64,000 nucleotides of DNA, from sequence record PV467748.1; one strand, written 5' to 3'. The number at the start of each line of letters is the position of its first letter. Positions within the stretch are counted from its first letter, which is position 1. The notes below the pieces were generated by a model, which ran no database searches, was not told the origin of the DNA, and worked only from the letters and a program-made list of their open reading frames with translations. This DNA is from a phage. Positions 1-64,000 of this stretch are shown here, one piece after another. The position numbers and the translations under genes were made by a program.

Positions 1-254
1 ATAAAGGTTCCAACGAAATGGACGCAGGTATCTACTATGCTCCGTACGTTGCACTGACTCCGCTGCGTGGTTCCGATCCGAAGAACTTCCAACCGGTAAT
101 GGGCTTCAAAACTCGTTACGGTATCGGTATTAACCCGTTCGCTGACCCAGCTGCTCAGGCGCCTACCAAACGTATTCAGAATGGTATGCCTGACATCGTT
201 AACAGCCTCGGTCTGAATGGTTACTTCCGTCGCGTATATGTTAAAGGTATCTAA
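1..254 (+). CDS. 23: Major capsid protein gp23, C-terminal fragment (gene continues upstream of window)
   Basis: ORF 18..254 is open in frame to the window start; tail ...YYAPYVALTPLRGSDPKNFQPVMGFKTRYGIGINPFAD resembles T4 gp23 C-terminus; followed by gene 24 as in T4. Confidence 0.8.
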   Translation, partial: KGSNEMDAGIYYAPYVALTPLRGSDPKNFQPVMGFKTRYGIGINPFADPAAQAPTKRIQNGMPDIVNSLGLNGYFRRVYVKGI

Positions 255-269
255 TATAAACCTTATTAT

Positions 270-287
270 GGGAGACTTCGGTCTCCC
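270..287. terminator. Hairpin gggagac-ttcg-gtctccc between gene 23 stop and convergent minus-strand ORF
   Basis: Perfect 7 bp stem with UUCG/CGAA loop, T-rich flank; lies between convergent genes. Confidence 0.5.
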
Positions 288-302
288 ATTCTTGTTTCTA
301 TA

Positions 303-569
303 CTATGCAATCTTAACACGATGGTTGATGATATCACGGAAGTCAATACGATTTTCTTGGATTTTCAGCCAGTTACCAGATTTGTCTTTGGTATGGGTAG
401 AGTATTCACCGTTCCACCAGAAGTCGGTAGCATAAGCCATGGCTTCGTATTTCTTAACTAGTGCATTCACTGCATTACCGTTAGGATTGGAACCATATTT
501 TTCTACCAGGGCTTTGATGTCTTTATCAAGAGCGGAAAGAGTAGTACGAATAAAGTTTAACTTGTTCAT
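303..569 (-). CDS. Hypothetical early protein, 88 aa (at the T4 segD position)
   Basis: ORF track 303..584; start moved to Met6 (MNKLNF...) which has GGAG RBS; own early promoter upstream. Confidence 0.5.
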   Translation of the reverse strand: MNKLNFIRTTLSALDKDIKALVEKYGSNPNGNAVNALVKKYEAMAYATDFWWNGEYSTHTKDKSGNWLKIQENRIDFRDIINHRVKIA

Positions 570-596
570 TTTTAATCTCCTCATGTTTTGATAGGT

Positions 597-630
597 CTAT
601 AGTAACATGTGATAACCTTGCTGTAAACAA
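597..630 (-). promoter_or_regulatory. T4-type early promoter (minus): GTTTACA -35, TACTAT -10
   Basis: rc reads GTTTACAgcaaggttatcacatgtTACTAT; same architecture recurs upstream of many minus-strand early genes here. Confidence 0.55.
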
Positions 631-634
631 CTTT

Positions 635-642
635 TATAAATA
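635..642 (+). promoter_or_regulatory. T4 late promoter TATAAATA upstream of gene 24
   Basis: Exact TATAAATA about 30 nt upstream of ATG at 671. Confidence 0.6.
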
Positions 643-670
643 AACATATACCCTCAATAAGGAAAGCGCA

Positions 671-1954
671 ATGGCAAAGATTAACGAATTACTGCGCGAG
701 TCAACAACTACTTCTAGCAACTCATTGGGTCGCCCTAATCTTGTTGCTTTGACCCGTGCTACAACCAAATTGATTTACCGTGATATTATTGCTGAACAAC
801 GTACTAGCCAGCCTATTGCTGCATTGTATGGTGTCAAATATCTTACTCCTGATAATGAATTTAGCTTCCAAACTGGTGCCGTTTATGGTGGTGAAGTTGG
901 TTCTAAAGACCGTGAAACTATCCCGGAACTCACAGATAAGGCCCAGGCTATTGCCAAGGGTGAATATTTCAAGTATCAGAACATAGTTTATAAGGCTCTT
1001 CAAGCAAGCCCACTCGCATCCACTAGCGCTACAGGATTGGCTGATGCTCTTCAAGAAGGTTTAGTGTCATTAACATGTCGTCTGGTTCCGGACGCTGCTC
1101 ATACCACTAAATTCGAAGCGAGTGATGTAGAAATCTCTGATGCTGTATTCCAGGTAAATAAATGGAATGCTCCTGTTAAGACTCGTAAATTGAAGACTGC
1201 TTTGACAGTAGAATTGGCACAGGATATGGAATCAAATGGATTCGACGCCCCTGCATTCTTAGAAGACCTCCTGGCTACAGTAATGGCAGATGAAATTAAT
1301 AAAGACGTTCTGCAATCCTTGATTACGGTATCTAAACGTTATAAAGTTACCGGTGTATCTGATAACGGCATCATAGATTTGACTTATGATAGTGCTCCGG
1401 AATCTGCACGTAAACTTTATGAAATTGTTTGTGAGATGAATTCTGAAATCCAGAAAACTACTTCTTATTCTGGTACGTTTGTTGTGGCTTCAAGTCGTGT
1501 GGCTGCAATGCTTGCAGGTTCTGGCTGGTTAAAACATAAACCTGAAGATAATAATTGGCTCCCAGAAACCGCCTATGGGTATTTGTTGAATGGATTACCT
1601 CTGTTCTGTGACGTTAACAGCCCGTTGGATTATGTTATCGTCGGTGTTAAAGAGAACTATGGTGGTAATGAAGTTGTCGGTTCTATTTTCTATGCCCCGT
1701 ATACAGAAGGCCTGGATTTAGACGACCAAGAACACGTTGGCGCTTATAAGGTTATTGTCGACCCGGATTCATTACAGCCTTCTATTTCTCTGATGGTTCG
1801 TTATGCACTGTCCGCTAATCCATACACCGTAGCTAAAGACGATAAAGAAGCTCGTGTTATAGATGCAACTAATATGGATTTAATGGCGGGCCAGAGTAAT
1901 ATGTCTTATCTGCTTGGTGTTAAACTTCCAGCAATTATTTACGAGGCTGATTAA
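671..1954 (+). CDS. 24: Capsid vertex protein gp24
   Basis: 427 aa; N-term MAKINELLRESTTT..., LQSLITVSKRYKVTG, SANPYTVAKDDKEAR match recalled T4 gp24; position after 23. Confidence 0.9.
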   Translation: MAKINELLRESTTTSSNSLGRPNLVALTRATTKLIYRDIIAEQRTSQPIAALYGVKYLTPDNEFSFQTGAVYGGEVGSKDRETIPELTDKAQAIAKGEYFKYQNIVYKALQASPLASTSATGLADALQEGLVSLTCRLVPDAAHTTKFEASDVEISDAVFQVNKWNAPVKTRKLKTALTVELAQDMESNGFDAPAFLEDLLATVMADEINKDVLQSLITVSKRYKVTGVSDNGIIDLTYDSAPESARKLYEIVCEMNSEIQKTTSYSGTFVVASSRVAAMLAGSGWLKHKPEDNNWLPETAYGYLLNGLPLFCDVNSPLDYVIVGVKENYGGNEVVGSIFYAPYTEGLDLDDQEHVGAYKVIVDPDSLQPSISLMVRYALSANPYTVAKDDKEARVIDATNMDLMAGQSNMSYLLGVKLPAIIYEAD

Positions 1955-3234
1955 TGTCTAAGATTGTAGACCTAATTAAAGAATCCACATTGACGGCTGC
2001 CAACTCGGTTGGCCGTCCTGCTCTTCTTTCATACACCCAAGCAACTAATAAACGAATCTTTAAAGCCTTAGTTGCTGAACAAAAAACAAGTCAACCTGTT
2101 GCCGCTCTGTACGGGGTTCGTGTACTTAATCCTGATGACAAAATGACTTATCTTGGTGGCGCTACATTTGCAGGCCAGATTGGTATGTCGGAACGTGAAA
2201 ATATTCCTGAATTTACCGATTCGTCTACAGCTTATGCAGCCGGCGATATGTTCCAGTTTGAAAGTGTAGTGTTTAAAGTTCTGGAAGCATCTCCTTTCGC
2301 CGGAACCACAGAAACTGACCTCGGTGAAGTTATTTCTGAAGCAGTGGCTGCTGGGCATATTCGTATGGTATCAGATGCGGCTATTACTTCTAAATTCGAA
2401 CAGGGCCATCCTGAAATTGCTGAAGCAGGCTTCCGTATTGATAAGTGGCAGACTGAAGTTAAATCACGTAAACTGAAAACTTCATTGACCGTCGAATTAG
2501 CCCAAGATCTAGAATCAAACGGGTTTAATGCTCCTAATTTCGTTGAAAACCTGCTAGGCATTCAAATGGCAGAAGAAATTAATAAGGACGTATTACAGTC
2601 ATTAATTACGGTGAGTTCTCGTTTTAAAGTCCAGGGTGTTTCCGAAAAGGGTGTATTGGACCTTACCAACCCACGTTACGATAATGCTCAGGACCGTGCT
2701 CGTACATTGTATTATTACATGTGTGAGATGAACTCTGCCGTACAACGCCAGACTTCTTTCGCTGGGACTTATGCAGTAGCTAGTTCTCGTTGTGCCGCTA
2801 TTCTTGCCGCATCTGGTTGGGTTGAGAAAAAGGAAGACCAAGACGAACTGGCTTACGGTATATTAAAAAATGGCCTGCCTCTTTATGCCGATATGAATAG
2901 TCCGTGTGATTATGTTATTGTTGGTGTAAATGCTCAGATGGGTGAAGGACAGACGGTCGCATCTTTATATTATGCGCCTTATACGGAAGGTTTGAATGAG
3001 GTTGATGAGGAAGGGGATACTTCAGTAGGTGAATTTAAGGTTATTGTTGACCCGGAAAGCTTACAACCTACAGTAGCATTGCTTGCTCGTTATGCATTGA
3101 CTGCAAACCCTTATACCGTCGCTAAGGACGATAAAGAAGCCCGCATTATTGATGGTTCTGATATGGACAAAATGGCTAATCAAAGTCAATTGAGTTCTTA
3201 TCTCGGTGTAAAATTACCACCTTTAGAAAAATAA
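1954..3234 (+). CDS. Second, diverged gp24-like capsid vertex protein paralog
   Basis: 426 aa, collinear with the upstream gp24 (shared LQSLITVS, YAPYTEGL, SLQP, ANPYTVAKDDKEAR blocks) but diverged; start overlaps upstream stop (TAATG). Confidence 0.8.
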   Translation: MSKIVDLIKESTLTAANSVGRPALLSYTQATNKRIFKALVAEQKTSQPVAALYGVRVLNPDDKMTYLGGATFAGQIGMSERENIPEFTDSSTAYAAGDMFQFESVVFKVLEASPFAGTTETDLGEVISEAVAAGHIRMVSDAAITSKFEQGHPEIAEAGFRIDKWQTEVKSRKLKTSLTVELAQDLESNGFNAPNFVENLLGIQMAEEINKDVLQSLITVSSRFKVQGVSEKGVLDLTNPRYDNAQDRARTLYYYMCEMNSAVQRQTSFAGTYAVASSRCAAILAASGWVEKKEDQDELAYGILKNGLPLYADMNSPCDYVIVGVNAQMGEGQTVASLYYAPYTEGLNEVDEEGDTSVGEFKVIVDPESLQPTVALLARYALTANPYTVAKDDKEARIIDGSDMDKMANQSQLSSYLGVKLPPLEK

Positions 3235-3236
3235 AA

Positions 3237-3257
3237 GGGACCGTGAGGTCCCTTTTT
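3237..3257. terminator. Hairpin gggacc-gtga-ggtccc plus T-run after gene 24 paralog
   Basis: 6 bp GC stem, GNRA-type loop, TTTTT on plus strand; also sits just 3' of convergent rnlB. Confidence 0.6.
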
Positions 3258-3260
3258 CAT

Positions 3261-4268
3261 TTATTTGGATACTAGGTCAATCCATACTGCTCGTAGGGTA
3301 TCTTTTACACACTCAACGAGCTGCTTTTTAACTTCAACAGGATTTTCAGCATCAGTTAATTCTAATTCTTCACGGGCAGCTTCTTCTAAGATATCTTGGA
3401 CTGTCAAGCCCATTACCTTTCCAAAATCCTTCGGCGATACTTCACCAATCTTACTGATGACGTTGTTAATGCGGTTAACAGTCACATAATCAGTGAATTG
3501 CCACATCAAGTCCATATCGTCTTGGGATAAAACCACTGCAACTTTAATAGGCTTATCAGACTTTTTCTTCTCGCTGAATTTAGAGTTCTTACATTTAATC
3601 GCTACACGATTTCCGTTTGGAAGCCAGATAGGAACATCAGGTTTCAGTACAAAGCCTTCGGCGGTGAATACTTTACCTTCTACCTTAGGAATAAAATCTG
3701 TTGAGTTCGCAATAGTTAGGCCAGCATTATCCACTGCAAAATTATAATCAGGAACAACAGAATCAAAATCATTAGGAAGTTTAATAAGGTCTTCAAAGCT
3801 ACCAGTGGCCAGACATGGCGCAACCTTAAACTTATGGATAATACAGAAGGCTTCCATCAATGTATCGGATAGAACAGATTCTGAGCCATCTTCCTTAGTA
3901 ACTCGGATATCGAACACATAAAAGTCTTTATCACCGTAATCCACATTCTTCTGGATACCCGGCCCAGCGAATTCGCCGTAAATTTGATATGACTGATAAT
4001 TAATCGATTCAATTAGATGTTGAACGGATTTAATAGAATCAGCATAATTCTTTAAAACAATTTCATAACCAAAGAAATCTTCAGCAGGGAGGATAGGGCC
4101 AGTGCGCTTGGCGCATGTGACTGCGTCACGTTCTATGATTAAACTAAAGTTGGTCCCATGAATCTTCTCACGTGCCACCCATTCACCACCAGTCAAACCG
4201 TTAGTACGGAGTTTTTCGATAAACTTACTGTTGTAGTGGTTTTCGAGACTGCTATATTTCTTGAACAT
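3261..4268 (-). CDS. rnlB: RNA ligase 2 (Rnl2)
   Basis: 335 aa; nucleotidyltransferase motif I EKIHGTN with Lys at position 35 as in T4 Rnl2; T4 position after gene 24. Confidence 0.85.
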
Positions 4269-4382
4269 AAATCACCATAATAAATATAATTAAATAGAAG
4301 AGCTAGTAGTCTTCTGTCACCAAGCCAAATGGTTTAACGGAAGGACCTAGACCCATTATATCACACCTAAATTTAAAGCATA

Positions 4383-4592
4383 TTACTTTGAACCAGAACG
4401 CGCTTTGCGCCGAACCTTGTTGTTCAATCTTTTACGATAAACAACCTTTTCTTTCGCTTTAAATTTGGCCTTGGCTTGTTCTACATCAACCCATGCTTTG
4501 GCCATGTCCTTAGCGGTCCCGCCCATTTTTTTAGCAATTTCTATAAAATTCAACCCAGATTCGTGTAAAAAATGTACTTTAACCTTGTCCAT
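4383..4592 (-). CDS. Hypothetical small basic protein, 69 aa (24.2/24.3 region)
   Basis: ORF with early promoter upstream; Lys/Arg-rich C-terminus; possible helix-turn-helix (NFIEIAKKMGGTAKDMAKAW). Confidence 0.45.
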   Translation of the reverse strand: MDKVKVHFLHESGLNFIEIAKKMGGTAKDMAKAWVDVEQAKAKFKAKEKVVYRKRLNNKVRRKARSGSK

Positions 4593-4620
4593 AACAATTC
4601 TCTCGTTGAGCCGGTAAAAC

Positions 4621-4653
4621 TCATCTTAACATAGAATTTTTAACTTGTAAACA
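4621..4653 (-). promoter_or_regulatory. T4-type early promoter (minus)
   Basis: rc reads GTTTACAagttaaaaattctatgtTAAGAT upstream of the 69 aa ORF. Confidence 0.45.
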
Positions 4654-4676
4654 GGAATTTTGTACTTTAATGCAAA

Positions 4677-4694
4677 ATGGGCCTTGCGGCCCAT
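4677..4694 (-). terminator. Hairpin atgggcc-ttgc-ggcccat downstream of hoc
   Basis: 7 bp stem immediately 3' of hoc stop on minus strand; weak T-run, may be an RNA stability element rather than terminator. Confidence 0.35.
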
Positions 4695-4696
4695 AA

Positions 4697-5545
4697 TTAA
4701 TAAACGTAATCGTATATAATACCAGCTTCTAAAGTGGTGCGATGAATAATTCGACCATTACGAGATTCTTGTACATCAACCTCTGGATAGTCGGTAATCA
4801 TTTTTTGAAGTGTATACCGGTGCAAATAATACGGGCTATCCGGGTCATCTGTTTTCCAGTCTTTGCCTTCAAGAGTCATTTTCTGGATTTCATCCATAAC
4901 CCACCAACCGCACCAAATATAAGCTGAATTACGTACTGGCAATGGATGAACGTAAGGTAATTCGCCATCCGGAACCGGTGCGACTTTAGCCGTGACCGTT
5001 ACATTACCGGTTTTTGTGACAGTCGCCTGGTTATAATCAGCCGCCGAAACCACAACAGAAACTTCAATAACCTGTGAACCTTCGGTGCTTGTGTCGATTG
5101 TTAGAGTATCCGTGGTGCCAACTACAGGAGAACCGTCTTTCTTCCAAGAATAGGCAAAAGTAGCGCCAGCAGGCGCGCCGACTACATCCGCTTTAAAAGA
5201 AGCTGGAGTGCCTTCCGGAACATTAATTGATTCTGGGGTTAATGTCACAGAAACACCAGACATAGTTTTATTCTGGATAGTTAAAGTCGTCTCAGCTTCA
5301 GCAGTTTCCGGTTCGCCGTCCGCTGGTGTAGTTGTTGCAACAACTTTAATAGTCTTGCTGCCTGCTGGACCAACAGCAACATAATCCATTGCAGCAGTCA
5401 CAGAAGATTGAGGAACGCCATCAACGGTCCAGACAAATGATTCAGTACCTTCAGCTGCAGCACCGGAACCGGTCGCAGTGAAATTGGTTGTTGCTCCAAT
5501 AACGGCCGTAGCCGCCAAAGGAGAAATATCTACGGTATAAGCCAT
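4697..5545 (-). CDS. hoc: Hoc-like outer capsid decoration protein (Ig-like repeats)
   Basis: 282 aa; repeated Ig-like Thr/Val-rich segments; C-terminal Trp/Tyr-rich domain; T4 position between rnlB and inh. Confidence 0.65.
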   Translation of the reverse strand: MAYTVDISPLAATAVIGATTNFTATGSGAAAEGTESFVWTVDGVPQSSVTAAMDYVAVGPAGSKTIKVVATTTPADGEPETAEAETTLTIQNKTMSGVSVTLTPESINVPEGTPASFKADVVGAPAGATFAYSWKKDGSPVVGTTDTLTIDTSTEGSQVIEVSVVVSAADYNQATVTKTGNVTVTAKVAPVPDGELPYVHPLPVRNSAYIWCGWWVMDEIQKMTLEGKDWKTDDPDSPYYLHRYTLQKMITDYPEVDVQESRNGRIIHRTTLEAGIIYDYVY

Positions 5546-5554
5546 AATAAACCC

Positions 5555-6226
5555 TTATTTTAAAGTGACAAAAGATGAGTTACGAGTTTCTCGTACTAGA
5601 ACAGACCCATTACGATTGATGTAATAAATCAAGCTGAATAGTGTTTGGTGTGCGGTAGGATGTTGGAAAGCAGTTGGACGTTCTTTCCAATCCGGAGTCT
5701 CAGAAATCCATTGGTAAATCCACCAAGGAACAGTGCAATAACCTGGGTTCTTACCGATAAGCAAAAGATTAGGACTGAAGTTTTCAGGTAAAGAGAATAC
5801 AGGTTTTTCAGATTCAACAACCTTGGCTACAGCCTTTTTGAATTTCTCTTCGTCAAATGGAACATCCTCTTCGATAATCTCTACCTTAGGAAGTTCGGCT
5901 ACCTCTATTACTTCAACAACTGCCTCAGGAGCATCGAACAACAGGGTTGCTTCTTCTTTAGCTGGTTCTACACCTTCGATAAAATCATTATCACCAGTGA
6001 GTTCGTCAGCAGCATCAATCAAATCAGAAATAGACAACCCGTCTGTTTCCGGAAGTGGTTCGTCAGCCAAGGCTTTAAGGCCTTCAGAGATATCGATAAT
6101 CAAATTATCAAACGAACGGGTTTTCTTAAGTTTTAAACCGAACTGTTCGCCGTATTCGATTAACTTAGCTTTAGCTTCTTTTTTGTCTTTGAGTGCACGA
6201 AGCTCTTCAATATATTGAGTATCCAT
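5555..6226 (-). CDS. inh: Inh-like inhibitor of prohead protease
   Basis: 223 aa, acidic middle region, size and position as T4 inh. Confidence 0.55.
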   Translation of the reverse strand: MDTQYIEELRALKDKKEAKAKLIEYGEQFGLKLKKTRSFDNLIIDISEGLKALADEPLPETDGLSISDLIDAADELTGDNDFIEGVEPAKEEATLLFDAPEAVVEVIEVAELPKVEIIEEDVPFDEEKFKKAVAKVVESEKPVFSLPENFSPNLLLIGKNPGYCTVPWWIYQWISETPDWKERPTAFQHPTAHQTLFSLIYYINRNGSVLVRETRNSSFVTLK

Positions 6227-6245
6227 AATTAGTCTCTTGTTGGTG

Positions 6246-6253
6246 TATAAATA
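6246..6253 (+). promoter_or_regulatory. T4 late promoter TATAAATA upstream of uvsW
   Basis: Exact TATAAATA about 28 nt upstream of uvsW ATG. Confidence 0.55.
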
Positions 6254-6259
6254 TAACTA

Positions 6260-6267
6260 TATTTATA
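6260..6267 (-). promoter_or_regulatory. T4 late promoter TATAAATA (minus) upstream of inh/hoc
   Basis: Plus-strand tatttata = rc TATAAATA, divergent from the uvsW late promoter. Confidence 0.5.
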
Positions 6268-6281
6268 ACTGAGAATTACTT

Positions 6282-7778
6282 ATGCAAATTCAAGTACATT
6301 TTGATAATTTTAGTCATGTCCGTATCGAGTGTGATGAATCCACATTCTACGAACTCAGAGACTATTTTAGCTTTGAAGCTGATGGGTATAAATTCAACCC
6401 TAAATTTCGTTATGGGCAATGGGATGGACGTATTCGTCTTCTGGATTATAACCGTAAACTTCCTTATGGATTGGTTCCGCAAATTAAAAAGTTCGCCGAA
6501 CAATTTGAATATTCTCTGTGGATTGACCCACGTATTCTTGAACAGGAAGATATTTCTCGTGAAGATTTTGACTCATGGGTAGCTTCTCAAGAAATTTATT
6601 CAGGGTCTACCAAGATTGAGCCTCATTGGTATCAGAATGAAGCTGTATACAACGGCCTGACAAAACGTCGCGCAATTCTGAATTTACCTACATCCGCAGG
6701 TAAATCATTGATTCAGGCGCTCCTGAGTCGATATTACGTTGAGAACTATGAAGGTAAAATTCTTATATTAGTTCCTACTACTGCACTTGTCGACCAGATG
6801 ATTAATGACTTCATCGATTATAGATTGTTCCCTAAAGCAGAAATGCTTGGTATTCGTTCAGGTACTGCTCGTGATTCTGATGCAATGATTTACGTTTCAA
6901 CTTATCAAACTGCTATCAAGCAACCTAAAGAATGGTTTGCTCAGTTTGGTATGTTTATGAACGATGAATGCCACTTGGCTACAGGTAAATCTATTTCTAC
7001 TATCATCGAAGGCCTAACCAACTGTATGTTTAAATTCGGTTTGTCTGGTTCTTTAAAAGATGGTAAAGCTAATTTAATGCAATATATGGGTTTGTTTGGT
7101 GATGTGTTTAAGCCAGTATCCACCTCCCAGTTAATGGAAGAAGGACAGGTTACCGACCTTAAAATCAACAGTATTTTCCTTCGATACCCAGACGAATTCA
7201 CTGTTAAGATGAAAGGTAAAGATTACCAATCAGAAATCAAGGTCATTACTAAGGCTACTCGTCGTAATAAATGGGTTGCTAATTTAGCTGTTAAACTCGC
7301 TAAGAAAGAAGAGAACGTATTCCTGATGTTTAAAAACATCGAACACGGTAAAACTCTTTTTGAAATGGTTAAAGAGCAACATAAAGAAGTTTATTACGTA
7401 TCAGGTGAAGTTAATACCGAAACGCGTAATGCTCTGAAAGTAATGGCGGAAAATGGTAAGGGTATTATTGTTGTTGCAAGTTATGGTGTGTTCTCTACTG
7501 GTATTTCCGTTAAGAACCTTCATCACGTTGTATTTGCCCACCCAGTAAAATCCAAAATCATTGTACTCCAGACAATTGGTCGTGTACTCCGTAAACATGC
7601 CTCTAAATCAACAGCACAGGTATGGGATATCATCGACGACATGGGTGTTAAGCCTAAATCAGCTACGGCTAAAAAGAAATATGTTCATTTGAACTACGCC
7701 CTCAAACACGCTTTAGAACGTATTCAACGTTATGCTGATGAGAAATTTAATTACGTAATGAAACAGGTGGATTTATGA
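6282..7778 (+). CDS. uvsW: UvsW RNA-DNA and DNA-DNA helicase
   Basis: 498 aa; near-collinear with recalled T4 UvsW (HFDNFSHVRIECDESTF..., Walker A LNLPTSAGKS, DECH box MNDECHLATGKS, QTIGRVLRKH). Confidence 0.95.
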   Translation: MQIQVHFDNFSHVRIECDESTFYELRDYFSFEADGYKFNPKFRYGQWDGRIRLLDYNRKLPYGLVPQIKKFAEQFEYSLWIDPRILEQEDISREDFDSWVASQEIYSGSTKIEPHWYQNEAVYNGLTKRRAILNLPTSAGKSLIQALLSRYYVENYEGKILILVPTTALVDQMINDFIDYRLFPKAEMLGIRSGTARDSDAMIYVSTYQTAIKQPKEWFAQFGMFMNDECHLATGKSISTIIEGLTNCMFKFGLSGSLKDGKANLMQYMGLFGDVFKPVSTSQLMEEGQVTDLKINSIFLRYPDEFTVKMKGKDYQSEIKVITKATRRNKWVANLAVKLAKKEENVFLMFKNIEHGKTLFEMVKEQHKEVYYVSGEVNTETRNALKVMAENGKGIIVVASYGVFSTGISVKNLHHVVFAHPVKSKIIVLQTIGRVLRKHASKSTAQVWDIIDDMGVKPKSATAKKKYVHLNYALKHALERIQRYADEKFNYVMKQVDL

Positions 7779-8002
7779 AAACCTTTAAAGAAGTTATTCA
7801 AGAAGCATCTATTGAAAGCTTCATGGCTAAAATTGGTTCTTGTCAGACTATGGATGGTCTGAAGGAATTAGAAAAGTATTACAAAACTCGTAGTAAGGAA
7901 GCTGAACTTCGTGATTCGGACGATATTAGCGTGCGTGATGCATTGGCTGGTAAGAGAGCTGAATTGGAGTCGATGGACGACGAGGAAGAGGAAGATTTCT
8001 AA
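7775..8002 (+). CDS. uvsW.1: UvsW.1 small acidic protein
   Basis: 75 aa, start overlaps uvsW stop (ATGA); acidic C-terminus DDEEEEDF; size and position as T4 uvsW.1. Confidence 0.8.
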   Translation: MKTFKEVIQEASIESFMAKIGSCQTMDGLKELEKYYKTRSKEAELRDSDDISVRDALAGKRAELESMDDEEEEDF

Positions 8003-8003
8003 A

Positions 8004-8032
8004 CAAAAAAGGCCCAACCTTTCGGAAGGGCC
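8004..8032 (-). terminator. Intrinsic terminator (minus strand) downstream of uvsY.-2
   Basis: Hairpin ggccc...gggcc with inner GAAA-type loop, followed on minus strand by TTTTTTGTTT. Confidence 0.5.
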
Positions 8033-8061
8033 AATAACCATAAATGGCTATACACACTAGA

Positions 8062-8229
8062 CTAAAGTAGTAATTGGGTTTCGTTCAGCTGTTCTTCAGT
8101 GTTTTCCGTAACAGGCATGCTTTGAACGTAATTATAACATGAGCCCGGATGAACCGGACCTTTTTCTGTTTCAACAACCAATGCAGCATCGATTGGAGTT
8201 TTACAGACAACGCAAATCTTATCTGACAT
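8062..8229 (-). CDS. UvsY.-2-like small Cys-containing protein, 55 aa (not in ORF track)
   Basis: Hand-translated: MSDKICVVCKTPIDAALVVETEKGPVHPGSCYNYVQSMPVTENTEEQLNETQLLL; strong RBS AAGGAG 7 nt upstream; CxxC plus HPGxC pattern. Confidence 0.55.
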   Translation of the reverse strand: MSDKICVVCKTPIDAALVVETEKGPVHPGSCYNYVQSMPVTENTEEQLNETQLLL

Positions 8230-8356
8230 GATTGTCTCCTTAGTTTAACTTACATATCTATTTATTACTTGATAAAGCAGTATTAATGAATTCTTGAAGA
8301 AGTTTCATTTTATCGGCATCTACTTTAATGGGTTTGGTATTTTTAGTACGTCTCAT

Positions 8357-8791
8357 TTATTTACCTGCCTCAAATTGTCTCATCTCATGCATGGTCTTAA
8401 GGTTAAAACCACGCGCCTTAATAGCATCAAGTGCTGAACTACAAAAGTCCTGTAATAAAGCCCAATACTGAATTGATGTGTCGATTTTAATTACACTAGA
8501 ATCCGCAGCCATAACGGTCTTTAATTCAGACTTCTCATACTGGTCCATACAAACCTCATCACCAGGCTCTCCACGTCCCGTGTAGAAATCTAATCGCTTC
8601 TTAAGTGAGGTCTTTTTCTGGATTTCTAATCTCATTATTTCTTTCTTACAATTCGTATACAGCCTTAGCCATTTGCTGTGCAGCAAAACGTTGTTCTGTA
8701 CTTCATATTGTAAACGAGTTCCATCAATCTTTAAATCCTCGTCTAATGCGTCCTGAAATGATTCTAATTTATATTCAATCTCTTTACTCAT
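8357..8791 (-). CDS. uvsY: UvsY recombination mediator
   Basis: ORF track 8357..8824; start moved to Met12 (MSKEIEYK...) with AGGA RBS; collinear with recalled T4 UvsY (LQYEVQNNVLLHSKWL, KSELKTVMAADSSVIKIDTSIQYW, RQFEAGK). Confidence 0.9.
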   Translation of the reverse strand: MSKEIEYKLESFQDALDEDLKIDGTRLQYEVQNNVLLHSKWLRLYTNCKKEIMRLEIQKKTSLKKRLDFYTGRGEPGDEVCMDQYEKSELKTVMAADSSVIKIDTSIQYWALLQDFCSSALDAIKARGFNLKTMHEMRQFEAGK

Positions 8792-8849
8792 CGCATGTTT
8801 CCTGTGTAATAACCATAGGACCATTATACACTATTCATTTGAACAGCAA

Positions 8850-9239
8850 TTAACCACTCTGTGAGAGCTGGATTCTAATTTGCTCTAATGTATCCGGGTC
8901 ATCAACTATACTAAACTGAACCGTCACTATAATCGAGTTATCATCATACACAGGTGTCACACCTACAGCCAGGGTAGAAATTCTGGGTTCGAAGTTCCGC
9001 ACAGCGGAAACTATATTACGCTTAATGGTATCCGTGATTAGTGGAGTAATATTCTCAAACAATTGGTTACTGATGTCACAACCAAATTCAGGCATAAAAG
9101 GGCGTGAACCTTTGCGAGTAGTAATAATGCCTAACAAACTATTTTTTACTGCACGAGCGCCTGTGGCTTTAGCGACGTCTCTATTCCAAGACGTCCTCAT
9201 TTCAGGGTCTAAATCTGAATACATTTTATTGATATTCAT
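8850..9239 (-). CDS. 25: Baseplate wedge protein gp25
   Basis: 129 aa; size and position after uvsY as in T4. Confidence 0.8.
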   Translation of the reverse strand: MNINKMYSDLDPEMRTSWNRDVAKATGARAVKNSLLGIITTRKGSRPFMPEFGCDISNQLFENITPLITDTIKRNIVSAVRNFEPRISTLAVGVTPVYDDNSIIVTVQFSIVDDPDTLEQIRIQLSQSG

Positions 9240-9862
9240 TACATCACCTTAAAGAACTCTTTAAGTCCCTCAATAACGTGGACGGTATGTTCACCACATT
9301 CACAAGAAATAGGTATAGCCAAAATAGGCTTAGGGGCGACTAGTGCATCATAAACTTCTTTTATGTCTTTTTCTGTTATCGCAGAATAAAGGTCATCAAG
9401 TTCCGCATCACTTAAATCGGAAAGAAAAAGCTTTTCGCCTGCAGAAGTTAAAATATAATCGATACACCCTGCGACCATCATAGCCCTATTTTTATCTTCA
9501 AAGAGTTTAGGATATCTGAAAACAATTTTAAAGTTGCCAAAGTCTTTAATAACATCCGGCTCTTTACCTAATGTTGCGCGAGTTAGTGTCATAGGGACAA
9601 CCTGTGAGCGACCGCAACTACAAACCCACTCACGTTCTATATTCACTTCAGCTAATGAATGGGCCCACAGGTTTATCACCAGGAGCTCAGATTCTTGCTT
9701 GTTTAAATCACGAGCATCTGTGCAATTCGAAATGAGTTCATTGATAAAGGACTCTATTCTGCCTTCTAATTTAGCTTGGAGCAAGTCCTTATACTCTCTG
9801 AGGGTAAATGCTCTGCATTTTATGGTTTTGTTTTTAATTTTTACGTCAAAAGTATAATTCAT
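9239..9862 (-). CDS. 26: Baseplate hub protein gp26
   Basis: 207 aa; divergent from gene 51 as in T4. Confidence 0.75.
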   Translation of the reverse strand: MNYTFDVKIKNKTIKCRAFTLREYKDLLQAKLEGRIESFINELISNCTDARDLNKQESELLVINLWAHSLAEVNIEREWVCSCGRSQVVPMTLTRATLGKEPDVIKDFGNFKIVFRYPKLFEDKNRAMMVAGCIDYILTSAGEKLFLSDLSDAELDDLYSAITEKDIKEVYDALVAPKPILAIPISCECGEHTVHVIEGLKEFFKVM

Positions 9863-9880
9863 TGTCTTCTCCTTTAAGCT

Positions 9881-9892
9881 TATTTATAAATA
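9881..9892. promoter_or_regulatory. Overlapping divergent late promoters (palindromic tatttataaata)
   Basis: Reads TATAAATA on both strands; serves gene 51 (+) and gene 26 (-). Confidence 0.55.
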
Positions 9893-9912
9893 CATCAATA
9901 AGAGGACACCCT

Positions 9913-10665
9913 ATGGCTAATATAGTACGTTGTGAAATGCCTGATGGAGTCCACCGATTTAAACCTTTTACAGTAGCTGATTATCGTGATTTTATTTTGA
10001 TTCGAAATGACATGAATAATAAATCACCTGAAGAGCAAAAACAAATTTTAGATGAGTTACTGGAAGAATACTTCGGTGAATATCCTATGTCATGGCGCCC
10101 GTATATGTTCATTGAACTTTACACATCATCACTCGGCAAGACCAAAATTCCTATCCGATACACTTGTAGTAAGTGTGAAAAGGATAGACAAGTTTTATTC
10201 AATTTGAAACAGACCAAGTTAGATAATCCCACAATTGAAGTGGCCGGCTTGAAGCTAGCATTCAAATTTCCGGAAATAGAATATCAAGACAAATCCGAAT
10301 TGATTCTGAACACCCTCCAAACCGTGGAAGATGAAAACGGGAAATATAATTGGACTGACCTTTCTGAAGAAGACCAATTAGCCGTAATAGATGCTATAGA
10401 CTTATCCACTTTAGAGGATATAGTCAAACAAACTAGCCCTATTAATTTTGAACTAAAATATGGATGCTGTAATCGTAGAACAATTACGTATACCGATATT
10501 TTAGAGGTGTTTAAGCTTATAGTCAATCCGGATGAGATATTTTTATTTTACCAAATAAACCATTTATTGGTAAAGAACAATTATTCATTAGAAAGCATTA
10601 TGCAGATGATTCCAATCGAACGCGGTATTGCTTTGTCTTTGGTTGAAAAGGACCTTAAGAAATGA
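9913..10665 (+). CDS. 51: Baseplate hub assembly catalyst gp51
   Basis: ORF track starts at 9862; true start likely Met18 (MANIVR...) with AAGAGG RBS and late promoter upstream; 250 aa vs T4 249 aa. Confidence 0.8.
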
Positions 10666-11831
10666 GTTCAAAAACTATGCAACGTGAAGGCTTTCCTAAT
10701 ATTAGTATACGCCTTTACGAAGATTATGACGCCTGGTTAGAGCATCGTTTTGTTGAACTAGGCGCGACATTTACTACTCTAACAATGCGAGATGGACTTT
10801 ACGGTAGTAATGAAGGATTGCTCCAGTTTTATGATGCAAAGAACCTTCATACTAAAATGGACGGTGAGCAGATTATTCAAATTTCTGTTAAGAATGCTAA
10901 CTCTGAGCGTACCCAATCAAGAATTTATGGAAGTAAGCACTTTGCTGTAGGAGTGGATTCTAAGGGCGACAATATCATAACAATACAACTCGCCCCAATC
11001 CACTTTTTAGAAAATCTTAAATTCGGACGTATGTTCTTCCCTAGTGTTCAAGAAACATTAACTGAAATGATTGGTGTTATTTATCAAGACCGTCCACTTC
11101 TTGCACCTCCATTGAACGGGATAAACGTTTACGTTCCTAATGTTCCTTGGTGCGATTCAATGGACCGTTATATGGAATTTGTACGAGAAGTAGGTATGGC
11201 TGTTGAATCTGATAAATTTGTATTTGTCTGGGAAGATATAGATGGTATTTCTATTATGGACTACGAATTTATGGTTAATCAAGAGCCAATTAATTTTGTG
11301 GTAGGTGAGCCGCGTTTAATAGGCCAATACGTTCAAGATATGGATACTCCTATCGCATTTGATTTTGAATGGTTAACTAAAGCCAACCAGCATTCCAGAA
11401 AGCCATATGAAAACGCTACTATATACGCCCACTCTTTCTTAGACAAAAACGCCACACGAATTACTTTTGGCGATGGGCAAAACAGTATATTGGTTTCTCG
11501 CTCTGGCGGATATTCCGATTATACCTATCGAAATGGATATGAAGAAGCTGATAGATTAGTTACAATGGCCCAATACGACGGCTACGCGCATTGTAAGGTA
11601 TACGGTAACTTTGAACTAACTCCAGGCGATAAGATTAATTTCTATGACCCTAAAAACCAATTCCAATACGATTTTTATGTAGACGAAGTTATTCATGAAG
11701 TGAGTAACAATACATCAATTACAAACCTTTATATGTTTACTAATGGTAAGCCTATTAAGATTGAAGAACCACCGAAGGTTAAAAATGAACTTAAAACTGA
11801 TACTCCCTATCAAGAAAATAACGCTGGGTGA
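10662..11831 (+). CDS. 27: Baseplate hub protein gp27
   Basis: 389 aa (T4 391 aa); T4 position. Confidence 0.85.
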
Positions 11832-12312
11832 TAAAGAGATTTCTATTCCTAAATTGGGTCTTAAACACCAGAAATTGGTTAAAGATGAAAAAGACCCTTA
11901 CAAGGCTCTTCACATATTAATGAATTCCATTTATAAAGATTTATCCGCGGCAGAGACTGATTTTGCCGCTCTTCACCTTTTAGAATTCAATGGAAGATTA
12001 AAAAGTAAAGTAACCAAAGACGGGTTTACTTATAACTTAAATGACCTTTATATTTGCCAACGACTTGAATTCCAATTCCAAGGTAAAACATTTAAATTTA
12101 AATCACATGAACCATTTCAAACATTTGGGCCTGTTGATAGTGTATTACAGTCCCTTTACCTTGGTGATGATGTACCAGATTTTCTGGATATGCCTGCCTT
12201 TGTTGCTACATGGGCCGACGATATAACTTCTACTATAGCTATCCCTGGTCCTAATGGTCCTATCAAAGGATTGCTTAAAATCATGGATATCTTAAATGAA
12301 GAACGAATCTAA
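11785..12312 (+). CDS. 28: Baseplate distal hub protein gp28
   Basis: ORF track 11743..12312; Met15 start gives 175 aa (T4 177 aa); overlaps gp27 3' end. Confidence 0.65.
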
Positions 12313-14032
12313 TCAGAATAGTTTTCGTCGCAATAAACTGATTGAAGAAATGGCTCCTCAGCGTCGTGCTGAGGCGCTAGCCCAAACTCAGAACGACGAA
12401 TTAGGAAATATATCAGATGTTTTATCCGATTCCCAGGCGGCGTCTGAATTGCTCTCTGAAGTGGTTGAGACAAAGTCCAATCAGATTATTAGTTCTGTAG
12501 ACCGAGTAGATAAAAGCGTCCAAGATGTTGTTGCTGGGACAGAATTAACGGCTGAAGCTATATCAGAACAAACTCAACAATCTAAAGCTCTTTCGGATGC
12601 ACTAAACGAAAAGATTAATAAGCTTTCTAATATGTTAGAGGCTAAATTTTCTGGTATTTCTATTCCACCGGAAGGGAGTTCATTAAAGGTTATTGAAGAC
12701 TCTATTCCGGAAGAACCTAAGGCCGAAACTCCTAAAGTTCCTGCTGTTGTTGAAGATATTCTTCCGCCTGAAGATAATAAACCTGACGCTGAATTTATGC
12801 CCGAGCCTCCTAAAAATTCAGATGAAGGTAAAGAAGGTGATAAGACTTCTCTTTCTGATAAAATTGAAGCCCTTACTAAAATAACTGAAAAGGGATTTAA
12901 AGCTTCTATAGGCGTCGCTGATAGAATTTCAGGCATGCTTTTTAAGTATACCATTACCGCTGCCGCTGAAGCTGCTAAACTCGCAGCAGGTTTAGTCCTT
13001 TTAATATTTGGTATAGATGCCATTCGCGTATACTTCCAATATTTCATGGACCAATTTGAGTCAGGGTGGAAAGAATTTAACGATAAGTTTAAAGAGTGGG
13101 GACCATTACTTGAAGGGCTAATGACATGGGCCAAGAATGCTGAAGCCATGTTTAGTGAAGGAAACTGGTTAGGTCTGGCTGAAGCTATTATTCGTGGTAT
13201 GGTTAATCTTACCAAAAATATGGCACAACTTTTAATGCTTGGTATTTCTAAGTTGATTTCTGCTATTTTAAGTAAAATACCTGGTATGGGTGATTTAGCT
13301 GAAAACGTAGAGGCTTCTGCTTTAATGTCATATCAGCAAAATACCGGAGCCACTTTGGACGATGAAGACCAAACTAAAGTGGCCAAGTACCATGATAGAC
13401 GTTCAGCCGAGGCTTTAGAAACAGCCGAGAAAATGAATAAGAAGTATAAGGATAAACCTGAGCTTATAAACCAGGCAGAGAAATACGGTAATCTTACTAA
13501 AGAACAAGCCGACCAATTACGCGCAGGTGGAATTGACACAAGCTTCCGTGACCTCCCTGAAGAAGAACGTTTAGAGTATTTCAAGAAACGTGATAAAGCT
13601 CAGGCTGATATTATTCGTTTGACACAAACCGCTGATAATATAATGAAGCCAGATTCTAAAGATATCGAAAATGCTAAAGCATTTAAAGCTGATATCGAGA
13701 AACAATTGGCCGACCCTATTATGGCTAAAGGTGGGGCACCGAAAGACCTTAATATCCAGCAATTACTCGATAAGATGAATAAATCTTTAGAGAAATTTAA
13801 TGAAGCTGAAAAGCCTAAACCTGCTTCTGTAGCGGAATCTCCTGAAAATACCCAGGTTAAAAAGGTTGATGAGCAAATGAGAGCAAAGGAAAATGCTAAA
13901 TATAGTCAGCAAGCTCCAACTCAAATAAATCAGCAAACGAATATCAAGAAAACGAGTAAGACAAGCTATAATATGCCTCCACAGTCCTCTACTCCTGCTC
14001 CTGGTATGCGTCAAGCTACTAAAGTTAATTAG
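12296..14032 (+). CDS. 29: Baseplate hub / tail length determinator gp29
   Basis: 578 aa, extended alpha-helical low-complexity protein; T4 position. Confidence 0.8.
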   Translation: MKNESNQNSFRRNKLIEEMAPQRRAEALAQTQNDELGNISDVLSDSQAASELLSEVVETKSNQIISSVDRVDKSVQDVVAGTELTAEAISEQTQQSKALSDALNEKINKLSNMLEAKFSGISIPPEGSSLKVIEDSIPEEPKAETPKVPAVVEDILPPEDNKPDAEFMPEPPKNSDEGKEGDKTSLSDKIEALTKITEKGFKASIGVADRISGMLFKYTITAAAEAAKLAAGLVLLIFGIDAIRVYFQYFMDQFESGWKEFNDKFKEWGPLLEGLMTWAKNAEAMFSEGNWLGLAEAIIRGMVNLTKNMAQLLMLGISKLISAILSKIPGMGDLAENVEASALMSYQQNTGATLDDEDQTKVAKYHDRRSAEALETAEKMNKKYKDKPELINQAEKYGNLTKEQADQLRAGGIDTSFRDLPEEERLEYFKKRDKAQADIIRLTQTADNIMKPDSKDIENAKAFKADIEKQLADPIMAKGGAPKDLNIQQLLDKMNKSLEKFNEAEKPKPASVAESPENTQVKKVDEQMRAKENAKYSQQAPTQINQQTNIKKTSKTSYNMPPQSSTPAPGMRQATKVN

Positions 14033-14040
14033 GATTAATA

Positions 14041-15129
14041 ATGAAAGTAAAAGAACTTGACTTTGATGTAGCCTCCTTGTTTAAAGGAGGTTCAAAGACC
14101 TCCGCAGGTCAATCTAAAACACCTCCAATAAAAACCACGGTAACCGCTCAGTATCCAGCTGAGCGGGCTTCAGGTAATGATACCTCAACCGATATGGTAT
14201 TAAACGACCTCTATAAAAATGGATTGCTTTTTACTGCATATAATTTTAGTTCTCGTGTATCTCCGGATTTGCGTAACGACCGTTCGAGTCAAATGACTAA
14301 AAAGTTCTCAAGTGCAGCCAGCAAATTAACAGGTAATAGTGGAACATATAGTGCTGTTAAAAACTTGTTTAGTAATAACTCTAAGGGCGTTAAATTTGAT
14401 AGCCAAGCCTTAGCCAATATTCTTTTACCTCGTTCTAAATCTGATGTGGATTCCGTGTCACATAAATTTAACGATGTAGGCGAATCATTGATTACTAAAG
14501 GTGGTGGTACTGCTACAGGTATTTTAAGTAACGTTGCAAGTACTGCGGTATTTGGTGCGTTGGAATCTGTGACTAATGGCGTAATGGCTGATTCAGGTGA
14601 ACAGATATACACCACTGCCCGTAGTATGTACGCCGGCCCGGATAACCGTACTAAGGTATTTACTTGGGAAATGACTCCACGAAACGCCCAAGACCTTATC
14701 CAGATTATTAAAATATATGAAATCTTTAATTACTATTCTTATGGTGAAACCGGCAACTCAGCCTTCGCAGGCGAATTAAAAGATAAGATTGATACTTGGT
14801 ACCGTTCTACATTTAAAAAAGAAGCTATTGACAAGTTTGATGGTAAGCTATTAGGGGAAAGTATTACAAGCTTCCTTTCTAATGTTATTGTGGTAAGTAA
14901 CCCTACCATTTGGTATATCCGAAACTTTGGCGATAGCAGTTCATATGATGGTCGTGAAGATATTTTCGGCCCGTGTCAAATCCAAAGTATCCGTTTCGAT
15001 AAAACTCCGGACGGGCATTTTAACGGATTGGCTATTGCTCCTAACTTACCATCTACATTTAGTTTAGAAGTTACTTTCCGTGAAATCATTACTTTGAACC
15101 GTGGCTCACTTTATACGGAAGGATTCTAA
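14041..15129 (+). CDS. 48: Baseplate tail tube cap gp48
   Basis: 362 aa (T4 364 aa); position. Confidence 0.8.
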   Translation: MKVKELDFDVASLFKGGSKTSAGQSKTPPIKTTVTAQYPAERASGNDTSTDMVLNDLYKNGLLFTAYNFSSRVSPDLRNDRSSQMTKKFSSAASKLTGNSGTYSAVKNLFSNNSKGVKFDSQALANILLPRSKSDVDSVSHKFNDVGESLITKGGGTATGILSNVASTAVFGALESVTNGVMADSGEQIYTTARSMYAGPDNRTKVFTWEMTPRNAQDLIQIIKIYEIFNYYSYGETGNSAFAGELKDKIDTWYRSTFKKEAIDKFDGKLLGESITSFLSNVIVVSNPTIWYIRNFGDSSSYDGREDIFGPCQIQSIRFDKTPDGHFNGLAIAPNLPSTFSLEVTFREIITLNRGSLYTEGF

Positions 15130-16058
15130 TGTATACTTTACAAGAATTTCAGAACCAGGCAATTAATATTGACCTACAGAGGAATAACCTGTTTAGTGTA
15201 GTATTTGCTACAGTTCCTTCTTCTAAATCCCAAGCGCTCCTCGACCAGTTCGGTGGAGCTTTATTTAACAATATCCCATTGAATAGCGATTTGTTTGGTA
15301 TTACACAAGGAGAGTTGACCCAAGGTGTTACGACATTAGTGACAGCGGGCACTCAGAAGTTGATTCGTAAGTCAGGCATAAGTAAATATCTGATTGGAGC
15401 TATGTCATCCAGGGTTGTGCAGAGCTTACTAGGAGAGTTTGAAGTAGGTACATATCTGATGGATTTTTTCAATATGGCCTATCCTACGGCAGGTCTTTTA
15501 GTCCACGCCGTTAAAATCCCAGATAATACTTTGAGCTATGAAATGGATTTGAACCACAACTCGCCTAACATCAAAATTACCGGAAGAGAATATTCTCCAT
15601 TGGTATTAAGCTTCCGTATGGATTCTGAAGCTGCTAACTACCGTGCTTTTAATGATTGGGTCAATAGTGTTCAAGACCCTATTACACAATTAAGAGCATT
15701 GCCTGAGGATGTTGAAGCCGACATTCAAGTCAACCTTCATTCTCGTAATGGATTGCCACATACGGTAGTAATGCTTAATGGTTGTGTTCCAATGAGCGTA
15801 TCTTCCCCGGAATTATCTTACGACGGTGATAACCAAATTGCTTCGTTTGATGTTACATTTGCTTATAGAAGTGTACAGACAGGCGCAGTCGGTAAACAGG
15901 CTGCTTACGAATGGCTGGAAGATAAGATTATTAAAGGCGTCGCTGGGCTAAGTGAGAATAATTCACTGAGTTCTTCAGTAGCTAAATTAAGTCGACTTTC
16001 AGGAGCGGCTAGTGGATTAACAGGATTGGTTAATAGTAGAATATCGAGGTTGCTATAG
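15129..16058 (+). CDS. 54: Baseplate tail tube initiator gp54
   Basis: 309 aa; position; overlaps gp48 stop. Confidence 0.8.
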   Translation: MYTLQEFQNQAINIDLQRNNLFSVVFATVPSSKSQALLDQFGGALFNNIPLNSDLFGITQGELTQGVTTLVTAGTQKLIRKSGISKYLIGAMSSRVVQSLLGEFEVGTYLMDFFNMAYPTAGLLVHAVKIPDNTLSYEMDLNHNSPNIKITGREYSPLVLSFRMDSEAANYRAFNDWVNSVQDPITQLRALPEDVEADIQVNLHSRNGLPHTVVMLNGCVPMSVSSPELSYDGDNQIASFDVTFAYRSVQTGAVGKQAAYEWLEDKIIKGVAGLSENNSLSSSVAKLSRLSGAASGLTGLVNSRISRLL

Positions 16059-16059
16059 C

Positions 16060-16083
16060 AAAAAAGGAGAGCGTACGCTCTCC
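16060..16083. terminator. Bidirectional hairpin terminator ggagagcg-ta-cgctctcc between convergent gene 54 and alt-operon
   Basis: Perfect 8 bp stem; A-run on plus side gives T-run for minus-strand transcripts. Confidence 0.6.
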
Positions 16084-16092
16084 TTTAGGGGG

Positions 16093-16383
16093 TTATTTAC
16101 GGAACGAAATGAAACCTGCTGCAGTCATTAGTGGTTGCTTTTTATCAAACACCGTAACTGAAATAGGAGCTTCAGATTCGAGTTGTCCTGTCACTACACC
16201 GTTAAAAATGTTTTCGGTTTGTTCTGGATGAGAAAAATTCTCAACAGGCCGGATATCAAACTGTTTGTCTTCACCGAAAACTCGACGTAATTCATTACCC
16301 ACTGCACTGTCAAACTCTTCAGAAGCAGGGATAACGTTTTCAACCACCAGTTCTTGACCATTAAAACGGAATGCAGATTTCAT
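16093..16383 (-). CDS. Hypothetical protein, 96 aa (alt-downstream ORF)
   Basis: ORF downstream of the alt array in the same orientation. Confidence 0.45.
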   Translation of the reverse strand: MKSAFRFNGQELVVENVIPASEEFDSAVGNELRRVFGEDKQFDIRPVENFSHPEQTENIFNGVVTGQLESEAPISVTVFDKKQPLMTAAGFISFRK

Positions 16384-16440
16384 AATGTTCTCCTCATGTT
16401 TGTGTAAGGTAATAGTACCACATCCTTGTGGTGTTGTAAA

Positions 16441-18564
16441 CTACATTTTGAATTTATTTGATAAAGAAGAGATATCCAAAGACGCTGCAAGGATTTCCAT
16501 AGCTTCGTTGCTTTCAGAAACGGATTCATTAACCAAGAATTGACTAAATCCATCCATCAGGCGAACTTCACCAGTTTCCATCAAATGGTCACCATCGTAA
16601 ACAGATTCGCTGAGCTCTGAAGGAGGTGTTACGGTAGCTTCCATAAGGTATTTGTGAGATACTCTATCATTCATGGCAAAAGCCGCTACTTTATCAACCT
16701 TCAACAATAATCCGCGCGGAAGGATAATTTCTGCTTCTTCGGCATATTCTGTAAGGTCACCAGGAGCGATAACTTTAACTGCTTCAGCACCTCGAATAAC
16801 CATACCAATTTCAGCAATTCTATCTGCAGGACCTTCAGGTGCAATTGGATTACCAAACTCGTCTTCTTCCCATTCTACCTCTTCGTCATCGACTTCACCC
16901 ACATCAGATGAACTACCACTAGCCAATTTAAACAACTCATCAGCTGAGGACAAAGAACCTTCACCACCAACAAAAACGGCTTGGTTGTCGAGGGCCATAT
17001 AATTTTTACCGAATTCACCAAAGATGTTAGGCTTTAATGAGGCTGACACAAAGTTCTTAAAGTAAAATGTTTTGTTATCGATATTATGGCGCAGAATTTT
17101 GTATGGCAAATCCTGACCACGATACAAAATAGTACCCTTAGGAAGTTTAATACCCTTAGTAAATGCTGAGTCTAAATCCTTAATCAATTTAATAGCCGTT
17201 GTATTGTTTTCGGATTCAGGTTTACCTAAAAGGAATAAGTTCATAGGAGCATATTCAGCCGCGCAATATTCAATAATAGCATTGCTTTCGTCTTTGGTTA
17301 GGTCCTTAGGTTTAATGAGCTCGCCTGAATAAGCATATGCATCACTAATAGAATCGTTAACCAGTTTATAAACTGCTTCCATAGCGAAAGCAATTCGAGA
17401 GGCCTTTTCTGAAGGGGAACCCTTAAAACGGGTACTCAGGTTATTAACAATTTTCTTAATAATATCCAGACTATTGGTTGTATTGATTTGCGAAAGACCA
17501 CTTAAAAGTCTATCGACTTCTGTATTAAAAAATGCCATATTATTAGAGTAAATTTCAAACCCTTGTTTATCTCTATTAGCATAATTTAGTTTAAATTTAC
17601 TATCAGTCATTAAAGCGTGTGTGAGAGCAATAGTGTATCTAAAGTTGGCAAGGTCCTCGCTCTTAGATTTAAACTGAGAAGCCTGGCGCATTTTAGTAAT
17701 AGCACCTTTTTTAAAGTTCTGGCTAATCTGTTCAATACCTTCATTCTCAGGGCCTTCAGCCGTGTGAACAGGTACAGAAGCTTCAAACTCATTATAAACC
17801 TGCAATTCTTTAGGGGACAAAGTTTCAGGTTCGGCAGTAGAATACTGCGCCGCTGCTGCCATACGACGGGAAATCTTAGTACGGGTAATGACAGCCTTAT
17901 CGGTACGTTTCTCTTCAACTTGTGCAATAGATGCCGCTACTGCTTCAACCTTACTTACGGCCTGGCCGGTTTTCTTAGAAACATACACTTCGCCAACTTT
18001 AGACTCAACTTTAGTATAAAGATCGGCATTAATTTCAGGCATACCCTTGATATCTTCAATATTAGCACCACGACGTACTAAAAGAACGTAGGTATGTTTT
18101 CCGCTGAATTGGAACATGTCGTCAACAACTTTAAACTTACCACCGGTACGAGCCATAGCCAAACGAGCTAATACGCGCTGAACGGTAGGGCCCTTACCTT
18201 TCATTTTCTTAGTAGGGAAACGGAACAGAACTGCGTCCATTTTAAGTTTGTTTATTTGTTCGTATATGGTATCGAAAATGGTGTTCAGTGTACCAAGTGG
18301 ATCGGTACCCAACCCGCCCTTGAGTTCTGCCGGAGCGCCTTTAGCTGACAAACTCATCAAAATAACATGAACATATTTGTCGCCCGGCTTAACCATTTTA
18401 ATAGCGTCTCCTTGAGACGCATAAGATACCATACGAGCAACCAGATTATCATTACCTGGTGCTTGGATAGAGAAAATCTGTGGAATACCGGAACCCGGTT
18501 TAAGATTTGTTACTGGATAGTTTTTAGCGGAATCACTATCAAAAACCTCATTTAAATTTTCCAT
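16441..18564 (-). CDS. Alt-like ADP-ribosyltransferase paralog 1 (707 aa)
   Basis: N-terminal module shared with the two upstream paralogs; C-terminal R-S-E ART signature (LYRGQ, FVSASL, EAEIILPRG). Confidence 0.8.
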   Translation of the reverse strand: MENLNEVFDSDSAKNYPVTNLKPGSGIPQIFSIQAPGNDNLVARMVSYASQGDAIKMVKPGDKYVHVILMSLSAKGAPAELKGGLGTDPLGTLNTIFDTIYEQINKLKMDAVLFRFPTKKMKGKGPTVQRVLARLAMARTGGKFKVVDDMFQFSGKHTYVLLVRRGANIEDIKGMPEINADLYTKVESKVGEVYVSKKTGQAVSKVEAVAASIAQVEEKRTDKAVITRTKISRRMAAAAQYSTAEPETLSPKELQVYNEFEASVPVHTAEGPENEGIEQISQNFKKGAITKMRQASQFKSKSEDLANFRYTIALTHALMTDSKFKLNYANRDKQGFEIYSNNMAFFNTEVDRLLSGLSQINTTNSLDIIKKIVNNLSTRFKGSPSEKASRIAFAMEAVYKLVNDSISDAYAYSGELIKPKDLTKDESNAIIEYCAAEYAPMNLFLLGKPESENNTTAIKLIKDLDSAFTKGIKLPKGTILYRGQDLPYKILRHNIDNKTFYFKNFVSASLKPNIFGEFGKNYMALDNQAVFVGGEGSLSSADELFKLASGSSSDVGEVDDEEVEWEEDEFGNPIAPEGPADRIAEIGMVIRGAEAVKVIAPGDLTEYAEEAEIILPRGLLLKVDKVAAFAMNDRVSHKYLMEATVTPPSELSESVYDGDHLMETGEVRLMDGFSQFLVNESVSESNEAMEILAASLDISSLSNKFKM

Positions 18565-18567
18565 TAT

Positions 18568-20652
18568 TTACCCTTGGATGAATTTTTCTGGGATGTCATA
18601 GAGGTCTATGCATGAAGCCAAAAGAGGCAGTACATCAAACCGGGTAGATTTAACAAATGAATCAAAAGATACAGGGCTTTCGGAAGTATCGAAGTCATCT
18701 TGGTATACAACCAATTCACCAGTTTCCATTAGTACGTCACCATCATACACTACAGATTCTTGAAGCTCATCTGTTGTCATAACTTCAGCTTGAATGAGTT
18801 TTGTATTATTAGATGTTGTTCCATCATTATTAGAAGCATCTGTTATTTTATTAACTTTGACCATTAATCCACGTGGTAGAATAACTTCAGCTTCAGTTGC
18901 TATTCCGAGATTTCCTGGATATACAACATTAACTTTATGAGCACCGTCAATTGCCCATCCTATTTGAGCTTTAACGTAATCAGGATTTTCCTTATACGCC
19001 CTTATTTCATTAGGGTTAATAGTTATTCCTTCTTCATTTTTATCGACTGTCAATTCATTGCGAACTTCCGGTTCTAAAAGACCGATACCAGCGTGTGTAA
19101 CACCAAATCGTCCAAAAATGATAGGGGTTAAAGAAGTAGATACAAAATTTCTGAAATAGAACACTTTATTTTTAACTAGTGCTTCGTATATAGGAGCAGT
19201 CATACTCTGGGCACGATAAACTGTGATGCCTTCTGGTATACGGTCGCCGTTTTCAAAAGCTGAATCTAAATTATTTATCGCAGATTCAATTTCTTTTTCA
19301 CTCATTACCTCATATCGTTCTGGATTGTAGCGACCTAAAAGAAGATTATTGATGTCAGTATATCCTGAACCACAATATTCTCTGATACCACGCTTTTGTG
19401 ATGGAGTATATTTAGAACCCTCACGAGCAATAGTAATATCAACCATAATACCGCCACCTACACCAGCAAAACTATAAACACATTTTTTAATGAACTTGGT
19501 CTTAGTGGCTTTCCACTTGGACTCGGTTAATTCATTCCAGACGTCGTCAGGTTGACCTTTACGAGTTTTGTTATGCTTGGCCAACCATTTGGCTTTGTAT
19601 TCTTCGAAAATGGTATTAATAGCAGAGGCATATTTTTCTAGAGCTTTAACAGATGTCAAAGGTTCGTTTTTGATGGCCGCAAGAATTTTATCTTTAATTT
19701 TCTCTTGGATTTCACCTATACCGTGAAGAGGAAACATTTTGTAATCGTAATGCAATTCTTCAGCAGTGCCTTCAGCTATTATATTAGCAACCTTATTTTT
19801 AGCCGCAGGAGAATTGTTATTAGTAACCATTTCCTGGGCCTCAGGGATTAATGGAGCTGTTGCTGGTTTATTAAAATCCACTGCAGTAGCTTCATATTTC
19901 TTAAACAGTTCACTTTCATTACGATAAGATTCTAACGATTGACTTGCTGCAATAGCACGACGCGAAATCTTAGTCTTGGTTATAACCATTTTATCAGTGC
20001 GACGTTCTTCAACTTTAGCAATACTGCCGGCAATAGCAGTTTCTTTAGTAACCTGCACACCTTCTTTTTTAGAAATATAAACTTCACCGACATCAGAATC
20101 TACCTTAGTGTATAATTCGGAATTAATTCCAGGCATACCTTTGATATCTTCGATATCAGCTTGTTTACGAACTACTAGAATATAAGTATGTTTACCAGTA
20201 AATTGGTACATAGCCGGAACTACTTTGAAGCGTCCACCTGTTTTTTGAGTTGCCAAACGTTGGATAATCCGTTGGACGATAGGTCCTTGCCCTTTCATTT
20301 TCTTGGTTGGAAAACGGAACATCACAGCATCCATACGAAGCTTTTTAACTTGTTCGAATACTACGTCGAAAATGGTATTAATAGCATCAATAGGAGTAGG
20401 GCCTAAGCCGCCTTTAAGTTCGGCTGGAGAACCTTTAGCTGAAAGGCTCATAAGGATAATGTGGGCGTATTTATCACCTAATTTAACCTGTTTAATAGCA
20501 TCGCCTTCAGAGGCATAAGATACCATACGAGCAACCAATTGGGATTCAGCATCGCCAATCTTCCAAATCTGGGGTACTTTAAGTTTTGGGTTTAAGTTTA
20601 CAGTAGGCAGGGTGCCTTCGGACTCAAACACCTCATTCAATTGTTCGGTCAT
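18568..20652 (-). CDS. Alt-like ADP-ribosyltransferase paralog 2 (694 aa)
   Basis: Same N-terminal module; C-terminal TVYRAQ, FVSTSL, EAEVILPRG. Confidence 0.8.
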   Translation of the reverse strand: MTEQLNEVFESEGTLPTVNLNPKLKVPQIWKIGDAESQLVARMVSYASEGDAIKQVKLGDKYAHIILMSLSAKGSPAELKGGLGPTPIDAINTIFDVVFEQVKKLRMDAVMFRFPTKKMKGQGPIVQRIIQRLATQKTGGRFKVVPAMYQFTGKHTYILVVRKQADIEDIKGMPGINSELYTKVDSDVGEVYISKKEGVQVTKETAIAGSIAKVEERRTDKMVITKTKISRRAIAASQSLESYRNESELFKKYEATAVDFNKPATAPLIPEAQEMVTNNNSPAAKNKVANIIAEGTAEELHYDYKMFPLHGIGEIQEKIKDKILAAIKNEPLTSVKALEKYASAINTIFEEYKAKWLAKHNKTRKGQPDDVWNELTESKWKATKTKFIKKCVYSFAGVGGGIMVDITIAREGSKYTPSQKRGIREYCGSGYTDINNLLLGRYNPERYEVMSEKEIESAINNLDSAFENGDRIPEGITVYRAQSMTAPIYEALVKNKVFYFRNFVSTSLTPIIFGRFGVTHAGIGLLEPEVRNELTVDKNEEGITINPNEIRAYKENPDYVKAQIGWAIDGAHKVNVVYPGNLGIATEAEVILPRGLMVKVNKITDASNNDGTTSNNTKLIQAEVMTTDELQESVVYDGDVLMETGELVVYQDDFDTSESPVSFDSFVKSTRFDVLPLLASCIDLYDIPEKFIQG

Positions 20653-20660
20653 AATAATTC

Positions 20661-22556
20661 CTATTTAAATAAATTTGATAATTTTTCCATAGAATCTTCG
20701 TAAAGGATTTTATCATAACTTTCAAATGAAAGTACTGTGCTATACGAATTTTCTTCTGTGATTTGTTCAGAACCAATAACTTCGCACTCCACCAATACGT
20801 ACTTACCTATAGAACCCATAAGACCTTTAGAAGCACCATACACTTTATTAATTTTAAGCATTACGCCTCTAGGAAGAATAACCTCAGTTTCTGTAGACCA
20901 ATTTGCCAAATTACCTGGTACGATAACTTTAATTTTGTCCGCGCCTTTAATAATTAATCCAAGCTTAATTGTCTCTCTAGCACTTCCGGTTGCACTTTTA
21001 ATTGTGTCTTCTAGATTATTATCTATATCGCTAGAAAGAGCTTCGGGATCTAAATTTGATTGAGCGTGTCCCATTTCGCCAAAAATATTAGGAGCTAATG
21101 AGGTAGATGCGAAAATAGGAAGATACATTACTTTATGTTTTATTGAATTCAAAGCCATTTCGGTGGGCATTATTTGAGATCGATACACTATAGTTCCTTT
21201 AGGGAGCTTTGTACCGTTTTCAAAAGCAGAATCCATATCACCAATCATTTTTATCATTTCATCAGTAGTATCTGTTTTACCTAATAAAAAGTTGTTAATG
21301 TGATTATATCCACCGCGAGTGTACTTTTTGATAGCCTCTTCTTGAGGTTTAGTTAAATTGGGATTGTCATCTATTTTAAACAAAGGTTGTATAGATTTGG
21401 TATAGACTGCTACTAATGATTTTATTACTTCTTTTATTTTAGATTCTCTAGCCCATGTACCTTTAACTGAACCATCTAAAAGAGATGCGGCAACTAATCT
21501 AAGGACGTCCACATGTGTTTTACCTGATTTTAAAGCATTTATAACACCATTAGATTTATCTAAAGAATCTGATGATTCTAAAGCAAACTTTATATCTTTA
21601 ATTAATTTAAGCCTATGCTCATCTATTTCAAACGACGGATTAACACCATTAAAAATATAATCTAAATATTCTGCCATTTCTTTAGAAGTATCTTTTAATA
21701 CTTTAATACCGGCTGACGCTATTTGGCTTTCTTTAGAACCTTCAGAAGAATGCACTGAACTAGTAATAGATAAATCGGAGTAAACTTTTTTATGTTCTTC
21801 TGAAAATTTATTCAATCCTGACGGTTCTGATGTTGAGTATAGTGCATTTATTGCGGCTCGTTTAGAAACCTTTGTTTTGGTTATAACCATTTTATCTGAA
21901 CGAGATTTTTCTATTTCATCTATAGATTTAGCTATGGCTTCTAGTTTAGTAACATCTTCACCTGTTTTCTTTGAAACATATACATCACCAACTTCAGATT
22001 CAACTTTAGTATATAACTCAGCATTAATATTTGGGATGCCTTTTATAGATTCTATATTTTTATTTTTACGGTAGATAAAAACATATGAATGTTTACCACT
22101 GAATTGGTACAAGGCGTCAAGGACCTTGAATTGTCCACCCGCTCTAGAAGCTATCAATTTGGCTAGGACTCTCTGTACGGTTTTTTCCTGCCCTTTCATT
22201 TTCTTGGTTGGAAAACGGAACATCACAGCATCCATACGAAGAGCTTTAATTTGTTCATAGACTATATCAAATATGGAACGAATAGCTGAAATAGGATTTG
22301 TGCCTAGCCCGCCTTTAAGTTCAGCCGGCGTACCTTTAGGAGATAGGCTCATTAAAATAACATGCACGTATTTATCACCCGGCTTAACTTGTCTAATGGC
22401 ATCACCTTCTGAAGTATAAGAAACCATTCGCGCTACAAGGTTATCATTACCTTCTGCCTTTATATTCCAAATCTGTGGTACTTTAAGTTTAGGGTTTAAA
22501 TTAATAGCAGATAAATCTACATCCCCATCAAATATTTCATTTAGTTGTTCAGGCAT
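20661..22556 (-). CDS. alt: Alt-like ADP-ribosyltransferase paralog 3 (631 aa)
   Basis: Same N-terminal module; C-terminal IVYRSQ, FASTSL, ETEVILPRG; adjacent to ligase side as T4 alt. Confidence 0.8.
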   Translation of the reverse strand: MPEQLNEIFDGDVDLSAINLNPKLKVPQIWNIKAEGNDNLVARMVSYTSEGDAIRQVKPGDKYVHVILMSLSPKGTPAELKGGLGTNPISAIRSIFDIVYEQIKALRMDAVMFRFPTKKMKGQEKTVQRVLAKLIASRAGGQFKVLDALYQFSGKHSYVFIYRKNKNIESIKGIPNINAELYTKVESEVGDVYVSKKTGEDVTKLEAIAKSIDEIEKSRSDKMVITKTKVSKRAAINALYSTSEPSGLNKFSEEHKKVYSDLSITSSVHSSEGSKESQIASAGIKVLKDTSKEMAEYLDYIFNGVNPSFEIDEHRLKLIKDIKFALESSDSLDKSNGVINALKSGKTHVDVLRLVAASLLDGSVKGTWARESKIKEVIKSLVAVYTKSIQPLFKIDDNPNLTKPQEEAIKKYTRGGYNHINNFLLGKTDTTDEMIKMIGDMDSAFENGTKLPKGTIVYRSQIMPTEMALNSIKHKVMYLPIFASTSLAPNIFGEMGHAQSNLDPEALSSDIDNNLEDTIKSATGSARETIKLGLIIKGADKIKVIVPGNLANWSTETEVILPRGVMLKINKVYGASKGLMGSIGKYVLVECEVIGSEQITEENSYSTVLSFESYDKILYEDSMEKLSNLFK

Positions 22557-22577
22557 AATAATTCCTCTTAATACCTG

Positions 22578-22585
22578 TATTTATG
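22578..22585 (-). promoter_or_regulatory. Possible late promoter variant (CATAAATA) upstream of alt array
   Basis: rc reads CATAAATA about 25 nt upstream of alt paralog 3 ATG; 7/8 match to TATAAATA. Confidence 0.3.
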
Positions 22586-22587
22586 CC

Positions 22588-22610
22588 AGAAAAAGGCCCG
22601 AAGGCCTTTA
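22588..22610 (-). terminator. Hairpin aaaggcc-cgaa-ggccttt with flanking A/T runs
   Basis: Palindromic hairpin between the small ORF ending at 22611 and alt; T-run on minus-strand RNA. Confidence 0.5.
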
Positions 22611-22796
22611 TTAAGGAAGTACTAGCAGAGTACGGTAAACTTCAAATTTAGGACCCTTTTCATAGCGGTCGAAATTATCTTTAAAATCAGCGAACGCGAT
22701 TTCATTTTCAAATTCAAGGACAATTTGGGACACTGCGGTGGAGACATCGCCACCTTCTTTATATCCAATAACCACGGTTTCTAAATAAGCTTTCAT
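22611..22796 (-). CDS. Hypothetical small protein (61 aa from Met15)
   Basis: ORF track 22611..22838 overlaps ligase; shortened to internal Met just after the ligase stop. Confidence 0.35.
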   Translation of the reverse strand: MKAYLETVVIGYKEGGDVSTAVSQIVLEFENEIAFADFKDNFDRYEKGPKFEVYRTLLVLP

Positions 22797-22797
22797 A

Positions 22798-24303
22798 TTA
22801 TAGTCCAGTTTGAGACCAATCGCCAAATACATCTTCAAATGTATCAGCTTCTGTTTTATCGAAACGCCAACCTTTAATAATTGGAAGGAAAATACCTACA
22901 GTATCAGTACGTCCTTTAGAATGAACCCAACCATTACATTCGCAGTCAGCAATACGACCAATCAATTTACCTTCACGGGCTTGTTTCATAAGAAGTTCAC
23001 GGTCTAAATCAGGACGGTCTTCTAATGGAATCAATACCTTTTTACCTGATTTATCTTTCTTATGGGTGGTATCTTTAAAGCCTGAGCCACAGTCACTTGT
23101 AATTCGACGACAACGTGATACCAATTCGACACCACCAAGTTTGTTAGGGTCCTTCGAGTGTTCATAATAACCCACTACTTCTAAAGCGATATCGATTACT
23201 TCTTTGAACTTGATAAGATTCTTAGAACGGCGGTTTTCCCAGTAGGAGTCCATGTTCTTAAGGATAATACCTTCCAGACCTTGGTCGACATATTTCTTAT
23301 AAACGACTTTAGCTTCTTCAAGATTATTAACCCATTGCGTTTCAATAGGCTCGACACGTGTAAAGCCTTCAGCCATTTGTACTAATGCAGCTAAACGAAC
23401 ATCGTATTTTTGACCTTTAATTTTGCCTTCAGAATAAACTTCATCTAACGGAACATAGTCCCATGCCTGCAATACCATACCATCTGCTTCAGCTGGAGTA
23501 ATAGTTCCTTGAAGAGCTTTATTAGCCAAACCATTTGAAGTAGAACGGTCGGCGACTGTCTGGAATTCCTTGGCTTTACTTAATTCCGGAAGTTCTTCAT
23601 CAAACATACTAAACAAATCGTTAGATGCTTTAGGTTCAACTTTAGGGGTATGGTAAACTAATTCACCATCAATCATAACGCCATTAGGATGACGTTGACG
23701 AGCTTCTTCGGTCATTTTAATAAGTTCGGCTGCAAGCTTAGTAAGCCCTTGATATTCATTACCACCGCGAGTAAGGAATGTAACGCCCGAATCACGAACT
23801 TCAGCAAAACAACGAGCACCGTCAGCTTTTAATTGAGCAAACGCCGGCCATTTAATATTTTTCTTAATTAGAGCTTCGTCATAAGAACTAGCCAACATCT
23901 GTGGTTGTTCAGGGATTAAACCTTTCCAAACCTTGTTAGCAATAGAAATCGATGCACCACATTCAAGGTCGCGCATCATTACACGACGTAATACCTCGGC
24001 ATCTGGTCCCTTAGCATCGGCAATGATTTGAGCCAGTTCTTCAATAGCAGCATTACCGGTAACCTTACGAGTAGCCAAAGTGAATTCAGCGAAATCAAGA
24101 AGGTCTTCAAGAGTAATCATACCAAAGGATTGGGACGTAAATCCAGGTTCAGGCCACTTTTTGATGCCGTAGTTCAGACGACGGGTATACGCCATACGAT
24201 AAACGCGTTTCAGAAGCTCATTGTCCTTTTCACGAGCAATAATAGCTTCTTTAGCTTTAGTAGAATCAATAGAAGCAATTTCGTTTAAAATATCTAAAAT
24301 CAT
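22798..24303 (-). CDS. 30: ATP-dependent DNA ligase gp30
   Basis: 501 aa; collinear with recalled T4 ligase (MILDILNEIASI..., adenylation motif KADGAR, ...CECNGW..., C-term FEDVFGD). Confidence 0.95.
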   Translation of the reverse strand: MILDILNEIASIDSTKAKEAIIAREKDNELLKRVYRMAYTRRLNYGIKKWPEPGFTSQSFGMITLEDLLDFAEFTLATRKVTGNAAIEELAQIIADAKGPDAEVLRRVMMRDLECGASISIANKVWKGLIPEQPQMLASSYDEALIKKNIKWPAFAQLKADGARCFAEVRDSGVTFLTRGGNEYQGLTKLAAELIKMTEEARQRHPNGVMIDGELVYHTPKVEPKASNDLFSMFDEELPELSKAKEFQTVADRSTSNGLANKALQGTITPAEADGMVLQAWDYVPLDEVYSEGKIKGQKYDVRLAALVQMAEGFTRVEPIETQWVNNLEEAKVVYKKYVDQGLEGIILKNMDSYWENRRSKNLIKFKEVIDIALEVVGYYEHSKDPNKLGGVELVSRCRRITSDCGSGFKDTTHKKDKSGKKVLIPLEDRPDLDRELLMKQAREGKLIGRIADCECNGWVHSKGRTDTVGIFLPIIKGWRFDKTEADTFEDVFGDWSQTGL

Positions 24304-24614
24304 TTTACCGTCCTTACAGTTTGTGTACTTCTATTATAAGCTACTTCATCTAAAAGCTCATTTAAAGTTTTGTGATACGATATAATACGCTTATCTTTAA
24401 TATCGTATTCAGTAACATACATAAATCCGCGCCGAACACATTGGATAAAGATATCTTCATCTTTGGCTTGGAAATATACAGGGTTCAATCGAAGGAAATA
24501 TCTAACGTTTCCATAATCATGGGATTTAGGCGTTCCATCAGTAATAGTATGAACTACAAACATATTAACCTCGAGCAATCCATTCAACTGCAGCGTTATT
24601 ACGAAGGGATTCAA
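24300..24614 (-). CDS. Hypothetical protein (30.1-like), start uncertain
   Basis: 104 aa ORF overlaps upstream gene by about 50 nt; internal Met17 would abut it. Confidence 0.4.
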   Translation of the reverse strand: MNPFVITLQLNGLLEVNMFVVHTITDGTPKSHDYGNVRYFLRLNPVYFQAKDEDIFIQCVRRGFMYVTEYDIKDKRIISYHKTLNELLDEVAYNRSTQTVRTVK

Positions 24615-25203
24615 TTGCTGCGATATCGTCCCATGAATTAACCTTTACGGCCAGATTAGGTTTAAAGTCACGTTCACCACGGGCCAACCAATAAACTTGG
24701 ATATCCATGAGAACATTAGATGCGGCATCACAGTGGTGAGCCAAATCATCGACATAAAACTTAATGCGTTTGCCGTATGTATTTTTAGCTCTTATGAACA
24801 GGTCTTCTTTTGATTCTGAATGACCACACATCAGAATCTCCTTGAATGCGCCAGGGAACAAAGCATTCAAATTGAATTGTCTATTCAGCAGGGCGTCAAT
24901 TGAGTCGCCTAGCGCAGTCACGGCTACAAAATCGAAGTCTTTTTTGAGCTTGTTGATGTGTTTTAATGCGTCCATGTAAGGAGACAGATAACGAATAAAA
25001 TCCGACTGATTATATTTCTCAATTAAACGTGCGCCTAATTCGTCGTCACAATTAAACAGTTCGCCTGGAGATAAGAAACGTTCGTCCTGAATCATATTCA
25101 AAATATGTTCTAAAGGCAAATTATATTTCTGTGCGAAATAAGGCAAGCCGGACTGCCAACTTAAACACACTCCATCGATATCTGTTAAGATAACTGGTTT
25201 CAT
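24565..25203 (-). CDS. HAD-superfamily hydrolase, putative 5'-nucleotidase-like (30.2 position)
   Basis: N-terminal ILTDIDGV (HAD motif I) and later YVDDL acidic motif; 212 aa. Confidence 0.55.
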   Translation of the reverse strand: MKPVILTDIDGVCLSWQSGLPYFAQKYNLPLEHILNMIQDERFLSPGELFNCDDELGARLIEKYNQSDFIRYLSPYMDALKHINKLKKDFDFVAVTALGDSIDALLNRQFNLNALFPGAFKEILMCGHSESKEDLFIRAKNTYGKRIKFYVDDLAHHCDAASNVLMDIQVYWLARGERDFKPNLAVKVNSWDDIAAIESLRNNAAVEWIARG

Positions 25204-25667
25204 AATAAATCTCTCAATTTGTTTAGGATGTCGATAAACTCTTTTTCAGTTAGTATTGTATCACATTCTGTAAGGTGGCTTGCCATTGAATGCTTTAAAA
25301 CCTTACCTTTAGCGGCTTGTAACGCATCTCGGAATCCTTTGTTCTGGAGCGCTGCTTCAAAATATGCATTTGTATACAACTCTTTCCATGCTGCAGAGTA
25401 TCTTGAAAAGGGAATTCCAAGCCAGAAAAGCGTCCCACGGTCCGCAGCTCTTGCATAAGCTCTTCCACTTTGCTGGGCGGCCAATCCGGACATCCCAAAT
25501 ATACGTTTTTGTTGTTCAATATTTTTCACCTTACACCCTTGGAGGAATCCTTCGAGTCCACCAAATTGGATACCATCCATAACGAAAGGCCATTTAGCAA
25601 AGTTACTTAATGCGCATGATGGCCACGGAAAGTTACTTCTAATTTCTAACTCAGACATCTTTGACAC
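25200..25667 (-). CDS. NADAR/YbiA-like (DUF1768-type) protein, 155 aa
   Basis: ALSNFAKWPFVMDGIQFGGLEGFLQGCKV parallels recalled E. coli YbiA FSNFAAWPIKVDGKTWPTSEHYFQAQKF. Confidence 0.55.
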   Translation of the reverse strand: MSKMSELEIRSNFPWPSCALSNFAKWPFVMDGIQFGGLEGFLQGCKVKNIEQQKRIFGMSGLAAQQSGRAYARAADRGTLFWLGIPFSRYSAAWKELYTNAYFEAALQNKGFRDALQAAKGKVLKHSMASHLTECDTILTEKEFIDILNKLRDLL

Positions 25668-25863
25668 TTATAATTTCGACATCGGCCCAATGCCCGTAAC
25701 CAGGCAGACGGTCTTTAATAGATAATCCACCGTCAGACTTCAGCATTTTAATTGTTTTGGTATACGGTTCATCTTGTGGTTGCACAGGAGATAAATCAGT
25801 TACACGATAAGTCACTTCGACCATTTCCGTACCTAATAATTTCTGAATCAGTTTCTTAAACAT
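25651..25863 (-). CDS. Hypothetical protein, 70 aa
   Basis: ORF in tightly packed minus-strand early cluster. Confidence 0.4.
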   Translation of the reverse strand: MFKKLIQKLLGTEMVEVTYRVTDLSPVQPQDEPYTKTIKMLKSDGGLSIKDRLPGYGHWADVEIISVKDV

Positions 25864-25864
25864 G

Positions 25865-26059
25865 TTATCCTCGCTTTAAACATTTGATTACGGACAGTTC
25901 AGAACCCATACGAACGTCTTCAGTTCCATCGACCCATAGGACGGTGTAGGCTTCTTTAATAGTAGCATTACCTAATTTAAAAGCAGGTAGAACCTTTGAA
26001 ATCATACCAGGAATACCTACACCTTTTAATTGGACTGTTTGTGATAAGAATAGTTGCAT
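25865..26059 (-). CDS. Hypothetical protein, 64 aa
   Basis: ORF in tightly packed minus-strand early cluster. Confidence 0.4.
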   Translation of the reverse strand: MQLFLSQTVQLKGVGIPGMISKVLPAFKLGNATIKEAYTVLWVDGTEDVRMGSELSVIKCLKRG

Positions 26060-26346
26060 TAGAACCTCATCTGAAAGCCATGGGATTTAACATTACCACC
26101 ATAGATGTCAGAGGTATTGACTTCACGGGCGACACTTGGGTCGATGTTAATATCATGGTTGAGCTTAGTGATTGCTAGGGTGTCACGACCATTAACAGTA
26201 CGGAATTCTACTGGACATACAACATCGGCATAAGCCTTAATGGATTCACGAGTAGGCTGTTTGTCAGCAGGAACATCTTTACTTGCCTTAGAGAAAACAA
26301 CTTCACAGAAATTTTTACGAGTATCGAAATAAGTGGTCATAAACAT
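26059..26346 (-). CDS. Hypothetical protein, 95 aa
   Basis: ORF track 26059..26379 N-terminus translates an RNA hairpin; start moved to Met12 (MFMTTYF...) with GAGGA RBS. Confidence 0.45.
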   Translation of the reverse strand: MFMTTYFDTRKNFCEVVFSKASKDVPADKQPTRESIKAYADVVCPVEFRTVNGRDTLAITKLNHDINIDPSVAREVNTSDIYGGNVKSHGFQMRF

Positions 26347-26360
26347 AATATTTTCCTCAA

Positions 26361-26378
26361 TGGAGGCCGAAGCCTCCA
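26361..26378 (-). promoter_or_regulatory. Intercistronic RNA hairpin ggaggc-UUCG-gccucc just upstream of RBS
   Basis: Perfect stem with UUCG tetraloop on the minus-strand transcript; same hairpin recurs at 62990..63005. Confidence 0.5.
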
Positions 26379-26387
26379 TTTTTAAGA

Positions 26388-26753
26388 TTAGATATCGAAT
26401 TCATTCAGAACTACATCAAAGATTGCTTCCAGGTGTTCAGGTTTAGCTCGGTTGCTCAGGATGTGACGAATCCAGGTTTTAACCAGAAGCTTACGATTAG
26501 AACCGTTCCAGCAAGGATGGGTACCTAAATCACGTTGACGGAAATCGTCATCTAAAGCGATTTTAAAAGTAGAACCTTCCATAGTGATTGAAACCGTAAT
26601 ACCATTTTCAAAGCGCATGTAAACGTAGTTAGGAGTCATGCACTGTTCGATTTCACACACTGTACCGTTTTCGTGTTTCCACAGGCAAATAACTTCGGAA
26701 GAACCAGCGATACCGTTAGAAACATATTTACGTTCGAAGTTGATGTAGTTCAT
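26388..26753 (-). CDS. Hypothetical protein, 121 aa
   Basis: ORF track 26388..26846; start moved to Met32 (MNYINFERKY...) preceded by GGAG RBS inside the conserved leader. Confidence 0.5.
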   Translation of the reverse strand: MNYINFERKYVSNGIAGSSEVICLWKHENGTVCEIEQCMTPNYVYMRFENGITVSITMEGSTFKIALDDDFRQRDLGTHPCWNGSNRKLLVKTWIRHILSNRAKPEHLEAIFDVVLNEFDI

Positions 26754-26793
26754 TTTTATTCTCCAGTTTGTTTTCGTATTATTTGGTACAGCT

Positions 26794-26826
26794 CTATAAT
26801 AACACAACCTGTACCAAAGTAAAACA
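26794..26826 (-). promoter_or_regulatory. Early-type promoter (minus), -10 TATTAT, -35 GTTTTAC
   Basis: Upstream of the conserved leader for the 121 aa gene; weaker -35 match. Confidence 0.35.
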
Positions 26827-26827
26827 T

Positions 26828-27160
26828 TTATTTCACAACATTCCAATTTTTCATATCAAGTTTACCAACTTTTTTCATCTGAGCAATCAGACGTTCAGCG
26901 CGTGTACGGGCATTAACGTAATAGAATTCACCAATTTTGTTTTCTTCAATACGACCAGTAATTACAGTTTTCAGTTCATAAATCCAACCTGTAAAGAAGT
27001 TGTGAAGCTCGATGGTAAATGTGAAATCAGTACCCATACCTTCAGTTGTTTCAACTTCGATGATATCACCTTCAACTGCAGTCAGGACCCACATGGTTTC
27101 TTGATATCCACCGTTGAAACATTTAGCTTTAACAGATGCATTCAGATTTACAGTTTTCAT
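26828..27160 (-). CDS. Hypothetical protein, 110 aa
   Basis: ORF with same conserved 5' leader and early promoter. Confidence 0.5.
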   Translation of the reverse strand: MKTVNLNASVKAKCFNGGYQETMWVLTAVEGDIIEVETTEGMGTDFTFTIELHNFFTGWIYELKTVITGRIEENKIGEFYYVNARTRAERLIAQMKKVGKLDMKNWNVVK

Positions 27161-27199
27161 TTTATTCTCCAGTTTGTTTTCGTATTATTTGGTACATGT

Positions 27200-27231
27200 C
27201 TATAGTATCATGCCTACCGGAGATGTACACC
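27200..27231 (-). promoter_or_regulatory. T4-type early promoter (minus): GTGTACA -35, TACTAT -10
   Basis: rc reads GTGTACAtctccggtaggcatgaTACTAT upstream of the 110 aa gene. Confidence 0.45.
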
Positions 27232-27252
27232 TTTTTTTTAAGATTTAGAAAC

Positions 27253-27278
27253 AAAAATGGGACTCCGAAGAGTCCCAT
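27253..27278 (-). terminator. Intrinsic terminator (minus) after small basic ORF
   Basis: Hairpin tgggactc-cgaa-gagtccca followed on the transcript by UUUUUGUUU. Confidence 0.6.
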
Positions 27279-27281
27279 AAC

Positions 27282-27443
27282 TTATGCCTGAGGCTTACCA
27301 AAGCAAGCAGCATCTGCACGCAATACTGCACGAGCACGAGCTTGAAGCTTATCAACTACCTGATTGATACGCTTGTTGGACGCACGCTTGTAACCAGCGC
27401 GTTTAGAGGTACCGTCAACTACTTTAACTTCTTTCTTAGCCAT
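27282..27443 (-). CDS. Small basic protein, 53 aa (not in ORF track)
   Basis: Hand-translated MAKKEVKVVDGTSKRAGYKRASNKRINQVVDKLQARARAVLRADAACFGKPQA; in-frame ATG to TAA, terminator immediately downstream. Confidence 0.45.
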   Translation of the reverse strand: MAKKEVKVVDGTSKRAGYKRASNKRINQVVDKLQARARAVLRADAACFGKPQA

Positions 27444-27706
27444 TTTTAAATCTCTTAAATTAGGATGCAGGACTTATTGGCGTTGCCTGCGCAAGCCCTC
27501 AAGGGGAACATAGGTTTTGGATATTTAACGACAGGATAACCATAAACCTCGTCATCATACCAACCACGACTTAGACAGATAACCTTTTTCTGACGCGTGA
27601 TAGTACAAAATACATTCAAGAGGTACACCGTAAAACTGTTGGGGTCTTAAAACTATAATGATTCGCAAATCATTAATCAAACAGTTCGACGGCTCCTCGA
27701 TTTAAT

Positions 27707-27955
27707 TTACTTCAGGGTAATAATAAAATGACGTACTGCTTTACGAGCTGCTGAAGCCAAAGGCTTAGCAAATTTCAGTTCATCTTTAGCTTCCAGTTCA
27801 GCAGCCAGAGTAGCCTGAGCAGGATTCAGATGTTTGAAATAACGCAGGATTTCCAGTGCTTCGGCTTCGACATCAATAGATGCGCCGTAGTTTTCGTGAC
27901 CGTTGTTCCAAGCGTTGCGTTGCAGTTCAAGAGCGTGATTCAATTGTTTGTTCAT
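27707..27955 (-). CDS. rIII: rIII lysis inhibition accessory protein
   Basis: 82 aa (T4 rIII 82 aa); position between 30.x cluster and gene 31. Confidence 0.75.
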   Translation of the reverse strand: MNKQLNHALELQRNAWNNGHENYGASIDVEAEALEILRYFKHLNPAQATLAAELEAKDELKFAKPLASAARKAVRHFIITLK

Positions 27956-28101
27956 TTTAGTTTCTCAATTCGAGATAAAGATTGGTGGACACGTTCTTCT
28001 GAATTTCACTTCCTTTCGGCAAGTCTCTCAGTTGTAGTCCACCGCTTAGGATTCTCCGGTTAACTAACTAGTCCGGCAGCCAATCCATATTATTATTTAT
28101 A

Positions 28102-28425
28102 TCACTTATAAAGACACGGAATAGCTTTATAGTGACAGGTAACGAATTTCTGTTTAATTTCTTTAGGTTGCTTAATACCGAGCGCAACTAAAGGATGAGG
28201 CACGTTAGCAATCTTACCAACAGGAAGTGGAGTCAAATCACCTACTTCACAAAAACCTTCAGGGACATCAGGTCCTACAGAATAAATTTCACAAAGTTCG
28301 GGGATTTCACCTTGATGAAGCTTGCCAATAACGATACCAGATGCAGTAGTTTCTTCATCGCCAGCTTGTTTTGGTTCGGAAACGAGAATAACATATTCTC
28401 CGACCGCTTTAATAGGAAGTTCCAT
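28102..28425 (-). CDS. 31: Co-chaperonin gp31 (GroES analogue)
   Basis: 107 aa; collinear with recalled T4 gp31 ([36 protein letters not shown]-term [17 protein letters not shown]). Confidence 0.9.
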
Positions 28426-28454
28426 ATTTAATCCATATTGTTTTGTTGATAGAT

Positions 28455-28485
28455 TAATAATAACACGCTATTCTTAAAGCATATT
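28455..28485 (-). promoter_or_regulatory. Candidate MotA-dependent middle promoter for gene 31
   Basis: rc reads aTATGCTTTAAg (MotA box TGCTTtA) then 12 nt then TATTAT. Confidence 0.4.
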
Positions 28486-28783
28486 ACAGGACAAGCAGAG
28501 TTTCAGTCTGAAGCCCGTTAATAGAAATCAGTTTATCGAAACGGAACGAGCGCCAGTCATTAACCTTGGTATCAAATACTCTGATGTAATTAACAGGTTC
28601 TTTATTGGCTTCAGGCCCAGGGGCCTGGACTTCTTTATATGGAAGCAGGTCTAAGTCACGTGTACAAGTCATACGACGGGCACTACCATCAGCCTTTTCA
28701 AACAGAACTTCGTGAAAGCCTACAGACAAAATAGTCTTGACTTTTTCACGCAGACGAATAGTTTCTTGTTCAGTTAAAATCAT
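28484..28783 (-). CDS. Hypothetical protein (31.1 position), 99 aa
   Basis: ORF; position. Confidence 0.45.
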   Translation of the reverse strand: MILTEQETIRLREKVKTILSVGFHEVLFEKADGSARRMTCTRDLDLLPYKEVQAPGPEANKEPVNYIRVFDTKVNDWRSFRFDKLISINGLQTETLLVL

Positions 28784-28785
28784 AA

Positions 28786-29019
28786 TTATTCCAGAATAGT
28801 TTTAATAGTGGTTGCATTACGCTCTTTTAGAGCTCTTAATAGGCTATGGCAATTTTCAAGAATAGGTACTGTTTTGTAATTCATGTTGGCATAAACCCAA
28901 TCAGATTTATAGTACGATTTCCAACGAGAGAAAAAGTACTTTTTGTATTCTACTGAATAGGCTACTAAGCTTTCACCTTTTGAATTCAGACCTGAAAACT
29001 TAACTAGACGAAATTTCAT
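28786..29019 (-). CDS. Hypothetical protein (31.2 position), 77 aa
   Basis: ORF; position. Confidence 0.45.
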   Translation of the reverse strand: MKFRLVKFSGLNSKGESLVAYSVEYKKYFFSRWKSYYKSDWVYANMNYKTVPILENCHSLLRALKERNATTIKTILE

Positions 29020-29564
29020 TATTCACCACAATAGTTTTGAATTGATTCCCAGTTCAGAGAACGGAGGCCAGTACGGTTATACTGGATAACCTCAATGCCT
29101 GATTCACGGAGGATATCGTCCCACCCTTCAGGATTTCGGTCATAGAGTTCAGCATAAACCAGTGTTTTAATTCCGGACTGCGCAATAGACTTAGCACAAT
29201 CTGCACATGGGGACAGTGTCACATACATCGTAGCACCGTCAATAGAACTTCCTGTACGAGCTGCGAACAGGATAGCATTCAGTTCGGCATGGATTTCATT
29301 TTTAGATGACCATGCAGCGTGAGCCATACGGTGTTCTTTAAGAAGAACGGATTTGTGCGACATCCGAGTTGGGTCATACACCACACGGGTCCAGTCCTGT
29401 TCCACAGCGTGGTCACAACAGTTAACACCACCGGACGGTGAACCATTATACCCTGTAGAGATAATGCGACCATTCTTTTCAATAACCGCGCCCACTTTCC
29501 ATGAACAACATTTTGATTCTTGAGAAATCAGATATGCAATCTGAAGGTATGTGCTTGCTTTCAT
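29019..29564 (-). CDS. cd: dCMP deaminase
   Basis: 181 aa; zinc-binding deaminase motifs HAELNA...PCADC. Confidence 0.85.
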   Translation of the reverse strand: MKASTYLQIAYLISQESKCCSWKVGAVIEKNGRIISTGYNGSPSGGVNCCDHAVEQDWTRVVYDPTRMSHKSVLLKEHRMAHAAWSSKNEIHAELNAILFAARTGSSIDGATMYVTLSPCADCAKSIAQSGIKTLVYAELYDRNPEGWDDILRESGIEVIQYNRTGLRSLNWESIQNYCGE

Positions 29565-29902
29565 TACATCACCATGATATAGGCAGATTTAGCAGTTTCA
29601 ACACGATATAATTCATGTCGCAATTTCGTGATTGATTTTACACGTGAGGTTAATATACCATAACCATCTTTAAAGCGTTTTTTCTTATCAAAAAATACTA
29701 CACCCGCTAATGAACTACCAATTTCAACTGGTAACATAGTCAGCAGCACACCGTCATAATCAGCCGGGTTAATGCTTTTGAACAGGGTATCATTCATCAA
29801 CAAAGATCGGATAAATTGTATAGCGCCATCAGAGAGACCGCGATGGTCTCCATCCTTATCTTCTTGTAATGCGGTGGTAATAGCTTCTACTAAACTAATC
29901 AT
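29564..29902 (-). CDS. Hypothetical protein (cd.x), 112 aa
   Basis: ORF; start overlaps neighbour. Confidence 0.4.
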   Translation of the reverse strand: MISLVEAITTALQEDKDGDHRGLSDGAIQFIRSLLMNDTLFKSINPADYDGVLLTMLPVEIGSSLAGVVFFDKKKRFKDGYGILTSRVKSITKLRHELYRVETAKSAYIMVM

Positions 29903-30129
29903 TGATATACCCGCTGTGCTTCAACCAAACCGTCTGAACCTAGTTTTAACTGGGTAATCTGGTCGCCATCTTTAGGATTAACGATAACCAATACCGCACG
30001 TGGTGTTTCCTGGATTACTCGAAGAGTTGCATCAGGAAAACGTACAGAAACCTTATTAATCAGGGCCTGAGCAAATTCTTTAACTTTAACGTGGAACTGC
30101 TCTACAGTAATAGGTTGTTCGCTCAGCAT
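29899..30129 (-). CDS. Hypothetical protein (cd.x), 76 aa
   Basis: ORF; start overlaps neighbour. Confidence 0.4.
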   Translation of the reverse strand: MLSEQPITVEQFHVKVKEFAQALINKVSVRFPDATLRVIQETPRAVLVIVNPKDGDQITQLKLGSDGLVEAQRVYQ

Positions 30130-30680
30130 TAGATGGTCTCCAACTTAAGTTGTTTGGTAGTGGTAGCTTGGGTAACATCGCCTTTAACAATATAACACAC
30201 TTGTTGGAACGACTTAGTCAAAAGCTCTTCGGCTTGACGATCGGCTTGTTCCTTTGTGTTATGGCGAGAATGAACTTCAATCTTACCATTTTTAACGATA
30301 AGCACTTTCCAATCCGCAGTGGCTTTTACTGGTTTAGGCTCATTTTCAGGAATACTCACCGAGGCCAGTGGACGTACTACTTCAATAAAGTAATCGAATT
30401 CATGGCCAAAAAAGCCTGAGGAATTAAAAAGAACAGCATTTGCATCATCAGGATTACCTGTGATTTTGCTCAGGTCAACAAACCTCAACTCATCGTATAC
30501 ACGAATTCGGCTTACACGTTCACGCCCATTATGGTAATCAATTTCAACTTCAAACGGATTCATACCTACATACTTGGCAAAAGCTGTATTGAGGCCATAA
30601 GCGCCGTTATTAGTGAATTTGTTTTTAGTGTATTCACTACCGAACTTATAAAACTTACGCTCTTCAAAGAACTTGCTCAT
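30129..30680 (-). CDS. Hypothetical protein (cd.x), 183 aa
   Basis: ORF track 30129..30791; start moved to Met38 (MSKFFEERKFYK...) with GAGGA RBS. Confidence 0.45.
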   Translation of the reverse strand: MSKFFEERKFYKFGSEYTKNKFTNNGAYGLNTAFAKYVGMNPFEVEIDYHNGRERVSRIRVYDELRFVDLSKITGNPDDANAVLFNSSGFFGHEFDYFIEVVRPLASVSIPENEPKPVKATADWKVLIVKNGKIEVHSRHNTKEQADRQAEELLTKSFQQVCYIVKGDVTQATTTKQLKLETI

Positions 30681-30742
30681 TTCGATTTCCTCATTTGTTT
30701 CGGTAGGACTACTATACCACAGTCCTACCATGATGTAAACAC

Positions 30743-31021
30743 TTAAATTGCTTCGACAACTACCGTTTGTTTCTGGAAGTCCATTTTGCATGAAATAGCC
30801 AAAATGTGGTTATCAATTTTAAATGGAACGATTGCAAATGCTGCACCAGACGTGAGTTGGACAGTGATTGCATCAACTGCATCTGGGAACATGATTTCCA
30901 GAATAGCAGACAAACGGCCGTGAACTTTTAATTCAATCGACGTGTCGACAGGTTCGTATAGGTAATCAGATACAATCTGACTAAAAACTACTTTAACAAT
31001 TTCAGAATAAGTAGGGAACAT
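30743..31021 (-). CDS. Hypothetical protein, 92 aa
   Basis: ORF. Confidence 0.4.
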   Translation of the reverse strand: MFPTYSEIVKVVFSQIVSDYLYEPVDTSIELKVHGRLSAILEIMFPDAVDAITVQLTSGAAFAIVPFKIDNHILAISCKMDFQKQTVVVEAI

Positions 31022-31028
31022 AATTACC

Positions 31029-31349
31029 TCAGTGTACTGTATGGACCTTCACGTTAACAATAAACCGGTCAACGACTTCAGTCAGAGGAACGAACTCAAC
31101 ATAGTACTCACCTTTGTAACGTTCATTCAAATCGTTACGGAGAGCGGCAAGCGAGTTAATGAGAGCAGGAGACATATTCTGTCCTACCAGTTTCTGAAGC
31201 TCTTTATAAGCTTCTTCTTCAACTTCATGGTGTTTGTTATACATAATGTTTTTCCAAGAAGGCAAGGAGTTCTGGCGCTGATTTAAAAATACCACCATCG
31301 ACCCTGTCTTCATCTTTATAGTCCATAACATCCAGGCCAATACGTCCAT
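31029..31349 (-). CDS. Hypothetical protein, up to 106 aa, start uncertain
   Basis: ORF overlaps upstream ORF; internal Met (MYNKHHEVEEE...) plausible. Confidence 0.35.
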   Translation of the reverse strand: MDVLAWMLWTIKMKTGSMVVFLNQRQNSLPSWKNIMYNKHHEVEEEAYKELQKLVGQNMSPALINSLAALRNDLNERYKGEYYVEFVPLTEVVDRFIVNVKVHTVH

Positions 31350-31433
31350 CAGTTAAAGGCCATACGCCGAAGAAAAAGCATTTACGTTTTTCAATTTCTT
31401 CGATTGTACGAAAAATCTTTTCGATATTATTCA

Positions 31434-31434
<1 letters not shown>
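31237..31434 (-). CDS. Hypothetical protein, 65 aa
   Basis: ORF immediately downstream of pseT. Confidence 0.35.
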
Positions 31435-32659
<1,225 letters not shown>

Positions 32660-32689
32660 AATAATTTCCTCAAATTTTATAATCCGTAG

Positions 32690-32725
32690 GAGCATTATAC
32701 TCTGCTCCCAAGAGTTTGTAAACTA
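32690..32725 (-). promoter_or_regulatory. T4-type early promoter (minus), consensus-like GTTTACA/17 bp/TATAAT
   Basis: rc reads GTTTACAaactcttgggagcagagTATAAT. Confidence 0.6.
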
Positions 32726-32826
32726 CTTTCCAAAAAGACCATGCATACACATGCTGAACACAATCCCAAAACAAAAGAATGCGGCGCCAAATCTAACGGC
32801 ATCCCAACCGCAAACACATGTCTCAA

Positions 32827-33117
32827 TCATTTGCACTTCTCCTCTTTTAGTCCAGAACGATAATAACATAACATAGATTTCTGGTCTTGTACATATCTTT
32901 TTACGTCATTCAACCAAATGCGATGTTCTTGAGAGTCTTCAAATGGCATACCGACCCAAGCCTTACCATCGATTACCTTAACCTGCCACTTAACATTATG
33001 TTCGGCAATAGGTTGTGGCCATGAAGGGTGGAGTTGTTGTTTAGGCGCTACAGGAACATCCTGGGCACATCCAACTAGCAATCCAATAGATAACATTACA
33101 ACAGCCAATTTAATCAT
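32827..33117 (-). CDS. pseT.2: o-spanin (outer membrane lipoprotein, Rz1 equivalent)
   Basis: 96 aa; signal peptide with lipobox LLVGC; start overlaps i-spanin stop. Confidence 0.7.
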   Translation of the reverse strand: MIKLAVVMLSIGLLVGCAQDVPVAPKQQLHPSWPQPIAEHNVKWQVKVIDGKAWVGMPFEDSQEHRIWLNDVKRYVQDQKSMLCYYRSGLKEEKCK

Positions 33118-33467
33118 TCTGTGATGCTCCTGAAGTCTTCTGTAAAGGAATCGAAGGACTTGTTGATTTGTTTTTCGACCAATCCTGGCTTACTTGCCAC
33201 CACGTGCGCCTTCTTCGAATCTTTACGGAGCTTTTCATTTTCTACCTTAATTTTATCCATTCGGGCATTCATTTCAGTAGTGCGGAATTCAATATCAGAG
33301 TATTGACCACGAAGGTCCTCTACAGCTTCAGCGTTCTGTTTAGCTGTTTGCTGGGTTGTTTTCAGTTCTTCAGTAAGGGTATCAATACGGCTTGATTGAT
33401 ACGAAATAAGACTGTACGCGCCTACTGCAATGGCTCCGGCTAAAAGGTAAATACTTAATTTAGACAT
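33114..33467 (-). CDS. pseT.3: i-spanin (inner membrane, Rz equivalent)
   Basis: 117 aa; N-terminal transmembrane helix (IYLLAGAIAVGAYSLISY) then coiled-coil; upstream of lipoprotein gene. Confidence 0.7.
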   Translation of the reverse strand: MSKLSIYLLAGAIAVGAYSLISYQSSRIDTLTEELKTTQQTAKQNAEAVEDLRGQYSDIEFRTTEMNARMDKIKVENEKLRKDSKKAHVVASKPGLVEKQINKSFDSFTEDFRSITE

Positions 33468-33955
33468 TTGGTAATAATCTCGATGATGTCATCACGTGAC
33501 AGGGAATTAATAAGAACCGTTTTAGGATTTTCACACTGAATTTTATACGTTTCAAACATGAAACACAATTCTTCAGCGGTATGGTAAGGACTTGAAATGC
33601 CAAGGCGATTAAACTTGTCGCTTAATGGGTCACAAATCAAATAGAACGTGATGCCTGAGATTTTAACATTAGGCTGGCTGATGTTAATGAATACCTCGGC
33701 ATCGTATTTGGAAAGGTTGTTTTGGAGAAACTCGACCATAGAGTTAACAGCTTCCGGCATGGCTTCACGCTTTTCTTCTGCATAACGGGTAGAGTATTCT
33801 TTTTGCTTAATTTTCTTTTTAGCATTTTTGGCTAAAGTAACACGAAGATCGGTCAGGTAACCTACTGCACGAGAACCTTTAAAAACTTGGATGCCGTCAG
33901 TAGAGTCACCAAAAGCCTTAACAACCATTTCGTTAGTAATCATTTGCATATTCAT
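33455..33955 (-). CDS. alc: Alc-like host transcription inhibitor
   Basis: ORF track 33455..33970; Met6 start after AGGAG RBS gives 166 aa (T4 Alc 167 aa); position between spanins and rnlA. Confidence 0.6.
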   Translation of the reverse strand: MNMQMITNEMVVKAFGDSTDGIQVFKGSRAVGYLTDLRVTLAKNAKKKIKQKEYSTRYAEEKREAMPEAVNSMVEFLQNNLSKYDAEVFINISQPNVKISGITFYLICDPLSDKFNRLGISSPYHTAEELCFMFETYKIQCENPKTVLINSLSRDDIIEIITKCLN

Positions 33956-33982
33956 TTGTTTTCTCCTCATTAGTTGGTAAGT

Positions 33983-34014
33983 CTATACTAACACATCATG
34001 AGGAGATGTAAACT
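33983..34014 (-). promoter_or_regulatory. T4-type early promoter (minus)
   Basis: rc reads GTTTACAtctcctcatgatgtgtTAGTAT upstream of alc. Confidence 0.5.
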
Positions 34015-35161
34015 ACTCTACCACAATTTCTTTCAAATATTTTTCAGGGATTTGGGCTTTGTGGTTTTTCAAGAACACAGAGTTAATCTGGTCTACAACC
34101 ATATCATAATTAATACCGCCTACGTACGCCTGCATAAGAATAGAGAACAGCCCTGGGAAGTCCTTAAGGATTAATTGACCTGTAACGGCGTAGTCCTTAC
34201 GGTCACGACCCTTGAGCTGAGAATATGCTGCTTCTAACAAGGCCAATGATTGTTCTAGGTAATCTAAATGGATACGTTCAAAGGCATCGATTTTCTCGAT
34301 AGCAAACGAATCCGTACTGAACAATCCACGAAGGTCATCGGTTCCACCTGCAACTACAACTTCAAACAAACGTTCGTTATTGTTAATGGAATCCTTGGTA
34401 TGATGCAGTGCACTGTACCAGGCCGTTTTGAGTTTAAAGAACGTACCATCTTTCAGTACAAAGATGAAACCTTCAATACCCTCTTGTTTACGGATGTTTT
34501 CTACGAAATCACCCTCAGTAAGGTCATAACTTTCAACCAAATGCTTACGCAACGCAGCGTCCTTAAACAGTTCAGCATACGGAATATATTCACCTGTTTC
34601 ATTATTACGAACGTTCAACAGGATAAGATTTGTTTCTTGGTAAGCCAGCACGATACGGTTGGTAGGTGCTACATATTCAAGGTTGCAGGTGTACCCTGCT
34701 TTGGTGATTTCTTCCAGTCGAGCAGCGAAGGCCTCGTTTTCAGGGAGACGAAGGAAACGTAAAGAATCATGTACCATTGATGAATGGATAGAACCTTTAG
34801 ATTTAACAGAAAGATACTGTCGGTCCATGAATGTAGAAATCAGAGAACCGTCTTCCTTAGCCATTACGAGGTCGATATTTTCCGGCGACAAATCCAGACC
34901 GATAGTCATAGGGTTTTCGTCGAGGTTAAAGAACTTTTGCATAGGACGAGCAGCAATACGTACCGGACCGTTCTCGTCCATTTCAAACATAATGCCTCGG
35001 CACTCTAGTGCGCCGTCTTCCAACCAATCACTGTACGATGCATAGTTATAACTAAAGATGCGATAGTTGACTCCTAGCGCACTCTGAAAGTCTTTAAAGA
35101 AGAACTTAGATTTAGTCGAGTTTTTAACCAGGGCCATCAAGTTATCATATAATTCAATCAT
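34013..35161 (-). CDS. rnlA: RNA ligase 1 (Rnl1)
   Basis: 382 aa; collinear with recalled T4 RnlA incl. FSYNYASYSDWL, ECRGIMFEMD, adenylation motif AKEDGSL, NRIVLAYQE. Confidence 0.9.
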   Translation of the reverse strand: MIELYDNLMALVKNSTKSKFFFKDFQSALGVNYRIFSYNYASYSDWLEDGALECRGIMFEMDENGPVRIAARPMQKFFNLDENPMTIGLDLSPENIDLVMAKEDGSLISTFMDRQYLSVKSKGSIHSSMVHDSLRFLRLPENEAFAARLEEITKAGYTCNLEYVAPTNRIVLAYQETNLILLNVRNNETGEYIPYAELFKDAALRKHLVESYDLTEGDFVENIRKQEGIEGFIFVLKDGTFFKLKTAWYSALHHTKDSINNNERLFEVVVAGGTDDLRGLFSTDSFAIEKIDAFERIHLDYLEQSLALLEAAYSQLKGRDRKDYAVTGQLILKDFPGLFSILMQAYVGGINYDMVVDQINSVFLKNHKAQIPEKYLKEIVVE

Positions 35162-35571
35162 TGCTTTATCCTATGTTGAGTATTCCAAGGTGGATTAAAT
35201 TTCTTTATGAACATTGGCTCTTCAAGAGACATGGTCTCAACTGACATAGTTCCAAGTTCGTTAGTCATCGACAGATTAAAGCACTGCCGTGCATAGAACT
35301 CCACCTTTTTACCTGCCATTAATGCTTCATGAATCAGAATGGACTTAGTCGAATCTGACGTTTGGTCCTTACGATTAATAGCTGTACGGTAGTAGTTGAT
35401 GCGCTTACGAAGATTTTTAGTCTTCCCGACGTAGACTAGTATATCATCAACCGCTATAGCATATATGACATTTTGTTTATTTGGTACTGTGAGTGGAGCT
35501 ATGGTGGCGTCATCTTGGAGTTCTAGGGTGACGTACTTGATAAAGCTAAATTCGTCTGCGATTTCTTTCAT
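35158..35571 (-). CDS. denA: Endonuclease II (GIY-YIG)
   Basis: ORF track 35158..35595 N-term translates a hairpin; Met9 start gives 137 aa; MKEIADEFSFIKY..., GIY-YIG-like VIYAIAVDDILVYVGKT. Confidence 0.85.
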   Translation of the reverse strand: MKEIADEFSFIKYVTLELQDDATIAPLTVPNKQNVIYAIAVDDILVYVGKTKNLRKRINYYRTAINRKDQTSDSTKSILIHEALMAGKKVEFYARQCFNLSMTNELGTMSVETMSLEEPMFIKKFNPPWNTQHRIKQ

Positions 35572-35579
35572 AGCAATAA

Positions 35580-35593
35580 GGGGCCGAAGCCCC
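35580..35593 (-). promoter_or_regulatory. Intercistronic RNA hairpin ggggc-UUCG-gcccc between nrdB and denA
   Basis: 5 bp GC stem with UUCG tetraloop on minus-strand RNA, immediately upstream of denA RBS. Confidence 0.5.
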
Positions 35594-35598
35594 ATTCC

Positions 35599-36777
35599 TT
35601 AAAAATATTTCTTGTACGATGCCATTACTTTTTCATCGACATCGTTATCAATTTGTGCTACAAGGTAAGAACTGATTTCCACTTCCTGAGGAGCAGCCTG
35701 TACAGCATCAGAGTTCAGGTATTCTCGAATCCAAGGATAAGGATGGCGAGTAGGGGCATCAGTAATAGGACATGGTAAGCCACATTGCTTCATACGAGAA
35801 ACTGTCAGGTAATCGACAAAAGCACCCATGTTCTGAGTATTTAATCCAGGGCAAGTACCATCTTTGAACAGGTGAGTGGCCCATTCTTTTTCTTGACGGT
35901 TAACTTCCATGAAAATATCAACGGCTTCTTGTTCGCACTCTTGAGCAATTTTAACCCATTCATCCCCATCAGTACCAAGTTGGAGTTGACGAATAATGTA
36001 CTGAGTACCCTTAAGGTGAAGCTGTTCATCACGTGCAATGAACTTCATAATCTTAGCATTACCTTCCATGATTTCCATGTTTTTATGGAAGTTAAAGGTG
36101 CATGCGAAAGATACATAAAAACGAATAGCTTCCAACGCGTTGATTACATGAAGGCAAAGGTAAAGGGATTTCATTAGCTCACGCTTCCAATACATCTCAT
36201 GCTCAATAGCATCTTCAATATCGTCTTCGTCTGCATTAATTTCTTTTTGGTATTCGATATCAGCTTTAGCATTCTGCCAATAGCGAGTTTTCTCAATAAC
36301 GTCATCATAGTAACGACCAATGGACTCGGCACGTTTCATGATAGCGTCGTCTAACAGAATTTCATCAAATACCTTAGATGGGTCTGTATAGAGGTTACGC
36401 ATGATATGGGTATACGAACGAGAGTGAATGGTTTCACTAAAGGTCCATGTAGCCACCCATGTATCAAGGCTAGGGTCTGAAATCAAGGCTTGAAGTGCAG
36501 CAGAAGGAGCACGTCCCTGGATACTGTCCAGAAGTGATTGATACTTCAGATTATTGGTAAAAATATTTTGCTGGAATTGTGGAAGCTTATTAAACTGGGC
36601 AGCATCCATCATCAAGTTAACTTCCTCTGGACGCCAGAAAAAACTCAACTGCTTCTCACAAAGCTCTTCGAATACTTTATGGCGTTGGATATCATAACGA
36701 GCAATACCCAATCCTGAACCAAAGAACATCGGTTCGACTAAAACATTAACTGGGGTAGTATTAAAAACTGTAGACAT
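35599..36777 (-). CDS. nrdB: Ribonucleotide reductase small subunit
   Basis: ORF track 35599..36807; Met11 start (MSTVFNTTPV...) matches recalled T4 NrdB N-terminus; continuous ORF, no intron. Confidence 0.9.
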   Translation of the reverse strand: MSTVFNTTPVNVLVEPMFFGSGLGIARYDIQRHKVFEELCEKQLSFFWRPEEVNLMMDAAQFNKLPQFQQNIFTNNLKYQSLLDSIQGRAPSAALQALISDPSLDTWVATWTFSETIHSRSYTHIMRNLYTDPSKVFDEILLDDAIMKRAESIGRYYDDVIEKTRYWQNAKADIEYQKEINADEDDIEDAIEHEMYWKRELMKSLYLCLHVINALEAIRFYVSFACTFNFHKNMEIMEGNAKIMKFIARDEQLHLKGTQYIIRQLQLGTDGDEWVKIAQECEQEAVDIFMEVNRQEKEWATHLFKDGTCPGLNTQNMGAFVDYLTVSRMKQCGLPCPITDAPTRHPYPWIREYLNSDAVQAAPQEVEISSYLVAQIDNDVDEKVMASYKKYF

Positions 36778-36830
36778 GTTATTCTCATTTGTTAGTGACT
36801 CATCCATGAGTCAATTATAATCAGATTTTA

Positions 36831-39086
36831 TTAAAGCTTACAAGCTGCGCAATCATCGGCTTTAGGAGTTTCTAATTCATAATCATCAGTACCAGAGCCA
36901 TCACGGGTATTGTGGTAGTAAAAATTCTTGAGCCCATAATACCATCCGTACAGCAGGTCATCAAGCATTACCGACATAGGAACTTTTCCTTTTGGGAAAA
37001 TCTGTGGGTCGTAATATGTATTAGCTGATGCTGATTGACACACCCATTTCAACGCTATTGCCACTTGGGTAAGATAAGGTTTATTACCTTTCTTAGCAAG
37101 GGTCCAAGCATAATCATACAACCCTAGGTTATGTTCTACATTAGGAACTACCTGACGGAAGTTACCTTCTTTAGATTCTTTAATACTTACCGGGCCACGT
37201 GGAGGTTCGATACCGTTTGTAGAGTTGGAAACCTGGCTGCTTGATTCACACGGCATAAGTGCTGATAATGTGCTATTACGGATGCCATGTTTAGCCAAGT
37301 CTTCCCGCAACGACGTCCAGTCACAAACATAGTTAGGGGCTGCGATTTGGTCAATCTTTTTATTGTACCAGTCGATAGGTAATTCGCCTCGAGACCATTT
37401 AGTGTCTGAATAATACTCGCAAGGTCCTTTTTCTTCGGCCAACTTGATGGATGCTCGGATAAGTCCATATTGTAATCTCTCAAACAATTCATGAGTTAAA
37501 TCGTTAGCGTCTTCATAAGAAGCAAAGTTGCTTGCTAACCAAGCGGCATAGTTCGTAACACCAACGCCCAGGTTACGACGTTTCTTAGCCTTCAGAGCTT
37601 CAGGAACAGGATAATCTTGGTAGTCTAACAAGTTATCAAGTGCACGGACTTGTACTTCAGCAAGCTCGTTAATTTTGTCTTGGTCCTGCCAATCGAAATT
37701 ATCCAGCACAAATGCAGACAACGTACACAATCCGATTTCAGCGTCCGGACTATTCACATCAGTAGTCGGGATAGCAATTTCACAACACAAGTTGCTCTGG
37801 CGAATAGGAGCTTTTTCACGAATAAATGGTGTGAAGTTGTTAGTGTTATCAACGAACTGAGGATAAATTCGTGCAGTGCCTGAACGTTCAGTCATGAACA
37901 ATTCAAAGAGGTCACGTGCTTTAATACGTTTCTTACGAATACTAGGGTCTTTTTCTGCGGCTTCATACAATTCACGGAAACGGTCTTGGTCTTCGAAATA
38001 AGAATGGTAAAGCTCACCACCCATTTCATGAGGACTAAACAGGGTAATATAATCATTTTTACCGAAACGTTCCATCATAAGGTCGTTCATCTGGATTCCG
38101 TAGTCCATATGGCGAATACGGTTCTCATCGACTCCTTTGTTGTTTTTCAGAACGAGCAGATTTTCAACTTCCAAATGCCAAATAGGATAATAAGCAGTAG
38201 CAGCGCCGCCACGGATTCCACCTTGTGAACATGATTTAACAGCAGTCTGGAAATGTTTCCAGAATGGAATAACGCCTGTATGTTTGACTTCACCCATGCC
38301 AATACGAGAACCTTCAGCACGAATCATACCAACGTTGATACCAATACCTGCACGTTTAGAAATGTATTCAATTATTGAGTTAGCAGTTTTGTTAATAGAT
38401 TTCAGTGAGTCGCCTGCTTCAATAACCACACAAGAACTAAATTGACGGGTAGGTGTACGTGCTCCAGCCATAATAGGAGTCGGTAATGAAACCTGACGGG
38501 TACTTACAGCATCATAAAAACGAATAATATGGGCTAAACGATTACCCGGCTCGTCTTGGTGTAAGGCCATGCCAATACACATGATAGCGAACTGAGGGGT
38601 TTCGTAGATTTTACCGGTTGTTTTATCTTTAACCAGATATTTCTCTTTAAGCTGCATCGCCCCAGCATAAGTCAATTCGAAATCGCGTTCATGCTTTATA
38701 TGAGATTCTAAGAAAGTAATTTCTTCTGCAGAATATCGAGACAGCAATTCGGGGTCATATTTACCTTCGTTAACACAATAGGAAATATGGTCAATAAAAC
38801 TACGTGGTTCGAACTGGCCATAAACTTCTTTACGCAGTGCAAACATCAATTCTTTTGCAGCCACATATTGGTAATCAGGCTCTTCAACCGAGATAAGGTT
38901 GGCTGCTACCTTAACAGTCAGATTCTGGATATCTTTGGTAGTCATACCATCACGAAGATGAGATTTGATTTCTTCATATAATTTATAGGGGTCGATTTGG
39001 GTTCCTTCACAGCCCCAAGTCAGAACTTTAATAATTTTTTGTGCGTCAAAATCTTGGGATACACCACTACTTTTTTGTACTTGCAT
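36831..39086 (-). CDS. nrdA: Ribonucleotide reductase large subunit
   Basis: 751 aa (T4 754 aa); C-terminal redox cysteines ...CAACKL; position. Confidence 0.9.
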   Translation of the reverse strand: MQVQKSSGVSQDFDAQKIIKVLTWGCEGTQIDPYKLYEEIKSHLRDGMTTKDIQNLTVKVAANLISVEEPDYQYVAAKELMFALRKEVYGQFEPRSFIDHISYCVNEGKYDPELLSRYSAEEITFLESHIKHERDFELTYAGAMQLKEKYLVKDKTTGKIYETPQFAIMCIGMALHQDEPGNRLAHIIRFYDAVSTRQVSLPTPIMAGARTPTRQFSSCVVIEAGDSLKSINKTANSIIEYISKRAGIGINVGMIRAEGSRIGMGEVKHTGVIPFWKHFQTAVKSCSQGGIRGGAATAYYPIWHLEVENLLVLKNNKGVDENRIRHMDYGIQMNDLMMERFGKNDYITLFSPHEMGGELYHSYFEDQDRFRELYEAAEKDPSIRKKRIKARDLFELFMTERSGTARIYPQFVDNTNNFTPFIREKAPIRQSNLCCEIAIPTTDVNSPDAEIGLCTLSAFVLDNFDWQDQDKINELAEVQVRALDNLLDYQDYPVPEALKAKKRRNLGVGVTNYAAWLASNFASYEDANDLTHELFERLQYGLIRASIKLAEEKGPCEYYSDTKWSRGELPIDWYNKKIDQIAAPNYVCDWTSLREDLAKHGIRNSTLSALMPCESSSQVSNSTNGIEPPRGPVSIKESKEGNFRQVVPNVEHNLGLYDYAWTLAKKGNKPYLTQVAIALKWVCQSASANTYYDPQIFPKGKVPMSVMLDDLLYGWYYGLKNFYYHNTRDGSGTDDYELETPKADDCAACKL

Positions 39087-39214
39087 AATTTCCTCAATAT
39101 GTTAGGTTCTACAATTATTCTATCATAGAACCTGTTAAGCATGGACTGATATTTATAGAATGAAATTCAGTCCGACCATAATAACCAAAAACAGAGTACA
39201 GATTATTTGAATTT

Positions 39215-40900
<1,686 letters not shown>

Positions 40901-40923
40901 TTTATTCTCCTTAGTTGACAAGG

Positions 40924-40956
40924 CTATAGTATCACTACCATAGCCTGATGTAAACT
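40924..40956 (-). promoter_or_regulatory. T4-type early promoter (minus)
   Basis: rc reads GTTTACAtcaggctatggtagtgaTACTAT. Confidence 0.5.
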
Positions 40957-41183
40957 TATTTTTGAATTAAGCCCATATAAAATTTAGCGTCTTCCGGGTG
41001 CATACCGTCACAATACTCGCCAGCCATAAAGCGGGTAAGGTCTTCAAGAGGACCTTGAACTTCAATTTGCATACTACAGAATTGTGTGTCTTTGATATAA
41101 GTCATAGTCAAAGAAGGATAACTATTACGGATAACTTCGTAAGTGTATTCAAAATCAACGATATCAATATTAACTTTAGCCAT
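40956..41183 (-). CDS. Hypothetical protein (frd.2 position), 75 aa
   Basis: ORF with early promoter upstream. Confidence 0.45.
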
Positions 41184-41210
41184 TTTATTTTCCTCATGTA
41201 GTTGATAGGT

Positions 41211-41242
41211 CTATAGTATCATGACTACAGACCTTGTAAACA
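41211..41242 (-). promoter_or_regulatory. T4-type early promoter (minus)
   Basis: rc reads GTTTACAaggtctgtagtcatgaTACTAT. Confidence 0.55.
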
Positions 41243-41243
41243 C

Positions 41244-41504
41244 TTATTTTTGAATTTTATCGAGCCACTTACCGAGTTTAATCATTTCTTTGGTAGCTTT
41301 TTCCATACTTCTGAATTTAACCAGTAAAGGTTGGGCATCAACACCCATAACTAAGCTGGTTACAAGACTATGTTCACCTACAAGCCATAAAGAATACGTT
41401 TGAATATCGAGCCCGTAATTTCGGTCTTTATGGACCCGTACACCCATCACTTCAAATTTCTCACTGGCTTTTTCTACTGCATCCAGGAAATCATCTTTAG
41501 TCAT
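41244..41504 (-). CDS. Hypothetical protein, 86 aa from Met22
   Basis: ORF track 41244..41567 overlaps upstream gene; Met22 start abuts upstream stop. Confidence 0.4.
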   Translation of the reverse strand: MTKDDFLDAVEKASEKFEVMGVRVHKDRNYGLDIQTYSLWLVGEHSLVTSLVMGVDAQPLLVKFRSMEKATKEMIKLGKWLDKIQK

Positions 41505-41505
41505 A

Positions 41506-41895
41506 TTAGGCCTTAAAAGTTTTTTGCAAAAGTTCAATGATTTGGTCAACGTTCTGTTCGGTGACAATGCAATGGATTTGAGTCACACCTGCCTTAGCAA
41601 TAGGCGCATCGATTTCTTTATCTTCCACAACATATTCACGGAAGCAATAGAACTCATCTTCGTGCAATTCAAAATAATTTGGCGCTAACCCAACTTCATT
41701 ATAAATCTCGCCGTTAGCGCATTCGATTTCAGTCACAAATTTGTCGCCATCCATGGTCAACATATCCTTTACTTCAAACCAACCGCCGTTGTCTTGGATA
41801 AGGTCGACCATGCTTTTATTATTTTCATATTCGTCCATTTCAATAAAGTCTTTAATGCATTCAGGGCGAAGTTCGTATTTTTTACCGATTTCCAT
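41506..41895 (-). CDS. Hypothetical acidic protein, 129 aa
   Basis: ORF with early promoter upstream. Confidence 0.45.
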   Translation of the reverse strand: MEIGKKYELRPECIKDFIEMDEYENNKSMVDLIQDNGGWFEVKDMLTMDGDKFVTEIECANGEIYNEVGLAPNYFELHEDEFYCFREYVVEDKEIDAPIAKAGVTQIHCIVTEQNVDQIIELLQKTFKA

Positions 41896-41922
41896 TTTTA
41901 TTTCCTCATGTAGTTGATAGGT

Positions 41923-41954
41923 CTATAGTATCATGTTTAAAGGCATTGTAAACC
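41923..41954 (-). promoter_or_regulatory. T4-type early promoter (minus)
   Basis: rc reads GTTTACAatgcctttaaacatgaTACTAT. Confidence 0.55.
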
Positions 41955-41962
41955 ATTAAGTG

Positions 41963-41989
41963 CCAAAAAGGGAAGACCGAAGTCTTCCC
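41963..41989 (-). terminator. Intrinsic terminator downstream of gene 32
   Basis: Hairpin gggaagac-UUCG-gucuuccc followed by UUUUU on minus-strand RNA, 17 nt after gene 32 stop. Confidence 0.65.
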
Positions 41990-42005
41990 ATTATAAATCA
42001 ATAAC

Positions 42006-42911
42006 TTATAGACCAGCTAACAAATCGTCCAGGCCGTCGTCATCAGAAGGACTTACTGATGGTTCAGGAGTAGTGGAACGAGTTGGTGTAGACGGTTTGG
42101 AATCATAGGCATCAAGGTCTGCACTGAATGCGTCCAGGTCATCACCAATCTTATCAGCAGCTGCAGAAGCTTTAGCGGCAGCACCACCAAGAGCAGCAGT
42201 ACCAACAACTTTCTTAAACTTGGCTTCGTTAGTTTCGAACGATTTGAACTCGAGCAGTTTAGAAAGGTCGTGCATTTCTTCCATCAATTTGGCTTGGTAA
42301 GCTTCATCATTGATGTTAGGAATTTCAGACTGGCCCATGAATTTGGAATCGTCGTAGTTTTTGAAGTCGCCAACTTTCTTAGATTTCAGTACGAAGTTCG
42401 CACCATCAAACGGACATGTTACGTCAACCGGCACTTCACCGATATCAGTATCAACTTCAACCATCTGGTTGATTTTATCCATAATTTTCTGACCGAAACG
42501 GAATTTAAACACTTTACCTTCGTTAGCAGGCACTGCACTATCCTTAATAACAAGGATGTTAGCCCAGAAGGAAGTTTTACGTTTCATCAGCTTGTATTCG
42601 GCATTATTAGTATTATACGTATCGTTCTGGTTCATGTATTTACATACAGGACAAGAATCGAAATCACCGTGAGTAGACGTACAGTTTTCAATATACCATT
42701 GACCATTTTTCTTAAAGCCGTGGTTAACGAGCTTAATGAATGGAGATGGATTTTCTTCGTTTTTCGAAGGTAGGAAACGAATTACCGCAGTACCAACACC
42801 GTTGTCATCTTTCAATTTCCATTCAGCTTTATCATCGGAAGAGAAAGAAGAACCACCTTTCATTGCAGACAGTTGAGCAGCCAGTTGGGAAGGGTCTTTA
42901 CGTTTAAACAT
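42006..42911 (-). CDS. 32: Single-stranded DNA-binding protein gp32
   Basis: 301 aa (equals T4); MFKRK..., zinc site [14 protein letters not shown], acidic C-terminus [11 protein letters not shown]. Confidence 0.95.
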
Positions 42912-42973
42912 ATTATTTACCTTAGCAGATTTAGCAGTTGTATTTTATTGACAGTTTTTAACAGATTGAGTTA

Positions 42974-43001
42974 GTATATTAACACAGTTGATTTGAAGCA
43001 T
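42974..43001 (-). promoter_or_regulatory. Candidate MotA-dependent middle promoter for gene 32
   Basis: rc reads TGCTTCA (MotA box) then 12 nt then TAATAT. Confidence 0.35.
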
Positions 43002-43654
43002 TAAAACTTGCAAGATTTGATAGTTTCAATGAACAATTTACGAGCTTCTAAATTATCGATTATAAGAATTTTCTTATAAGCATTTAATTTAGTCGAATAC
43101 TTAGACCACACCAAATCGTTGGTCTGTTCATCATGTTTATTTATTATGTCCATAAATGAATCAAGCAAAATAAACGTTTCGAATGAAATAACATTCGATT
43201 GAAGGAGCTTAAAAATATAGCTCGAATTAACTTTTTTATTATAATCAAAAATTTCAGAAAGCGCTTGAACTTCCACTTTCTTACTGAAATAATAGATGTT
43301 TTTGATATCGTCCTCAAAAACTTGTTTTATTCTTTTAAGTCTACCGATATATTCTCGGTAAAAGACTAAGGCGTCAGCATCACTGATGTCGCCAATCCAT
43401 GCGTCTTGGTTAGCCACCAAGTTACTCATGAAGATAAGAGCAAGCTCTTTCAAAGTGTATTTATCACTCAATTTCTCGAAGAAATATTTGTCACGACGTT
43501 TTTGGTAAGCCGTATCAGAGATTCGCATGACCCAGTTATATTTTATAACGTCGTATTTGGCGTTGAAGTGATGTTTGAGCATTAAGTATAGTGAATATAC
43601 GCTCTTACCATTCACCATACGGTTATTGTTTGGTGGCATGCGAATCTTAATCAT
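43001..43654 (-). CDS. 59: gp59 helicase loader
   Basis: 217 aa (equals T4); near-collinear with recalled T4 gp59 (KSVYSLYLMLKHHFNAKYDVIKYNW, ANQDAWIGDISDADALVFYREYIGRLK). Confidence 0.95.
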   Translation of the reverse strand: MIKIRMPPNNNRMVNGKSVYSLYLMLKHHFNAKYDVIKYNWVMRISDTAYQKRRDKYFFEKLSDKYTLKELALIFMSNLVANQDAWIGDISDADALVFYREYIGRLKRIKQVFEDDIKNIYYFSKKVEVQALSEIFDYNKKVNSSYIFKLLQSNVISFETFILLDSFMDIINKHDEQTNDLVWSKYSTKLNAYKKILIIDNLEARKLFIETIKSCKF

Positions 43655-43953
43655 AACAAGAAATCCAGGGTATTAGTTTTTTGCGTTCGTGCCATTGAAG
43701 GACGAAGCAAGTTATCATCAATGGCCTCGTTCATAATTTTATCAATAATTCCTGCAGGCAAATAACGGGCAAAGTTACCTTCAGGGATGCTGTTCTCTTC
43801 CAACCATGCGGTAGCCGCTTCGAGATAGCTACATCCTTCGGCCTCAACAAAGGCCTCAATATCAAGGCCATTCTGTTGTTTATTTACCAATACATGGACG
43901 GGTTCAGAAGCGGTATTAACCGCTCCATCAAAATCATTCAAAGATTGTGTCAT
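43651..43953 (-). CDS. 33: gp33 late transcription co-activator
   Basis: 100 aa; C-terminal clamp-binding-like tail ...NTLDFLL; overlaps gene 59 start. Confidence 0.75.
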   Translation of the reverse strand: MTQSLNDFDGAVNTASEPVHVLVNKQQNGLDIEAFVEAEGCSYLEAATAWLEENSIPEGNFARYLPAGIIDKIMNEAIDDNLLRPSMARTQKTNTLDFLL

Positions 43954-44203
43954 ACAGTTCTACCACTTCAGTTTTTTCGTCTTCGAAACGTTCACGAGTG
44001 CCTTTATGATACAGGGAGAACAGCTGGTTAAACATTTTACCGTCGACACCAAGTTCAGTCTTAGCACGGTCTTTGATATCTTTAATTTCATCGCCATAGG
44101 CTTCCATTTTTAATTTAGTATCGGAAGCAGTTTTAATCAACTGGGCTAGGGTATTACCATGTTCTTCTTGATTGAATTCAACTTTCACTTTTTCTTTAGC
44201 CAT
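43934..44203 (-). CDS. dsbA: DsbA double-stranded DNA-binding protein
   Basis: ORF track begins at a GTG; ATG start (MAKEKVKV...) gives 89 aa as T4 DsbA. Confidence 0.7.
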   Translation of the reverse strand: MAKEKVKVEFNQEEHGNTLAQLIKTASDTKLKMEAYGDEIKDIKDRAKTELGVDGKMFNQLFSLYHKGTRERFEDEKTEVVELYDTIFE

Positions 44204-44213
44204 TATATTCACC

Positions 44214-45161
44214 TTAATAGAAATCAGCTACTGTAGCAGTTAGTTTAGACAAACCAGATTTAACGAAATAAGGATAAACTTTAGATTTCGAAGGTTTGTT
44301 ATACGTATTATATCTTTCAGTAATTAAAGCAACAATATCATCTGGAATAAAGTCCATATCAATTAAGATTTGGTTTTCACAGAAACGTTCATATTGTTCC
44401 TCAGTAAGAAGTGTTTTAATTATATCATGGTCATAATAATTCAGAGCAATTGCTTCAAGTTCCTTGGCACGAGTGCTAGGAGTACGTTCGCCTTCAACCA
44501 TAGTCAACCAATAATCACCACGAACTTTAATACTCGCAACGTTATCCTTGCGGTCGCCTTTAACAACCTTAGTCACGCAATCAAGCAGAGCATCGCCAGA
44601 TTTTGTTTTGACGAATTTTTTCTGCATTGGAGACCATTGTTTTACACCAGGGAATTTATGAAGTTGGGTAAAGTCACCATCCGAAGAACCGATCATAACA
44701 GGATGACCTAAAGCCGTAAGGATACGAGTCAATACAGCAATATGGTCATCAGCCTCGATTGTATCGATATTCATAACAATATAAGGCATATTATGTTCAA
44801 GCTCATCAACAATAATATGCATTGCCGTAAATAAGCCTTCCCAATCAAATGGTGATTCGTCACGAGCCTTAGCACGGTTTTTCTTATAATAAGAAGAATA
44901 ACGACGACGCCAATAACCTGATTTAGAGTTATCAACACAAATGATTAGTTGGTTGTAACCTTGTTTTTTAAAGTCTTTAATATTTTTCTTAATCGAATTC
45001 AGCACGAGGTGTCGAAGCATTGCTGTAGTTACTTTAGGAAATCCAGCGTTTTCACCAAATTCTTGGAAGGCTGCAGCCATAATGATTTGGCTGAAATCTA
45101 GGAGTAAAAACCCGTCTTTTTGTTGGTCTTCTTCAGGAAGTAAAAAATCTAAATCGTTCAT
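44214..45161 (-). CDS. rnh: RNase H (5'-3' exonuclease, FEN family)
   Basis: ORF track 44214..45194; Met12 start after GAGG RBS gives 315 aa; collinear with recalled T4 RNase H (GYWRR, YKKNR, DTIEADDHIAVL, SSDGDFTQLHK, VKQWSPMQKK). Confidence 0.9.
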   Translation of the reverse strand: MNDLDFLLPEEDQQKDGFLLLDFSQIIMAAAFQEFGENAGFPKVTTAMLRHLVLNSIKKNIKDFKKQGYNQLIICVDNSKSGYWRRRYSSYYKKNRAKARDESPFDWEGLFTAMHIIVDELEHNMPYIVMNIDTIEADDHIAVLTRILTALGHPVMIGSSDGDFTQLHKFPGVKQWSPMQKKFVKTKSGDALLDCVTKVVKGDRKDNVASIKVRGDYWLTMVEGERTPSTRAKELEAIALNYYDHDIIKTLLTEEQYERFCENQILIDMDFIPDDIVALITERYNTYNKPSKSKVYPYFVKSGLSKLTATVADFY

Positions 45162-45228
45162 ATGAACCTCTGTCCAATTAGTGTAGAGGTTCATTATATC
45201 ATGACCCTAGAAGAAGTAAACACTTTGC

Positions 45229-45236
45229 TATAAATA
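45229..45236 (+). promoter_or_regulatory. T4 late promoter TATAAATA upstream of gene 34
   Basis: Exact TATAAATA about 33 nt upstream of gene 34 ATG. Confidence 0.6.
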
Positions 45237-45268
45237 GTTCTATACCCTGAAAACGAAAAGGAAATAAA

Positions 45269-48200
45269 ATGGCCGATATTTTAAAACCTGCATTCCGTGC
45301 TACATCCGGACTCGATGCTGCGGGCGAGAAAGTTATCAATGTTGCCAAAGCCGATTACAATGTATTAGATGATGGCGTCAACGTTGAATTCTTTATAGAT
45401 GAGAACACCATCCAGGCGTACGACGAGACGCGCGGATATAAGAAAGGGTTTGCAGTAATCCATGACCAACGTATCTGGGTTGCTCAACGTGATATCGATG
45501 CTCCAGCAGGAACCTTTGTACCTGGTTATTGGACTGCTACCCGTACTGACCCTAAATGGATTACTGTAGCATCTCCTACACGCCAGCTGGCTTCCGGTGA
45601 ATATATTGCTGTGGATTCCGCTGCTAGCTTTACCACATTTACCCTGCCTCCTAACCCTACTGATGGCGATACCGTTGTAATTAAAGATATCGGCGGTCGT
45701 GTAGGTTATAATGAAATCAAGGTCCAATCTAGTTCTGCTCCAGGTGGTGGTAATCAGAAAATTGTCCGTTTTGGTAACCAGTTCACTGAGACCTTAATTA
45801 CGAAGCCTTTTTCCTATAATATGATTATCTTTGCCAACCGTCTTTGGCATTTCTGGGAATCAGGTAATGAAGAACGTGGTATCCGTGTAGAACCTAACAC
45901 CGCTCAGTTCCAAGCTCAAGCAGGCGATAATGTTCTCCGTCGTTATACTTCAGGTGCAGTAATTAAGTTTACTCTTCCTAAGTATGCGAACCAAGGTGAT
46001 ATTATTAAAACCGCTGATATCGATGGTTTAGGAAGTAAGTTCCACTTAATTGTTGAAACGTTTGATGCTTCATCTTCATTAGGTAAGCTTGGTCAGCATA
46101 GCATGGAATTCCGTACCTCCGGCGATGGATTCTTTGTTTATAACTCTACCGAAAAATTATGGTACGTTTGGGACGGCGACCTTAAAACCCGTTTACGTGT
46201 AATTCGCGATGATGTTGAGCTCTTGGCTAACGAAAGTGTTATTGTTTTTGGCCCTAATAATACAACACCACAGACGATTAATATCACATTACCTACAGGC
46301 GTAGCCCAGGGTGATGTCGTTAAGATTGCTCTGAACTATCTCCGTAAAGCTCAGACGGTAAATATTAAGGCTGCCGTAGGAGATAAAATAGCTTCTTCGG
46401 TTCAATTGCTCCAGTTCCCTAAACGTTCTGAATATCCGCCAGATACTGAATGGGTTCTGAATGACGTATTGACCTTCAATGGCAACTTAAGTTATACTCC
46501 GGTTATTGAACTTAGCTATATAGAAGACACCGCTACAGGTGGCAAATATTGGGTTGTTGCTCAGAACGTTCCTACTATAGAACGTGTGGATTCTAAGGAC
46601 GATTTAACCCGTGCTCGCCTCGGTGTTATTGCTCTGGCGTCACAAACGCAAGCAAACGTCGACCATGAAAATAATCCTGAAAAAGAACTTGCAATTACTC
46701 CACAGACTTTAGCTAATCGTGTAGCGACTGAATCTCGTCGTGGTATTGCTCGTATTGCTACTACTGCTCAGGTGAACCAGGATACAACCTTCGCATTCCA
46801 GGACGATTTAATTATTTCTCCTAAGAAATTAAACGAACGTACTGCAACCGAAACTCGTCGTGGTGTTGCTGAAATTGCTACGCAAGTTGAAACTGATGCC
46901 GGCATAGATGATACCACAATCATCACTCCTAAGAAGCTACAAGCGCGCCAGGGTTCGGAAAGTCTTTCAGGTATTGTAACATATACCTCTACCGTAGGAA
47001 CCACTCCTGCGACTGCTAGAGACACTGTAGGTACTAACGTTTATAATAAGAACGTAGGCAATTTGGTTATTTCTCCTAAAGCACTTGACCAGTATAAAGC
47101 TACTCAAGTTCAACAGGGTACAGTATATCTTTCTAACCAATCCGAAGTTAACGCAGGTCAATCTGCAAGTGGATTTGCTAACAGTGCTGTTTCTCCTGAA
47201 ACATTACATGCTCGTGTGGCTCTTGATACTCGTACAGGGTTAATTGAAATTGCTACGCAACAGGAAACTGATACCGGAACAGATTATACTCGTGCAGTAA
47301 CGCCTAAAACGTTAAATGATAGGAAAGCTACGGAAGGATTGACTGGTATTGCTAGAATTGCAACACAGGTAGAATTTGATGCAGGTACGTTAGATAATGT
47401 TATTTCAACTCCGTTGAAAATTAAAACAAGATTTAATGATACTGCTAGAACTTCTGTCTCAGCAGCCAGTGGTTTGGTTGAATCAGGAACCTTATGGAAC
47501 CATTATACACTAGATATTAGAGAAGCAAATGAGACTCAACGTGGTACTGCTCGCCTGGCGACCCAGACCGAAGTCAACGTTGGTACCGATGATAAAACCA
47601 TCATCACTCCTTTGAAATTACACTCTAAAAAATCTACTGAAAGCTCTGAAGGTATTATTCGTGTTGCAACGAATACCGAAACAACCGCAGGAACTTCTAA
47701 AGTTTTGGCTGTAAGCCCTTCTGGTTTAAAATATGTAGTACAGACCGAAACCACTTGGGAAGCTACTGCACTTCGTCGTGGATTTGTTAAACTAACCGAA
47801 GGTGCTTTAACCCATTCAGGAAATAAAGTTACCGGTTCCGGTGTTAAATTTAACTCAGGTACAGGCCTTTATGAGAACGATGATACTGTTCTGAACGCAG
47901 CGAACTATCCTAAAACGGGTTATGCGGTTTCATCTTACGAGATGAATAAAACCTTACAGAACTTTTTACCTATAAATGCTACGGCTGTGAACTCCGAGAA
48001 ATTAGATGGCCTAGATTCACTCCAGTTCATTCGTAGAGACGTCGACCAAACGGTTAATGGTTCTTTAACCCTGGCCAAACAATTGAACCTGGCGGCTCCT
48101 CTGGTGTCTTCTAGTACTGCTAATATTACCGGCAACACTATTTTAGGTTCTCTGGAAGTAACCGGGAATTCTACTTTTAAAAATGATGTATCTGTTAGCT

Positions 48201-49312
48201 CAGGTAAATCTATTAAATTTGTAGGACCCCAGTCTGGCGCAGGTTCTTGGGATTCTCAGGCAACTAATTTTGCACCTATTTTCTCTGAGATAAATTCTAC
48301 TGTTGATGCTAGTTATCACCCTATTGTTAAGCAACGACTAGGGCAAGGTACTTTCTCTTTAGGTACTTTAAATGACGGCTCCGGCGATTTTAAAATCCAT
48401 CATATCAGCGGTGCTTTAAAATCTTCCTACTGGACCTTTAATACGACTGGTGACTTTGCTGTTAATAGTGGTTCCATTAGTATTTCTAAGAATGCTAATA
48501 TCACAGGTATAACCACTTCTAACGGTGTTTCTACAACCACACTAAATGCTTCTGCTCTGTCTTCATTACAAAACGTAACTACTTCAGGTACTATCGTTTC
48601 TACCGGACAGGTATCGGCAAATAATGGTTTGGTTGCTCAAAAATACGTTCGTTCTGTTGGTGTTAAACCTACATTAGCATCCCAGGCCCCTACTGCAGAA
48701 ACAGTTGGCTTCTGGTCTGTTGATATCAATGATTCGGCTACATTTAACCTGTTCCCTGGTTATTGGACGATGAAAACTAAACGCCAGGTTAATATCGATA
48801 CGGTCCAAACTAAACCTGCCGGTGTTTCTGATGAGATATGGAATGCTTCTGGTTGGTTGACAGAAACGGGTGCATTTAGTTCCCCGGCCATTCGTTATCG
48901 TAACGAAGACGGTAGTTTTGGTGACGAGGTTCTCGGTACATCAGGTCAGAAATTACGTGGTACTTGGTTTGATTATTCTGTTCGTGATAAGGAAGTTAAA
49001 TATCCTGGTACGTTAACTCAGTTTGGTAATACTCTGGATTCATGTTATCAGGATTGGGTGTGCTATCCTACAGGATTGAATGGCGGTACTATTCGTTATA
49101 CTCGCACCTGGCAGAAGAATAAAAACGCATGGACTACGTTCTCTATGGTCTATACCGCAGATAACCCTCCTTCTGCGGAAGAGGTTGGTGCATTACCTGC
49201 TGATAACGCTACAATGGGTAACATTACAATCCTTGATTGGTTACGTATTGGTAACGTTCGTATTATTCCTGACCCGGTCACTAAATCCGTTAAGTTTGAG
49301 TGGATTGAATAA
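45269..49312 (+). CDS. 34: Long tail fibre proximal subunit gp34
   Basis: 1347 aa; long collinear similarity to recalled T4 gp34 (KIASSVQLLQFPKRSEYPP, TATETRRGIARIATTAQVNQ, FGNTLDSCYQDW, C-term DPV.KSVKFEWIE). Confidence 0.95.
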   Translation: MADILKPAFRATSGLDAAGEKVINVAKADYNVLDDGVNVEFFIDENTIQAYDETRGYKKGFAVIHDQRIWVAQRDIDAPAGTFVPGYWTATRTDPKWITVASPTRQLASGEYIAVDSAASFTTFTLPPNPTDGDTVVIKDIGGRVGYNEIKVQSSSAPGGGNQKIVRFGNQFTETLITKPFSYNMIIFANRLWHFWESGNEERGIRVEPNTAQFQAQAGDNVLRRYTSGAVIKFTLPKYANQGDIIKTADIDGLGSKFHLIVETFDASSSLGKLGQHSMEFRTSGDGFFVYNSTEKLWYVWDGDLKTRLRVIRDDVELLANESVIVFGPNNTTPQTINITLPTGVAQGDVVKIALNYLRKAQTVNIKAAVGDKIASSVQLLQFPKRSEYPPDTEWVLNDVLTFNGNLSYTPVIELSYIEDTATGGKYWVVAQNVPTIERVDSKDDLTRARLGVIALASQTQANVDHENNPEKELAITPQTLANRVATESRRGIARIATTAQVNQDTTFAFQDDLIISPKKLNERTATETRRGVAEIATQVETDAGIDDTTIITPKKLQARQGSESLSGIVTYTSTVGTTPATARDTVGTNVYNKNVGNLVISPKALDQYKATQVQQGTVYLSNQSEVNAGQSASGFANSAVSPETLHARVALDTRTGLIEIATQQETDTGTDYTRAVTPKTLNDRKATEGLTGIARIATQVEFDAGTLDNVISTPLKIKTRFNDTARTSVSAASGLVESGTLWNHYTLDIREANETQRGTARLATQTEVNVGTDDKTIITPLKLHSKKSTESSEGIIRVATNTETTAGTSKVLAVSPSGLKYVVQTETTWEATALRRGFVKLTEGALTHSGNKVTGSGVKFNSGTGLYENDDTVLNAANYPKTGYAVSSYEMNKTLQNFLPINATAVNSEKLDGLDSLQFIRRDVDQTVNGSLTLAKQLNLAAPLVSSSTANITGNTILGSLEVTGNSTFKNDVSVSSGKSIKFVGPQSGAGSWDSQATNFAPIFSEINSTVDASYHPIVKQRLGQGTFSLGTLNDGSGDFKIHHISGALKSSYWTFNTTGDFAVNSGSISISKNANITGITTSNGVSTTTLNASALSSLQNVTTSGTIVSTGQVSANNGLVAQKYVRSVGVKPTLASQAPTAETVGFWSVDINDSATFNLFPGYWTMKTKRQVNIDTVQTKPAGVSDEIWNASGWLTETGAFSSPAIRYRNEDGSFGDEVLGTSGQKLRGTWFDYSVRDKEVKYPGTLTQFGNTLDSCYQDWVCYPTGLNGGTIRYTRTWQKNKNAWTTFSMVYTADNPPSAEEVGALPADNATMGNITILDWLRIGNVRIIPDPVTKSVKFEWIE

Positions 49313-49320
49313 GAGGTATT

Positions 49321-50442
49321 ATGGAAAGATTTATGGCAGAATTTGGACAAGGATATGTCCAGGTTCCTACATTATCTGAAAACAATGCTGTAAGGTATAA
49401 ACTTAGTATAGCTGGTAGTTGTACTAAGTCTACCACAAAAGCATATGTTAAATTTCAAGATGGGAACTTCGGTTCCCAGAATTTTCAAAATGGATTAAAC
49501 CTTATAGAAATCGATGTTAGTGCCGAACCTAAAATCGTTGCTAACAAAACTTATAGTTTTACAAAAGATTTTGATGTTATTTCTGAAGCTTTTATAACGT
49601 ATATAAACTCTATACCAGCCAATAGAATAGTTTGTTTAGTATCTTCCGGTAGATTAAATGCTTCACAAAAACTTATCGATTGGTTCCGTGCAGCAGGAAG
49701 TACTGCATTTCCATCTAAATGGCTAATAGACCGCTTCGAGCCGTCTTATTCAGCGTTTTATGTTTCAGGAAGGAATGCTATAGTAATGGAACATGTGCTT
49801 TATAATGATGGGGTATTGGTCGAAGATGTTTCTACCCCATTAGAAGTCGTTTTTGACGACATCAGTGATGTCGGTGGTACAGGATATCCTGTCAGAATTG
49901 TTGAAGACGAAAGCACTTATCTAAGCAATGATGGAGATGAAATTAAGCGATTTCCTACCGAATCTCCTACTACCCCATTAACAGATTATAATATGAAACC
50001 AGGTGAATTCTTTTACCTTAAGTTTCAATTAATGTGCGACCAGGCTTTAAAAGACGTCGGGACTTCTCAGATGTCTGTTAGATTTTTTAATGCCTCAGGT
50101 GCTTTAACTGGGACAGTTAATATGGACGTTCCTTCCAACGTTCCTGCCGGTGCATGGATGACATTTGAACGGGTAGTAATGGTTCCTGAAGGTACTACAG
50201 ACTTTACCCTTTATGCCAGAAAAACAGCTTCGGCTGGCCAAGGTGGAGTTCGAAATGTTATGTTCGGTGAGATATCTGAATCAGAACCTCAGCCAAAACC
50301 TGCCGAATTTGGTGTTAACGGTATTCGTATGAACTTTGGTACAGAAACTAAAAATATGGGTACTACCATAGCCCAGCTATATGATAAAACAGGCACTAAA
50401 CCTGGACAGGTTTGGGTCGCCGAATTTAGAGAAAAATATTAA
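49321..50442 (+). CDS. 35: Long tail fibre hinge protein gp35
   Basis: 373 aa (T4 372 aa); position. Confidence 0.8.
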   Translation: MERFMAEFGQGYVQVPTLSENNAVRYKLSIAGSCTKSTTKAYVKFQDGNFGSQNFQNGLNLIEIDVSAEPKIVANKTYSFTKDFDVISEAFITYINSIPANRIVCLVSSGRLNASQKLIDWFRAAGSTAFPSKWLIDRFEPSYSAFYVSGRNAIVMEHVLYNDGVLVEDVSTPLEVVFDDISDVGGTGYPVRIVEDESTYLSNDGDEIKRFPTESPTTPLTDYNMKPGEFFYLKFQLMCDQALKDVGTSQMSVRFFNASGALTGTVNMDVPSNVPAGAWMTFERVVMVPEGTTDFTLYARKTASAGQGGVRNVMFGEISESEPQPKPAEFGVNGIRMNFGTETKNMGTTIAQLYDKTGTKPGQVWVAEFREKY

Positions 50443-50464
50443 GGAACCTTCGGGTTCCTTTTTC
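50443..50464 (+). terminator. Intrinsic terminator after gene 35
   Basis: Hairpin ggaacc-ttcg-ggttcc followed by TTTTTCGTTTTC. Confidence 0.6.
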
Positions 50465-50517
50465 GTTTTCTACAGCCATAAATATATAAAAGGCTATAAC
50501 TCCCAAAGGAAACTCAA

Positions 50518-51165
50518 ATGGCAGATTTAAAATTAGGTTCTACAGCAGGAGGTTCGGTATTATGGCACCAAGGTAATTTCCCCTTAACGCCTGTATCAAA
50601 TGACCTTCTTTACAAAACATATAAGGTTTATACCGAGTATAATAAACCACAAGCAGCTGATAATGATTTCGTTTCAAAAGCTAACGGTGGTAATTATAAG
50701 AATACCGTGTATTTTGAAAAAGGTTTGACCTTTAATGATACTAATGGATATGGTATTAAATTAGGAGCAAGAACTGGCGGAGCACCGTTCACAGCTTCTT
50801 TCCGTATTAAAGGCGCTTTTGGATATGAAACGGAAGATGGTACACCGTTCGTTATATTTGACCCGAATACGGCAGTTGGTGCTAAACGCCTCACAGTAAT
50901 GGGTGATTCATTATTCCGCCAAGTATATGATGAATCAGGTCGTGTATTCAGCCCCGGCAACACCCCTACTAAAGCTCAAGTTGGATTGTCATTAGTAGAT
51001 AACGCAAAACAGGTCCAAATAAATAATACTAATATGCAAACAATGACTGGGGTACTTGCGGCTCCTAACTTCATTTCATTAAATCCGGCCTCTGACGCAG
51101 GACATGTTCCGCGTTTCGACCAGATTGTTATTAAAGATTCTATCCAAGATTTTGGTTATTATTAA
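50518..51165 (+). CDS. 36: Long tail fibre distal connector gp36
   Basis: 215 aa (T4 221 aa); CATAAATA late-promoter variant near 50477. Confidence 0.8.
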   Translation: MADLKLGSTAGGSVLWHQGNFPLTPVSNDLLYKTYKVYTEYNKPQAADNDFVSKANGGNYKNTVYFEKGLTFNDTNGYGIKLGARTGGAPFTASFRIKGAFGYETEDGTPFVIFDPNTAVGAKRLTVMGDSLFRQVYDESGRVFSPGNTPTKAQVGLSLVDNAKQVQINNTNMQTMTGVLAAPNFISLNPASDAGHVPRFDQIVIKDSIQDFGYY

Positions 51166-51173
51166 GAGGCATT

Positions 51174-54100
51174 ATGGCTACTTTAAAACAGATACAATTT
51201 AAAAGAAGTAAAGTAGCTGGTGTACGTCCTACGCCAGCGCAGTTGGCTGAAGGCGAGCTGGCTATTAACTTAAAAGACCGTTTGTTATTTACCAAAGATG
51301 ACACTGGAGCGATTATCGACCTTGGCTTTGCTAAAGGTGGTAATATTGACGGTAACGTTATTCATAATGGTAATTACAATCAAACCGGTGATTATACCCT
51401 GAATGGTACTTTTACCCAAACTGGTGATTTTAATTTAACAGGTATTGCTCGTGTAACTCGCGATATTATTGCCGCAGGTCAGATAATGACTGAAGGTGGA
51501 GAACTTATTTCTAAGAGTACCTCAACTTCTCACCTTCGTTTCTTTGATGGCAATGACCGTGAACGTGGCATTATCTTTTCTCCTAATAATGCAGGGGCAA
51601 CCAACCAAGTAGTTAATATTCGTGTACAAGATTATTCTACCGCAAGCGAAAGCACTTATGCATTTTCAGGCGCCGGTGTATTTTCTTCTCCTGTAGTTTT
51701 TGGATGGAAATCTGTATCAACTCCCGTAATTTATACTAATAAAGTTATTACAAATGGTAAAGTTGCCGGCGATTATGATATCTATTCATTGGCCGATAAT
51801 ACCCCATTGGCAGAAAGTGAAACAGCTATTAACCATCTCCGTGTTATGCGAAATGCTGTAGGCGCGGGTATATTTCACGAAGTTAAAGATAATGACGGAA
51901 TAACCTGGTATGCTGGAGATGGATTGGACGCTTATCTTTGGTCATTTACATGGTCAGGTGGATTGAAAGCCGGTCATTCTATTTCCGTAGGCACCCCAGG
52001 TAACTCTAAAGGATATTCTGAATTAGGAAATGCTTCAATTGCTCTTGGCGATAATGACACCGGGCTAAAATGGCATCAGGATGGATATTTCCATACAGTA
52101 AACAACGGCACGAGAACTTTCCTGTACAGCCCAGCAGAAACCACCAGTCTTAGAAAAATGGTTATGGGGTATTCTACTAACGGAACCGATTTAACTACTC
52201 CTCCTACTGAAAACTATGCTCTTGCTACTGTTGTTACTTACCATGATAATAACGCGTACGGTGACGGTCAAACTCTTTTAGGGTATTATCAAGGCGGTAA
52301 TTATCACCACTATTTCCGTGGTAAGGGCACTACAAACGTTAACACCGCTGGCGGTTTGTTAGTTACTCCTGGTAATATTGATGTTGTAGGTGGTTCGGTT
52401 AATATTGATGGTCGCAACAACGCTTCGACTCTTTTGTTCAGAGGAAATACAACAGGAAGTAGTTCAGTTGATAATATGACTATCAGCGTTTGGGGTAACA
52501 CCTTTACTAATGTCGCCGGTGACCGCAAAAACGTAATGGAAATATCTGATGCCGTTGGTTGGATGCATTATATTCAGCGTAAGACTGATAATACAGTCGA
52601 AGCCCATTTAAATGGCGGCATGAATGTAAACGAAAGCATCAACGTCGGCAGAGAAGTTAACGCCTCCGGCACTATTGCTGGTAATGCTGTCAATGCCCTT
52701 AGAATTTGGAACGACGACTACGGTGCCATTTTCCGCCGTTCAGAAAACAGTCTTCATATTATTCCTACTGCTTTTGGTGAAGGTAAAACCGGTGATATTG
52801 GCCCACTTCGTCCATTTAGTTTGGCTTTAGATACAGGTAAGGTCGTTATTCCTGACCTAGATTTGAGTTATGCTTCTTTTGCAGCAAACGGCTATATTAA
52901 ATTCGGTGGCCATGGTGCAGGCGCTGGTGGTTATGATATTCAATATGCACAAGCAGCTCCTGTTTTCCAAGAAATTGACGATGACGCGGTAAGTAAATAT
53001 TATCCTATTGTCAAGCAGAAATTCTTACAAGGAAAAGCTGTTTGGTCTTTAGGTACTGAAATTAATTCCGGTACTTTTGTTTTGCATCATTACAAAGAAG
53101 ACGGGACCCAAGGTCATACATCAAGATTTAATGCCGATGGTACAGTTAACTTCCCGGATAACGTACAGGTTGGTGGCGGTGAAGCTACTATTGGCAAAAA
53201 TGGTAACATCTGGTCTGATATCTGGAAAACGTTTACTTCTGCCGGTGATGTAACCAATCTTCTTGGTGCTGTCTATAGCCGTGTTTCTAAAGAAGGCGAC
53301 ACGATGACCGGCCGCTTAACTCTTAAAACCAACTCAGATGCTGTGGTTATTGATTATCCAGCAGATGAAGCGGGTTATGTTAAGGGTAAAAAAGGTGGTG
53401 CTGATAACTGGTATGTCGGTAACGGTGGTGCTGATAATGGTTTAGCCTTCTGGAGCTTCCAATCCCAAGGTGGTATTAATATTAACCCTAATGGCGAGGT
53501 TATTTTAGCCCCACAAGGTGTTGCAATGTTCAATATAAACCGCGACCGTATTCATATGAACGGTGCTAACTGGATTGCACATAAATCTGGTGCATGGGGT
53601 GACCAATGGGGTTTAGAAGCACCTTATTTCCTTGAGTTTGGTAGTGTGGGTGAAGACACTTATTATCCCATTATTAAAGGCCGATCTTTAATTAGTGGTC
53701 AGGGTTATACTACTTCTGTTGATTTAGGCATGCGTCGTACTCCACAAACATGGGGACAAGCGATAATTCGAGTAGGTAATGCCGAGGGTGGCGACGGTCC
53801 TGTAGGTATTTTCGAATTCCACTCTAGCGGTTTATTTTACGCCCCGACTTTAGTCCAGACTCCTGCCATTGGTGTTGGTACTGTTAACGGATTAGGCTCT
53901 CCTAGTATTGCTATCGGTGATAATGACACAGGATTATCACATGGTGGCGATGGACGAATTAATATGGTTGCCAATGGTATGCATATTGCATCTTGGGCTA
54001 GCTCTTACCATATCCATGAAGGTCTTTGGGATACCACTGGGGCCTTGTGGACTGAAACAGGAAGAGCTATTATTTCTTTTGGTCATTTAGTCCAACAAAA

Positions 54101-54476
54101 CGATAGCTATTCAACATTTGTTCGTGACGTTTATGTTCGTTCTGATATTCGTGTTAAAAAAGACCTTGTTAAATTTGAAAATGCTTCACAGACACTTTCA
54201 AAAATTAACGGTTACACTTATATGCAGAAACGTGGCCTAGATGAAGAAGGTAATCAGAAATGGGAACCTAACGCCGGTTTGATAGCTCAAGAAGTTCAAG
54301 CTATTTTACCAGAATTAGTTGAAGGTGACCCTGATGGTGAAGCTTTACTTCGTTTGAACTATAACGGTGTAATTGGTTTAAATACAGCTGCAATCAATGA
54401 GCATACTGCAGAAATTGCAGAATTGAAATCAGAGATTGAAGAACTTAAAGCATTAATTAAATCATTGTTAAAATAA
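51174..54476 (+). CDS. 37: Long tail fibre distal subunit gp37 with C-terminal intramolecular chaperone domain
   Basis: 1100 aa; position; C-terminal about 110 aa carries autoproteolysis-type motif SDIRVK (Ser990) and chaperone-domain-like helix. Confidence 0.85.
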
Positions 54477-54480
54477 TAAG

Positions 54481-54496
54481 AGGGGCTTCGGCCCCT
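54481..54496 (+). promoter_or_regulatory. Intercistronic hairpin aggggc-UUCG-gcccct between genes 37 and 38
   Basis: 6 bp stem with UUCG loop immediately upstream of GGAGG RBS of gene 38. Confidence 0.45.
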
Positions 54497-54507
54497 TGGA
54501 GGTTTAT

Positions 54508-55305
54508 ATGGCAGTAGCAGGACCGTGGATAGGAACTTCTGCATTAGCTAATACAGGACAAAATTGGATGGGCGGCGCTGCCCAACGATTGAGAATGGGC
54601 GCCCCGTTTTGGATGAGTAATATGAACGGTCGGTCTGTTGAAGTAATTCATACCATAACAGCAAACCATAACTTTAACGGGCAATGGTTCCGCGACCGCT
54701 GTTTTGAAGCAGGCAGCGCACCTATTGTGTTTAATATCACAGGCGATATAGTATCTTACGACCGTAATGTTCCATTGTTCTTTATGAATGCGGATACTCC
54801 AAACGAATACGTTGTTTTGAATATTCATGGTGGGGTTCATATGTGGGGCCGAGGCGGCCACGGTGGGTGGACCCATTCAGGTGGCGACGGTAACGGTCAA
54901 TGGGGTGGTGATTGTATAGTCAACCACATAGGTCATAGACTACGTATTTGGAACTATGGGGTTATCTGTGGTGGTGGCGGTGGCGGTGGTGGCATTGCGT
55001 ATCGTCCTCACTCAGGTGCTAACTGGCAAGATATCGGTGGTGGTGGTGGACGTCCATTTGGTCCTGGTGGCGGTGGTGGATACTCCGGCGGTGGTGCTTC
55101 TTATGAAAGCCCCGGCGGTGGATACAATTATGGTAACGCCCACTCAGGTCATGGCGGTGATGCTGGCGCCGCAGGCCAGAACGCATGGAATGATGGTGGT
55201 AAAGTTCTTAAAGTTGGGGCCGGCGGCGGTTCTGGGGCTGCTGTCGCCGGTTCTGCTCCTGCATGGGGAGCGACAGGTACGATTTACGGGCCTTGGCTTA
55301 GTTAA
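54508..55305 (+). CDS. 38: T2-type gp38 receptor-recognising adhesin (glycine-rich motifs)
   Basis: Start at Met5 after GGAGG RBS; conserved N-terminal attachment domain ([27 protein letters not shown]), poly-Gly motifs [22 protein letters not shown] alternating with variable segments. Confidence 0.85.
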
Positions 55306-55310
55306 GAACT

Positions 55311-55318
55311 TATAAATA
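55311..55318 (+). promoter_or_regulatory. T4 late promoter TATAAATA upstream of t
   Basis: Exact TATAAATA about 19 nt upstream of holin ATG, then AAGGAG RBS. Confidence 0.6.
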
Positions 55319-55336
55319 TCTTTAAAGGAGAAAAGT

Positions 55337-55990
55337 ATGGAACCAAAAGTAGGATTTTCATTATCAGACCTACTTTTTGGACTTCTTGATAGAATTTTTA
55401 AAGATACTTCTTCCGGGAAAGTAGTTTTTTCCCGGGTCCTAGTCGTGATATTATTGTTCTTTATGGCACTGGTTTGGTATAAAGGCGAGTATATTCTAAA
55501 CTTTTACAAAGAGACAACTTATGCCTCTTATACTGAAATGATTAGACAAGACCAGGACAATAGATTTAAAATTGCGGCTATCGAGCAGCTCCGAATAGTG
55601 CATTCTTCTTCAGGCGCAGACTTCACAGCAATATATTCTTTTAGACCAACCAACATGAATTATTTTGTGGATATGGTTGCTTACGAGGGTAAATTACCGG
55701 AAACGGTAGACGCAAAAAATACGGGAGGGTTTCCAATTGACAAAACGTCAGTAGAATATATGGCGGGAGTTAACGGGAACTATTTTGAATCAAGTACAGA
55801 AACTGTATTCCTTCCTACAAAGAAGAAAACACAATTCACGTATATGTTTTCATGCCCGTTTTTTAATTTGGATAACGTCTACGCCGGCTCGATATCGTTG
55901 TACTGGTATGATATCAAACCGGATTTAGGATTTCCTAGACTTTCGTCTATGTGCGGTCAAGCCGGAAGGACATTAGGTCGAACTCGTTAA
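55337..55990 (+). CDS. t: Holin T
   Basis: 217 aa; single N-terminal TMD (VLVVILLFFMALVWY) and large periplasmic domain; collinear with recalled T4 T. Confidence 0.9.
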   Translation: MEPKVGFSLSDLLFGLLDRIFKDTSSGKVVFSRVLVVILLFFMALVWYKGEYILNFYKETTYASYTEMIRQDQDNRFKIAAIEQLRIVHSSSGADFTAIYSFRPTNMNYFVDMVAYEGKLPETVDAKNTGGFPIDKTSVEYMAGVNGNYFESSTETVFLPTKKKTQFTYMFSCPFFNLDNVYAGSISLYWYDIKPDLGFPRLSSMCGQAGRTLGRTR

Positions 55991-56262
55991 AAATTGGAGG
56001 TATACATCATTAGATAGCGGTGTATATCTTCATACCCTTCATTAAATTGCTCAATAAGAGTGTCACGTTCATCTTCAGTTAAAGACTTAAAGAGTTTATT
56101 AAAAGATAGACCGTTAAGTTCCTTTCCATGTTCATTACGAATACCCAACTCATTCAAAAAGGCAATAAACTCATCACGGCGTTGCATTATGTCTTCACAA
56201 TCCGTTTTAATCAAAATGGAAACAATAGTAGCAATTTCGGAAACGATTTCAATTTTAGTCAT
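55987..56262 (-). CDS. asiA: AsiA anti-sigma70 factor
   Basis: 91 aa; ...IVSILIK...FIAFLNE...EQFNEGYEDIHRYLMMYT parallels recalled T4 AsiA. Confidence 0.85.
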   Translation of the reverse strand: MTKIEIVSEIATIVSILIKTDCEDIMQRRDEFIAFLNELGIRNEHGKELNGLSFNKLFKSLTEDERDTLIEQFNEGYEDIHRYLMMYTSNF

Positions 56263-56301
56263 AATATTCTCTTCAATTCAGTACGACATTATCTGATAAG
56301 G

Positions 56302-56333
56302 CTATAATAACATATCCTTAGTAATTGTAAACA
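56302..56333 (-). promoter_or_regulatory. T4-type early promoter (minus) for asiA
   Basis: rc reads GTTTACAattactaaggatatgtTATTAT. Confidence 0.5.
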
Positions 56334-56476
56334 TGTTCTTCGTTCTTTTTAACATATTCCTGATACATTTCTTCAATAGGTTCCTGGAACCTAAAATCGG
56401 CTCCTAGGAATTCCTCAAAGCACTCCTGCTCACGCGTACGCATACCTGTTACGGTATTCTCTAAGTTATGACTCAT
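56318..56476 (-). CDS. Small acidic protein, 52 aa (not in ORF track)
   Basis: Hand-translated MSHNLENTVTGMRTREQECFEEFLGADFRFQEPIEEMYQEYVKKNEEHVYNY. Confidence 0.3.
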   Translation of the reverse strand: MSHNLENTVTGMRTREQECFEEFLGADFRFQEPIEEMYQEYVKKNEEHVYNY

Positions 56477-56565
56477 ATCCTTTACCCTTATGTTTCTGCT
56501 TACGCTTAGACTCTTTAAAATTTTTCTTCTTATCTTTATGGACCGAAGCCTTATTGAAATCGTGC

Positions 56566-56850
56566 TTAGCTACCAGATTGTTCATCACGTAATTTCCTTA
56601 ATTGATATTCAAGAGAGCTAATAATTTCTTTATTAGTCGCAATATACATATCACGTAGGAACGGCTTCAACCCTTCCATATTCCCATGGATTGTCTTGGA
56701 ACTAATATTCTTTATATATTCATGGTCTAATGCATCCCAAGCTGGTTGGTTGACATAAGTTCCCCAATTATCTTCCACCGTGACATTCAGACGTTTGATA
56801 TGATTGATATGGGTTTCGATTGCATCAATTTGGAGTTGTTTAAGGTTCAT
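56566..56850 (-). CDS. Hypothetical protein (arn region), 94 aa
   Basis: ORF between asiA and motA. Confidence 0.45.
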   Translation of the reverse strand: MNLKQLQIDAIETHINHIKRLNVTVEDNWGTYVNQPAWDALDHEYIKNISSKTIHGNMEGLKPFLRDMYIATNKEIISSLEYQLRKLRDEQSGS

Positions 56851-57338
56851 TAATAAAGGTCCTCAGAGTAAAGTTCTTTTTCACTACCACCACGTTCAAT
56901 ACGAACCTGATTAGCATATGTTGCAATTACCATTGCTTCTTCACGAGTCCAATAGTTTGAATATTGGTCAATAAAACCTTGGTCATCGCCGCAAACATGC
57001 TCTGACACAAGTTTATCACTTACTTGGTCAAGCACTTCTGCCATATCTTTAGAATAATGGCGAGCTCCTGGAATAACTAGAGTCCCACCGTCTTTTAACT
57101 TAAAACGGTTGGCCGCGCATACAATTCGACGTTGGTATTTTTCATTGTTGTTCCAATAGGCAATCTGCCAACAGATTTCTGGGACTTCATTCAAAACATC
57201 CTCTTCTGTATATTCAGTATAATCGCCATAGGCCTGTAATTTAGCTGCTAGACTTTCAGGCGTCTCGCGAGAAAGAGCTTTATCTAACAAGGCCATTCGG
57301 TCTTTGAAGGATAATTCTTTACCTTTTAATGGATTCAT
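56850..57338 (-). CDS. Hypothetical protein (arn.x region), 162 aa from Met4
   Basis: ORF; conserved-looking core [27 protein letters not shown]. Confidence 0.45.
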
Positions 57339-57664
57339 TTGAACCATCCTTTAACACGTTGCCAGAGGCTTTTCTGTTGGGCTTTATTAACACCAATTGA
57401 ACGAATAACCGGCTGTGATTCCTGGTATTCTTTGTAGTCGGCTTTATAGACTTCATAAGCGGCTGGAACAAAGGTGCTGATTGCTGCCATAAAGTTCTTA
57501 CGAATTCCCATAGAAGCTTCAGAACCGCCACGGATGATTAAGTATTTACCTGCTTTAATCTTAACAATAGTGCCGAGATAAGCGCCATGGTACCAAATAT
57601 CCCAACCTTCTTGAGTAGGTTCTGCACAACGACGAAGTTCATTAACAATATTCAGCTTGTTCAT
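57335..57664 (-). CDS. Hypothetical protein (arn.x region), 109 aa
   Basis: ORF immediately downstream of motA. Confidence 0.45.
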
Positions 57665-57682
57665 AATAATTTCCTCAGTCAG

Positions 57683-58315
57683 TTAAATTGCGTTGGTTAC
57701 GGTTTTGATAACTTCAGATGATACGTTTTGGAAGTCGATATAAGTATTCTTACCGCCAGTCTTAATCTTAACATCAAGGTTCAAGGAAGTAAACACTTGT
57801 TTTTCTTTATCAGTCATATTATAACCGAAAATACGCATCATTCCGTCACGACGGACTTCGATTTGACGAATACCATTGGTACGTTTAGCGAATCGAACTT
57901 CAAGATTGCTACGGTTTTCGGCAATTTCACGAATCTCGATACGGTCTTCCAACAAAGATTTAACTTCATCAGCCAATACCACCATTTCAGGAGTAACACC
58001 ACGTGAGCTACGCGTTTTACGTTTTTCCAACATCTCTGGAGCATTTTCAGAAGCGAACAGGTCGGCAGCTTTTTGAACTAGGTCCATTGCTTCACCTGTA
58101 GCCACCAGTCCATCACCAGATTTTTCGATGAATCCTTTCTTAATCAATACACCGATGTTAGAGTTAACCACTGCTGCAGTGAATTGCTCACTCAGGGCTT
58201 CACGGACTTCGCCTGAAGTGATGAAGTTATTCTTGATGATATGTACTAAGATAGAAGCGGTTTTTTCATTCAGGACGTCTTCAGAAGCTTTGATGATGTA
58301 AGTAATTTTAGACAT
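57683..58315 (-). CDS. motA: MotA middle-transcription activator
   Basis: 210 aa; MSKITYIIKASEDVLNEKTASIL..., NSNIGVLIKKGFIEKSGDGL, RTNGIRQIEV..MRIFGY parallel recalled T4 MotA. Confidence 0.9.
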   Translation of the reverse strand: MSKITYIIKASEDVLNEKTASILVHIIKNNFITSGEVREALSEQFTAAVVNSNIGVLIKKGFIEKSGDGLVATGEAMDLVQKAADLFASENAPEMLEKRKTRSSRGVTPEMVVLADEVKSLLEDRIEIREIAENRSNLEVRFAKRTNGIRQIEVRRDGMMRIFGYNMTDKEKQVFTSLNLDVKIKTGGKNTYIDFQNVSSEVIKTVTNAI

Positions 58316-58348
58316 TTTAATCTCCGATAACCGTTTATTTGATAGGTC

Positions 58349-58380
58349 TTATAGTATCATGTTTAAAGCAGAAGTAAACA
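58349..58380 (-). promoter_or_regulatory. T4-type early promoter (minus) for motA
   Basis: rc reads GTTTACttctgctttaaacatgaTACTAT. Confidence 0.5.
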
Positions 58381-58403
58381 CCTTTTTGCACTAAACCAAA
58401 AAA

Positions 58404-58419
58404 GGAACCCGAAGGTTCC
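58404..58419 (-). terminator. Hairpin ggaacc-UUCG-gguucc plus U-run downstream of gene 52 operon
   Basis: 6 bp stem, UUCG loop, followed by UUUUUUGG on minus-strand RNA. Confidence 0.55.
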
Positions 58420-58524
58420 TTACTTTTTAAAGTGGGCTGCTATTAAACCTATAGCTAAGCCTGTCGCCAGGCCTAGGATAACAACAAAGATGCAGAGTAA
58501 AAAGAACTCGACTCCAAGGCTCAT
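58420..58524 (-). CDS. Small hydrophobic peptide, 34 aa (not in ORF track)
   Basis: Hand-translated MSLGVEFFLLCIFVVILGLATGLAIGLIAAHFKK; ATG overlaps gene 52 stop (ATGA). Confidence 0.35.
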   Translation of the reverse strand: MSLGVEFFLLCIFVVILGLATGLAIGLIAAHFKK

Positions 58525-59900
58525 AGAGCCTCCAAATCTTTAACATACTCAGTTACAACATCAGTGGTTTTCCAATATTGATGCTCTTCTTTCTTAGCCT
58601 TGGCTTCTAAGGCCAATTTCTTAGCTTCATCTGATGTGATATGGAAAATGTTCATGGCTACTAGTTTATCAGCATACTCGCCGTAGACTTTATTACTAGC
58701 CAATTCTTCGGTTAAAACCTTACGGGTCTTACCTTGGATAACCACTACGCCATCAATAACATCTTTGATAAATGTGGCTTTAGCCAATGCCAGTTTGAAA
58801 GCTTCTTCAGTTTCGATGATTTTACCATCAATACGTTTCTGTACAAAGGTCTTACGGACCTCAACGAAATCACGAATCAGTTCAACTGCATCTTCGTAAA
58901 CCTTAAGTTTACCTTTCTCATTAATGACAGTCAGGTTTTGTGAACGGCGTTCGATTAACCCGAAGTCCTTCATGATTTTTTCGTGCTTCTTATTTTCTTC
59001 GGTAGGCAATTCATATTCTTTACGAATCTTAACCTTGAAGCCGAAACCGTTCTCGTCACAGTCGTCATCATACGTGATATACCCTTTGTCTTCCAGAGGG
59101 TCTAATATCTTAGCCACGTACGTTTCACGGTCGTATTTGTATGGGATTTCCGTGATATGCATTTGGGTTCGAGATGTGAACTTATAGGTTCCACGAATCT
59201 CATAACTACCAGGTTCAATCTCAACAACATCACCGCGGAATTCAGGATAAGCCACTTTAGGTTTGGTTACGCGTTTTTTCTGAAGAACTTGCAATACAGC
59301 TTTCTTAACAGAATCAAAACTATGAGGAAGAATATTAGTTGCATAACCAGTTGCAATACCGGAAACACCATTAAGAAGAACAGTAGGAATAATAGGCAGA
59401 TAAAAAGCCGGTGGCTTATGTTCAACATCCGCATGAACCGGAGCATATTCTGTGTCCTTATACACCTTAGCAAAGTTACTTCCAATACGAGCAAAAATAT
59501 AACGAGAGGCCGCGGCCTTTTGAACCAAACGAGAACCAAAGTTACCTTGGCCATCCAACAGTGGGAAATTGTTGTTCCATGTGTTGGCCATAAGTGCACC
59601 AGCTTCCTGAGCAGAACCTTCGCCATGGTGGTATCCAAGGTCGGCTACGCCGCCAGCGATAGAAGCGAGTTTGTGGAATTTTTCTTTATTACCACGAGCC
59701 ATATCAAGACAACGAGCAACTACAAAACGTTGTACGGGTTTAAAGCCATCAATCATATTCGGAATGGCTCGGTTTTCGACAGTATACATTGCATAAGCCA
59801 ATGCTTCATTGTCGATAATACTTTTTAAGTCACGACGAGTAAAAGTATCATCGTAAACATCTAAAGCCTGTTTAAAAAGGGTATCAATTACATCAGCCAT
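58521..59900 (-). CDS. 52: DNA topoisomerase II medium subunit gp52
   Basis: 459 aa; GyrA/ParC-like N-terminus (AIPNMIDGFKPVQRFV) with catalytic Tyr region. Confidence 0.9.
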   Translation of the reverse strand: MADVIDTLFKQALDVYDDTFTRRDLKSIIDNEALAYAMYTVENRAIPNMIDGFKPVQRFVVARCLDMARGNKEKFHKLASIAGGVADLGYHHGEGSAQEAGALMANTWNNNFPLLDGQGNFGSRLVQKAAASRYIFARIGSNFAKVYKDTEYAPVHADVEHKPPAFYLPIIPTVLLNGVSGIATGYATNILPHSFDSVKKAVLQVLQKKRVTKPKVAYPEFRGDVVEIEPGSYEIRGTYKFTSRTQMHITEIPYKYDRETYVAKILDPLEDKGYITYDDDCDENGFGFKVKIRKEYELPTEENKKHEKIMKDFGLIERRSQNLTVINEKGKLKVYEDAVELIRDFVEVRKTFVQKRIDGKIIETEEAFKLALAKATFIKDVIDGVVVIQGKTRKVLTEELASNKVYGEYADKLVAMNIFHITSDEAKKLALEAKAKKEEHQYWKTTDVVTEYVKDLEAL

Positions 59901-59904
59901 AATT

Positions 59905-60045
59905 TTACCATACTAGTGAATGAATAGCCATAATAACATCGGAAATAAAAAGCACAACTTGGATAAGTCCGAACATTACTCCATAATACAGCGCTACTAA
60001 TAAAGCAGCAAGGGCTAACGAGTAGCCCAGGATTTGTTTAATCAT
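59905..60045 (-). CDS. Small membrane peptide, 46 aa (not in ORF track)
   Basis: Hand-translated MIKQILGYSLALAALLVALYYGVMFGLIQVVLFISDVIMAIHSLVW; start overlaps upstream stop. Confidence 0.35.
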   Translation of the reverse strand: MIKQILGYSLALAALLVALYYGVMFGLIQVVLFISDVIMAIHSLVW

Positions 60046-60206
60046 TTCTTGACCAAGGCTTCCAGAAATTTAACGATTGCATCAATTACGAACCAAGTGC
60101 AAATAAATCCAACAGCGAAAGGACCTGGAACCCACACACCAGCAGCAAAAAGGGTTACCCACACAATAACAATCACGAGCCAGATAAAAGTATAAATCGG
60201 TAGCAT
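60042..60206 (-). CDS. Small membrane protein, 54 aa, possibly ac-like (not in ORF track)
   Basis: Hand-translated MLPIYTFIWLVIVIVWVTLFAAGVWVPGPFAVGFICTWFVIDAIVKFLEALVKK; GAGGA RBS; UUCG hairpin (60220..60233) upstream. Confidence 0.4.
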   Translation of the reverse strand: MLPIYTFIWLVIVIVWVTLFAAGVWVPGPFAVGFICTWFVIDAIVKFLEALVKK

Positions 60207-60293
60207 AATTTCCTCACAAGCGTCCGAAGACGCCTTTAGTTTTAAGATTGTTACGATAGAACTGCATCACATGTTCGTTATGGAAATTACTCA

Positions 60294-60743
60294 TTAGTAA
60301 GCCTGCAGGATGAATTTAAAGTTATCAGCCAACATACGGTTCATTTCTTCCAGGGTCTGGAAGTCGGAACTATGATTGCGAGTGAAAGCCATTGCAATTT
60401 GACCCTTACCAAAACCTGTAGTCAGAGGTTTCATTTTAGAAGCCGGCACATAAAGAACTTCGTACACTACACCGTTCACTGCCATAGTGCGAGCTGATTG
60501 AGAACGTTTCTTACGAATGTTAGCCACAATACCATCAAGACCTTGAGCTGAACGTTGATTACCGACATAAAAACGAGCAGCTACGACACGGGAATCAGCG
60601 CCACCTTTAACAAAGAAGTAGAAGCCTGGTTGAGCAGAGATTTCTTTAGAAGGTTTACCATTTTGGTATTCACCATTCTTAACATAAGCAACAGTAGTAG
60701 CACCAGCAGACAGAACGTTACGGCGAGTCATATAAGTATTCAT
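60294..60743 (-). CDS. ndd: Ndd nucleoid disruption protein
   Basis: 149 aa; [35 protein letters not shown]-term [20 protein letters not shown] parallel recalled T4 Ndd. Confidence 0.9.
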
Positions 60744-60790
60744 ATCAATTTCCTCAGTAGATTAATGTTTTGTTATCCAGTCAACGAGAA

Positions 60791-60822
60791 CCATTATAAC
60801 ATGATTCTCGAGGTTGTAAACT
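60791..60822 (-). promoter_or_regulatory. T4-type early promoter (minus) for ndd
   Basis: rc reads GTTTACAacctcgagaatcatgtTATAAT. Confidence 0.55.
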
Positions 60823-61165
60823 ATTTTTGTAGCTGTTCTAAAATAAATCCGCTCGTATAAAAGGAAGCATTATAAACCTTGTTCAGAGGGTTCAAAGCAC
60901 GTCCGTATGTATCCTGCAATTCTTTGATAACATTTTCATAACTCACGTAGTAAGCACTATGATAACCAGGGTCCATGCTCATACGGAATTTGATGAACCG
61001 ATAAAAACCTGTATCCGGGTCTTGAACGAAAACGAAATCCGCGCTTGCCATAGTTTTTGGATTTACGCCAGGAATCATACTTTGATTGAATGCTGCCGTT
61101 GCCTCCTGAAGGCTGAGTTGTTTAAAGAACATAACTTTAGAGTTACCAAAAAATACTTTAGACAT
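60821..61165 (-). CDS. Hypothetical protein (ndd.x), about 114 aa
   Basis: ORF track 60821..61189; Met9 start likely. Confidence 0.4.
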   Translation of the reverse strand: MSKVFFGNSKVMFFKQLSLQEATAAFNQSMIPGVNPKTMASADFVFVQDPDTGFYRFIKFRMSMDPGYHSAYYVSYENVIKELQDTYGRALNPLNKVYNASFYTSGFILEQLQK

Positions 61166-61175
61166 AATAATTTCC

Positions 61176-61388
61176 TTATTCAGCGTCAACAGAAATAGCC
61201 ATCAGCTCATCAACGGTAAGGCACTGTACACTTGGTCCTACACAAAAGCGCTTAGTTGAATCATAAAGGTCTGTAGCATTTACGGGTTGCAATTCAGTAC
61301 CAACTTGCAAAGGAGAAATGCGAATCAGTTGTTGGCCGTTATGTAATACAAAGCTCTCACCAACTACGACATCTTTAAAAAGTTTCAT
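61176..61388 (-). CDS. Hypothetical protein (ndd.x), 70 aa
   Basis: ORF track start is a TTG; internal ATG (MKLFKDVVV...) has GAGGA RBS. Confidence 0.4.
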   Translation of the reverse strand: MKLFKDVVVGESFVLHNGQQLIRISPLQVGTELQPVNATDLYDSTKRFCVGPSVQCLTVDELMAISVDAE

Positions 61389-61398
61389 AATATTTTCC

Positions 61399-61509
61399 TC
61401 AGAAGTTAAAGAATACACGTACATGGTCAATCATAAAAACGATTGGGAAAATGCTCAATACGACCAATAACACAAACATGTTCCAAATTGCTTTAAGTAA
61501 GTTTTTCAT
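61399..61509 (-). CDS. Small hydrophobic peptide, 36 aa (not in ORF track)
   Basis: Hand-translated MKNLLKAIWNMFVLLVVLSIFPIVFMIDHVRVFFNF; early-promoter-like motif upstream. Confidence 0.25.
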   Translation of the reverse strand: MKNLLKAIWNMFVLLVVLSIFPIVFMIDHVRVFFNF

Positions 61510-61654
61510 AATCATCTCCATTAGTTGATAGGTCTATAATATCATGATTAATGGAGATGTATACTGATTTATGCCAATTTCCACAACAATAAACTAAAAC
61601 ATACGCAAATCACTGGGGTACAGGCCATCCAAATAAGGCACCACGTTTTGCTAC

Positions 61655-61912
61655 TCATAATTCCACCTCAATGATTTCAATCTTCTTGGCTTTGATAGCT
61701 TTCTTCAAATCCGGGTAAACTTGAGTACAGTAAGAATTATTCAACTCGCCATTCACCAAACGTTGAATCTCTTCATGGGTGGTCAGATAAGGTTGGTCCG
61801 TCTCATATTTAGATAAATCCAGTCCGGTAATGCAAAAATCTTCTCCATCCGAAAAGGTTGAAAACGATACAAACTCACGGGTAATTTTATGTTTAGCGTA
61901 ATAGAATTTCAT
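61655..61912 (-). CDS. Hypothetical protein (ndd.x), 85 aa
   Basis: ORF with early promoter upstream. Confidence 0.45.
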   Translation of the reverse strand: MKFYYAKHKITREFVSFSTFSDGEDFCITGLDLSKYETDQPYLTTHEEIQRLVNGELNNSYCTQVYPDLKKAIKAKKIEIIEVEL

Positions 61913-61940
61913 TTTTGTTTCTCCTCATAAGTTGATAGGA

Positions 61941-61973
61941 AGATAGTAACACCGTCCTTGGTGTATGTAAACT
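61941..61973 (-). promoter_or_regulatory. T4-type early promoter (minus)
   Basis: rc reads GTTTACAtacaccaaggacggtgtTACTAT. Confidence 0.5.
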
Positions 61974-61989
61974 GTTTTGTGGAAAAAAA

Positions 61990-62571
61990 TTATAAGGCGA
62001 GATACCAGCCGCTAAAATTACTCTTACGGACTAGCTTTTTGATGGCTTCTCTATCACCAGAGAATTTAGGAGTGAACAGGACGTCGCCTGCCTCATTTAC
62101 TGAAGTGTCGAATATAATTATACAGTCTGCAACTTTATGATTCAGGAGTGGGCCTAGGTTAATCCCTGTTCCATACGGGAAGTCACCCGAGTATCCTGTG
62201 GTGCAGGAAATCCACTTAGAATCCGATTGGTGCGTCTTGACCTCTACACGAAGTCCACAGTACATAGGATGGGCTAAAACATCCCAGGCGTAGGTATAAG
62301 GGTCATCATGGTCTTCCAACCCGCTATTAACATACCCTTTCAACCAATCAGCAACCATGTACTCAGCGTACGTTGCAATGACACACCGAGTCAATACTTC
62401 TTTCTTATCTTGGGACGGGTCTTGACTTAAGGAATACAACATGGTATCCTTAATCTTGACCTTCATTTCGCCCGTTAAATCAGATGTCTTCAGGGTAAAT
62501 GTCGGCATCGCTGCCAATCGGAGTAACCCCGGGTTCGTCTTCACCATAAATGCCTCGAATATGAAGTTCAC
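61990..62571 (-). CDS. denB: Putative endonuclease IV (DenB-like), start uncertain
   Basis: Met9 start gives 185 aa (recalled T4 DenB length); position between ndd.x genes and rIIB; no motif verified. Confidence 0.45.
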   Translation of the reverse strand: MNFIFEAFMVKTNPGLLRLAAMPTFTLKTSDLTGEMKVKIKDTMLYSLSQDPSQDKKEVLTRCVIATYAEYMVADWLKGYVNSGLEDHDDPYTYAWDVLAHPMYCGLRVEVKTHQSDSKWISCTTGYSGDFPYGTGINLGPLLNHKVADCIIIFDTSVNEAGDVLFTPKFSGDREAIKKLVRKSNFSGWYLAL

Positions 62572-62788
62572 CGTAATAAATTCGGTCGTTTGGTTCTAAA
62601 GTATCAGAATCTGCTAAAGGAAATTCACCTTCGACCACCTCGTCGCATTCAAGAAAAGCGTAATGGACGTCACCAGGGTGTTTAACGAGCTTAGCACAAT
62701 AAACAGTACCTGCTCGATGGAACCCACGCAAATTGGAAATCTTGATATCACGTTCACTGACATTTAGGTAATTAATCATTTTACTCAC
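62480..62788 (-). CDS. Hypothetical protein, 102 aa
   Basis: ORF; 3' end overlaps putative denB start region. Confidence 0.4.
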   Translation of the reverse strand: MSKMINYLNVSERDIKISNLRGFHRAGTVYCAKLVKHPGDVHYAFLECDEVVEGEFPLADSDTLEPNDRIYYGELHIRGIYGEDEPGVTPIGSDADIYPEDI

Positions 62789-62978
62789 CGAAATAAGAAA
62801 TACGAACCTCTAAACAATGAGCATAAGCACCCATCGCATCCAGTTGTGCAATCAGTAACCCTTGTTGACGGATATCAAGAGTTTCAAAAACACCGCCTTT
62901 AATAAAGGTTTCTAGTGCATTAATTTTAAGAACCAACTGGTCGTATTCTTCAACTACACGTGCTTGGAAACCTAACAT
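62781..62978 (-). CDS. Hypothetical protein, 65 aa
   Basis: ORF with RBS GAGGA immediately after UUCG hairpin. Confidence 0.45.
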   Translation of the reverse strand: MLGFQARVVEEYDQLVLKINALETFIKGGVFETLDIRQQGLLIAQLDAMGAYAHCLEVRISYFGE

Positions 62979-62989
62979 AATTCCTCATT

Positions 62990-63005
62990 AGGAGGCCGAA
63001 GCCTC
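62990..63005 (-). promoter_or_regulatory. Intercistronic RNA hairpin ggaggc-UUCG-gccucc downstream of rIIB
   Basis: Identical hairpin to 26361..26378; immediately upstream of next RBS. Confidence 0.5.
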
Positions 63006-63016
63006 CGTTTATTGAT

Positions 63017-63985
63017 TTAGTATTTGTATTCGTTTGCGAACTGTTCAGTGACGTCTTCCAGAACTTCATAATAACATACGCGCATTTTAGCATCACCGTA
63101 ATCGACTGGGATACTAACAACATCACGTGGGTTAACTTTACATGAAACTACTTTACAGTTTGAGCTACCAAAATGTCTGATATAGCTACGAGAGCAAACG
63201 TGCAGACCTGTTGAACAAGTTACTTCGTCGTCATCATTTACACGCGAACGAGGCATTTTAACTGGCTTACCTGGCGAGTTATCAAACGTACCGGTACGGC
63301 AGTCGGTGTAATCGGAGTTAACTACCTTCCACGTAATAAAGTGGCCGTCTTCAGTGATTTTGATATCGTTTGCAACCAGGAAGTCAAACAAACGCTGTAC
63401 AGCTTTTTCGCTTGGGTTTTCTAACAGATTCTCAAGGAACGGCAGGTAGAATTCGAAGTCTTCACCATTTTCCATTGAGGTGATAATACGGTCAATCAAC
63501 CCTGAACGCAATTCGATACCTTGATAAACCAGACGTCCACCTTCAATACGAACGTTACCTTTAACAAATGCTTTAACAGCTTCTTTAATAGAAATCAGTT
63601 TAATTGCATCATCGAAACGGGATTCTTTAAGAGCCTGTACGATGGCATCGAAATGTTTGTTCTTATTAGTGGTGTTCCATACTGTACGGCCTTCAGTGAT
63701 GGATACGAATTTAGAACTGGCATTCCAAATAATTTCAGGACGAGAACCACCAATAGTAGCTTCAACAGGAACTACACGAGGCTCGTTAGGAACTGTTACT
63801 TTGATATTTCCGGTAATAACCACTTGCGAACGTTTAGCTTCTTCAGCATTTTTCAGGACTTTACGAATGGTATCAACCGAAACACCATACCAGTCAGCTA
63901 GTTCTTGCTGAGTATAATTACCAGATTTATAGAGGGAAACTACTTTCTCTTGTTCAGATTTAGCCAGACACTTAATATTGTACAT
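63017..63985 (-). CDS. rIIB: rIIB membrane-associated protein
   Basis: 322 aa; near-collinear with recalled T4 rIIB (MYNIKCL.K.EQ, SGNYTQQELADW.GVSVDTIR.VLKNAEEAKR, FLENLLENPS, RVNDDD, CYYEVLEDVTEQFA). Confidence 0.95.
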   Translation of the reverse strand: MYNIKCLAKSEQEKVVSLYKSGNYTQQELADWYGVSVDTIRKVLKNAEEAKRSQVVITGNIKVTVPNEPRVVPVEATIGGSRPEIIWNASSKFVSITEGRTVWNTTNKNKHFDAIVQALKESRFDDAIKLISIKEAVKAFVKGNVRIEGGRLVYQGIELRSGLIDRIITSMENGEDFEFYLPFLENLLENPSEKAVQRLFDFLVANDIKITEDGHFITWKVVNSDYTDCRTGTFDNSPGKPVKMPRSRVNDDDEVTCSTGLHVCSRSYIRHFGSSNCKVVSCKVNPRDVVSIPVDYGDAKMRVCYYEVLEDVTEQFANEYKY

Positions 63986-64000
63986 AATATTTCCTTAGAT

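Follow-up and report, generated by a model that had tools for sequence, protein, structure and literature searches.

A long-conserved pair of gp24-type capsid vertex protein genes, 24a and 24b, in a JS98-like T4-type phage

The adjacent genes 24a and 24b encode paralogous gp24-type capsid vertex proteins that form an old and conserved pair, and it is rather probable that the two proteins are co-expressed, non-redundant and both built into the prohead as pentamer subunits. The genes lie in a stretch of 64,000 nucleotides of the sequence record PV467748.1, referred to here as the window, which derives from a JS98-like T4-type phage (Dhakavirus) with about 94% identity to WG01 and Bp7. The puzzle they pose is that about one tenth of the sequenced T4-like phages have long kept two strongly constrained vertex proteins, whereas T4 needs only one, and even that one is dispensable through gp23 bypass mutations.

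Both reading frames are full length in the ORF listing (Table 1), and they occupy a head-gene cluster (23 - orf - 24a - 24b - rnlB - 24.3 - hoc - inh - uvsW) that is collinear with those of JS98 and T4. Gene 23 is cut by the start of the window and serves as context only. The hairpin that follows gene 23 is a consensus match only, such sites being no more frequent in this region than in shuffles.

Table 1. Features of the gene 24a/24b locus, in positions of the window
Feature	Position	Strand	Basis or remark
gene 23 3' end (major capsid protein)	18..254	+	ORF; PF07068 profile positions 313-366; place as gene 23 in JS98
terminator-like hairpin directly 3' of gene 23	268..289	+	consensus scan; 9-bp stem then T-rich tail
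TATAAATA, T4 late-promoter -10 consensus	635..642	+	29 nt upstream of 24a start
putative ribosome-binding site AAGGAAAG of 24a	659..666	+	read off the sequence
gene 24a, canonical capsid vertex protein, 427 aa	671..1954	+	T4/JS98 identity, Pfam PF07068, dN/dS, propeptide
putative Shine-Dalgarno GAGG of 24b	1943..1946	+	within 24a C-terminal Y-E-A codons; 7 nt before ATG
gene 24b, second diverged capsid vertex protein paralogue, 426 aa	1954..3234	+	T4/JS98 identity, PDB search, AF2 model, dN/dS, propeptide
10-bp-stem hairpin, terminator-like on both strands	3233..3256	.	between convergent 24b and rnlB
rnlB	3261..4268	-	ORF listing

The pair is already known and annotated in relatives. The GenBank records of JS98, JS10 and IME08 name genes 24a and 24b, that of VR20 names its pair 'capsid vertex protein I/II', and that of ZX14 names a 'head vertex protein II'. 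Since the duplication is already catalogued, the window adds only another Dhakavirus example, and the first-pass annotation, which had presented the pair as noteworthy, was anticipated by the records of the first three phages and of VR20. Chibani-Chennoufi et al. 2004 (J Bacteriol 186:8276) are said to mention a 'gene 24 duplication in JS98'. A full-text literature search found no paper on the function, virion proteomics, cryo-EM or structure of the second gp24 or of a two-copy phage, and papers on F48, on CkP1 and on Tevenvirinae diversity make no mention of a second gp24. Within Dhakavirus, the pair of JS98 (as those of JS10, IME08, Bp7, WG01 and QL01) is orthologous to that of the window and stands in the order 23 - small ORF - 24a - 24b - rnlB; in the gp24 tree each gene of the window falls with its JS98 namesake (JS98_24a or JS98_24b). 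Differences between JS98 and the window are allelic only: the 24a proteins are 96% and the 24b proteins 91% identical, as against 57% across paralogues, the JS98 junction is TAAATG without overlap whereas that of the window is TAATG with a 1-nt overlap (both being tight), and the C-terminal lengths are swapped (427/426 aa for 24a/24b in the window, 426/427 aa in JS98).

The relationship between the two proteins is unambiguous. By BLASTP they share 240 of 428 positions (56% identity, 77% positives) at an E value of 1e-179, which excludes chance similarity, and both match the Pfam family PF07068 (Gp23 family), 24a at 6.5e-98 and 24b at 3.6e-97. The first-pass annotation had described the two ORFs as paralogous gp24-type genes, citing the blocks LQSLITVS, YAPYTEGL, VIVDP-SLQP and ANPYTVAKDDKEAR; all four blocks occur in both proteins and the description holds. 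It had further regarded the first copy as the T4-like one, in agreement with identities to T4 gp24, over about 424 residues, of 71% for 24a and 57% for 24b, and had correctly stated that T4 itself has a single gene 24, which is located between segD and rnlB. Alignment of both copies with gp24 and gp23, which it had proposed as a check, marks them as gp24-type, as identity to gp23 is 25-26% for both and thus far below that to gp24. In a PDB sequence search 24b likewise matched gp24 (1yue) at 1.4e-151 compared with about 2e-11 for gp23. The best match of an AF2 model of 24b (mean pLDDT 76, pTM 0.72) is the in-situ gp24* chain 5vf3_a (TM 0.87/0.89, E 7e-54), followed by 7vrt gp24* and 1yue, whereas TM values against gp23* chains are only about 0.55-0.65. 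From this model 24b is predicted to have the HK97-like fold with an insertion (I) domain seen in the solved T4 gp24 structures (PDB 1YUE; in situ 5VF3, 7VRT/7VS5 and 8GMO), and the same fold can be presumed for 24a on the strength of its identity to T4 gp24.

The pair is not confined to Dhakavirus. A tblastn search found 1538 places in 1419 records, i.e. about 119 second copies, and a tandem-pair query was covered to at least 80% in 133 records; altogether, some 120-130 sequenced phages carry the 24a/24b pair. They fall into at least six lineages, and their hosts are Escherichia, Salmonella, Klebsiella, Enterobacter/Kosakonia and Erwinia. The VR20/VR5-type coliphages, Gelderlandvirus (S16-like Salmonella and Escherichia phages), Marfavirus (Klebsiella phages F48 and Marfa), the Enterobacter/Kosakonia CIP9-like phages, and the Erwinia phages Cronus, IT22 and FBB1 share with the window the two subfamilies, the tandem order and the coupling, and their 24b proteins are 69-85% identical to that of the window, while the 24a partners in the non-Dhakavirus Straboviridae pairs are spread over a number of canonical gp24 subclades. 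Each of the 24 loci inspected has a canonical 24a immediately followed by 24b, the junction ranging from -4 to +1 nt (-1 nt in the window), and neither these loci nor the tblastn records include a genome whose sole vertex gene is 24b. One gene 24 suffices in many close relatives, e.g. T4, CC31 and PM2, and single-copy phages account for about 90% of the records.

The age of the pair is evident from the gp24 tree (NJ, with placement counts from 400 bootstrap trees), in which 24b is a clade of its own with a bootstrap of 93 and a deep branch. It was sister to the neighbouring 24a clade in none of the 400 bootstrap trees and fell inside the enterobacterial canonical clade in only 10 of them. Synonymous sites between 24a and 24b are essentially saturated, with pS values of 0.60-0.73 that are uniformly high along the gene, and the longest nucleotide word common to the two genes is 14 nt. 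Recent gene conversion between them is ruled out by the short common word and the high pS throughout, and a recent duplication by the tree and the saturated synonymous sites. The first-pass annotation had read the locus as a local tandem duplication, which is at odds with a separate old clade that is present in at least six lineages, is never placed beside 24a, and differs from it with a pS of 0.73.

Both genes are under strong purifying selection, and 24b is constrained as much as 24a or more. The median pairwise Nei-Gojobori dN/dS is 0.088 for 24a, 0.063 for 24b, and 0.149 for gp23, and the maximum for 24b is 0.116 over 99 usable pairs. The 'diverging spare copy' that had been envisaged for the second gene does not agree with its dN/dS of about 0.06; the judgement that this gene is no frame-disrupted pseudogene was borne out, as its ORF of 426 aa is intact and those of relatives, at 422-432 aa, are intact at every locus examined. 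That single-copy phages are viable and in the majority, and that gp23 point mutations bypass T4 gp24 (PMC9546572; PMC3012670), would suit a redundant copy heading for loss or a recent lineage-specific tandem duplicate, but the low dN/dS, the full-length 24b at every locus examined, the saturation of synonymous sites between the copies, the presence of the pair in at least six lineages, and the failure of 24b to group with the adjacent 24a clade in any of the bootstrap trees make either extremely improbable. In each of the six lineages compared, 24b scores slightly lower in codon adaptation, by an index that here fails to tell structural genes from non-structural ones.

The origin of 24b is a separate matter from its function. 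It is possible, though on balance not likely, that 24b was acquired laterally from a deep-branching T4-like lineage (Jiaodavirus/Tegunavirus-like or unsampled) and inserted beside the resident gene 24, and the further step, that the pair then spread by recombination among T4-like phages, is to be viewed with the same reserve. Such a scenario bears on where 24b came from and on nothing else, and does not conflict with the functional explanation. In the NJ bootstraps the sister of 24b is the Jiaoda/Teguna/X20 group in 33%, about as often as all canonical gp24 (14-32%), and 24b is most similar to Jiaodavirus gp24 (60-64%); however, Jiaodavirus gp24 is the nearest relative of almost every gp24 compared (62-73% to other Tevenvirinae-type gp24s), which suggests a short branch rather than specific kinship. 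Copies have been exchanged between lineages, as the 24b genes of L035 and L036 cluster while their 24a genes fall in different canonical subclades, and dS between the window and JS98 differs two-fold between 24a and 24b, but across genomes the 24a and 24b protein distances are correlated (r = 0.92), as expected under long co-inheritance. The lack of a genome with 24b as sole vertex gene, in the tblastn records and the inspected loci, also counts against lateral acquisition.

With regard to expression, both genes lie within the head-gene cluster downstream of gene 23 with TATAAATA at 635-642, a late-gene setting. T4 late promoters have an established -10 consensus, on the basis of which TATAAATA is read as a promoter element. 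The motif is found once on the plus strand between 1 and 6245, so that there is no copy inside 24a ahead of 24b; across the whole window it is not enriched (9 found versus 6.8 expected), and its reading as a promoter thus draws on its position and on what is established for T4 late promoters. A consensus hairpin scan found no terminator-like site between 24a and 24b. The pair is flanked by a single putative late-promoter motif and a single terminator-like hairpin, both of them consensus matches no more frequent than in shuffles, and the two genes would be transcribed as a late bicistronic message that runs from TATAAATA at 635-642 to the hairpin at 3233-3256. At the junction, GATTAATGTCT, the TAA of 24a (1952-1954) and the ATG of 24b (1954-1956) share the base A1954 in a one-base TAATG overlap, and translation of 24b may be coupled to that of 24a through this overlap and the GAGG within the last 24a codons. 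The TAY-GAG-GC context around the 24b Shine-Dalgarno sequence is kept in Dhaka-, VR-, Gelderland- and CIP9-type loci.

Tight stop/start coupling, kept in 24 of 24 loci, is also what one would look for if 24a and 24b co-assembled in one pentamer, in a fixed or random ratio, with the coupling setting the stoichiometry of the hetero-oligomer. Mixed pentamers, which the first-pass annotation had named beside alternative vertices, would likewise be in keeping with the 108 near-invariant alignment columns that are identical in the two subfamilies, and with the location of the stretches best conserved between them (residues 166-235 at 70%, and 360-427 at 66%). Such an arrangement nevertheless seems quite unlikely, as a symmetric 1:1 mixture is impossible in a five-fold ring, and the I domain and linkers, which sit on the neighbouring subunit of the capsomer (PMC9546572), are the least similar parts of the two subfamilies (40%). 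Divergence of the I domain was considered as a sign of specialisation and rejected; within each subfamily, too, no region varies more (mean identity 0.59 and 0.46), and none of the diagnostic positions lies there.

The preferred reading, in which 24a and 24b both serve as pentamer subunits of the prohead, gains from their N-termini. T4 gp24 loses 10 N-terminal residues by cleavage (PMC9546572), and the prohead-protease motif L-[LI]-x-E/S (the slash marking the cut), ending at residue 9-11, is present in all 25 24b proteins and all 105 canonical proteins, although the propeptide outside the motif varies. The propeptides of the window read MAKINELLRE/S in 24a and MSKIVDLIKE/S in 24b, so that both proteins appear to carry an N-terminal propeptide of about 10 residues ending in a predicted gp21 site, L/I-x-E. 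In this they resemble T4 gp24, with its 10-residue propeptide ending L-x-E and its late gene downstream of gene 23. The prohead protease gp21 would remove some 10 residues from the N-terminus of each protein, and each would enter the prohead as a gp24-type HK97-fold pentamer subunit.

Twelve conserved substitutions are diagnostic of the 24b subfamily and set it apart from T4 gp24, and six of the twelve fall within residues 26-57; in T4 numbering the twelve positions are 26, 32, 34, 36, 56, 57, 68, 267, 288, 328, 335 and 415. Compared with T4 gp24, 24b also has three residues inserted in the loop that corresponds to T4 348-359 and lacks four near residue 297. Residues 11-20 at the gp24* N-terminus touch a neighbouring hexamer in the expanded T4 head (PMC9546572), and the conserved 24b-specific changes in the N-terminal arm may alter contacts with gp23 hexamers or with the scaffold. 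In the major capsid protein gp23, the N-terminal part is presumed to touch the scaffolding core until it is cleaved (PMC9546572), and the concentration of 24b-specific changes in the N-terminal arm, together with the fact that 24b is always beside a canonical 24a and never in its place, could also point to a role away from the vertex. On that view 24b might serve only during assembly or belong to the prohead core and be removed at maturation, or it might be a decoy or a backup where a host defence senses or attacks the vertex protein. Such roles are very unlikely, however, given the full-length similarity to gp24, a predicted fold that matches in-situ gp24* at a TM of 0.87, the conservation of the rest of the HK97-fold regions, and a sequence without any sign of a new domain or activity. 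To our knowledge, no defence system that senses gp24 has been described.

T4 occupies all 11 non-portal vertices with a single gp24, whose 55 copies show no significant conformational differences (PMC9546572), and geometry alone therefore does not demand the two proteins that the window encodes. If 24a and 24b are indeed co-expressed and non-redundant, with 24a acting as canonical gp24 and 24b representing a distinct sister subfamily, the two-copy phages would need both, and the most likely arrangement would be one in which the 11 non-portal vertices are split between 24a-type and 24b-type pentamers. An unlikely but specific version of this proposal is that the paralogues are position-specific, one of them being placed at only some of the 11 non-portal vertices, a geometrically distinct set within the prolate head. 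Examples of such subsets, to be held just as tentatively, are the single apical vertex as opposed to two rings of five, or a portal-proximal as opposed to a distal ring, and the 24b-diagnostic substitutions in the N-terminal arm would then, on the same doubtful footing, match different hexamer or scaffold neighbours. If position-specific paralogues proved true, specialised penton proteins for non-equivalent vertices would have their first example in a tailed-phage capsid, with a bearing on the shaping and closing of prolate heads. Should the two proteins sit at different vertices, or come together in mixed pentons, they would provide a natural system in which to study how a prolate capsid specifies its non-equivalent five-fold positions, as well as a second, separately addressable display site for the engineering of T4-type capsids. 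The 12 diagnostic residues, the conserved cleavage site and the list of two-copy lineages supply the handles for such work. The older duplication that led from gp23 to gp24 is similar in that a capsid-gene copy was kept next to the gene it arose from and became adapted to one position in the lattice, the two remaining in one Pfam family; gp23 and gp24, however, are only about 25% identical and form hexamers and pentamers, respectively, whereas 24a and 24b are 56% identical and both look pentamer-type.

Megablast searches with the first 5 kb and with 25 kb further along identified the window as a JS98-like coliphage of T4 type (genus Dhakavirus), with WG01, Bp7, LQ5 and vB_EcoM_FB as top matches (~94% nucleotide identity) and JS98 at 90.6%. 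The gene order 23, small ORF, 24a, 24b, rnlB, 24.3, hoc, inh, uvsW is collinear with that of JS98, and also with that of T4 except for the second gene 24 and the missing seg genes: T4 carries the homing endonuclease gene segD at the site of the small ORF, and segE, which the window lacks, ahead of uvsW. The window Hoc is shorter than that of T4 (376 aa) and presumably has fewer Ig-like domains, since it matches Hoc-like PHROG families mainly across residues 100-282.

The first-pass annotation had described two adjacent paralogous ORFs with overlapping stop and start, the first being closer to T4 gp24, and this is borne out in all details. The TAA of 24a (1952-1954) and the ATG of 24b (1954-1956) share one base, and the two products, which contain the sequence blocks listed as common to them, align over their full length with 56% identity and 77% similarity (BLASTP, E = 1e-179); both match Pfam PF07068, and identity to T4 gp24 is 71% for 24a and 57% for 24b. 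T4, as stated, has one gene 24. The pair is genuine and was correctly described, but it had been annotated before in relatives. The JS98 record (EF469154) labels the genes 24a and 24b, 'gp24 head vertex protein', the JS10 and IME08 records use the same names, VR20 is annotated with 'capsid vertex protein I' and 'II', and ZX14 with 'head vertex protein II'; the window and JS98 orthologues are 96% (24a) and 91% (24b) identical. Chibani-Chennoufi et al. 2004 (J Bacteriol 186:8276) reportedly mention the 'gene 24 duplication in JS98' in their abstract.

With 24b as the tblastn query, gp24-type genes were found at 1538 places in 1419 phage records, which therefore hold about 119 second copies, and 92 records matched 24b with at least 80% identity. 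A DNA query comprising the tandem pair was covered to at least 80% in 133 records, a count possibly slightly inflated by the hit-joining rule. Two copies occur in Dhakavirus and VR-type coliphages, Gelderlandvirus, Marfavirus F48, CIP9-like phages of Enterobacter and Kosakonia, the Erwinia phages Cronus, IT22 and FBB1, and several uncultured lineages. At all 24 loci inspected the 24b-type gene lies directly 3' of a canonical gene 24 (gp24-type but outside the 24b subfamily, 24a included), the junction ranging from -4 to +1 nt, and neither these loci nor the tblastn matches included a genome with a 24b-type gene alone. Some uncultured T4-like contigs carry added genes between 24b and rnlB that the window does not have: two plus-strand genes of ~340 and ~165 aa, without Pfam match, in the FBB1-like contigs L032 (4845-6382) and L034 (4826-6341), and a single 239-aa gene in L035 (4827-5546).

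In a neighbour-joining tree of 135 sequences the 24b proteins form a single clade (bootstrap 93) that diverges after the Krischvirus/Slopekvirus/Tulanevirus outgroup, outside or near the base of the remaining Tevenvirinae-type gp24. In 400 bootstrap trees computed under two distance corrections, the 24b clade was never sister to the neighbouring 24a clade, and no more than 10 trees placed it within the canonical clade of enterobacterial phages; canonical gp24 as a whole was its sister in 14-32% of replicates, and the Jiaoda/Teguna/X20 group in 33%. Within one genome, synonymous differences between 24a and 24b are near saturation (pS 0.60-0.73), and recent gene conversion between the copies is ruled out because their longest common nucleotide word is 14 nt. 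The 24a partners are spread over several canonical subclades, among which the single-copy T4, CC31 and PM2 are nested, and 24a and 24b protein distances are correlated across genomes (r = 0.92). This pattern fits a single ancient duplication, after which the copies were inherited together, with recurrent loss; an ancient lateral acquisition of 24b, with subsequent spread of the pair, is a conceivable alternative.

Local exchange of copies between phages is clear. The 24b genes of the uncultured contigs L035 (2224-4778) and L036 (58-2603) group together (bootstrap 87) but their 24a genes (P0041, P0091) fall in separate canonical subclades, T4/CC31-like and PM2-like, so one member of the pair has moved between lineages. 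The genus also shows internal mosaicism near the 24a/24b junction: dS between the window and JS98 is 0.53 for 24a and 1.15 for 24b, the values for QL01 are 0.37 and 0.29, and the UP19 24b protein is 98.8% identical to that of the window in a 5-kb region with just 91.8% DNA identity.

By sequence, 24b is a gp24 and not a gp23 (PDB sequence search: gp24, 1.4e-151; gp23, ~2e-11). The nearest structure to its AlphaFold2 model (mean pLDDT 76) is mature T4 gp24 in situ (5vf3_a, TM 0.87), mature gp23 chains reaching only ~0.6. The motif L-[LI]-x-E|S, occupying residues 7-11, is kept in 25/25 24b and 105/105 canonical proteins within an otherwise variable propeptide, and in T4 it is exactly this segment, 10 residues long, that the prohead protease cuts off within the prohead (PMC9546572); the conserved cleavage motif points indirectly to 24b as a prohead component. 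The subfamilies are least alike in the I domain and linkers (T4 residues 60-165) and in loop 348-359, where 24b has a 3-residue insertion, but this was rejected as a sign of specialisation because the same regions vary most inside each subfamily. Twelve positions are diagnostic, that is, conserved inside each subfamily and different between them: A26S, T32N, L34R, Y36F, K56R, Y57V, T68G, Y267F, L288V, K328N, E335Q and L415Y. Six lie in the N-terminal arm, just downstream of residues 11-20, which in mature gp24 touch the adjacent hexamer in the expanded T4 head (PMC9546572). The suggestion that the second gene is a diverging spare copy found no support: median pairwise dN/dS (Nei-Gojobori) is 0.063 for 24b, 0.088 for 24a and 0.149 for gp23, and 24b is therefore constrained at least as much as 24a.

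Features of the gene 24 region and candidate expression signals in the window
Feature	Position	Strand	Remarks
Hairpin after gene 23 stop	268-289	+	9-bp stem
Small ORF between 23 and 24a	303-584	-	93 aa, function unassigned; phrog_6003, E 2e-49
TATAAATA, T4 late-promoter consensus	635-642	+	consensus match, 29 nt 5' of 24a start
24a	671-1954	+	427 aa
GAGG ahead of 24b	1943-1946	+	7 nt 5' of 24b, inside conserved Y-E-A codons ending 24a
24b	1954-3234	+	426 aa
Terminator-like hairpin	3233-3256	both	perfect 10-bp stem, between convergent 24b and rnlB
Hoc	4697-5545	-	282 aa
TATAAATA pair, inh/uvsW divergent intergenic region	6246-6253; 6260-6267	+; -	
Second TATAAATA pair	9881-9888; 9885-9892	-; +	

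The putative promoter ahead of 24a is the sole plus-strand copy of its motif within 1-6245, and a consensus scan found no terminator-like site between 24a and 24b; promoter, hairpins and GAGG are matches to consensus, with predicted roles. The two motif pairs further on stand back-to-back on opposite strands, and the one between inh and uvsW is placed as divergent late promoters would be expected to be. In six lineages 24b has a slightly lower codon adaptation index, although this measure is uninformative here.

The second copy stands out from routine findings by its age, its wide distribution, its invariably tandem position and its strong constraint. We consider it reasonably probable that 24a and 24b constitute a late operon, in which one bicistronic transcript would carry both genes and two non-redundant vertex proteins would join the prohead, each being trimmed by the prohead protease gp21. 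A literature search found no paper on how two gp24 copies share vertices; they might form separate homopentamers, either distributed at random or assigned to particular vertices, or pentamers of mixed composition. That each paralogue is specific to a class of vertex seems unlikely. T4 gp24 shows no significant conformational difference across all 55 copies (PMC9546572), and this uniformity of a single protein argues against a geometric need for two.

Follow-up and report, generated by a model that had tools for sequence, protein, structure and literature searches.

A predicted DNA ADP-ribosylglycohydrolase of the AdfN type encoded by gene 30.3 of a T-even phage

NADAR proteins reverse the guanine ADP-ribosylation carried out by DarT1 (Schuller et al., Mol Cell 2023, PMC11543638), and a phage NADAR clade was classified by De Souza and Aravind (2012), as cited in PMC11543638. 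The T4 protein gp30.3 has been named AdfN, for "anti-DarT factor NADAR" (Johannesman et al., Nat Commun 2025, PMC11825919). The DarTG1 resistance of T-even phages was mapped to gene 30.3, with adfN both necessary and sufficient, and the purified protein by itself removed ADPr from DarT1-modified DNA in vitro; T4 AdfN showed no binding to DarT1, and its full activity was seen only in T-even infections (PMC11825919). In a separate study, T4 gp30.3 was found to hydrolyse guanine-ADPr, not thymidine-ADPr, in vitro, and did not relieve uninfected cells of the toxicity of DarT1 (Cihlova et al., Toxins 2024, PMC11125620). Independently, a transposon-sequencing preprint found T4 30.3/adfN to be dispensable on E. 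coli K-12 and conditionally essential solely when DarTG1 is present (bioRxiv 10.1101/2025.11.20.689424).

Several other factors invite comparison. AdfN(Bas32) and AdfN(Bas60), of T5-like and Vequintavirinae phages, are likewise stand-alone phage NADARs which counter DarTG1 and not DarTG2, but they belong to other, independently acquired NADAR clades and neutralise DarT1 without phage infection. The product of T4 tk.4, AdfM, follows a similar strategy, being a phage-carried orphan antitoxin-like ADP-ribosylglycohydrolase (bioRxiv 10.1101/2025.11.20.689424); it differs in its macrodomain fold, in its anti-DarTG2 action on the thymidine modification made by DarT2, and in residing at another locus than adfN. 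On the bacterial side, DarG1 (BC4488 family; E. coli C7, G. lovleyi 8bat) carries an N-terminal extension, is encoded beside darT and, unlike T4 AdfN, rescues DarT1 toxicity in uninfected cells, while E. coli YbiA (PDB 2b3w) is encoded on the chromosome, in an operon under LexA control (PMC11125620), and has a role in riboflavin metabolism. At one position of the last strand, the YbiA family has Glu, the DarT1-linked BC4488 family has Asp, and the gp30.3 NADARs of phages have His (PMC11543638, PMC11125620). Here we describe the corresponding gene in a phage that, over 3 kb around 30.3, shares 97% identity with Escherichia phage fDHCT2 and 94% with JS98, of the genus Dhakavirus, which places it, on sequence grounds, among the JS98-like (Dhakavirus) T-even phages. 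We found no mention of a Dhakavirus allele in the AdfN paper (PMC11825919).

Gene 30.3 and its reading frame

The DNA analysed, hereafter the window, is a stretch of 64,000 nucleotides (record PV467748.1). The ORF table of the window contains the minus-strand frame to which the earlier note had drawn attention, 155 aa long from a GTG (25200..25667), and the segment quoted from its product, ALSNFAKWPFVMDGIQFGGLEGFLQGCKV, was found verbatim. The gene, however, is likely to start three codons inside the GTG at 25667, with the ATG at 25658. The same ATG is the annotated 30.3 start in T4, JS98 and RB69, whose products of 152 aa (T4 and JS98) and 137 aa (RB69) begin ATGTCTGAG / ATGCCTGAG. The GTG was rejected as a start, T4 having GCA at this position and every annotation taking the ATG; the three additional codons are probably not translated within gp30.3. 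That the frame is coding is beyond chance, given its match to Pfam PF08010 (E=1.7e-64) and the tblastn matches of its product in 1511 phage records. The features of the locus are collected in Table 1.

Table 1. Features of the gene 30.3 region and of the nearby ADP-ribosyltransferase (ART) genes, in window coordinates
Feature	Coordinates	Strand	Description
Alt-like ART 1	16441-18564	-	707 aa; PF03496 E=2.6e-17
Alt-like ART 2	18568-20652	-	694 aa; PF03496 E=2.2e-36
Alt-like ART 3	20661-22556	-	631 aa; PF03496 E=2.5e-15
Gene 30.2, downstream neighbour	24565..25203	-	HAD-superfamily phosphatase fold, resembles 5'(3')-deoxyribonucleotidases; phrog_420 E=1.5e-70
adfN / gene 30.3 CDS	25200..25658	-	152 aa from conserved ATG; NADAR-fold DNA ADP-ribosylglycohydrolase (predicted)
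30.3 stop codon TGA	25200-25202	-	
Residues 138-152, C-terminal alpha-helix	25203..25247	-	Intact; helix 138-151 in model
H123 codon CAT	25290..25292	-	Last beta-strand (120-124, model); phage gp30.3 NADAR signature
K43 codon AAG	25530..25532	-	T4 AdfN K43, YbiA K55; aligned to Lys in AQKF
E36 codon GAA	25551..25553	-	T4 AdfN E36, YbiA E48; catalytic ribose-contacting Glu; aligned to Glu in SEHYFQ
Gene 30.4, upstream neighbour	25651..25863	-	phrog_2042 E=3.3e-34
Extra codons GTG TCA AAG	25659..25667	-	Inside 3' end of gene 30.4; homologue clusters and annotations have 152 aa

The position of 30.3, between 30.4 and 30.2 and relative to the ligase gene, is as in T4, JS98 and RB69, and the whole order 30.4-30.3-30.2-30.1-30, with its start/stop overlaps, is common to the window and T4. 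The stop codon of 30.4 (TGA, 25651-25653) lies inside 30.3 (ATGTCTGA), an arrangement shared with T4 and JS98, and because this stop overlaps the 30.3 start by 8 nt, translational coupling of the two genes is suggested. At the other end, the 30.3 stop and the ATG of 30.2 overlap by 4 nt (ATGA), again as in T4.

In T4, a further gene of 75 aa, 30.3', is annotated as overlapping 30.3. Its counterpart occupies window positions 25295-25519 on the minus strand, in the +1 frame inside 30.3, and has only a TTG start; stop codons break the frame in JS98 and RB69, so that conservation of 30.3' as a gene is improbable, and it was rejected on this account.

As to transcription signals, a MotA-box plus TATAAT pattern had 5 matches in the window against 0.43 expected, none of them in the 30.x cluster, and a sigma-70-like scan of 22.5-29.5 kb gave sites no more numerous than chance. 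A strong terminator-like hairpin (ATGGGACTCTTCGGAGTCCCAT then TTTTGTTTCT) is present on the minus strand at 27257-27278, between ORFs matching 30.9 and 30.8, and is a possible boundary between transcription units, upstream of the 30.8-30 cluster.

Family, fold and signature residues

The product of 30.3 matches Pfam PF08010 (Phage_30_3) with 216 bits (cut-off 36) over positions 2-138 of the 138 of the profile, and its PHROGs family is phrog_652. It is identical to JS98 gp30.3 at 91% of positions and to T4 gp30.3 at 132 of 152 (87%), with zero gaps and the same 152-aa length, so that T4 residue numbering, the alignment being gapless, was used directly. The 20 substitutions relative to T4 are mostly conservative, and fall above all between residues 47 and 72 and within the C-terminal third of the protein. 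T4 AdfN, which comes from a Tequatrovirus, and the window allele, which comes from a Dhakavirus (JS98-like), thus have in common sequence, length, gene order, the residues E36, K43 and H123, and the C-terminal helix, and by sequence and gene order the window gene is orthologous to T4 gene 30.3 (adfN). The 1511 phage records with tblastn matches are mostly Straboviridae of Escherichia, Klebsiella, Shigella, Aeromonas, Acinetobacter and Vibrio, and an exhaustive profile search recovered 1387 cluster representatives of the gp30.3 family at E<=0.001.

Elsewhere, the PF08010 domain was seen fused to LGT (prolipoprotein diacylglyceryl transferase), an FtsW/RodA-like membrane domain, a GDSL lipase or BspA-type leucine-rich repeats, and also in tandem copies (fusion and tandem proteins P0123, P0143, P0045, P0139, P0024 and P0023). 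Architectures of this kind, some of which are membrane-linked, have a cellular look and are not accounted for by a role in DNA repair.

The earlier note had called the product NADAR/YbiA-like, and had proposed a search with the Pfam NADAR model (PF08719) as a check. That search gave no match to the single protein at E<=1, nor did the protein match anything in NCBIfam, in PADLOC or in a single-sequence search of the PDB. This miss does not refute a NADAR fold, because Pfam models the phage gp30.3 clade separately, as PF08010; some more distant PF08010 members had sub-threshold PF08719 matches (E=1.6e-4 and 3.8e-4) spanning the whole domain. Single-protein searches having given nothing, the link to NADAR could be made only through profiles and structure. 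A 10-sequence family profile, run against the PDB with hmmsearch, had one match, E. coli YbiA (E=0.001), and the segment so aligned is the one that the earlier note had quoted; with a 65-sequence profile, YbiA was the sole significant match (E=0.0007). By hhalign, the family alignment matched YbiA with a probability of 94.5% and E=7.9e-8 over 137 columns, which extend along both proteins, and the 10-sequence alignment did so with 87%. The YbiA segment given in the earlier note, FSNFAAWPIKVDGKTWPTSEHYFQAQKF, agrees exactly with the E. coli K-12 protein (residues 29-56), and 11 of its 28 positions are identical in the 30.3 product; a pairwise BLASTP of the two proteins gave 16/51 identities (E=3e-5). 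A real distant relationship had therefore been recoverable by reading the raw sequence.

Structural comparison led to the same family. YbiA was the best PDB match by structure as well as by sequence and, among viral predicted structures, the matches beyond close homologues were proteins named NADAR. The predicted structure has the NADAR fold, with model confidence low over the N-terminal ~20 residues, and the 152-aa product is accordingly modelled as a stand-alone NADAR domain.

The residues which matter in T4 are retained. E36 and K43 correspond to residues contacting ADP-ribose in PnNADAR, and the E36A and K43A mutants of T4 AdfN are defective (PMC11825919); both residues are identical in the window and T4. 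Across 65 family members sharing 31-42% identity with the window protein, E36 is invariant, as are N19, H123 and T137, and K43 is at least 90% conserved. In the hhalign alignment, H123 falls within one residue of E125/H126 of YbiA, the exact register being ambiguous.

It is at this last-strand position that the earlier description stands only in part: the NADAR assignment holds, by profile homology and fold, whereas the YbiA-type assignment does not, His replacing the Glu that defines the subfamily. Two memberships were considered and rejected: (i) the YbiA subfamily, whose last-strand Glu (E125 in YbiA and PnNADAR) is His123 in every gp30.3-family member examined, overall identity to YbiA being ~20%, and (ii) the DarG1/BC4488 subfamily, which has Asp where the window protein has His, the latter being moreover a bare 152-aa domain, with neither the N-terminal extension nor a DarT gene beside it, its neighbours being 30.2 and 30.4. 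The product is a member of the gp30.3 clade of phage NADARs.

The C-terminal helix bears on whether the window allele is functional. The RB69 gene (8268-8681 of its locus) ends after residue 137, without this helix; the RB69 allele is frameshifted and DarTG1-sensitive, and an RB69-like truncation lowers the activity of T4 AdfN (PMC11825919). Among close relatives, many products in clusters P0004-P0006, P0013, P0015, P0016, P0019 and P0022 are recorded with a shortened length of 86-126 aa, which suggests either that adfN has repeatedly been frameshifted or truncated in T-even phages, or that the short products are artefacts of gene calling. The commonness of such shortened products, with the 137-aa RB69 protein as an example, lends something to the view that the window gene, too, could be a decayed or weakened allele devoid of protective effect. 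We regard this as very improbable, the window copy being of full length, with the same terminal residue as T4 and JS98, and having kept E36, K43, H123 and the terminal helix.

Neighbouring genes and alternative roles

A HAD nucleotidase-like neighbour had been proposed from the sequence, and gp30.2 indeed has a HAD fold in its AF2 model (pLDDT 94), for which Foldseek returned HAD hydrolases of the PDB at E of about 1e-8 to 1e-6, 5'(3')-deoxyribonucleotidases among them; the entries matched include 2jao, 4mum, 2i7d and 3bwv. Its invariant motifs are D8-x-D10-G and D152-D153, while in sequence it matches NT5C only weakly (E=0.081 with Pfam, E=0.13 with a profile against the PDB). The protein has 212 aa in the window and JS98, 278 aa in T4 (5475-6311 of its locus) and 271 aa in RB69; similarity stops at about residue 194, and the C-terminal tails differ among genera. 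Nothing on gp30.2 came up in a search of the literature.

The pairing of the two genes varies among phages. A 30.2 homologue directly adjoins 30.3 in T4, JS98, RB69 and Acinetobacter phage KARL-1, and lies two small genes away, within about 500 bp, in a Klebsiella Slopekvirus; no 30.2 homologue was present within 4 kb of 30.3 in Vibrio phage VS2, Aeromonas phage CC2 or CcrColossus. In CC2, the 30.3 homologue is not beside 30.2 and ligase. Conservation of the pair from E. coli to Acinetobacter straboviruses, together with the apparent translational coupling of 30.2 to 30.3 and with the full activity of T4 AdfN in T-even infection only, could be read as a sign that gp30.2 is a helper or pathway partner of AdfN, disposing for example of the released ADP-ribose or of a phosphorylated product, but the two genes are apart in the Vibrio, Aeromonas and Caulobacter phages, the text of the T4 transposon screen names adfN alone as the DarTG1 hit (bioRxiv 10.1101/2025.11.20.689424), and purified AdfN is active by itself in vitro. 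Such a partnership appears unlikely to us, and an obligatory one is unsupported, adjacency being conserved in part only.

The resemblance of gp30.2 to deoxyribonucleotidases also enters into a second reading, according to which the 30.3 product would be a YbiA-type housekeeping N-glycosidase acting on small molecules (such as reactive riboflavin-pathway intermediates or free nucleotide derivatives) and not on DNA. This would accord with YbiA being the best PDB match by both structure and sequence, and with the situation in Aeromonas phage CC2 (L008, 3965-8411), where the homologue lies a few genes from those for ribose-phosphate pyrophosphokinase (PRPP synthetase) and nicotinamide phosphoribosyltransferase (NAMPT; NAD salvage), a nucleotide/NAD metabolism context. 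Yet the Glu125 that defines the YbiA subfamily is invariantly His in the gp30.3 family (PMC11543638), the phylogeny in the AdfN paper sets the gp30.3 clade nearest the DarT1-associated NADARs (PMC11825919), and the T4 orthologue acts on DNA, DarTG1 resistance being its sole known phenotype. We therefore give a small-molecule role very little weight.

The presence of three ARTs, one of the grounds on which counter-defence or self-protection had been suggested, was borne out by tandem Alt-like ADP-ribosyltransferase genes at 16441-22556. Enzymes of the Alt type are protein-arginine transferases. For comparison, T4 has one full alt gene and the remnants alt.-1 and alt.-2.

In such a setting AdfN might reverse collateral ADP-ribosylation of nucleic acids by the three Alt paralogues and by ModA/ModB, although the latter two were not located in the window. 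The ART genes lie 2.6 kb from 30.3, an alt-ligase-30.2-30.3 neighbourhood is seen again in Acinetobacter phage KARL-1, and the fact that T4 AdfN is fully active only during T-even infection may be counted on the same side. T4 adfN insertions are, however, cost-free on E. coli K-12 without DarTG1, homologues exist in phages without an alt gene within 4 kb, and protein arginine is what Alt-type ARTs modify, whereas the NADARs tested are specific for guanine-ADPr (PMC11125620). Protection against the phage's own ARTs is thus without support, T4 adfN being dispensable where DarTG1 is absent, and we consider it highly unlikely.

Proposed role against DarTG1

By contrast, the other function that had been suggested from the sequence, an ADP-ribosylation counter-defence possibly directed against DarT, is supported by the 87%-identical T4 orthologue, which hydrolyses guanine-ADP-ribose on DNA and counters DarTG1. 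In our estimation, with a probability of roughly 0.88, window positions 25200-25658 encode an AdfN orthologue acting as a guanine-ADP-ribose DNA glycohydrolase that counters DarTG1. In the proposed sequence of events, the host DarT1 toxin would ADP-ribosylate guanines in replicating phage DNA, and AdfN would hydrolyse the N-glycosidic bond of guanine-ADP-ribose, freeing ADP-ribose; a replicable template would thereby be restored, and the phage would escape DarTG1 abortive infection. AdfN would be expected neither to bind the toxin nor to act on the thymidine-ADP-ribose of DarTG2.

For the window gene, this analysis shows directly that it is orthologous and syntenic to T4 30.3, and that its product has the fold, retains the catalytic residues and is complete at the C-terminus; its chemistry and phenotype are presumed to be those established by the T4 experiments, and by the same analogy we infer that the window allele is active. 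A further partner may be needed, because T4 AdfN works fully only in T-even infection.

Family, fold, chemistry and phenotype were already known from work published between 2012 and 2025, and no new biology is claimed. What the comparison provides is a functional name, adfN, that can be given with confidence to a gene which records of JS98-like phages still list as a "hypothetical protein", together with the prediction that this phage would resist E. coli carrying DarTG1.

Follow-up and report, generated by a model that had tools for sequence, protein, structure and literature searches.

The DNA analysed here, hereafter the window (the whole 64-kb stretch of phage record PV467748.1), is that of a Dhakavirus of the JS98/Bp7 group, 96-98% identical to Bp7, JS98 and WG01. 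The locus of interest belongs to the hyperplastic small-ORF region that extends from rIII to DNA ligase, and contains two adjacent small genes, transcribed from the minus strand, which were assigned to the T4 families 30.8 and 30.7 on the basis of Pfam matches (Table 1) and of the annotation of T4, JS98 and IME08. BLASTP revealed no similarity between the 110-aa and the 121-aa products, and this result, along with their belonging to different Pfam families, rules out a hidden gene duplication and agrees with the preliminary description of this DNA, where the two proteins were taken to be unrelated. Gene 30.8 is bracketed by two copies of a leader sequence, arranged as direct repeats 406 bp apart, and has the appearance of a cassette.

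Table 1. Features identified in the 30.8-30.7 locus (positions refer to the window).
Feature	Position	Strand	Identification and characteristics
Terminator hairpin (intrinsic)	27257..27278	-	Terminator scan; ATGGGACTCTTCGGAGTCCCAT + T-run, 9-bp stem, UUCG loop
Early promoter A (P30.8)	27202..27230	-	T4-early-consensus scan; GTGTAC-17-TGaTACTAT; -35 GTGTAC 27230-27225, TGn 27210-27208, -10 TACTAT 27207-27202
Candidate anti-Shine-Dalgarno	27216..27223	-	MFE fold; TCTCCGGT, in the spacer of promoter A
Leader copy A	27161..27196	-	36-nt exact repeat; approximately the whole 5' UTR of 30.8
RegB/S1 consensus site A	27160..27170	-	Pattern match; GGAGAATAAAA; coincides with the Shine-Dalgarno of 30.8
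Gene 30.8 orthologue	26828..27160	-	110 aa; Pfam PF06019 Phage_30_8, E = 4.6e-48
Early promoter B (P30.7)	26796..26824	-	Sigma-70 and T4-early scans; TTTTAC-17-TGtTATTAT; -35 (G)TTTTAC 26824-26819, TGn 26804-26802, -10 TATTAT 26801-26796
Inverted repeat	26782..26818	-	TTTGGTACAG (26818-26809) / CTGTACCAAA (26791-26782); brackets the -10 box of promoter B
Leader copy B	26755..26790	-	36-nt exact repeat; approximately the whole 5' UTR of 30.7
RegB/S1 consensus site B	26754..26764	-	Pattern match; GGAGAATAAAA; coincides with the Shine-Dalgarno of 30.7
Gene 30.7 orthologue	26388..26753	-	121 aa; Pfam PF06919 Phage_T4_Gp30_7, E = 4.1e-52

The repeated leader, TGTACCAAATAATACGAAAACAAACTGGAGAATAAA, is present in the window as two exact copies of 36 nt. 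Copy A abuts the ATG at 27160, one extra A (26754) separates copy B from the ATG at 26753, and GGAG stands 7-8 nt ahead of the ATG in both. A third copy was not found in the window with up to three mismatches, and 100 shuffles gave no match, even with three mismatches allowed (0 expected by chance). The preliminary description, which had placed the same sequence before both start codons, was right in this and in the positions; of the 38 nt it gave as the length, 36 are an exact repeat, the remainder being A/ATG context that does not form part of it. Upstream of the 36 nt, likeness between the two copies continues for another 15 nt, through the -10 box (51 nt at 92%, family D10), and the -35 and spacer of the two promoters are dissimilar. 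The repeat search and the extent of this similarity bear out the view that only the leader and ribosome-binding region are duplicated. It could be argued that early leaders in this phage are A-rich and have promoter and Shine-Dalgarno consensus elements in common; however, chance likeness of AT-rich ribosome-binding regions, or an assembly artefact, has practically no probability, being ruled out by the shuffles (against an identity of 36/36) and by the presence of the same pair in independently sequenced genomes, with two matched places in 22 of 45 GenBank records and 16 genomes inspected directly.

A T4-type early promoter stands 7 nt ahead of each copy, in an identical register, in line with the earlier proposal that each of them is preceded by an early-type promoter of its own. 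Promoter A is a member of an early-promoter family within the window (D5), and its homologue in TuIa was annotated as such by the depositors (AJ621579), and promoter B is kept ahead of 30.7 in T4 as well as in other genera. According to the spacing, transcription is predicted to start at G27195 and G26789, each copy thereby being the putative complete 5' untranslated leader (around 34-35 nt from predicted start to AUG) of an early transcription unit. When the leader RNA was folded, as had been suggested beforehand, no structure was obtained (MFE 0 kcal/mol), and there was no Rfam match at E <= 1 across positions 26000-28000, results that rule out a structured RNA element or riboswitch. At 41953/41241 the window has another, near-identical pair of promoter plus leader, and the phenomenon is therefore general in this genome.

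The terminator hairpin follows a 30.9-like ORF and constitutes the stem-loop part of cassette A; it is conserved in all relatives, ahead of the first promoter. A terminator is absent from cassette B, at whose promoter there is an inverted repeat, with a 3' arm formed by the 5' end of leader copy B, that folds as a 10-bp hairpin in read-through RNA. The pair GGTACAGG/CCTGTACC is conserved in T4, in a second lineage (L014-16/L027-29) and in the metagenome contig L006. In copy A, the candidate anti-Shine-Dalgarno is complementary to ACTGGAGA (27173-27166) over 8 bp; in copy B it is absent. This element precedes the proximal transcription start and would occur in no RNA other than that reading through the terminator, where the fold indicates that the RegB site described below may be paired. 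T4 has an analogous pair (UUCCUUUGU/ACAAAGGAG), and complementary pairs exist also in Dhakavirus and in L027, some lineages having none. Between 14 and 72% of the upstream-shuffled controls pair the Shine-Dalgarno too, and we propose only tentatively that TCTCCGGT could sequester it in read-through transcripts.

At its 3' end, the repeat contains a match to the target of the phage endoribonuclease RegB, which acts with ribosomal protein S1. Sites recognized by RegB with S1 consist of GGA(G/U) followed by a 7-nt A-rich sequence (GGAGRAYARAA), the optimum in T4 being GGAGAAUAAAA (Durand et al., 2006, PMC1702504), and each copy ends in 11 nt that match this consensus exactly, the final A of site A being also the A of the 30.8 ATG. 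The pattern GGAGRAYARAA was found three times in the 64-kb window, against 0.44 expected, and all three matches are directly before a start codon. In promoter-proximal transcripts the RegB site is unpaired, with MFE values between 0 and -0.7 kcal/mol. The mRNA of T4 30.7 is a RegB substrate, cut at the GGAG of its Shine-Dalgarno (PMC9409239, Fig. 4B), and regB is annotated in JS98, of the same genus as the window phage, which makes us infer that regB is also present here, outside the window. A tblastn with unverified regB and regA sequences gave no match in the window, a result that is uninformative, these loci being located elsewhere in T4-type genomes. Both leaders thus carry likely RegB sites, at which cleavage would be expected in this phage. 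An RNA-processing site had been one of the roles suggested for the repeat, and it finds support in the exact consensus in both copies and in the cleavage demonstrated experimentally for the T4 30.7 orthologue. Since the Shine-Dalgarno and the RegB site coincide in both leaders, the two mRNAs would be well translated first and inactivated together some minutes into infection.

The distribution of the repeat was evaluated in 45 GenBank phage records and six IMG/VR contigs. The 36-mer was seen only in Dhakavirus and in JM10, in no more than two places per genome, so that the search of the genome and of related phages that had been called for gives two places in the window and at most two in each relative. 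Confinement of the repeat to this locus had been named, along with a lack of regulatory effect of both leaders, as grounds for refutation, but it is uninformative in that respect, since a two-place pattern is what is expected of repeats flanking a cassette. As for T4, Mosigvirus and other relatives, what the leaders of 30.8 and 30.7 have in common is limited to the 3' 11 nt, corresponding in the T4 group, the second lineage (L014-16) and contig L006 to the block GGAGAATAAA(A)ATG, sometimes with a 5' TGTACC. Identity of both copies over their full length, i.e. including the 5' 25 nt (GUACCAAAUAAUACGAAAACAAACU), is found only in Dhakavirus, suggesting that the neighbouring leaders were homogenised by recombination. 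Furthermore, the copies differ from each other within 10 of the 16 genomes, eight of them through a single SNP and two through replacement of the Shine-Dalgarno block, and therefore exact identity is not maintained. On the other hand, in a set of 15 Dhakaviruses the diversity of the leaders (pi 0.019-0.024) is below that of the 30.7 ORF (0.040, with 46 of 122 third codon positions variable) and of the parts upstream of the promoters (0.05-0.076). Some selection may consequently act on the whole leader, beyond the 3' 11 nt, and recombination alone does not explain its low diversity.

This low diversity with respect to the adjacent ORF and promoter-upstream DNA could be taken to indicate that the whole 36-nt leader is a selected operator, through which a trans factor other than RegB (RegA, another phage RNA-binding protein or a small RNA) co-regulates 30.8 and 30.7, the two copies being identical by selection and not by recombination. 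RegA sites are unstructured, low-information A/U-rich sequences that include the AUG and have a 5' poly(A) tract (PMC3014915), and the region from Shine-Dalgarno to AUG fits this definition loosely. However, the RegA SELEX consensus AAAAUUGUUAUGUAA is poorly matched (around three of nine positions upstream of the AUG, by inspection), and comparison of GAGAAUAAAAUGAAA with this consensus and with the rIIB site AAAAUUAUGUAC yielded nothing in common except A/U-richness with 5' poly(A), for which a RegA operator was set aside. An operator for any of these factors would face the facts that genera other than Dhakavirus have the same two genes but do not conserve the 5' 25 nt, that 30.8 is dispensable in nature, that the copies differ in the genomes mentioned above, and that neither RNA structure nor an Rfam match was found; the motif has no other copy in the genome, whereas the operator of a regulon would be expected to recur. 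A selected operator of this kind is thus quite unlikely. The shared translational operator suggested beforehand could be no more than a conceivable role, RegA sites being of such low information. A role of the Dhakavirus-specific 5' 25 nt as a selected cis-element (the site of a lineage-specific RNA-binding regulator or an S1-dependent enhancer) that ties the expression of 30.8 and 30.7, or of the leader repeats as dedicated attachment-like sites for an integron-like, integrase-free capture of early genes, has as its sole hint the leader diversity below that of the flanks, and we regard it as very improbable.

The comparison of relatives provides several natural recombinants, whose junctions fall within the repeat or adjoin it. 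In IME08, IME341, dhaeg, C6 and PSD9, the place of 30.8 is occupied by a 122-aa allele, 38% identical, and the divergence is confined to the ORF: between the window and IME08, identity is 97-100% to the end of leader A, 33-67% over exactly the 30.8 ORF, and 97% from promoter B on. TuIa, AV109 and JM10 have no 30.8. AV109 is 99% identical to L039 except for a precise deletion of 443 nt that takes out 30.8 together with promoter B and the 5' portion of leader B, with its junction inside a 15-nt direct repeat, GGAGAATAAAATGAA. In JM10, a Mosigvirus, the -10 region, leader and 5' half of 30.7 are those of Dhakavirus and stand behind a Mosigvirus -35 and spacer, forming a hybrid promoter. Across 37 loci there is wide variation in the genes located downstream of 30.9. 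Allele replacement, precise deletion and hybrid promoter lend weight to the idea, already put forward in the preliminary description, of a recombination scar that swaps cassettes.

These events also bear on whether the repeat is a neutral scar, left by a single recent duplication or insertion, with no function other than that of a ribosome-binding site and with its young age as the reason for the identity. Confinement of the full-length identity to one genus and SNP drift between copies in about half of the genomes would be in agreement with this, and flanking repeats of this type arise automatically in the model of Campbell-type circle integration (PMC2839356). Nevertheless, a perfect RegB/S1 site with a strong Shine-Dalgarno is conserved across genera, the leader varies less than either the non-coding DNA around it or third codon positions, and the repeat is not inert because relatives have used it as a crossover point, all of which makes a neutral scar unlikely.

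Taking all these data into account, the locus probably consists of two early units, 30.8 and 30.7, with leaders of the type found in promoter-early stem-loop (PeSL) cassettes, ending in combined RegB/Shine-Dalgarno blocks and homogenised by recombination, with 30.8 as an exchangeable or deletable module. Each leader would be the 3' part of a PeSL-like cassette made up of a hairpin, the UP/-35/TGn/-10 promoter elements, an unstructured A-rich leader, GGAG and AUG, in which the last 11 nt are at once the ribosome-binding site and the consensus target of RegB with ribosomal protein S1. Homologous recombination in the Dhakavirus lineage would have made the two leaders identical over their full length, either through gene conversion between neighbouring cassettes or through excision of a 30.8 mini-circle followed by its re-integration, the sequence being compatible with either route, and the leader repeats could in turn render 30.8 exchangeable or deletable.

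The shuffling of small early genes in T4-type phages can be followed at this single locus, where perfect 36-bp repeats enclose the intact cassette and where relatives show an allele replacement, a precise deletion joined within the repeat, and a promoter that is a hybrid between genera. The RegB-sensitive Shine-Dalgarno block would itself be the microhomology for such events, and in this way an element of post-transcriptional control would be tied to genome plasticity. For the annotation of Dhakavirus genomes, in which both genes usually carry the label 'hypothetical', the analysis adds a pair each of early promoters, leaders and likely RegB sites.

With respect to known systems, integron gene cassettes (attC/attI) offer an analogy only: short conserved sequences flank single promoter-proximal ORFs, and circles are excised and re-inserted, but here there is neither an integrase nor a site-specific recombination site, and each cassette brings its own promoter. 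Exchange at this locus would most simply correspond to general homologous or microhomology recombination. Structure-dependent silencing of read-through transcripts has been described for T4 e, soc, 49 and I-TevI (PMC3014915), and the anti-Shine-Dalgarno of cassette A would likewise be present only in read-through RNA; those cases, however, use late promoters, in contrast to the early promoter found here, where in addition shuffled sequences often pair the Shine-Dalgarno and only one of the two copies has the element. RegB/S1 sites are known in the Shine-Dalgarno sequences of T4 early mRNAs such as those of motA, motB and regB, among others (PMC1702504), and those of this locus share with them an exact 11-nt match in a single-stranded Shine-Dalgarno of a predicted early transcript, although they are known here from sequence and explain no more than the 3'-terminal 11 of the 36 nt.

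The T4 30.9-30.3 cluster, located ahead of the DNA ligase gene (Truncaite et al., 2006, Virology 344:378, cited in PMC9409239 and PMC1702504), is the same locus with the same genes. It has a terminator after 30.9, promoters before 30.8 and 30.7, and GGAGAATAAA Shine-Dalgarno blocks, and the TuIa record, which comes from that study, annotates -35, -10, RBS and stem-loops. The abstract of the study on the T4 cluster reportedly mentions 'two strong early promoters and two putative RegB sites'. The two T4 leaders share only the Shine-Dalgarno block, the full-length duplication being specific to Dhakavirus.

The closest similarity is with the PeSL cassettes of T4-type phages (Arbiol, Comeau and Krisch, 2010, PMC2839356; Comeau, Arbiol and Krisch, 2014, PMC4122927), whose descriptions cover RB49/phi1, PST/T4 and nt-1/KVP40 but no Dhakavirus. 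Their T-even promoters have the form TTTACW ... TAYWAT (PMC4122927), and here the corresponding sequences are (G)TGTACA ... TACTAT in A and TTTTAC/TTTACT ... TATTAT in B, both with TGn. A PeSL stem-loop either precedes the promoter, falls between -35 and -10, or overlaps the -10 (PMC2839356); cassette A has the terminator hairpin (27278-27257) and cassette B the inverted repeat around the -10 (26818-26782). An AT-rich stretch precedes the -35 in both, by inspection (ctaaatcttaaaaaaaa, 27249-27233, in A, and the shorter gaaataaat, 26834-26826, in B), and both end in the Shine-Dalgarno and start codon of the downstream gene. The same parts are therefore present in the same order, placed between small non-essential ORFs, in a hyperplastic region where variable gene content, a bounded allele swap, a deletion with its junction in a repeat and the JM10 hybrid promoter indicate that neighbouring copies bracket ORFs that are swapped or lost. 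Crossovers giving rise to PeSL mini-circles were mapped experimentally between the -10 and the SD/ATG (PMC2839356, PMC4122927), which is precisely the segment repeated here. There are also differences, in that conservation in the transcribed leader is of unusual length and without mismatch (36/36), the -35 and spacers are dissimilar and cassette B has no terminator; mini-circles were observed in the published phages, and the present cassette is known from its sequence. The locus is best read not as a new kind of system, but as a further example of a described class, which the preliminary description had not recognised, that of PeSL cassettes, with a RegB-sensitive Shine-Dalgarno.

The two leaders lie in the small-ORF region that runs from rIII to the DNA ligase gene, with gp31 and rIII upstream of the locus; this region of the window is 96-98% identical to that of Dhakavirus phages (Bp7, JS98, WG01, IME08 and others). 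By annotation in T4, IME08 and JS98, the 110-, 121- and 53-aa ORFs are 30.8, 30.7 and 30.9, respectively, and Pfam searches assign the first to PF06019 (Phage_30_8, 4.6e-48) and the second to PF06919 (Phage_T4_Gp30_7, 4.1e-52). The layout was read on the minus strand between 26200 and 27500. Truncaite et al. (in 2006) also investigated this locus experimentally in T4-type phages, the terminator, early promoters, stem-loop and RegB sites reportedly being conserved among 16 phages. The UUCG-tetraloop hairpin downstream of 30.7 has its GGAG within the stem, the class reported to be RegB-resistant, and a similar hairpin is present at 62991-63034.

Features of the 30.9-30.6 locus and sites of an early-promoter family in the window
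Feature	Position	Strand	Details
30.9 (53-aa ORF)	27443-27282	-	First in order
Hairpin ATGGGACTCTTCGGAGTCCCAT, then T-run	27278-27257	-	3' of 30.9; A-rich stretch next
Promoter A	27230-27202	-	GTGTAC-17 nt-TGaTACTAT, then agaca; after A-rich stretch
Candidate anti-SD TCTCCGGT	27223-27216	-	In promoter A spacer
Leader A	27196-27161	-	36-mer TGTACCAAATAATACGAAAACAAACTGGAGAATAAA, between agaca and ATG of 30.8
30.8 (110-aa ORF)	27160-26828	-	
Promoter B	26824-26796	-	(G)TTTTAC-17 nt-TGtTATTAT, then agagc; directly 3' of 30.8 stop
Inverted repeat TTTGGTACAG/CTGTACCAAA	26818-26782	-	Brackets -10 box of promoter B
Leader B	26790-26755	-	After agagc; identical 36-mer plus one extra A, then ATG of 30.7
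30.7 (121-aa ORF)	26753-26388	-	
UUCG-tetraloop hairpin ATGGAGGCTTCGGCCTCCAT	26360-26379	-	Between 30.7 and 30.6, without T-run
Early-promoter family sites	576-607, 16389-16420, 33962-33993, 40903-40934, 61513-61544, 61920-61951		

The 36-mer is present in exactly two exact copies; allowing up to three mismatches, no third match was found in the window and none in 100 shuffles. According to a repeat finder, the copies stay similar beyond the 36-mer, over 51 nt (92%) that run through the -10 box. No similarity was detectable between the 110- and 121-aa proteins. Searching the window for the T4 early-promoter pattern gave around 15 minus-strand early promoters, A and B among them, and B was also found by a plain sigma-70 scan. 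The preliminary description, which placed the same leader before the starts of two unrelated genes, each copy behind its own early-type promoter, was thus correct, as were its coordinates. Both promoters carry a TGn extension, as very strong T4 early promoters typically do (PMC2988021); promoter A is a member of an early-promoter family in the window, and its homologue in phage TuIa carries the depositors' annotation of -35, -10 and RBS. The distance from the end of the -10 box to the G of TGTACC is 7 nt in both cases, a spacing that predicts transcription starts at G27195 and G26789, so that the repeat would constitute essentially the entire 5' UTR.

Folding of the leader RNA indicated that it is unstructured (MFE 0, z = +0.7), and it matched no Rfam family. 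The 11 nt at its 3' end, GGAGAAUAAAA, exactly match the optimal T4 target of the endoribonuclease RegB and ribosomal protein S1 (Durand et al., 2006, PMC1702504), written GGAGRAYARAA in degenerate form. RegB inactivates early mRNAs by cleaving the GGAG of their Shine-Dalgarno (SD) sequence at its midpoint. Three matches to the degenerate form were found in the window (0.44 expected), one in each leader and one at 40900-40910, before another early gene. The transcript of T4 30.7 serves as a standard RegB substrate, with cleavage at the GGAG of its SD (Juskauskas et al., 2022, PMC9409239, Fig. 4B, citing Truncaite et al., 2006); together with the target match, this supports the earlier suggestion of an RNA-processing site. 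A regB gene is not contained in the window; JS98, of the same genus, encodes one, and both SDs are predicted to be RegB-sensitive in the phage under study. In VR5 (L017) and PSD9 (L070) the SD block of copy B, upstream of 30.7, is replaced by GGATAATAAAATG/AAAGGATAATAAAATG, a change of GGAG to GGAU followed by the strict A-rich consensus; this class is rarer, yet cleavable by RegB according to Durand et al. (PMC1702504).

Nucleotide diversity (pi) within 15 Dhakaviruses was 0.024 in leader A and 0.019 in leader B, 0.040 in the 30.7 ORF (46 of 122 third codon positions variable) and 0.05-0.076 in the promoter parts upstream of -10. The lower values in the leaders suggest that these are somewhat constrained, which fits a functional 5' UTR combining promoter escape, an unstructured A-rich landing site for the ribosome and S1, and the RegB site, and does not demonstrate a specific operator. 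Translational repression by RegA acting on the leader is conceivable, given that RegA sites are low-information A/U-rich sequences around AUG (PMC3014915), although the leader matches the published sites poorly.

The 36-mer was found in 45 GenBank phage records, at no more than two places in each, all of them of Dhakavirus type except Mosigvirus JM10, and in 6 IMG/VR contigs. Copies A and B were identical in 6 of 16 Dhakavirus genomes; eight carried a single SNP within copy A (four G>T, one G>A and three T>C), and in two the copies differed by replacement of the SD block in copy B. The regions upstream of both genes were compared in T4 and 16 related loci. The leaders of 30.8 and 30.7 are, respectively, tcttacacaaacaaaGGAGaataaaATG and cctgtaccgcaattaaacatctcGGAGaataaaaATG in T4 and its close relatives, ...cacaataaaacactGGAG... 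and cctgtaccaacaaatgaaaacaactGGAG... in a second lineage (L014-16), and cttgtaccacctaatcaataaaacaaccGGAG... and cctgtaccaacaaacaacttaaacatctGGAG... in metagenome contig L006. The SD block alone is common to the two T4 leaders, so the ancestral state would be two different leaders with a common RegB/SD block, in some lineages also sharing 5' TGTACC, and full-length identity is a Dhakavirus feature. The simplest reading is that the neighbouring leaders were homogenised by recombination in the Dhakavirus stem, with ordinary drift afterwards.

Two 30.8 alleles of 110 and 122 aa, with around 38% identity, are both found within Dhakavirus. Identity between the window and IME08 is 97-100% until leader A ends, drops to 33-67% over exactly the 30.8 ORF and returns to 97% from promoter B onward. 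Single-piece matches were obtained with a chimeric query in which promoter A and the leader were joined directly to the 30.7 ORF, and in TuIa, JM10 and AV109 30.9 is followed by terminator, promoter, leader and 30.7, with 30.8 missing. AV109 and contig L039 are 99% identical on either side of a precise 443-nt gap in AV109; the deletion covers 30.8 together with promoter B and the 5' portion of leader B, and its junction is within a 15-nt direct repeat, GGAGAATAAAATGAA. JM10 is ~100% AV109-like as far as the promoter spacer; at tgtgttattatagacctgtacc... it becomes 96-100% JS98-like and stays so for ~170 nt into 30.7, which represents an inter-genus patch with its left junction in a hybrid promoter. 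Among 37 loci anchored on 30.9, the following gene is 30.8, 30.7, 30.6 or another one. The allele swap, the precise deletion and the hybrid promoter in these relatives bear out recombination that swaps gene cassettes, another option in the preliminary description.

The core of the inverted repeat at promoter B, GGTACAGG/CCTGTACC, is kept in T4, the second lineage (L014-16/L027-29) and contig L006, with a different loop. The repeat is predicted to form a 10-bp hairpin solely in read-through RNA coming from 30.8, and the SD stays free in it; candidate roles are an RNA 5' stabiliser, a processing site or a DNA-level element. In cassette A, TCTCCGGT could pair with 27166-27173 and hide the 30.8 SD in transcripts reading through the terminator, a feature of T4 e, soc, 49 and I-TevI (PMC3014915). 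Analogous, differently spelled complementary pairs are located in the same place in T4 (UUCCUUUGU/ACAAAGGAG) and in L027, from the second lineage (UCCAGUG/CACUGGA). MFE folds left the SD unpaired in all four 30.7 cassettes tested and paired it in 10 of the 12 'first' cassettes; since controls with shuffled upstream sequence pair it in 14-72% of cases, the anti-SD role is put forward tentatively.

Another near-identical promoter-plus-leader pair, CATGATACTATAGACCTATCAACTACATGAGGAAA(A)TAAAAATG, is found at 41181-41961 (minus strand), its -35 boxes at 41953 and 41241 being 712 bp apart. Two small ORFs lie between its modules, and annotations under matches in related records place them in the part of the genome that holds gene 32 (ssb) and the frd.x small ORFs. 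Dhakaviruses differ from one another by indels here, and intergenic DNA of many other T-even genera contains matches to a 37-nt promoter/leader piece of the pair. Several other early promoters have the same initial transcribed sequence, AGACCTATCAAC, and the members of the early-promoter family at the six sites tabulated above have in common their -10 region and ~15 nt from the start of the transcript, TA(C/T)TATAGACCTATCAAC...GAGGAGA, so conserved leaders are common in this genome. Other observations in the window were three tandem paralogous ORFs of 707, 694 and 631 aa (16441-22556, minus strand), each with a PF03496 ADP-ribosyltransferase domain (Alt-like) and adjoining the DNA ligase gene (22798-24303), where T4 has a single alt gene; three diverged direct repeats of ~100 nt with 61-70% identity (46815-47397); and a run of GGTGGC-type glycine-codon repeats (54972-55235).

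In the promoter-early stem-loop (PeSL) cassettes of T4-type phages, an AT-rich region and a stem-loop are combined with an early promoter, an SD and a start codon; the stem-loop may precede the promoter, lie between its -35 and -10 boxes or overlap the -10 box (Arbiol et al., 2010, PMC2839356; Comeau et al., 2014, PMC4122927). They are set between small ORFs of hyperplastic regions, and recombination between flanking PeSLs leads to ORF deletion or insertion and to mini-circles, whose sequenced crossovers lie from -10 to ATG or from -10 to SD (PMC2839356, PMC4122927). Identical flanking leaders would follow directly from Campbell-type re-integration of a 30.8 circle, which makes circle integration and gene conversion equally good routes to the state observed. 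All the sequence-level characteristics of PeSLs are present in the window cassettes, including, in the inverted repeat at promoter B, the second stem-loop type. We therefore consider the initial interpretation of the repeat essentially right: the locus would comprise two PeSL-type early promoter/leader cassettes with RegB-sensitive SDs, probably homogenised by recombination in Dhakavirus and flanking an exchangeable 30.8.

Follow-up and report, generated by a model that had tools for sequence, protein, structure and literature searches.

A conserved non-coding spacer with covarying hairpins between rIII and 30.9 of T4-like phages

Among the closest described counterparts of the locus reported here are the promoter-early stem-loop (PeSL) cassettes of T4-type phages (Arbiol 2010; Comeau 2014, PMC4122927). 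T4 itself offers two further comparisons, its translational operators (the gene 32 leader pseudoknot, the gene 43 hairpin and the RegA sites; PMC3014915) and the structured RNAs of unknown function rnaC and rnaD (species 1 and 2) of the tRNA cluster, and according to a 2010 review it has neither a functionally characterised riboswitch nor a functionally characterised trans-acting small RNA (PMC3014915). Riboswitch and attenuator leaders combine a conserved structured RNA with alternative hairpins, followed by a U-rich tract with a Shine-Dalgarno sequence (SD) and the gene; a riboswitch couples an aptamer that binds a ligand to an expression platform. The RNase III hairpins of T7-type early mRNAs lie between cistrons and have two stems, lower and upper, separated by an internal loop; an RNase III processing site consists of about two turns of double-stranded RNA, cut by that enzyme.

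The spacer between rIII and 30.9 of the window (the whole 64-kb stretch of phage DNA that was analysed) resembles each of these in some respects. Like the PeSLs, it is intergenic, combines sigma-70-like hexamers with a stem-loop, lies in a plastic early-gene region and is associated with indels and module exchange between close relatives, as seen in a mosaic alignment, in one relative with a swapped HP1 hairpin (L009) and in a transposed copy (L053). A PeSL is compact (~100 nt), runs from stem-loop to promoter, SD and ATG, and occurs in many copies per genome, whereas in the window the HP1 stem encloses the promoter-like site, another ~200 nt of conserved RNA precede the 30.9 ATG, and a blastn search of the window for further copies returned only the spacer itself. 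The PeSL promoter of the T4/PST group reads TTTACW-N17-TAYWAT; the window has TTGATT-17-TATAGT, with 9/12 matches and a site count at chance. The spacer resembles rnaC and rnaD in being a structured phage RNA of unknown function, one whose HP1 hairpin is also found among the tRNA genes of phAPEC8-like phages. It differs in lying, in the window and in T4, within an mRNA between protein genes; the window has no tRNA genes (0 tRNA or tmRNA genes by ARAGORN), and a paralog of rnaC or rnaD was rejected for want of sequence similarity to either.

The window belongs to a Bp7/JS98-like T4 relative (Dhakavirus). On its minus strand, rIII (27707..27955, 82 aa; phrog_1457, E = 5.5e-43; the annotated name in the Bp7, JS98 and T4 records) is the upstream gene of a transcription unit that continues through a non-coding spacer of 263 nt (27444..27706) and a 53-aa ATG ORF (27282..27443) to an intrinsic terminator (27248..27278) with a 9-bp stem (27278-27257), a UUCG loop and a U-run. 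The ORF list agrees with the coordinates given for rIII, the ORF and the gap in a preliminary description of this DNA, which was also right to call the non-coding stretch (27444-27706) unusually long and the terminator strong. In a ranking based on a rough greedy call of ATG ORFs of at least 45 aa, the gap is the longest ORF-free one in the 64 kb (median gap, 18 nt), and the terminator (−15.7 kcal/mol) stands well apart from its shuffles (z = −4.75). The combination of a GC-rich hairpin and a U-run occurs within the locus only at this site downstream of 30.9 (27257-27278), and ARNold terminators are annotated at the equivalent place in phage ATK47. A 2003 article by Driukas and Nivinskas in Biologija, cited in PMC9409239, reportedly concerns the in vivo expression of rIII and 30.9; full-text searches, whose returns did not include that article, yielded no description of the rIII-30.9 intergenic region. 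In T4, early, middle and late promoters drive transcription of rIII (PMC9409239), and 30.9 RNA is of the early class (PMC9697503 supplement).

The 53-aa ORF had been described as unannotated and uncalled. Homology and gene order identify it as gene 30.9, already known and conserved in the T4 family (phrog_1427, E = 4.3e-27, residues 1-53), a real gene and not a new one, encoding a basic protein whose homologs are annotated in Bp7 and JS98 and as gene 30.9 in T4. Its neighbours, encoded on the same strand, are rIII directly before it and 30.8 after it, and the terminator follows it; the order rIII-30.9-30.8 is common to Bp7, JS98, T4, ATK47 and PM2. The protein shares 65-100% identity with 30.9 of T4-like phages (tblastn) and has the core motif SKRAGYKRxSNKRINQ...RARAV, and every database homolog with a named source (41/41) comes from a T4-like phage. 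Values of pN/pS between 0.11 and 0.49 in ten comparisons indicate that 30.9 is under purifying selection. The AF2 model of gp30.9 has a disordered N-terminus and one helix at residues 28-48 (pLDDT 70), searches against PDB, Pfam and NCBIfam gave no match, and mass spectrometry did not detect the protein in T4 (PMC9697503 supplement). As read from the sequence, translation would start at the ATG at 27441-27443, preceded by the SD-like AAGAG at 27452-27456 (together 27441..27456, minus strand).

From the comparison of related phages, the spacer is non-coding and strongly constrained in sequence. It is 94.3% identical to its T4 counterpart (244 nt, T4 130541-130784) over aligned columns, against pS of 0.49 in rIII and 0.54 in 30.9; the comparison with Mosigvirus is similar (~94% identity, flanking pS ~0.5). 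In these same-type comparisons the spacer is thus more conserved than the surrounding genes, in loops and linkers as well as in stems, while every ORF within it is frame-broken between genera by 1-nt indels. T4, the reference phage, itself carries this conserved spacer. Conservation in relatives, together with RNA folding and covariance, had been proposed earlier as a test for a structured RNA; the spacer proved conserved, with compensatory changes in the two hairpins HP1 and H. Matches in an Rfam 15 search of 26500-28500 were at chance level only (E > 5), and a search with the spacers of nine relatives returned nothing at E ≤ 1.

HP1 is a two-part hairpin of 79 nt (27620..27698, minus strand), recognised by folding and covariation, that starts 8 nt past the rIII stop codon. 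Its lower stems pair GAGG with CCUC, GCCGU with ACGGU and GAACUGUU with AACAGUUU, and its upper stem pairs UAAUGAUU with AAUCAUUA around a UGCG loop. The fold (−23.9 kcal/mol, z = −3.96) was equalled by 0/200 shuffles. In covariation alignments of ~15 distinct sequences per module, drawn from ~776 window-type and 407 S-type GenBank spacers, the 25 pairs of HP1 are formed in 99.2% of cells and two-sided changes occur in 5 pairs; slid alignments were 28-62% paired, and 0/500 shuffles reached the covariation score. For both HP1 and H the structured molecule is the gene-strand RNA, because invariant G-U pairs would be C-A mismatches on the opposite strand. The stem/loop/stem architecture and intercistronic placement of HP1 recall the T7-type RNase III hairpins, as a resemblance only: its internal loop is very asymmetric (~4 vs 16 nt), its 17-bp lower stem is interrupted, and the whole offers an interrupted duplex of 17 + 8 bp. 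At its 5' base HP1 carries a GGAG (27693..27696, minus strand; invariant in alignment A2), a possible target motif of RegB, which cleaves GGAG in T4 early mRNAs (PMC9409239) and might by analogy cut here.

The second covarying element, H (27513..27557, minus strand; hairpin at 27526-27557), pairs UGAUGAC(G)AGG with CCUGUCGUUA around the loop UUUAUGGUUAU and has the conserved tail AAUAUCCAAAACC. Its 10 pairs are formed in 90.6% of cells, with two-sided changes in 4/10, and its covariation score of 0.239 (0.063 in shuffles) was reached by 0/500 shuffles. H is present in all sampled spacer-bearing genera, comprising Dhakavirus, Mosigvirus, Tequatrovirus, Gelderlandvirus, Mosugukvirus and the Klebsiella-type phages. 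Its arrangement, a hairpin with a conserved loop, an A-rich single strand and then a ribosome-binding site, is that of the T4 translational operators; it differs in that ~85 nt separate it from the ATG, RegA sites being on the start codon itself, and in having no known binding protein. A repeated operator was rejected, as a covariance model finds a single copy of H in the window (79.8 bits). A pseudoknot in which the H loop pairs with the tail was likewise not retained: it spans 7-9 bp in some relatives and is convincing in L021, L022 and PM2, but in the window and T4 it has only 4-5 bp, no more than chance would give, a further difference from the T4 operators.

Between HP1 and H lies a small hairpin, M (27574..27594, minus strand), in which CAGA pairs with UCUG around the conserved loop AAAAGGUUA. 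Its pairing is kept in variants (CAGC/GCUG in L012, CAGGC/GCUUG in PsgM04F), though in few sequences, and its loop has GGUUA in common with that of H. None of M, H and the last module, T, is thermodynamically exceptional, and M is weak.

T (27467..27506, minus strand) is nearly invariant and abuts the ribosome-binding site of 30.9. It contains a small hairpin, CCC-N5-GGG, and two overlapping alternatives, GGCUUGC-GCAG-GCAA(C)GCC and GCAGG-N14-CCUGC. The first of these alternatives is the GC-rich palindrome ggcgttgcctgcgcaagccc on which the idea of a structured RNA had originally been based. The palindrome is present, at 27479-27498, but folds no better than shuffles (z = −0.36), and it fails as evidence of structure: the segment is almost invariant and covaries at a single pair, whose two-sided change favours the overlapping GCAGG/CCUGC hairpin, a third alternative being broken in those sequences. 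T as a whole varies too little to be tested for covariation, and the supported structural elements lie elsewhere in the spacer than the palindrome. A hairpin shortly upstream of the 30.9 SD was found in those sequences that were read closely, which span several genera. T4 and Mosigvirus have a tract AUUUUC behind the T hairpin that could form a helix with GAGAAU in the SD region. The T hairpin of the window consists of 5 bp closing a loop of 14 nt and has no U-run.

In sum, the spacer is non-coding and constrained, with sense-strand hairpins that carry compensatory changes, in a unit ending at the terminator. The suggestion of 'a small RNA or structured leader' was accordingly right in kind (non-coding, constrained, compensated sense-strand hairpins), though the palindrome was insufficient evidence for it. 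A cis-acting structured intercistronic or leader RNA appears the most likely role of the spacer. The chances are put at about even that the spacer belongs, as a structured non-coding stretch, to the transcribed rIII-30.9 message, with modules acting in cis after transcription. In favour of this, a long spacer (155-416 nt) is kept in 27/34 related loci. Read-through transcripts from rIII would cross the spacer and 30.9 to the terminator at 27248-27278; HP1 would mark or protect the rIII/30.9 cistron boundary as a processing or stability element, and H and T would set the level of 30.9 translation, probably through binding of a factor combined with occlusion of the SD. Riboswitch and attenuator leaders present the same order of parts, and the 30.9 leader of JS98-type relatives includes a complex multi-helix RNA of 137 nt (the S element). 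They differ in that no Rfam aptamer matches here, that the window lacks the 137-nt element and that the T hairpin has no canonical terminator tail. Against a cis role stand the weakness of the SD-occlusion helix in the window and the dispensability of HP1, which is missing in L012, L195 and L201 and truncated in STML-198. Nor is the spacer universal: the seven most divergent rIII loci (L029-L034 and L031) do not keep it, six of these seven have no detectable 30.9 homolog, and in L031 only 9 nt separate rIII from a 30.9-like ORF. A role tied to rIII and 30.9 also does not predict that HP1, M and PK (a module upstream of HP1 in relatives) occur between tRNA genes of phAPEC8-like phages, which there have neither rIII nor 30.9. 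The spacer with its conserved, compensated hairpins has no described function; 30.9 itself was already known. The covarying HP1 (27620-27698) and H (27526-27557), together with T4 130541-130784, are defined targets for mutation, and if the spacer RNA controls 30.9 it would open a first route to a conserved early gene whose function is unknown.

The spacer might instead be the gene for a free-standing small non-coding RNA acting in trans, made from the embedded TTGATT-17-TATAGT promoter to the T hairpin or cut from a longer transcript, with roles such as host takeover, an anti-defence decoy or a stable RNA like rnaC and rnaD; this is rather unlikely. It would suit the conservation of loops and linkers as opposed to stems alone, and the phAPEC8-like phages, in which tRNA-Gln and tRNA-Pro flank HP1 and its neighbours, all on one strand, and tRNA processing would free HP1 as a discrete RNA. 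That copy keeps the hexamer spacing (CTGATT-17-TATGTT), and a U-rich tract follows the last hairpin in T4, STML-198 and the Klebsiella types. The promoter-like site (27652..27680, minus strand), however, is a chance-level match: it has 9/12 matches, and the region holds 4 sigma-70-like sites against 4.8 expected by chance. The internal loop of HP1 contains both of its hexamers, which the HP1 upper stem separates; the −35 is weaker (CTGATT) in most relatives, T4 and Mosigvirus among them, and stem pairing explains the variable base. The 5' arm of HP1 lies upstream and the 3' arm downstream of the site, so that an RNA started there would lack the 5' arm and the covarying helix can therefore form only in rIII read-through RNA. 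In STML-198 the whole upper part of HP1, including the promoter-like site, is deleted, yet H and T are kept. A terminator scan of the spacer reported none, HP1 being followed by UUGAAUGUAUUUUGU and the T hairpin of the window, which lacks a U-run, by AUCCUAAUUU; the lack of an Rfam family and of similarity to rnaC and rnaD also counts against a free RNA.

Alternatively, the spacer could be mainly a mobile DNA cassette of PeSL type, a recombination joint with a transcription restart for 30.9, conserved through recombination between co-infecting phages, a proposal judged unlikely. From one relative to another, entire modules differ at shared joints: one position holds M, the 137-nt S element or nothing, and PK, absent from the window, and HP1 are each present or absent. 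Two HP1 alleles are common to several genera and decoupled from the flanking genes, and the flanking genes of L009 are almost identical (pS 0.03-0.07) while its HP1 allele is a different one. Part of the high identity may therefore be due to horizontal exchange and not to selection, which also weighs against the cis-acting leader. In L053 a T4-type spacer, together with the final 85 nt of rIII, lies circularly permuted between tRNA-Gly and tRNA-Gln with a 13-nt direct repeat on its flanks and shares 98-100% identity with a T4-like phage. It looks like the footprint that a mini-circle would leave on being excised and integrated, a mechanism put forward for PeSLs (PMC4122927), and is a clear case of a T4 segment passing in mini-circle-like fashion to the tRNA cluster of another phage family. 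Against a purely DNA-level element, the compensatory changes, which passed through G-U intermediates, show selection on RNA pairing and not DNA homology alone, and the window spacer does not have the PeSL layout. The cassette is moreover compatible with the cis-acting leader, since it describes how the spacer spreads and not how its RNA acts.

A bolder proposal makes the rIII-30.9 gap a docking site for modular, horizontally mobile non-coding RNAs that act as free RNAs or RNPs (in host takeover or anti-defence, for example), possibly with gp30.9. In the window these RNAs would be HP1, M, H and T; in about 400 other phages the RNA would be the 137-nt S element. This is doubtful enough to be called quite unlikely; it would explain why the same modules are kept in the tRNA clusters of the unrelated phAPEC8-like phages, and if true it would mean that T4 itself carries an overlooked functional RNA.

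That the spacer encodes a small protein is highly improbable: a 57-aa GTG ORF (27455-27628, minus strand) and an 18-codon ATG ORF, MFPLRACAGNANKSCILI, are both present on the gene strand, and some GenBank records call short ORFs here, but 1-nt indels in H (GACGAGG vs GACGGG, CCTGTC vs CCTGGTC, CCAAAACC vs CCAAAAACC) and the ~50-nt T4 deletion shift the frame between genera, the spacer ORFs have no PHROG or Pfam match, and the 18-codon ORF has no SD, with an ATG that is replaced by ACG in L016 and missing in STML-198 and the Klebsiella types. The earlier statement that no ORF exceeds about 25 codons is correct for ATG starts and fails with bacterial starts, which add, besides the GTG ORF, a 41-aa TTG ORF (27555-27680, minus strand), the frames of both being broken in relatives.

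A host origin of the spacer was rejected, with no match in 5,426 E. coli genomes. A 10-nt annotation adjoining the 30.9 start in the ATK47 record, 'ori type 2 repeat', prompted a reading as a replication origin, which was also rejected: none of the mapped T4 origins (oriA, C, E, F, G) is at rIII, a review placing oriC near rI.-1, oriA near soc and oriE near repEA. A late promoter (TATAAATA), a MotA box and a hammerhead core, as well as a preQ1-like reading of PK, were judged by eye and set aside, as their consensus positions do not agree and Rfam gave no match. The FGYQER motif of Microviridae capsid genes, the sole match of one pattern scan, is a coincidence. The T4 PK module, first read as a pseudoknot, may be a degenerate 5' fragment of tRNA-Gln, because TTTATTGGAGATT is common to PK and to the start of tRNA-Gln in L053. 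The S element of the JS98-type relatives, which stands where the window has M, is a previously undescribed structured RNA carried by about 400 phage genomes.

A conserved, structured, non-coding RNA region between rIII and gene 30.9, present in T4 too, holds up on comparison with related phages. A 1-kb query around the locus matched 763 phage records, with the best matches (99% identity) to Escherichia phages Bp7 and IME281 (Dhakavirus, T4 relatives). Every gene at the locus lies on the minus strand, in the order gp31 (28102–28425), rIII (27707–27955), a 53-aa ORF (27282–27443), 30.8, and 30.7. The gap between rIII and the 53-aa ORF was correctly placed by the preliminary description (27444–27706, 263 nt) and exceeds every other ORF-free gap of the 64 kb in length (median, 18 nt), as ranked from a rough greedy ORF call. 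This rough gene call also gave ORF-free gaps of 205–241 nt at 22557–22797, 30792–31028, 61425–61654, 11832–12040, and 58316–58520. The strong terminator proposed after the 53-aa ORF was confirmed (27278–27257; 9-bp stem, UUCG loop, and U-run; −15.7 kcal/mol, z = −4.75) and, lying 3′ of 30.9, closes the rIII–30.9 unit. Further downstream, a near-identical repeat, GTACCAAATAATACGAAAACAAACTGGAGAATAAA(A)ATG, is common to the 30.8 and 30.7 leaders (27161–27240 and 26750–26830, minus strand) and accounts for the second match place of the 1-kb query in each record. An early-promoter-like GT(G/T)TAC-17-TA(C/T)TAT stands ahead of each leader repeat, whose Shine-Dalgarno sequence (SD) includes GGAG, a RegB-type motif.

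The 53-aa ORF, previously taken to be unannotated, is a real and already known gene and the ordinary part of the finding; its homolog is annotated as gp30.9 in Bp7 and JS98, and it is gene 30.9 in T4. It matched phrog_1427 (unknown function; E = 4e-27) and had tblastn homologs in 28 of 34 related loci, with a common core motif (SKRAGYKRxSNKRINQ...RARAV) and pN/pS values of 0.11–0.49 against ten relatives. The protein had no match in Pfam, NCBIfam, or PDB, and its AlphaFold model (mean pLDDT 70) has one helix (residues 28–48) preceded by a disordered, basic N-terminus. The 41 source-named homologs in a collection of 5.8 billion proteins were all from T4-like phages and all "hypothetical protein", with a single exception evidently misannotated as a glucan branching enzyme. 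The label "1,4-alpha-glucan branching enzyme" occurs as an annotation artefact on the gp30.9 homolog of Klebsiella phage PMBT63 (UniRef) and on the feature under the spacer match in PHB12 (MK524178). The T4 30.9 RNA falls in the early class, and no T4 30.9 protein was detected by mass spectrometry (PMC9697503 supplement).

The rIII–30.9 gap spanned 155–416 nt in 27 of the 34 related loci (T4, 244 nt), the exceptions being the seven loci whose rIII diverges most, in six of which a 30.9 homolog was not detectable; at L031, a related locus, just 9 nt separate rIII from a 30.9-like ORF. The aligned spacer of the window was 94.3% identical to that of T4 and 94–95% identical to those of Mosigvirus, and the same pairs differed by 0.49 (T4) and 0.28–0.50 (Mosigvirus) synonymous differences per site in rIII and by 0.53–0.56 in 30.9. 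The opposite pattern occurred at the related locus L009, where the flanking genes are near-identical (pS 0.03–0.07) and a different allele of the first hairpin (HP1) lowers the identity of the spacer to just 93%. These patterns indicate that the history of the spacer is partly decoupled from that of its neighbouring genes, and selection and exchange probably both contribute to the identity figures. The comparison of homologous regions bore out the spacer as conserved in relatives, with covarying hairpins. It had no match to Rfam, tRNA, or E. coli sequences and does not lie at any mapped T4 replication origin.

HP1, a two-part hairpin on the gene strand (27620–27698), starts 8 nt past the rIII stop codon, with an invariant GGAG (27693–27696) at its 5′ base. 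The fold (−23.9 kcal/mol, z = −3.96) has 25 pairs, with 99.2% of cells paired across 15 distinct variants, compared to 28–62% in slid controls, and two-sided changes in five pairs; its covariation score was reached by 0 of 500 shuffles. At three positions all or most sequences have G-U, which would be C-A on the opposite strand, so the pairing belongs to the gene strand. The sole promoter-like site in the spacer, TTGATT-17-TATAGT (27680–27652, gene strand), has its hexamers in the HP1 internal loop and its 17-nt stretch in the upper stem. It is a 9/12 match, and such sites are as numerous in the region as in shuffles; in T4 and Mosigvirus the −35 reads CTGATT, and the variable base covaries with its stem partner. 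A transcript started at this site would lack the upstream 5′ arm of HP1, so the covarying helix is possible only in RNA reading through from rIII. In the Salmonella phage STML-198, the upper part of HP1 is wholly lost and the lower stem is kept.

Three further gene-strand modules follow. M (27574–27594), a hairpin of 4 bp, is weak; its loop, AAAAGGUUA, is conserved, and its pairing is preserved in variants (CAGC/GCUG, CAGGC/GCUUG). H (27526–27557, with a tail, AAUAUCCAAAACC, to 27513) has two-sided changes in 4 of 10 pairs (covariation score 0.239 vs 0.063 in shuffles), a UU-NNN-GGUUAU loop consensus, and is the sole module found in every sampled genus having the spacer; its covariance model found one copy in the window (79.8 bits; next match, 16 bits). 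In three relatives, L021, L022, and L180 (PM2), the H loop and the tail 12–16 nt downstream are complementary (9, 9, and 7 bp, respectively) and the variable loop triplet covaries, which suggests an H-type pseudoknot in these phages. The equivalent pairing in the window and T4 was limited to 4–5 bp, at chance level. T (27467–27506) is nearly invariant and adjoins the AAGAG SD region (27452–27456) and ATG of 30.9. The GC-rich palindrome reported earlier is present within T, where overlapping alternative hairpins are possible; one compensatory pair favours GCAGG/CCUGC. The T fold was no better than that of shuffled sequence.

The differences among relatives involve entire modules and fall at fixed joints. 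The window has HP1-M-H-T, T4 PK-HP1-H-T, RB69-like phages PK-HP1-M-H-T, JS98 HP1-S-H-T, the related loci L012 and L195 M-H-T, Klebsiella-type phages H-PK-S-T′, and STML-198 PK-(truncated HP1)-H-T″. In T4- and RB69-type phages, the stop codon of rIII is directly followed by PK (~35 nt), which is absent from the window. S, a 137-nt element in 407 GenBank phage records and mostly unannotated, is replaced in the window by a 48-nt M segment. Its five helices (31 pairs, 98.5% of cells paired) include 11 pairs with two-sided changes, the observed values being reached by 0 of 500 shuffles; there was no Rfam match. S is a candidate new RNA family upstream of 30.9, possibly riboswitch-like. It sits in the rIII–30.9 spacer of JS98 (L002, roughly 2290–2430, minus strand) and of Klebsiella, Enterobacter, Edwardsiella, and Erwinia T4-like phages (loci L022–L028 and L186–L194).

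Copies also occur in tRNA clusters of other phages. In the phAPEC8-like clusters of phiWec188 and phiWec190 (Phapecoctavirus) and PsgM04F (L178 565–765, L182 1501–1701), the interval from tRNA-Gln to tRNA-Pro holds a PK-HP1-M copy (75% identity) on the same strand as the tRNAs; the HP1 allele of this copy resembles that of the T4-like L009 and phi25-307. In L053, a 149.5-kb IMG/VR contig (IMGVR_UViG_2974717474_000001) of a non-T4 phage with a related tRNA cluster, an insert between tRNA-Gly and tRNA-Gln (1930–2290, minus strand) comprises a complete T4-type spacer and the last 85 nt of rIII; after the spacer comes an ATG to which the final 27 rIII codons are fused. By blastn, this insert has the T4 rIII 3′ end, spacer, and initial 9 nt of 30.9 in circularly permuted order, with a 7-nt microhomology at the join and 98–100% identity to a T4-like phage. 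A 13-nt direct repeat, TTTATTGGAGATT, flanks the insert and also makes up the leader and opening 8 nt of the tRNA-Gln there. Small-circle excision with integration through short homology has been proposed for promoter-early stem-loop (PeSL) cassettes (PMC4122927), and the L053 insert looks like the product of such events, with the expected footprint.

The earlier suggestion of a small RNA or structured leader stands as regards a conserved, structured, non-coding RNA, and its leader half is favoured. A cis-acting structured intercistronic or leader RNA, given about an even chance, is argued for by the unit ending at the terminator, by transcription of T4 rIII from early, middle, and late promoters (PMC9409239), and by the restriction of HP1 to read-through RNA; the constant feature upstream of 30.9, H plus an SD-adjacent hairpin, counts towards it as well. 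HP1 would then be a processing or stability boundary, possibly via RNase III or RegB at the GGAG, and H and T may form a factor-binding element gating the ribosome-binding site. A free-standing small RNA, consistent with the copies in tRNA clusters and the conserved loops, is rather unlikely. A mainly recombinational, PeSL-like spacer is unlikely: the mosaic of modules points to it, and the link to module exchange is shared with PeSLs, but the spacer departs from their layout in stem position, compactness, and copy number. Such a role is compatible with either RNA function. A T4 review lists no riboswitch or trans-acting small RNA as functionally characterised in this phage (PMC3014915). The region is not described in the literature searched, which did not cover the one directly relevant paper, cited in PMC9409239.

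That the spacer encodes a small protein is barely credible, and a coding role is essentially excluded. The earlier statement that no ORF exceeds 25 codons was right for ATG starts and wrong for GTG/TTG starts, which give gene-strand ORFs of 57 and 41 aa; the 57-aa ORF was rejected as a gene, its frame being shifted in Mosigvirus, T4, and JS98 by 1-nt indels and a ~50-nt deletion. Spurious short ORFs have been called within the spacer in phage 132 (MZ417521) and KK4 (OR327750).
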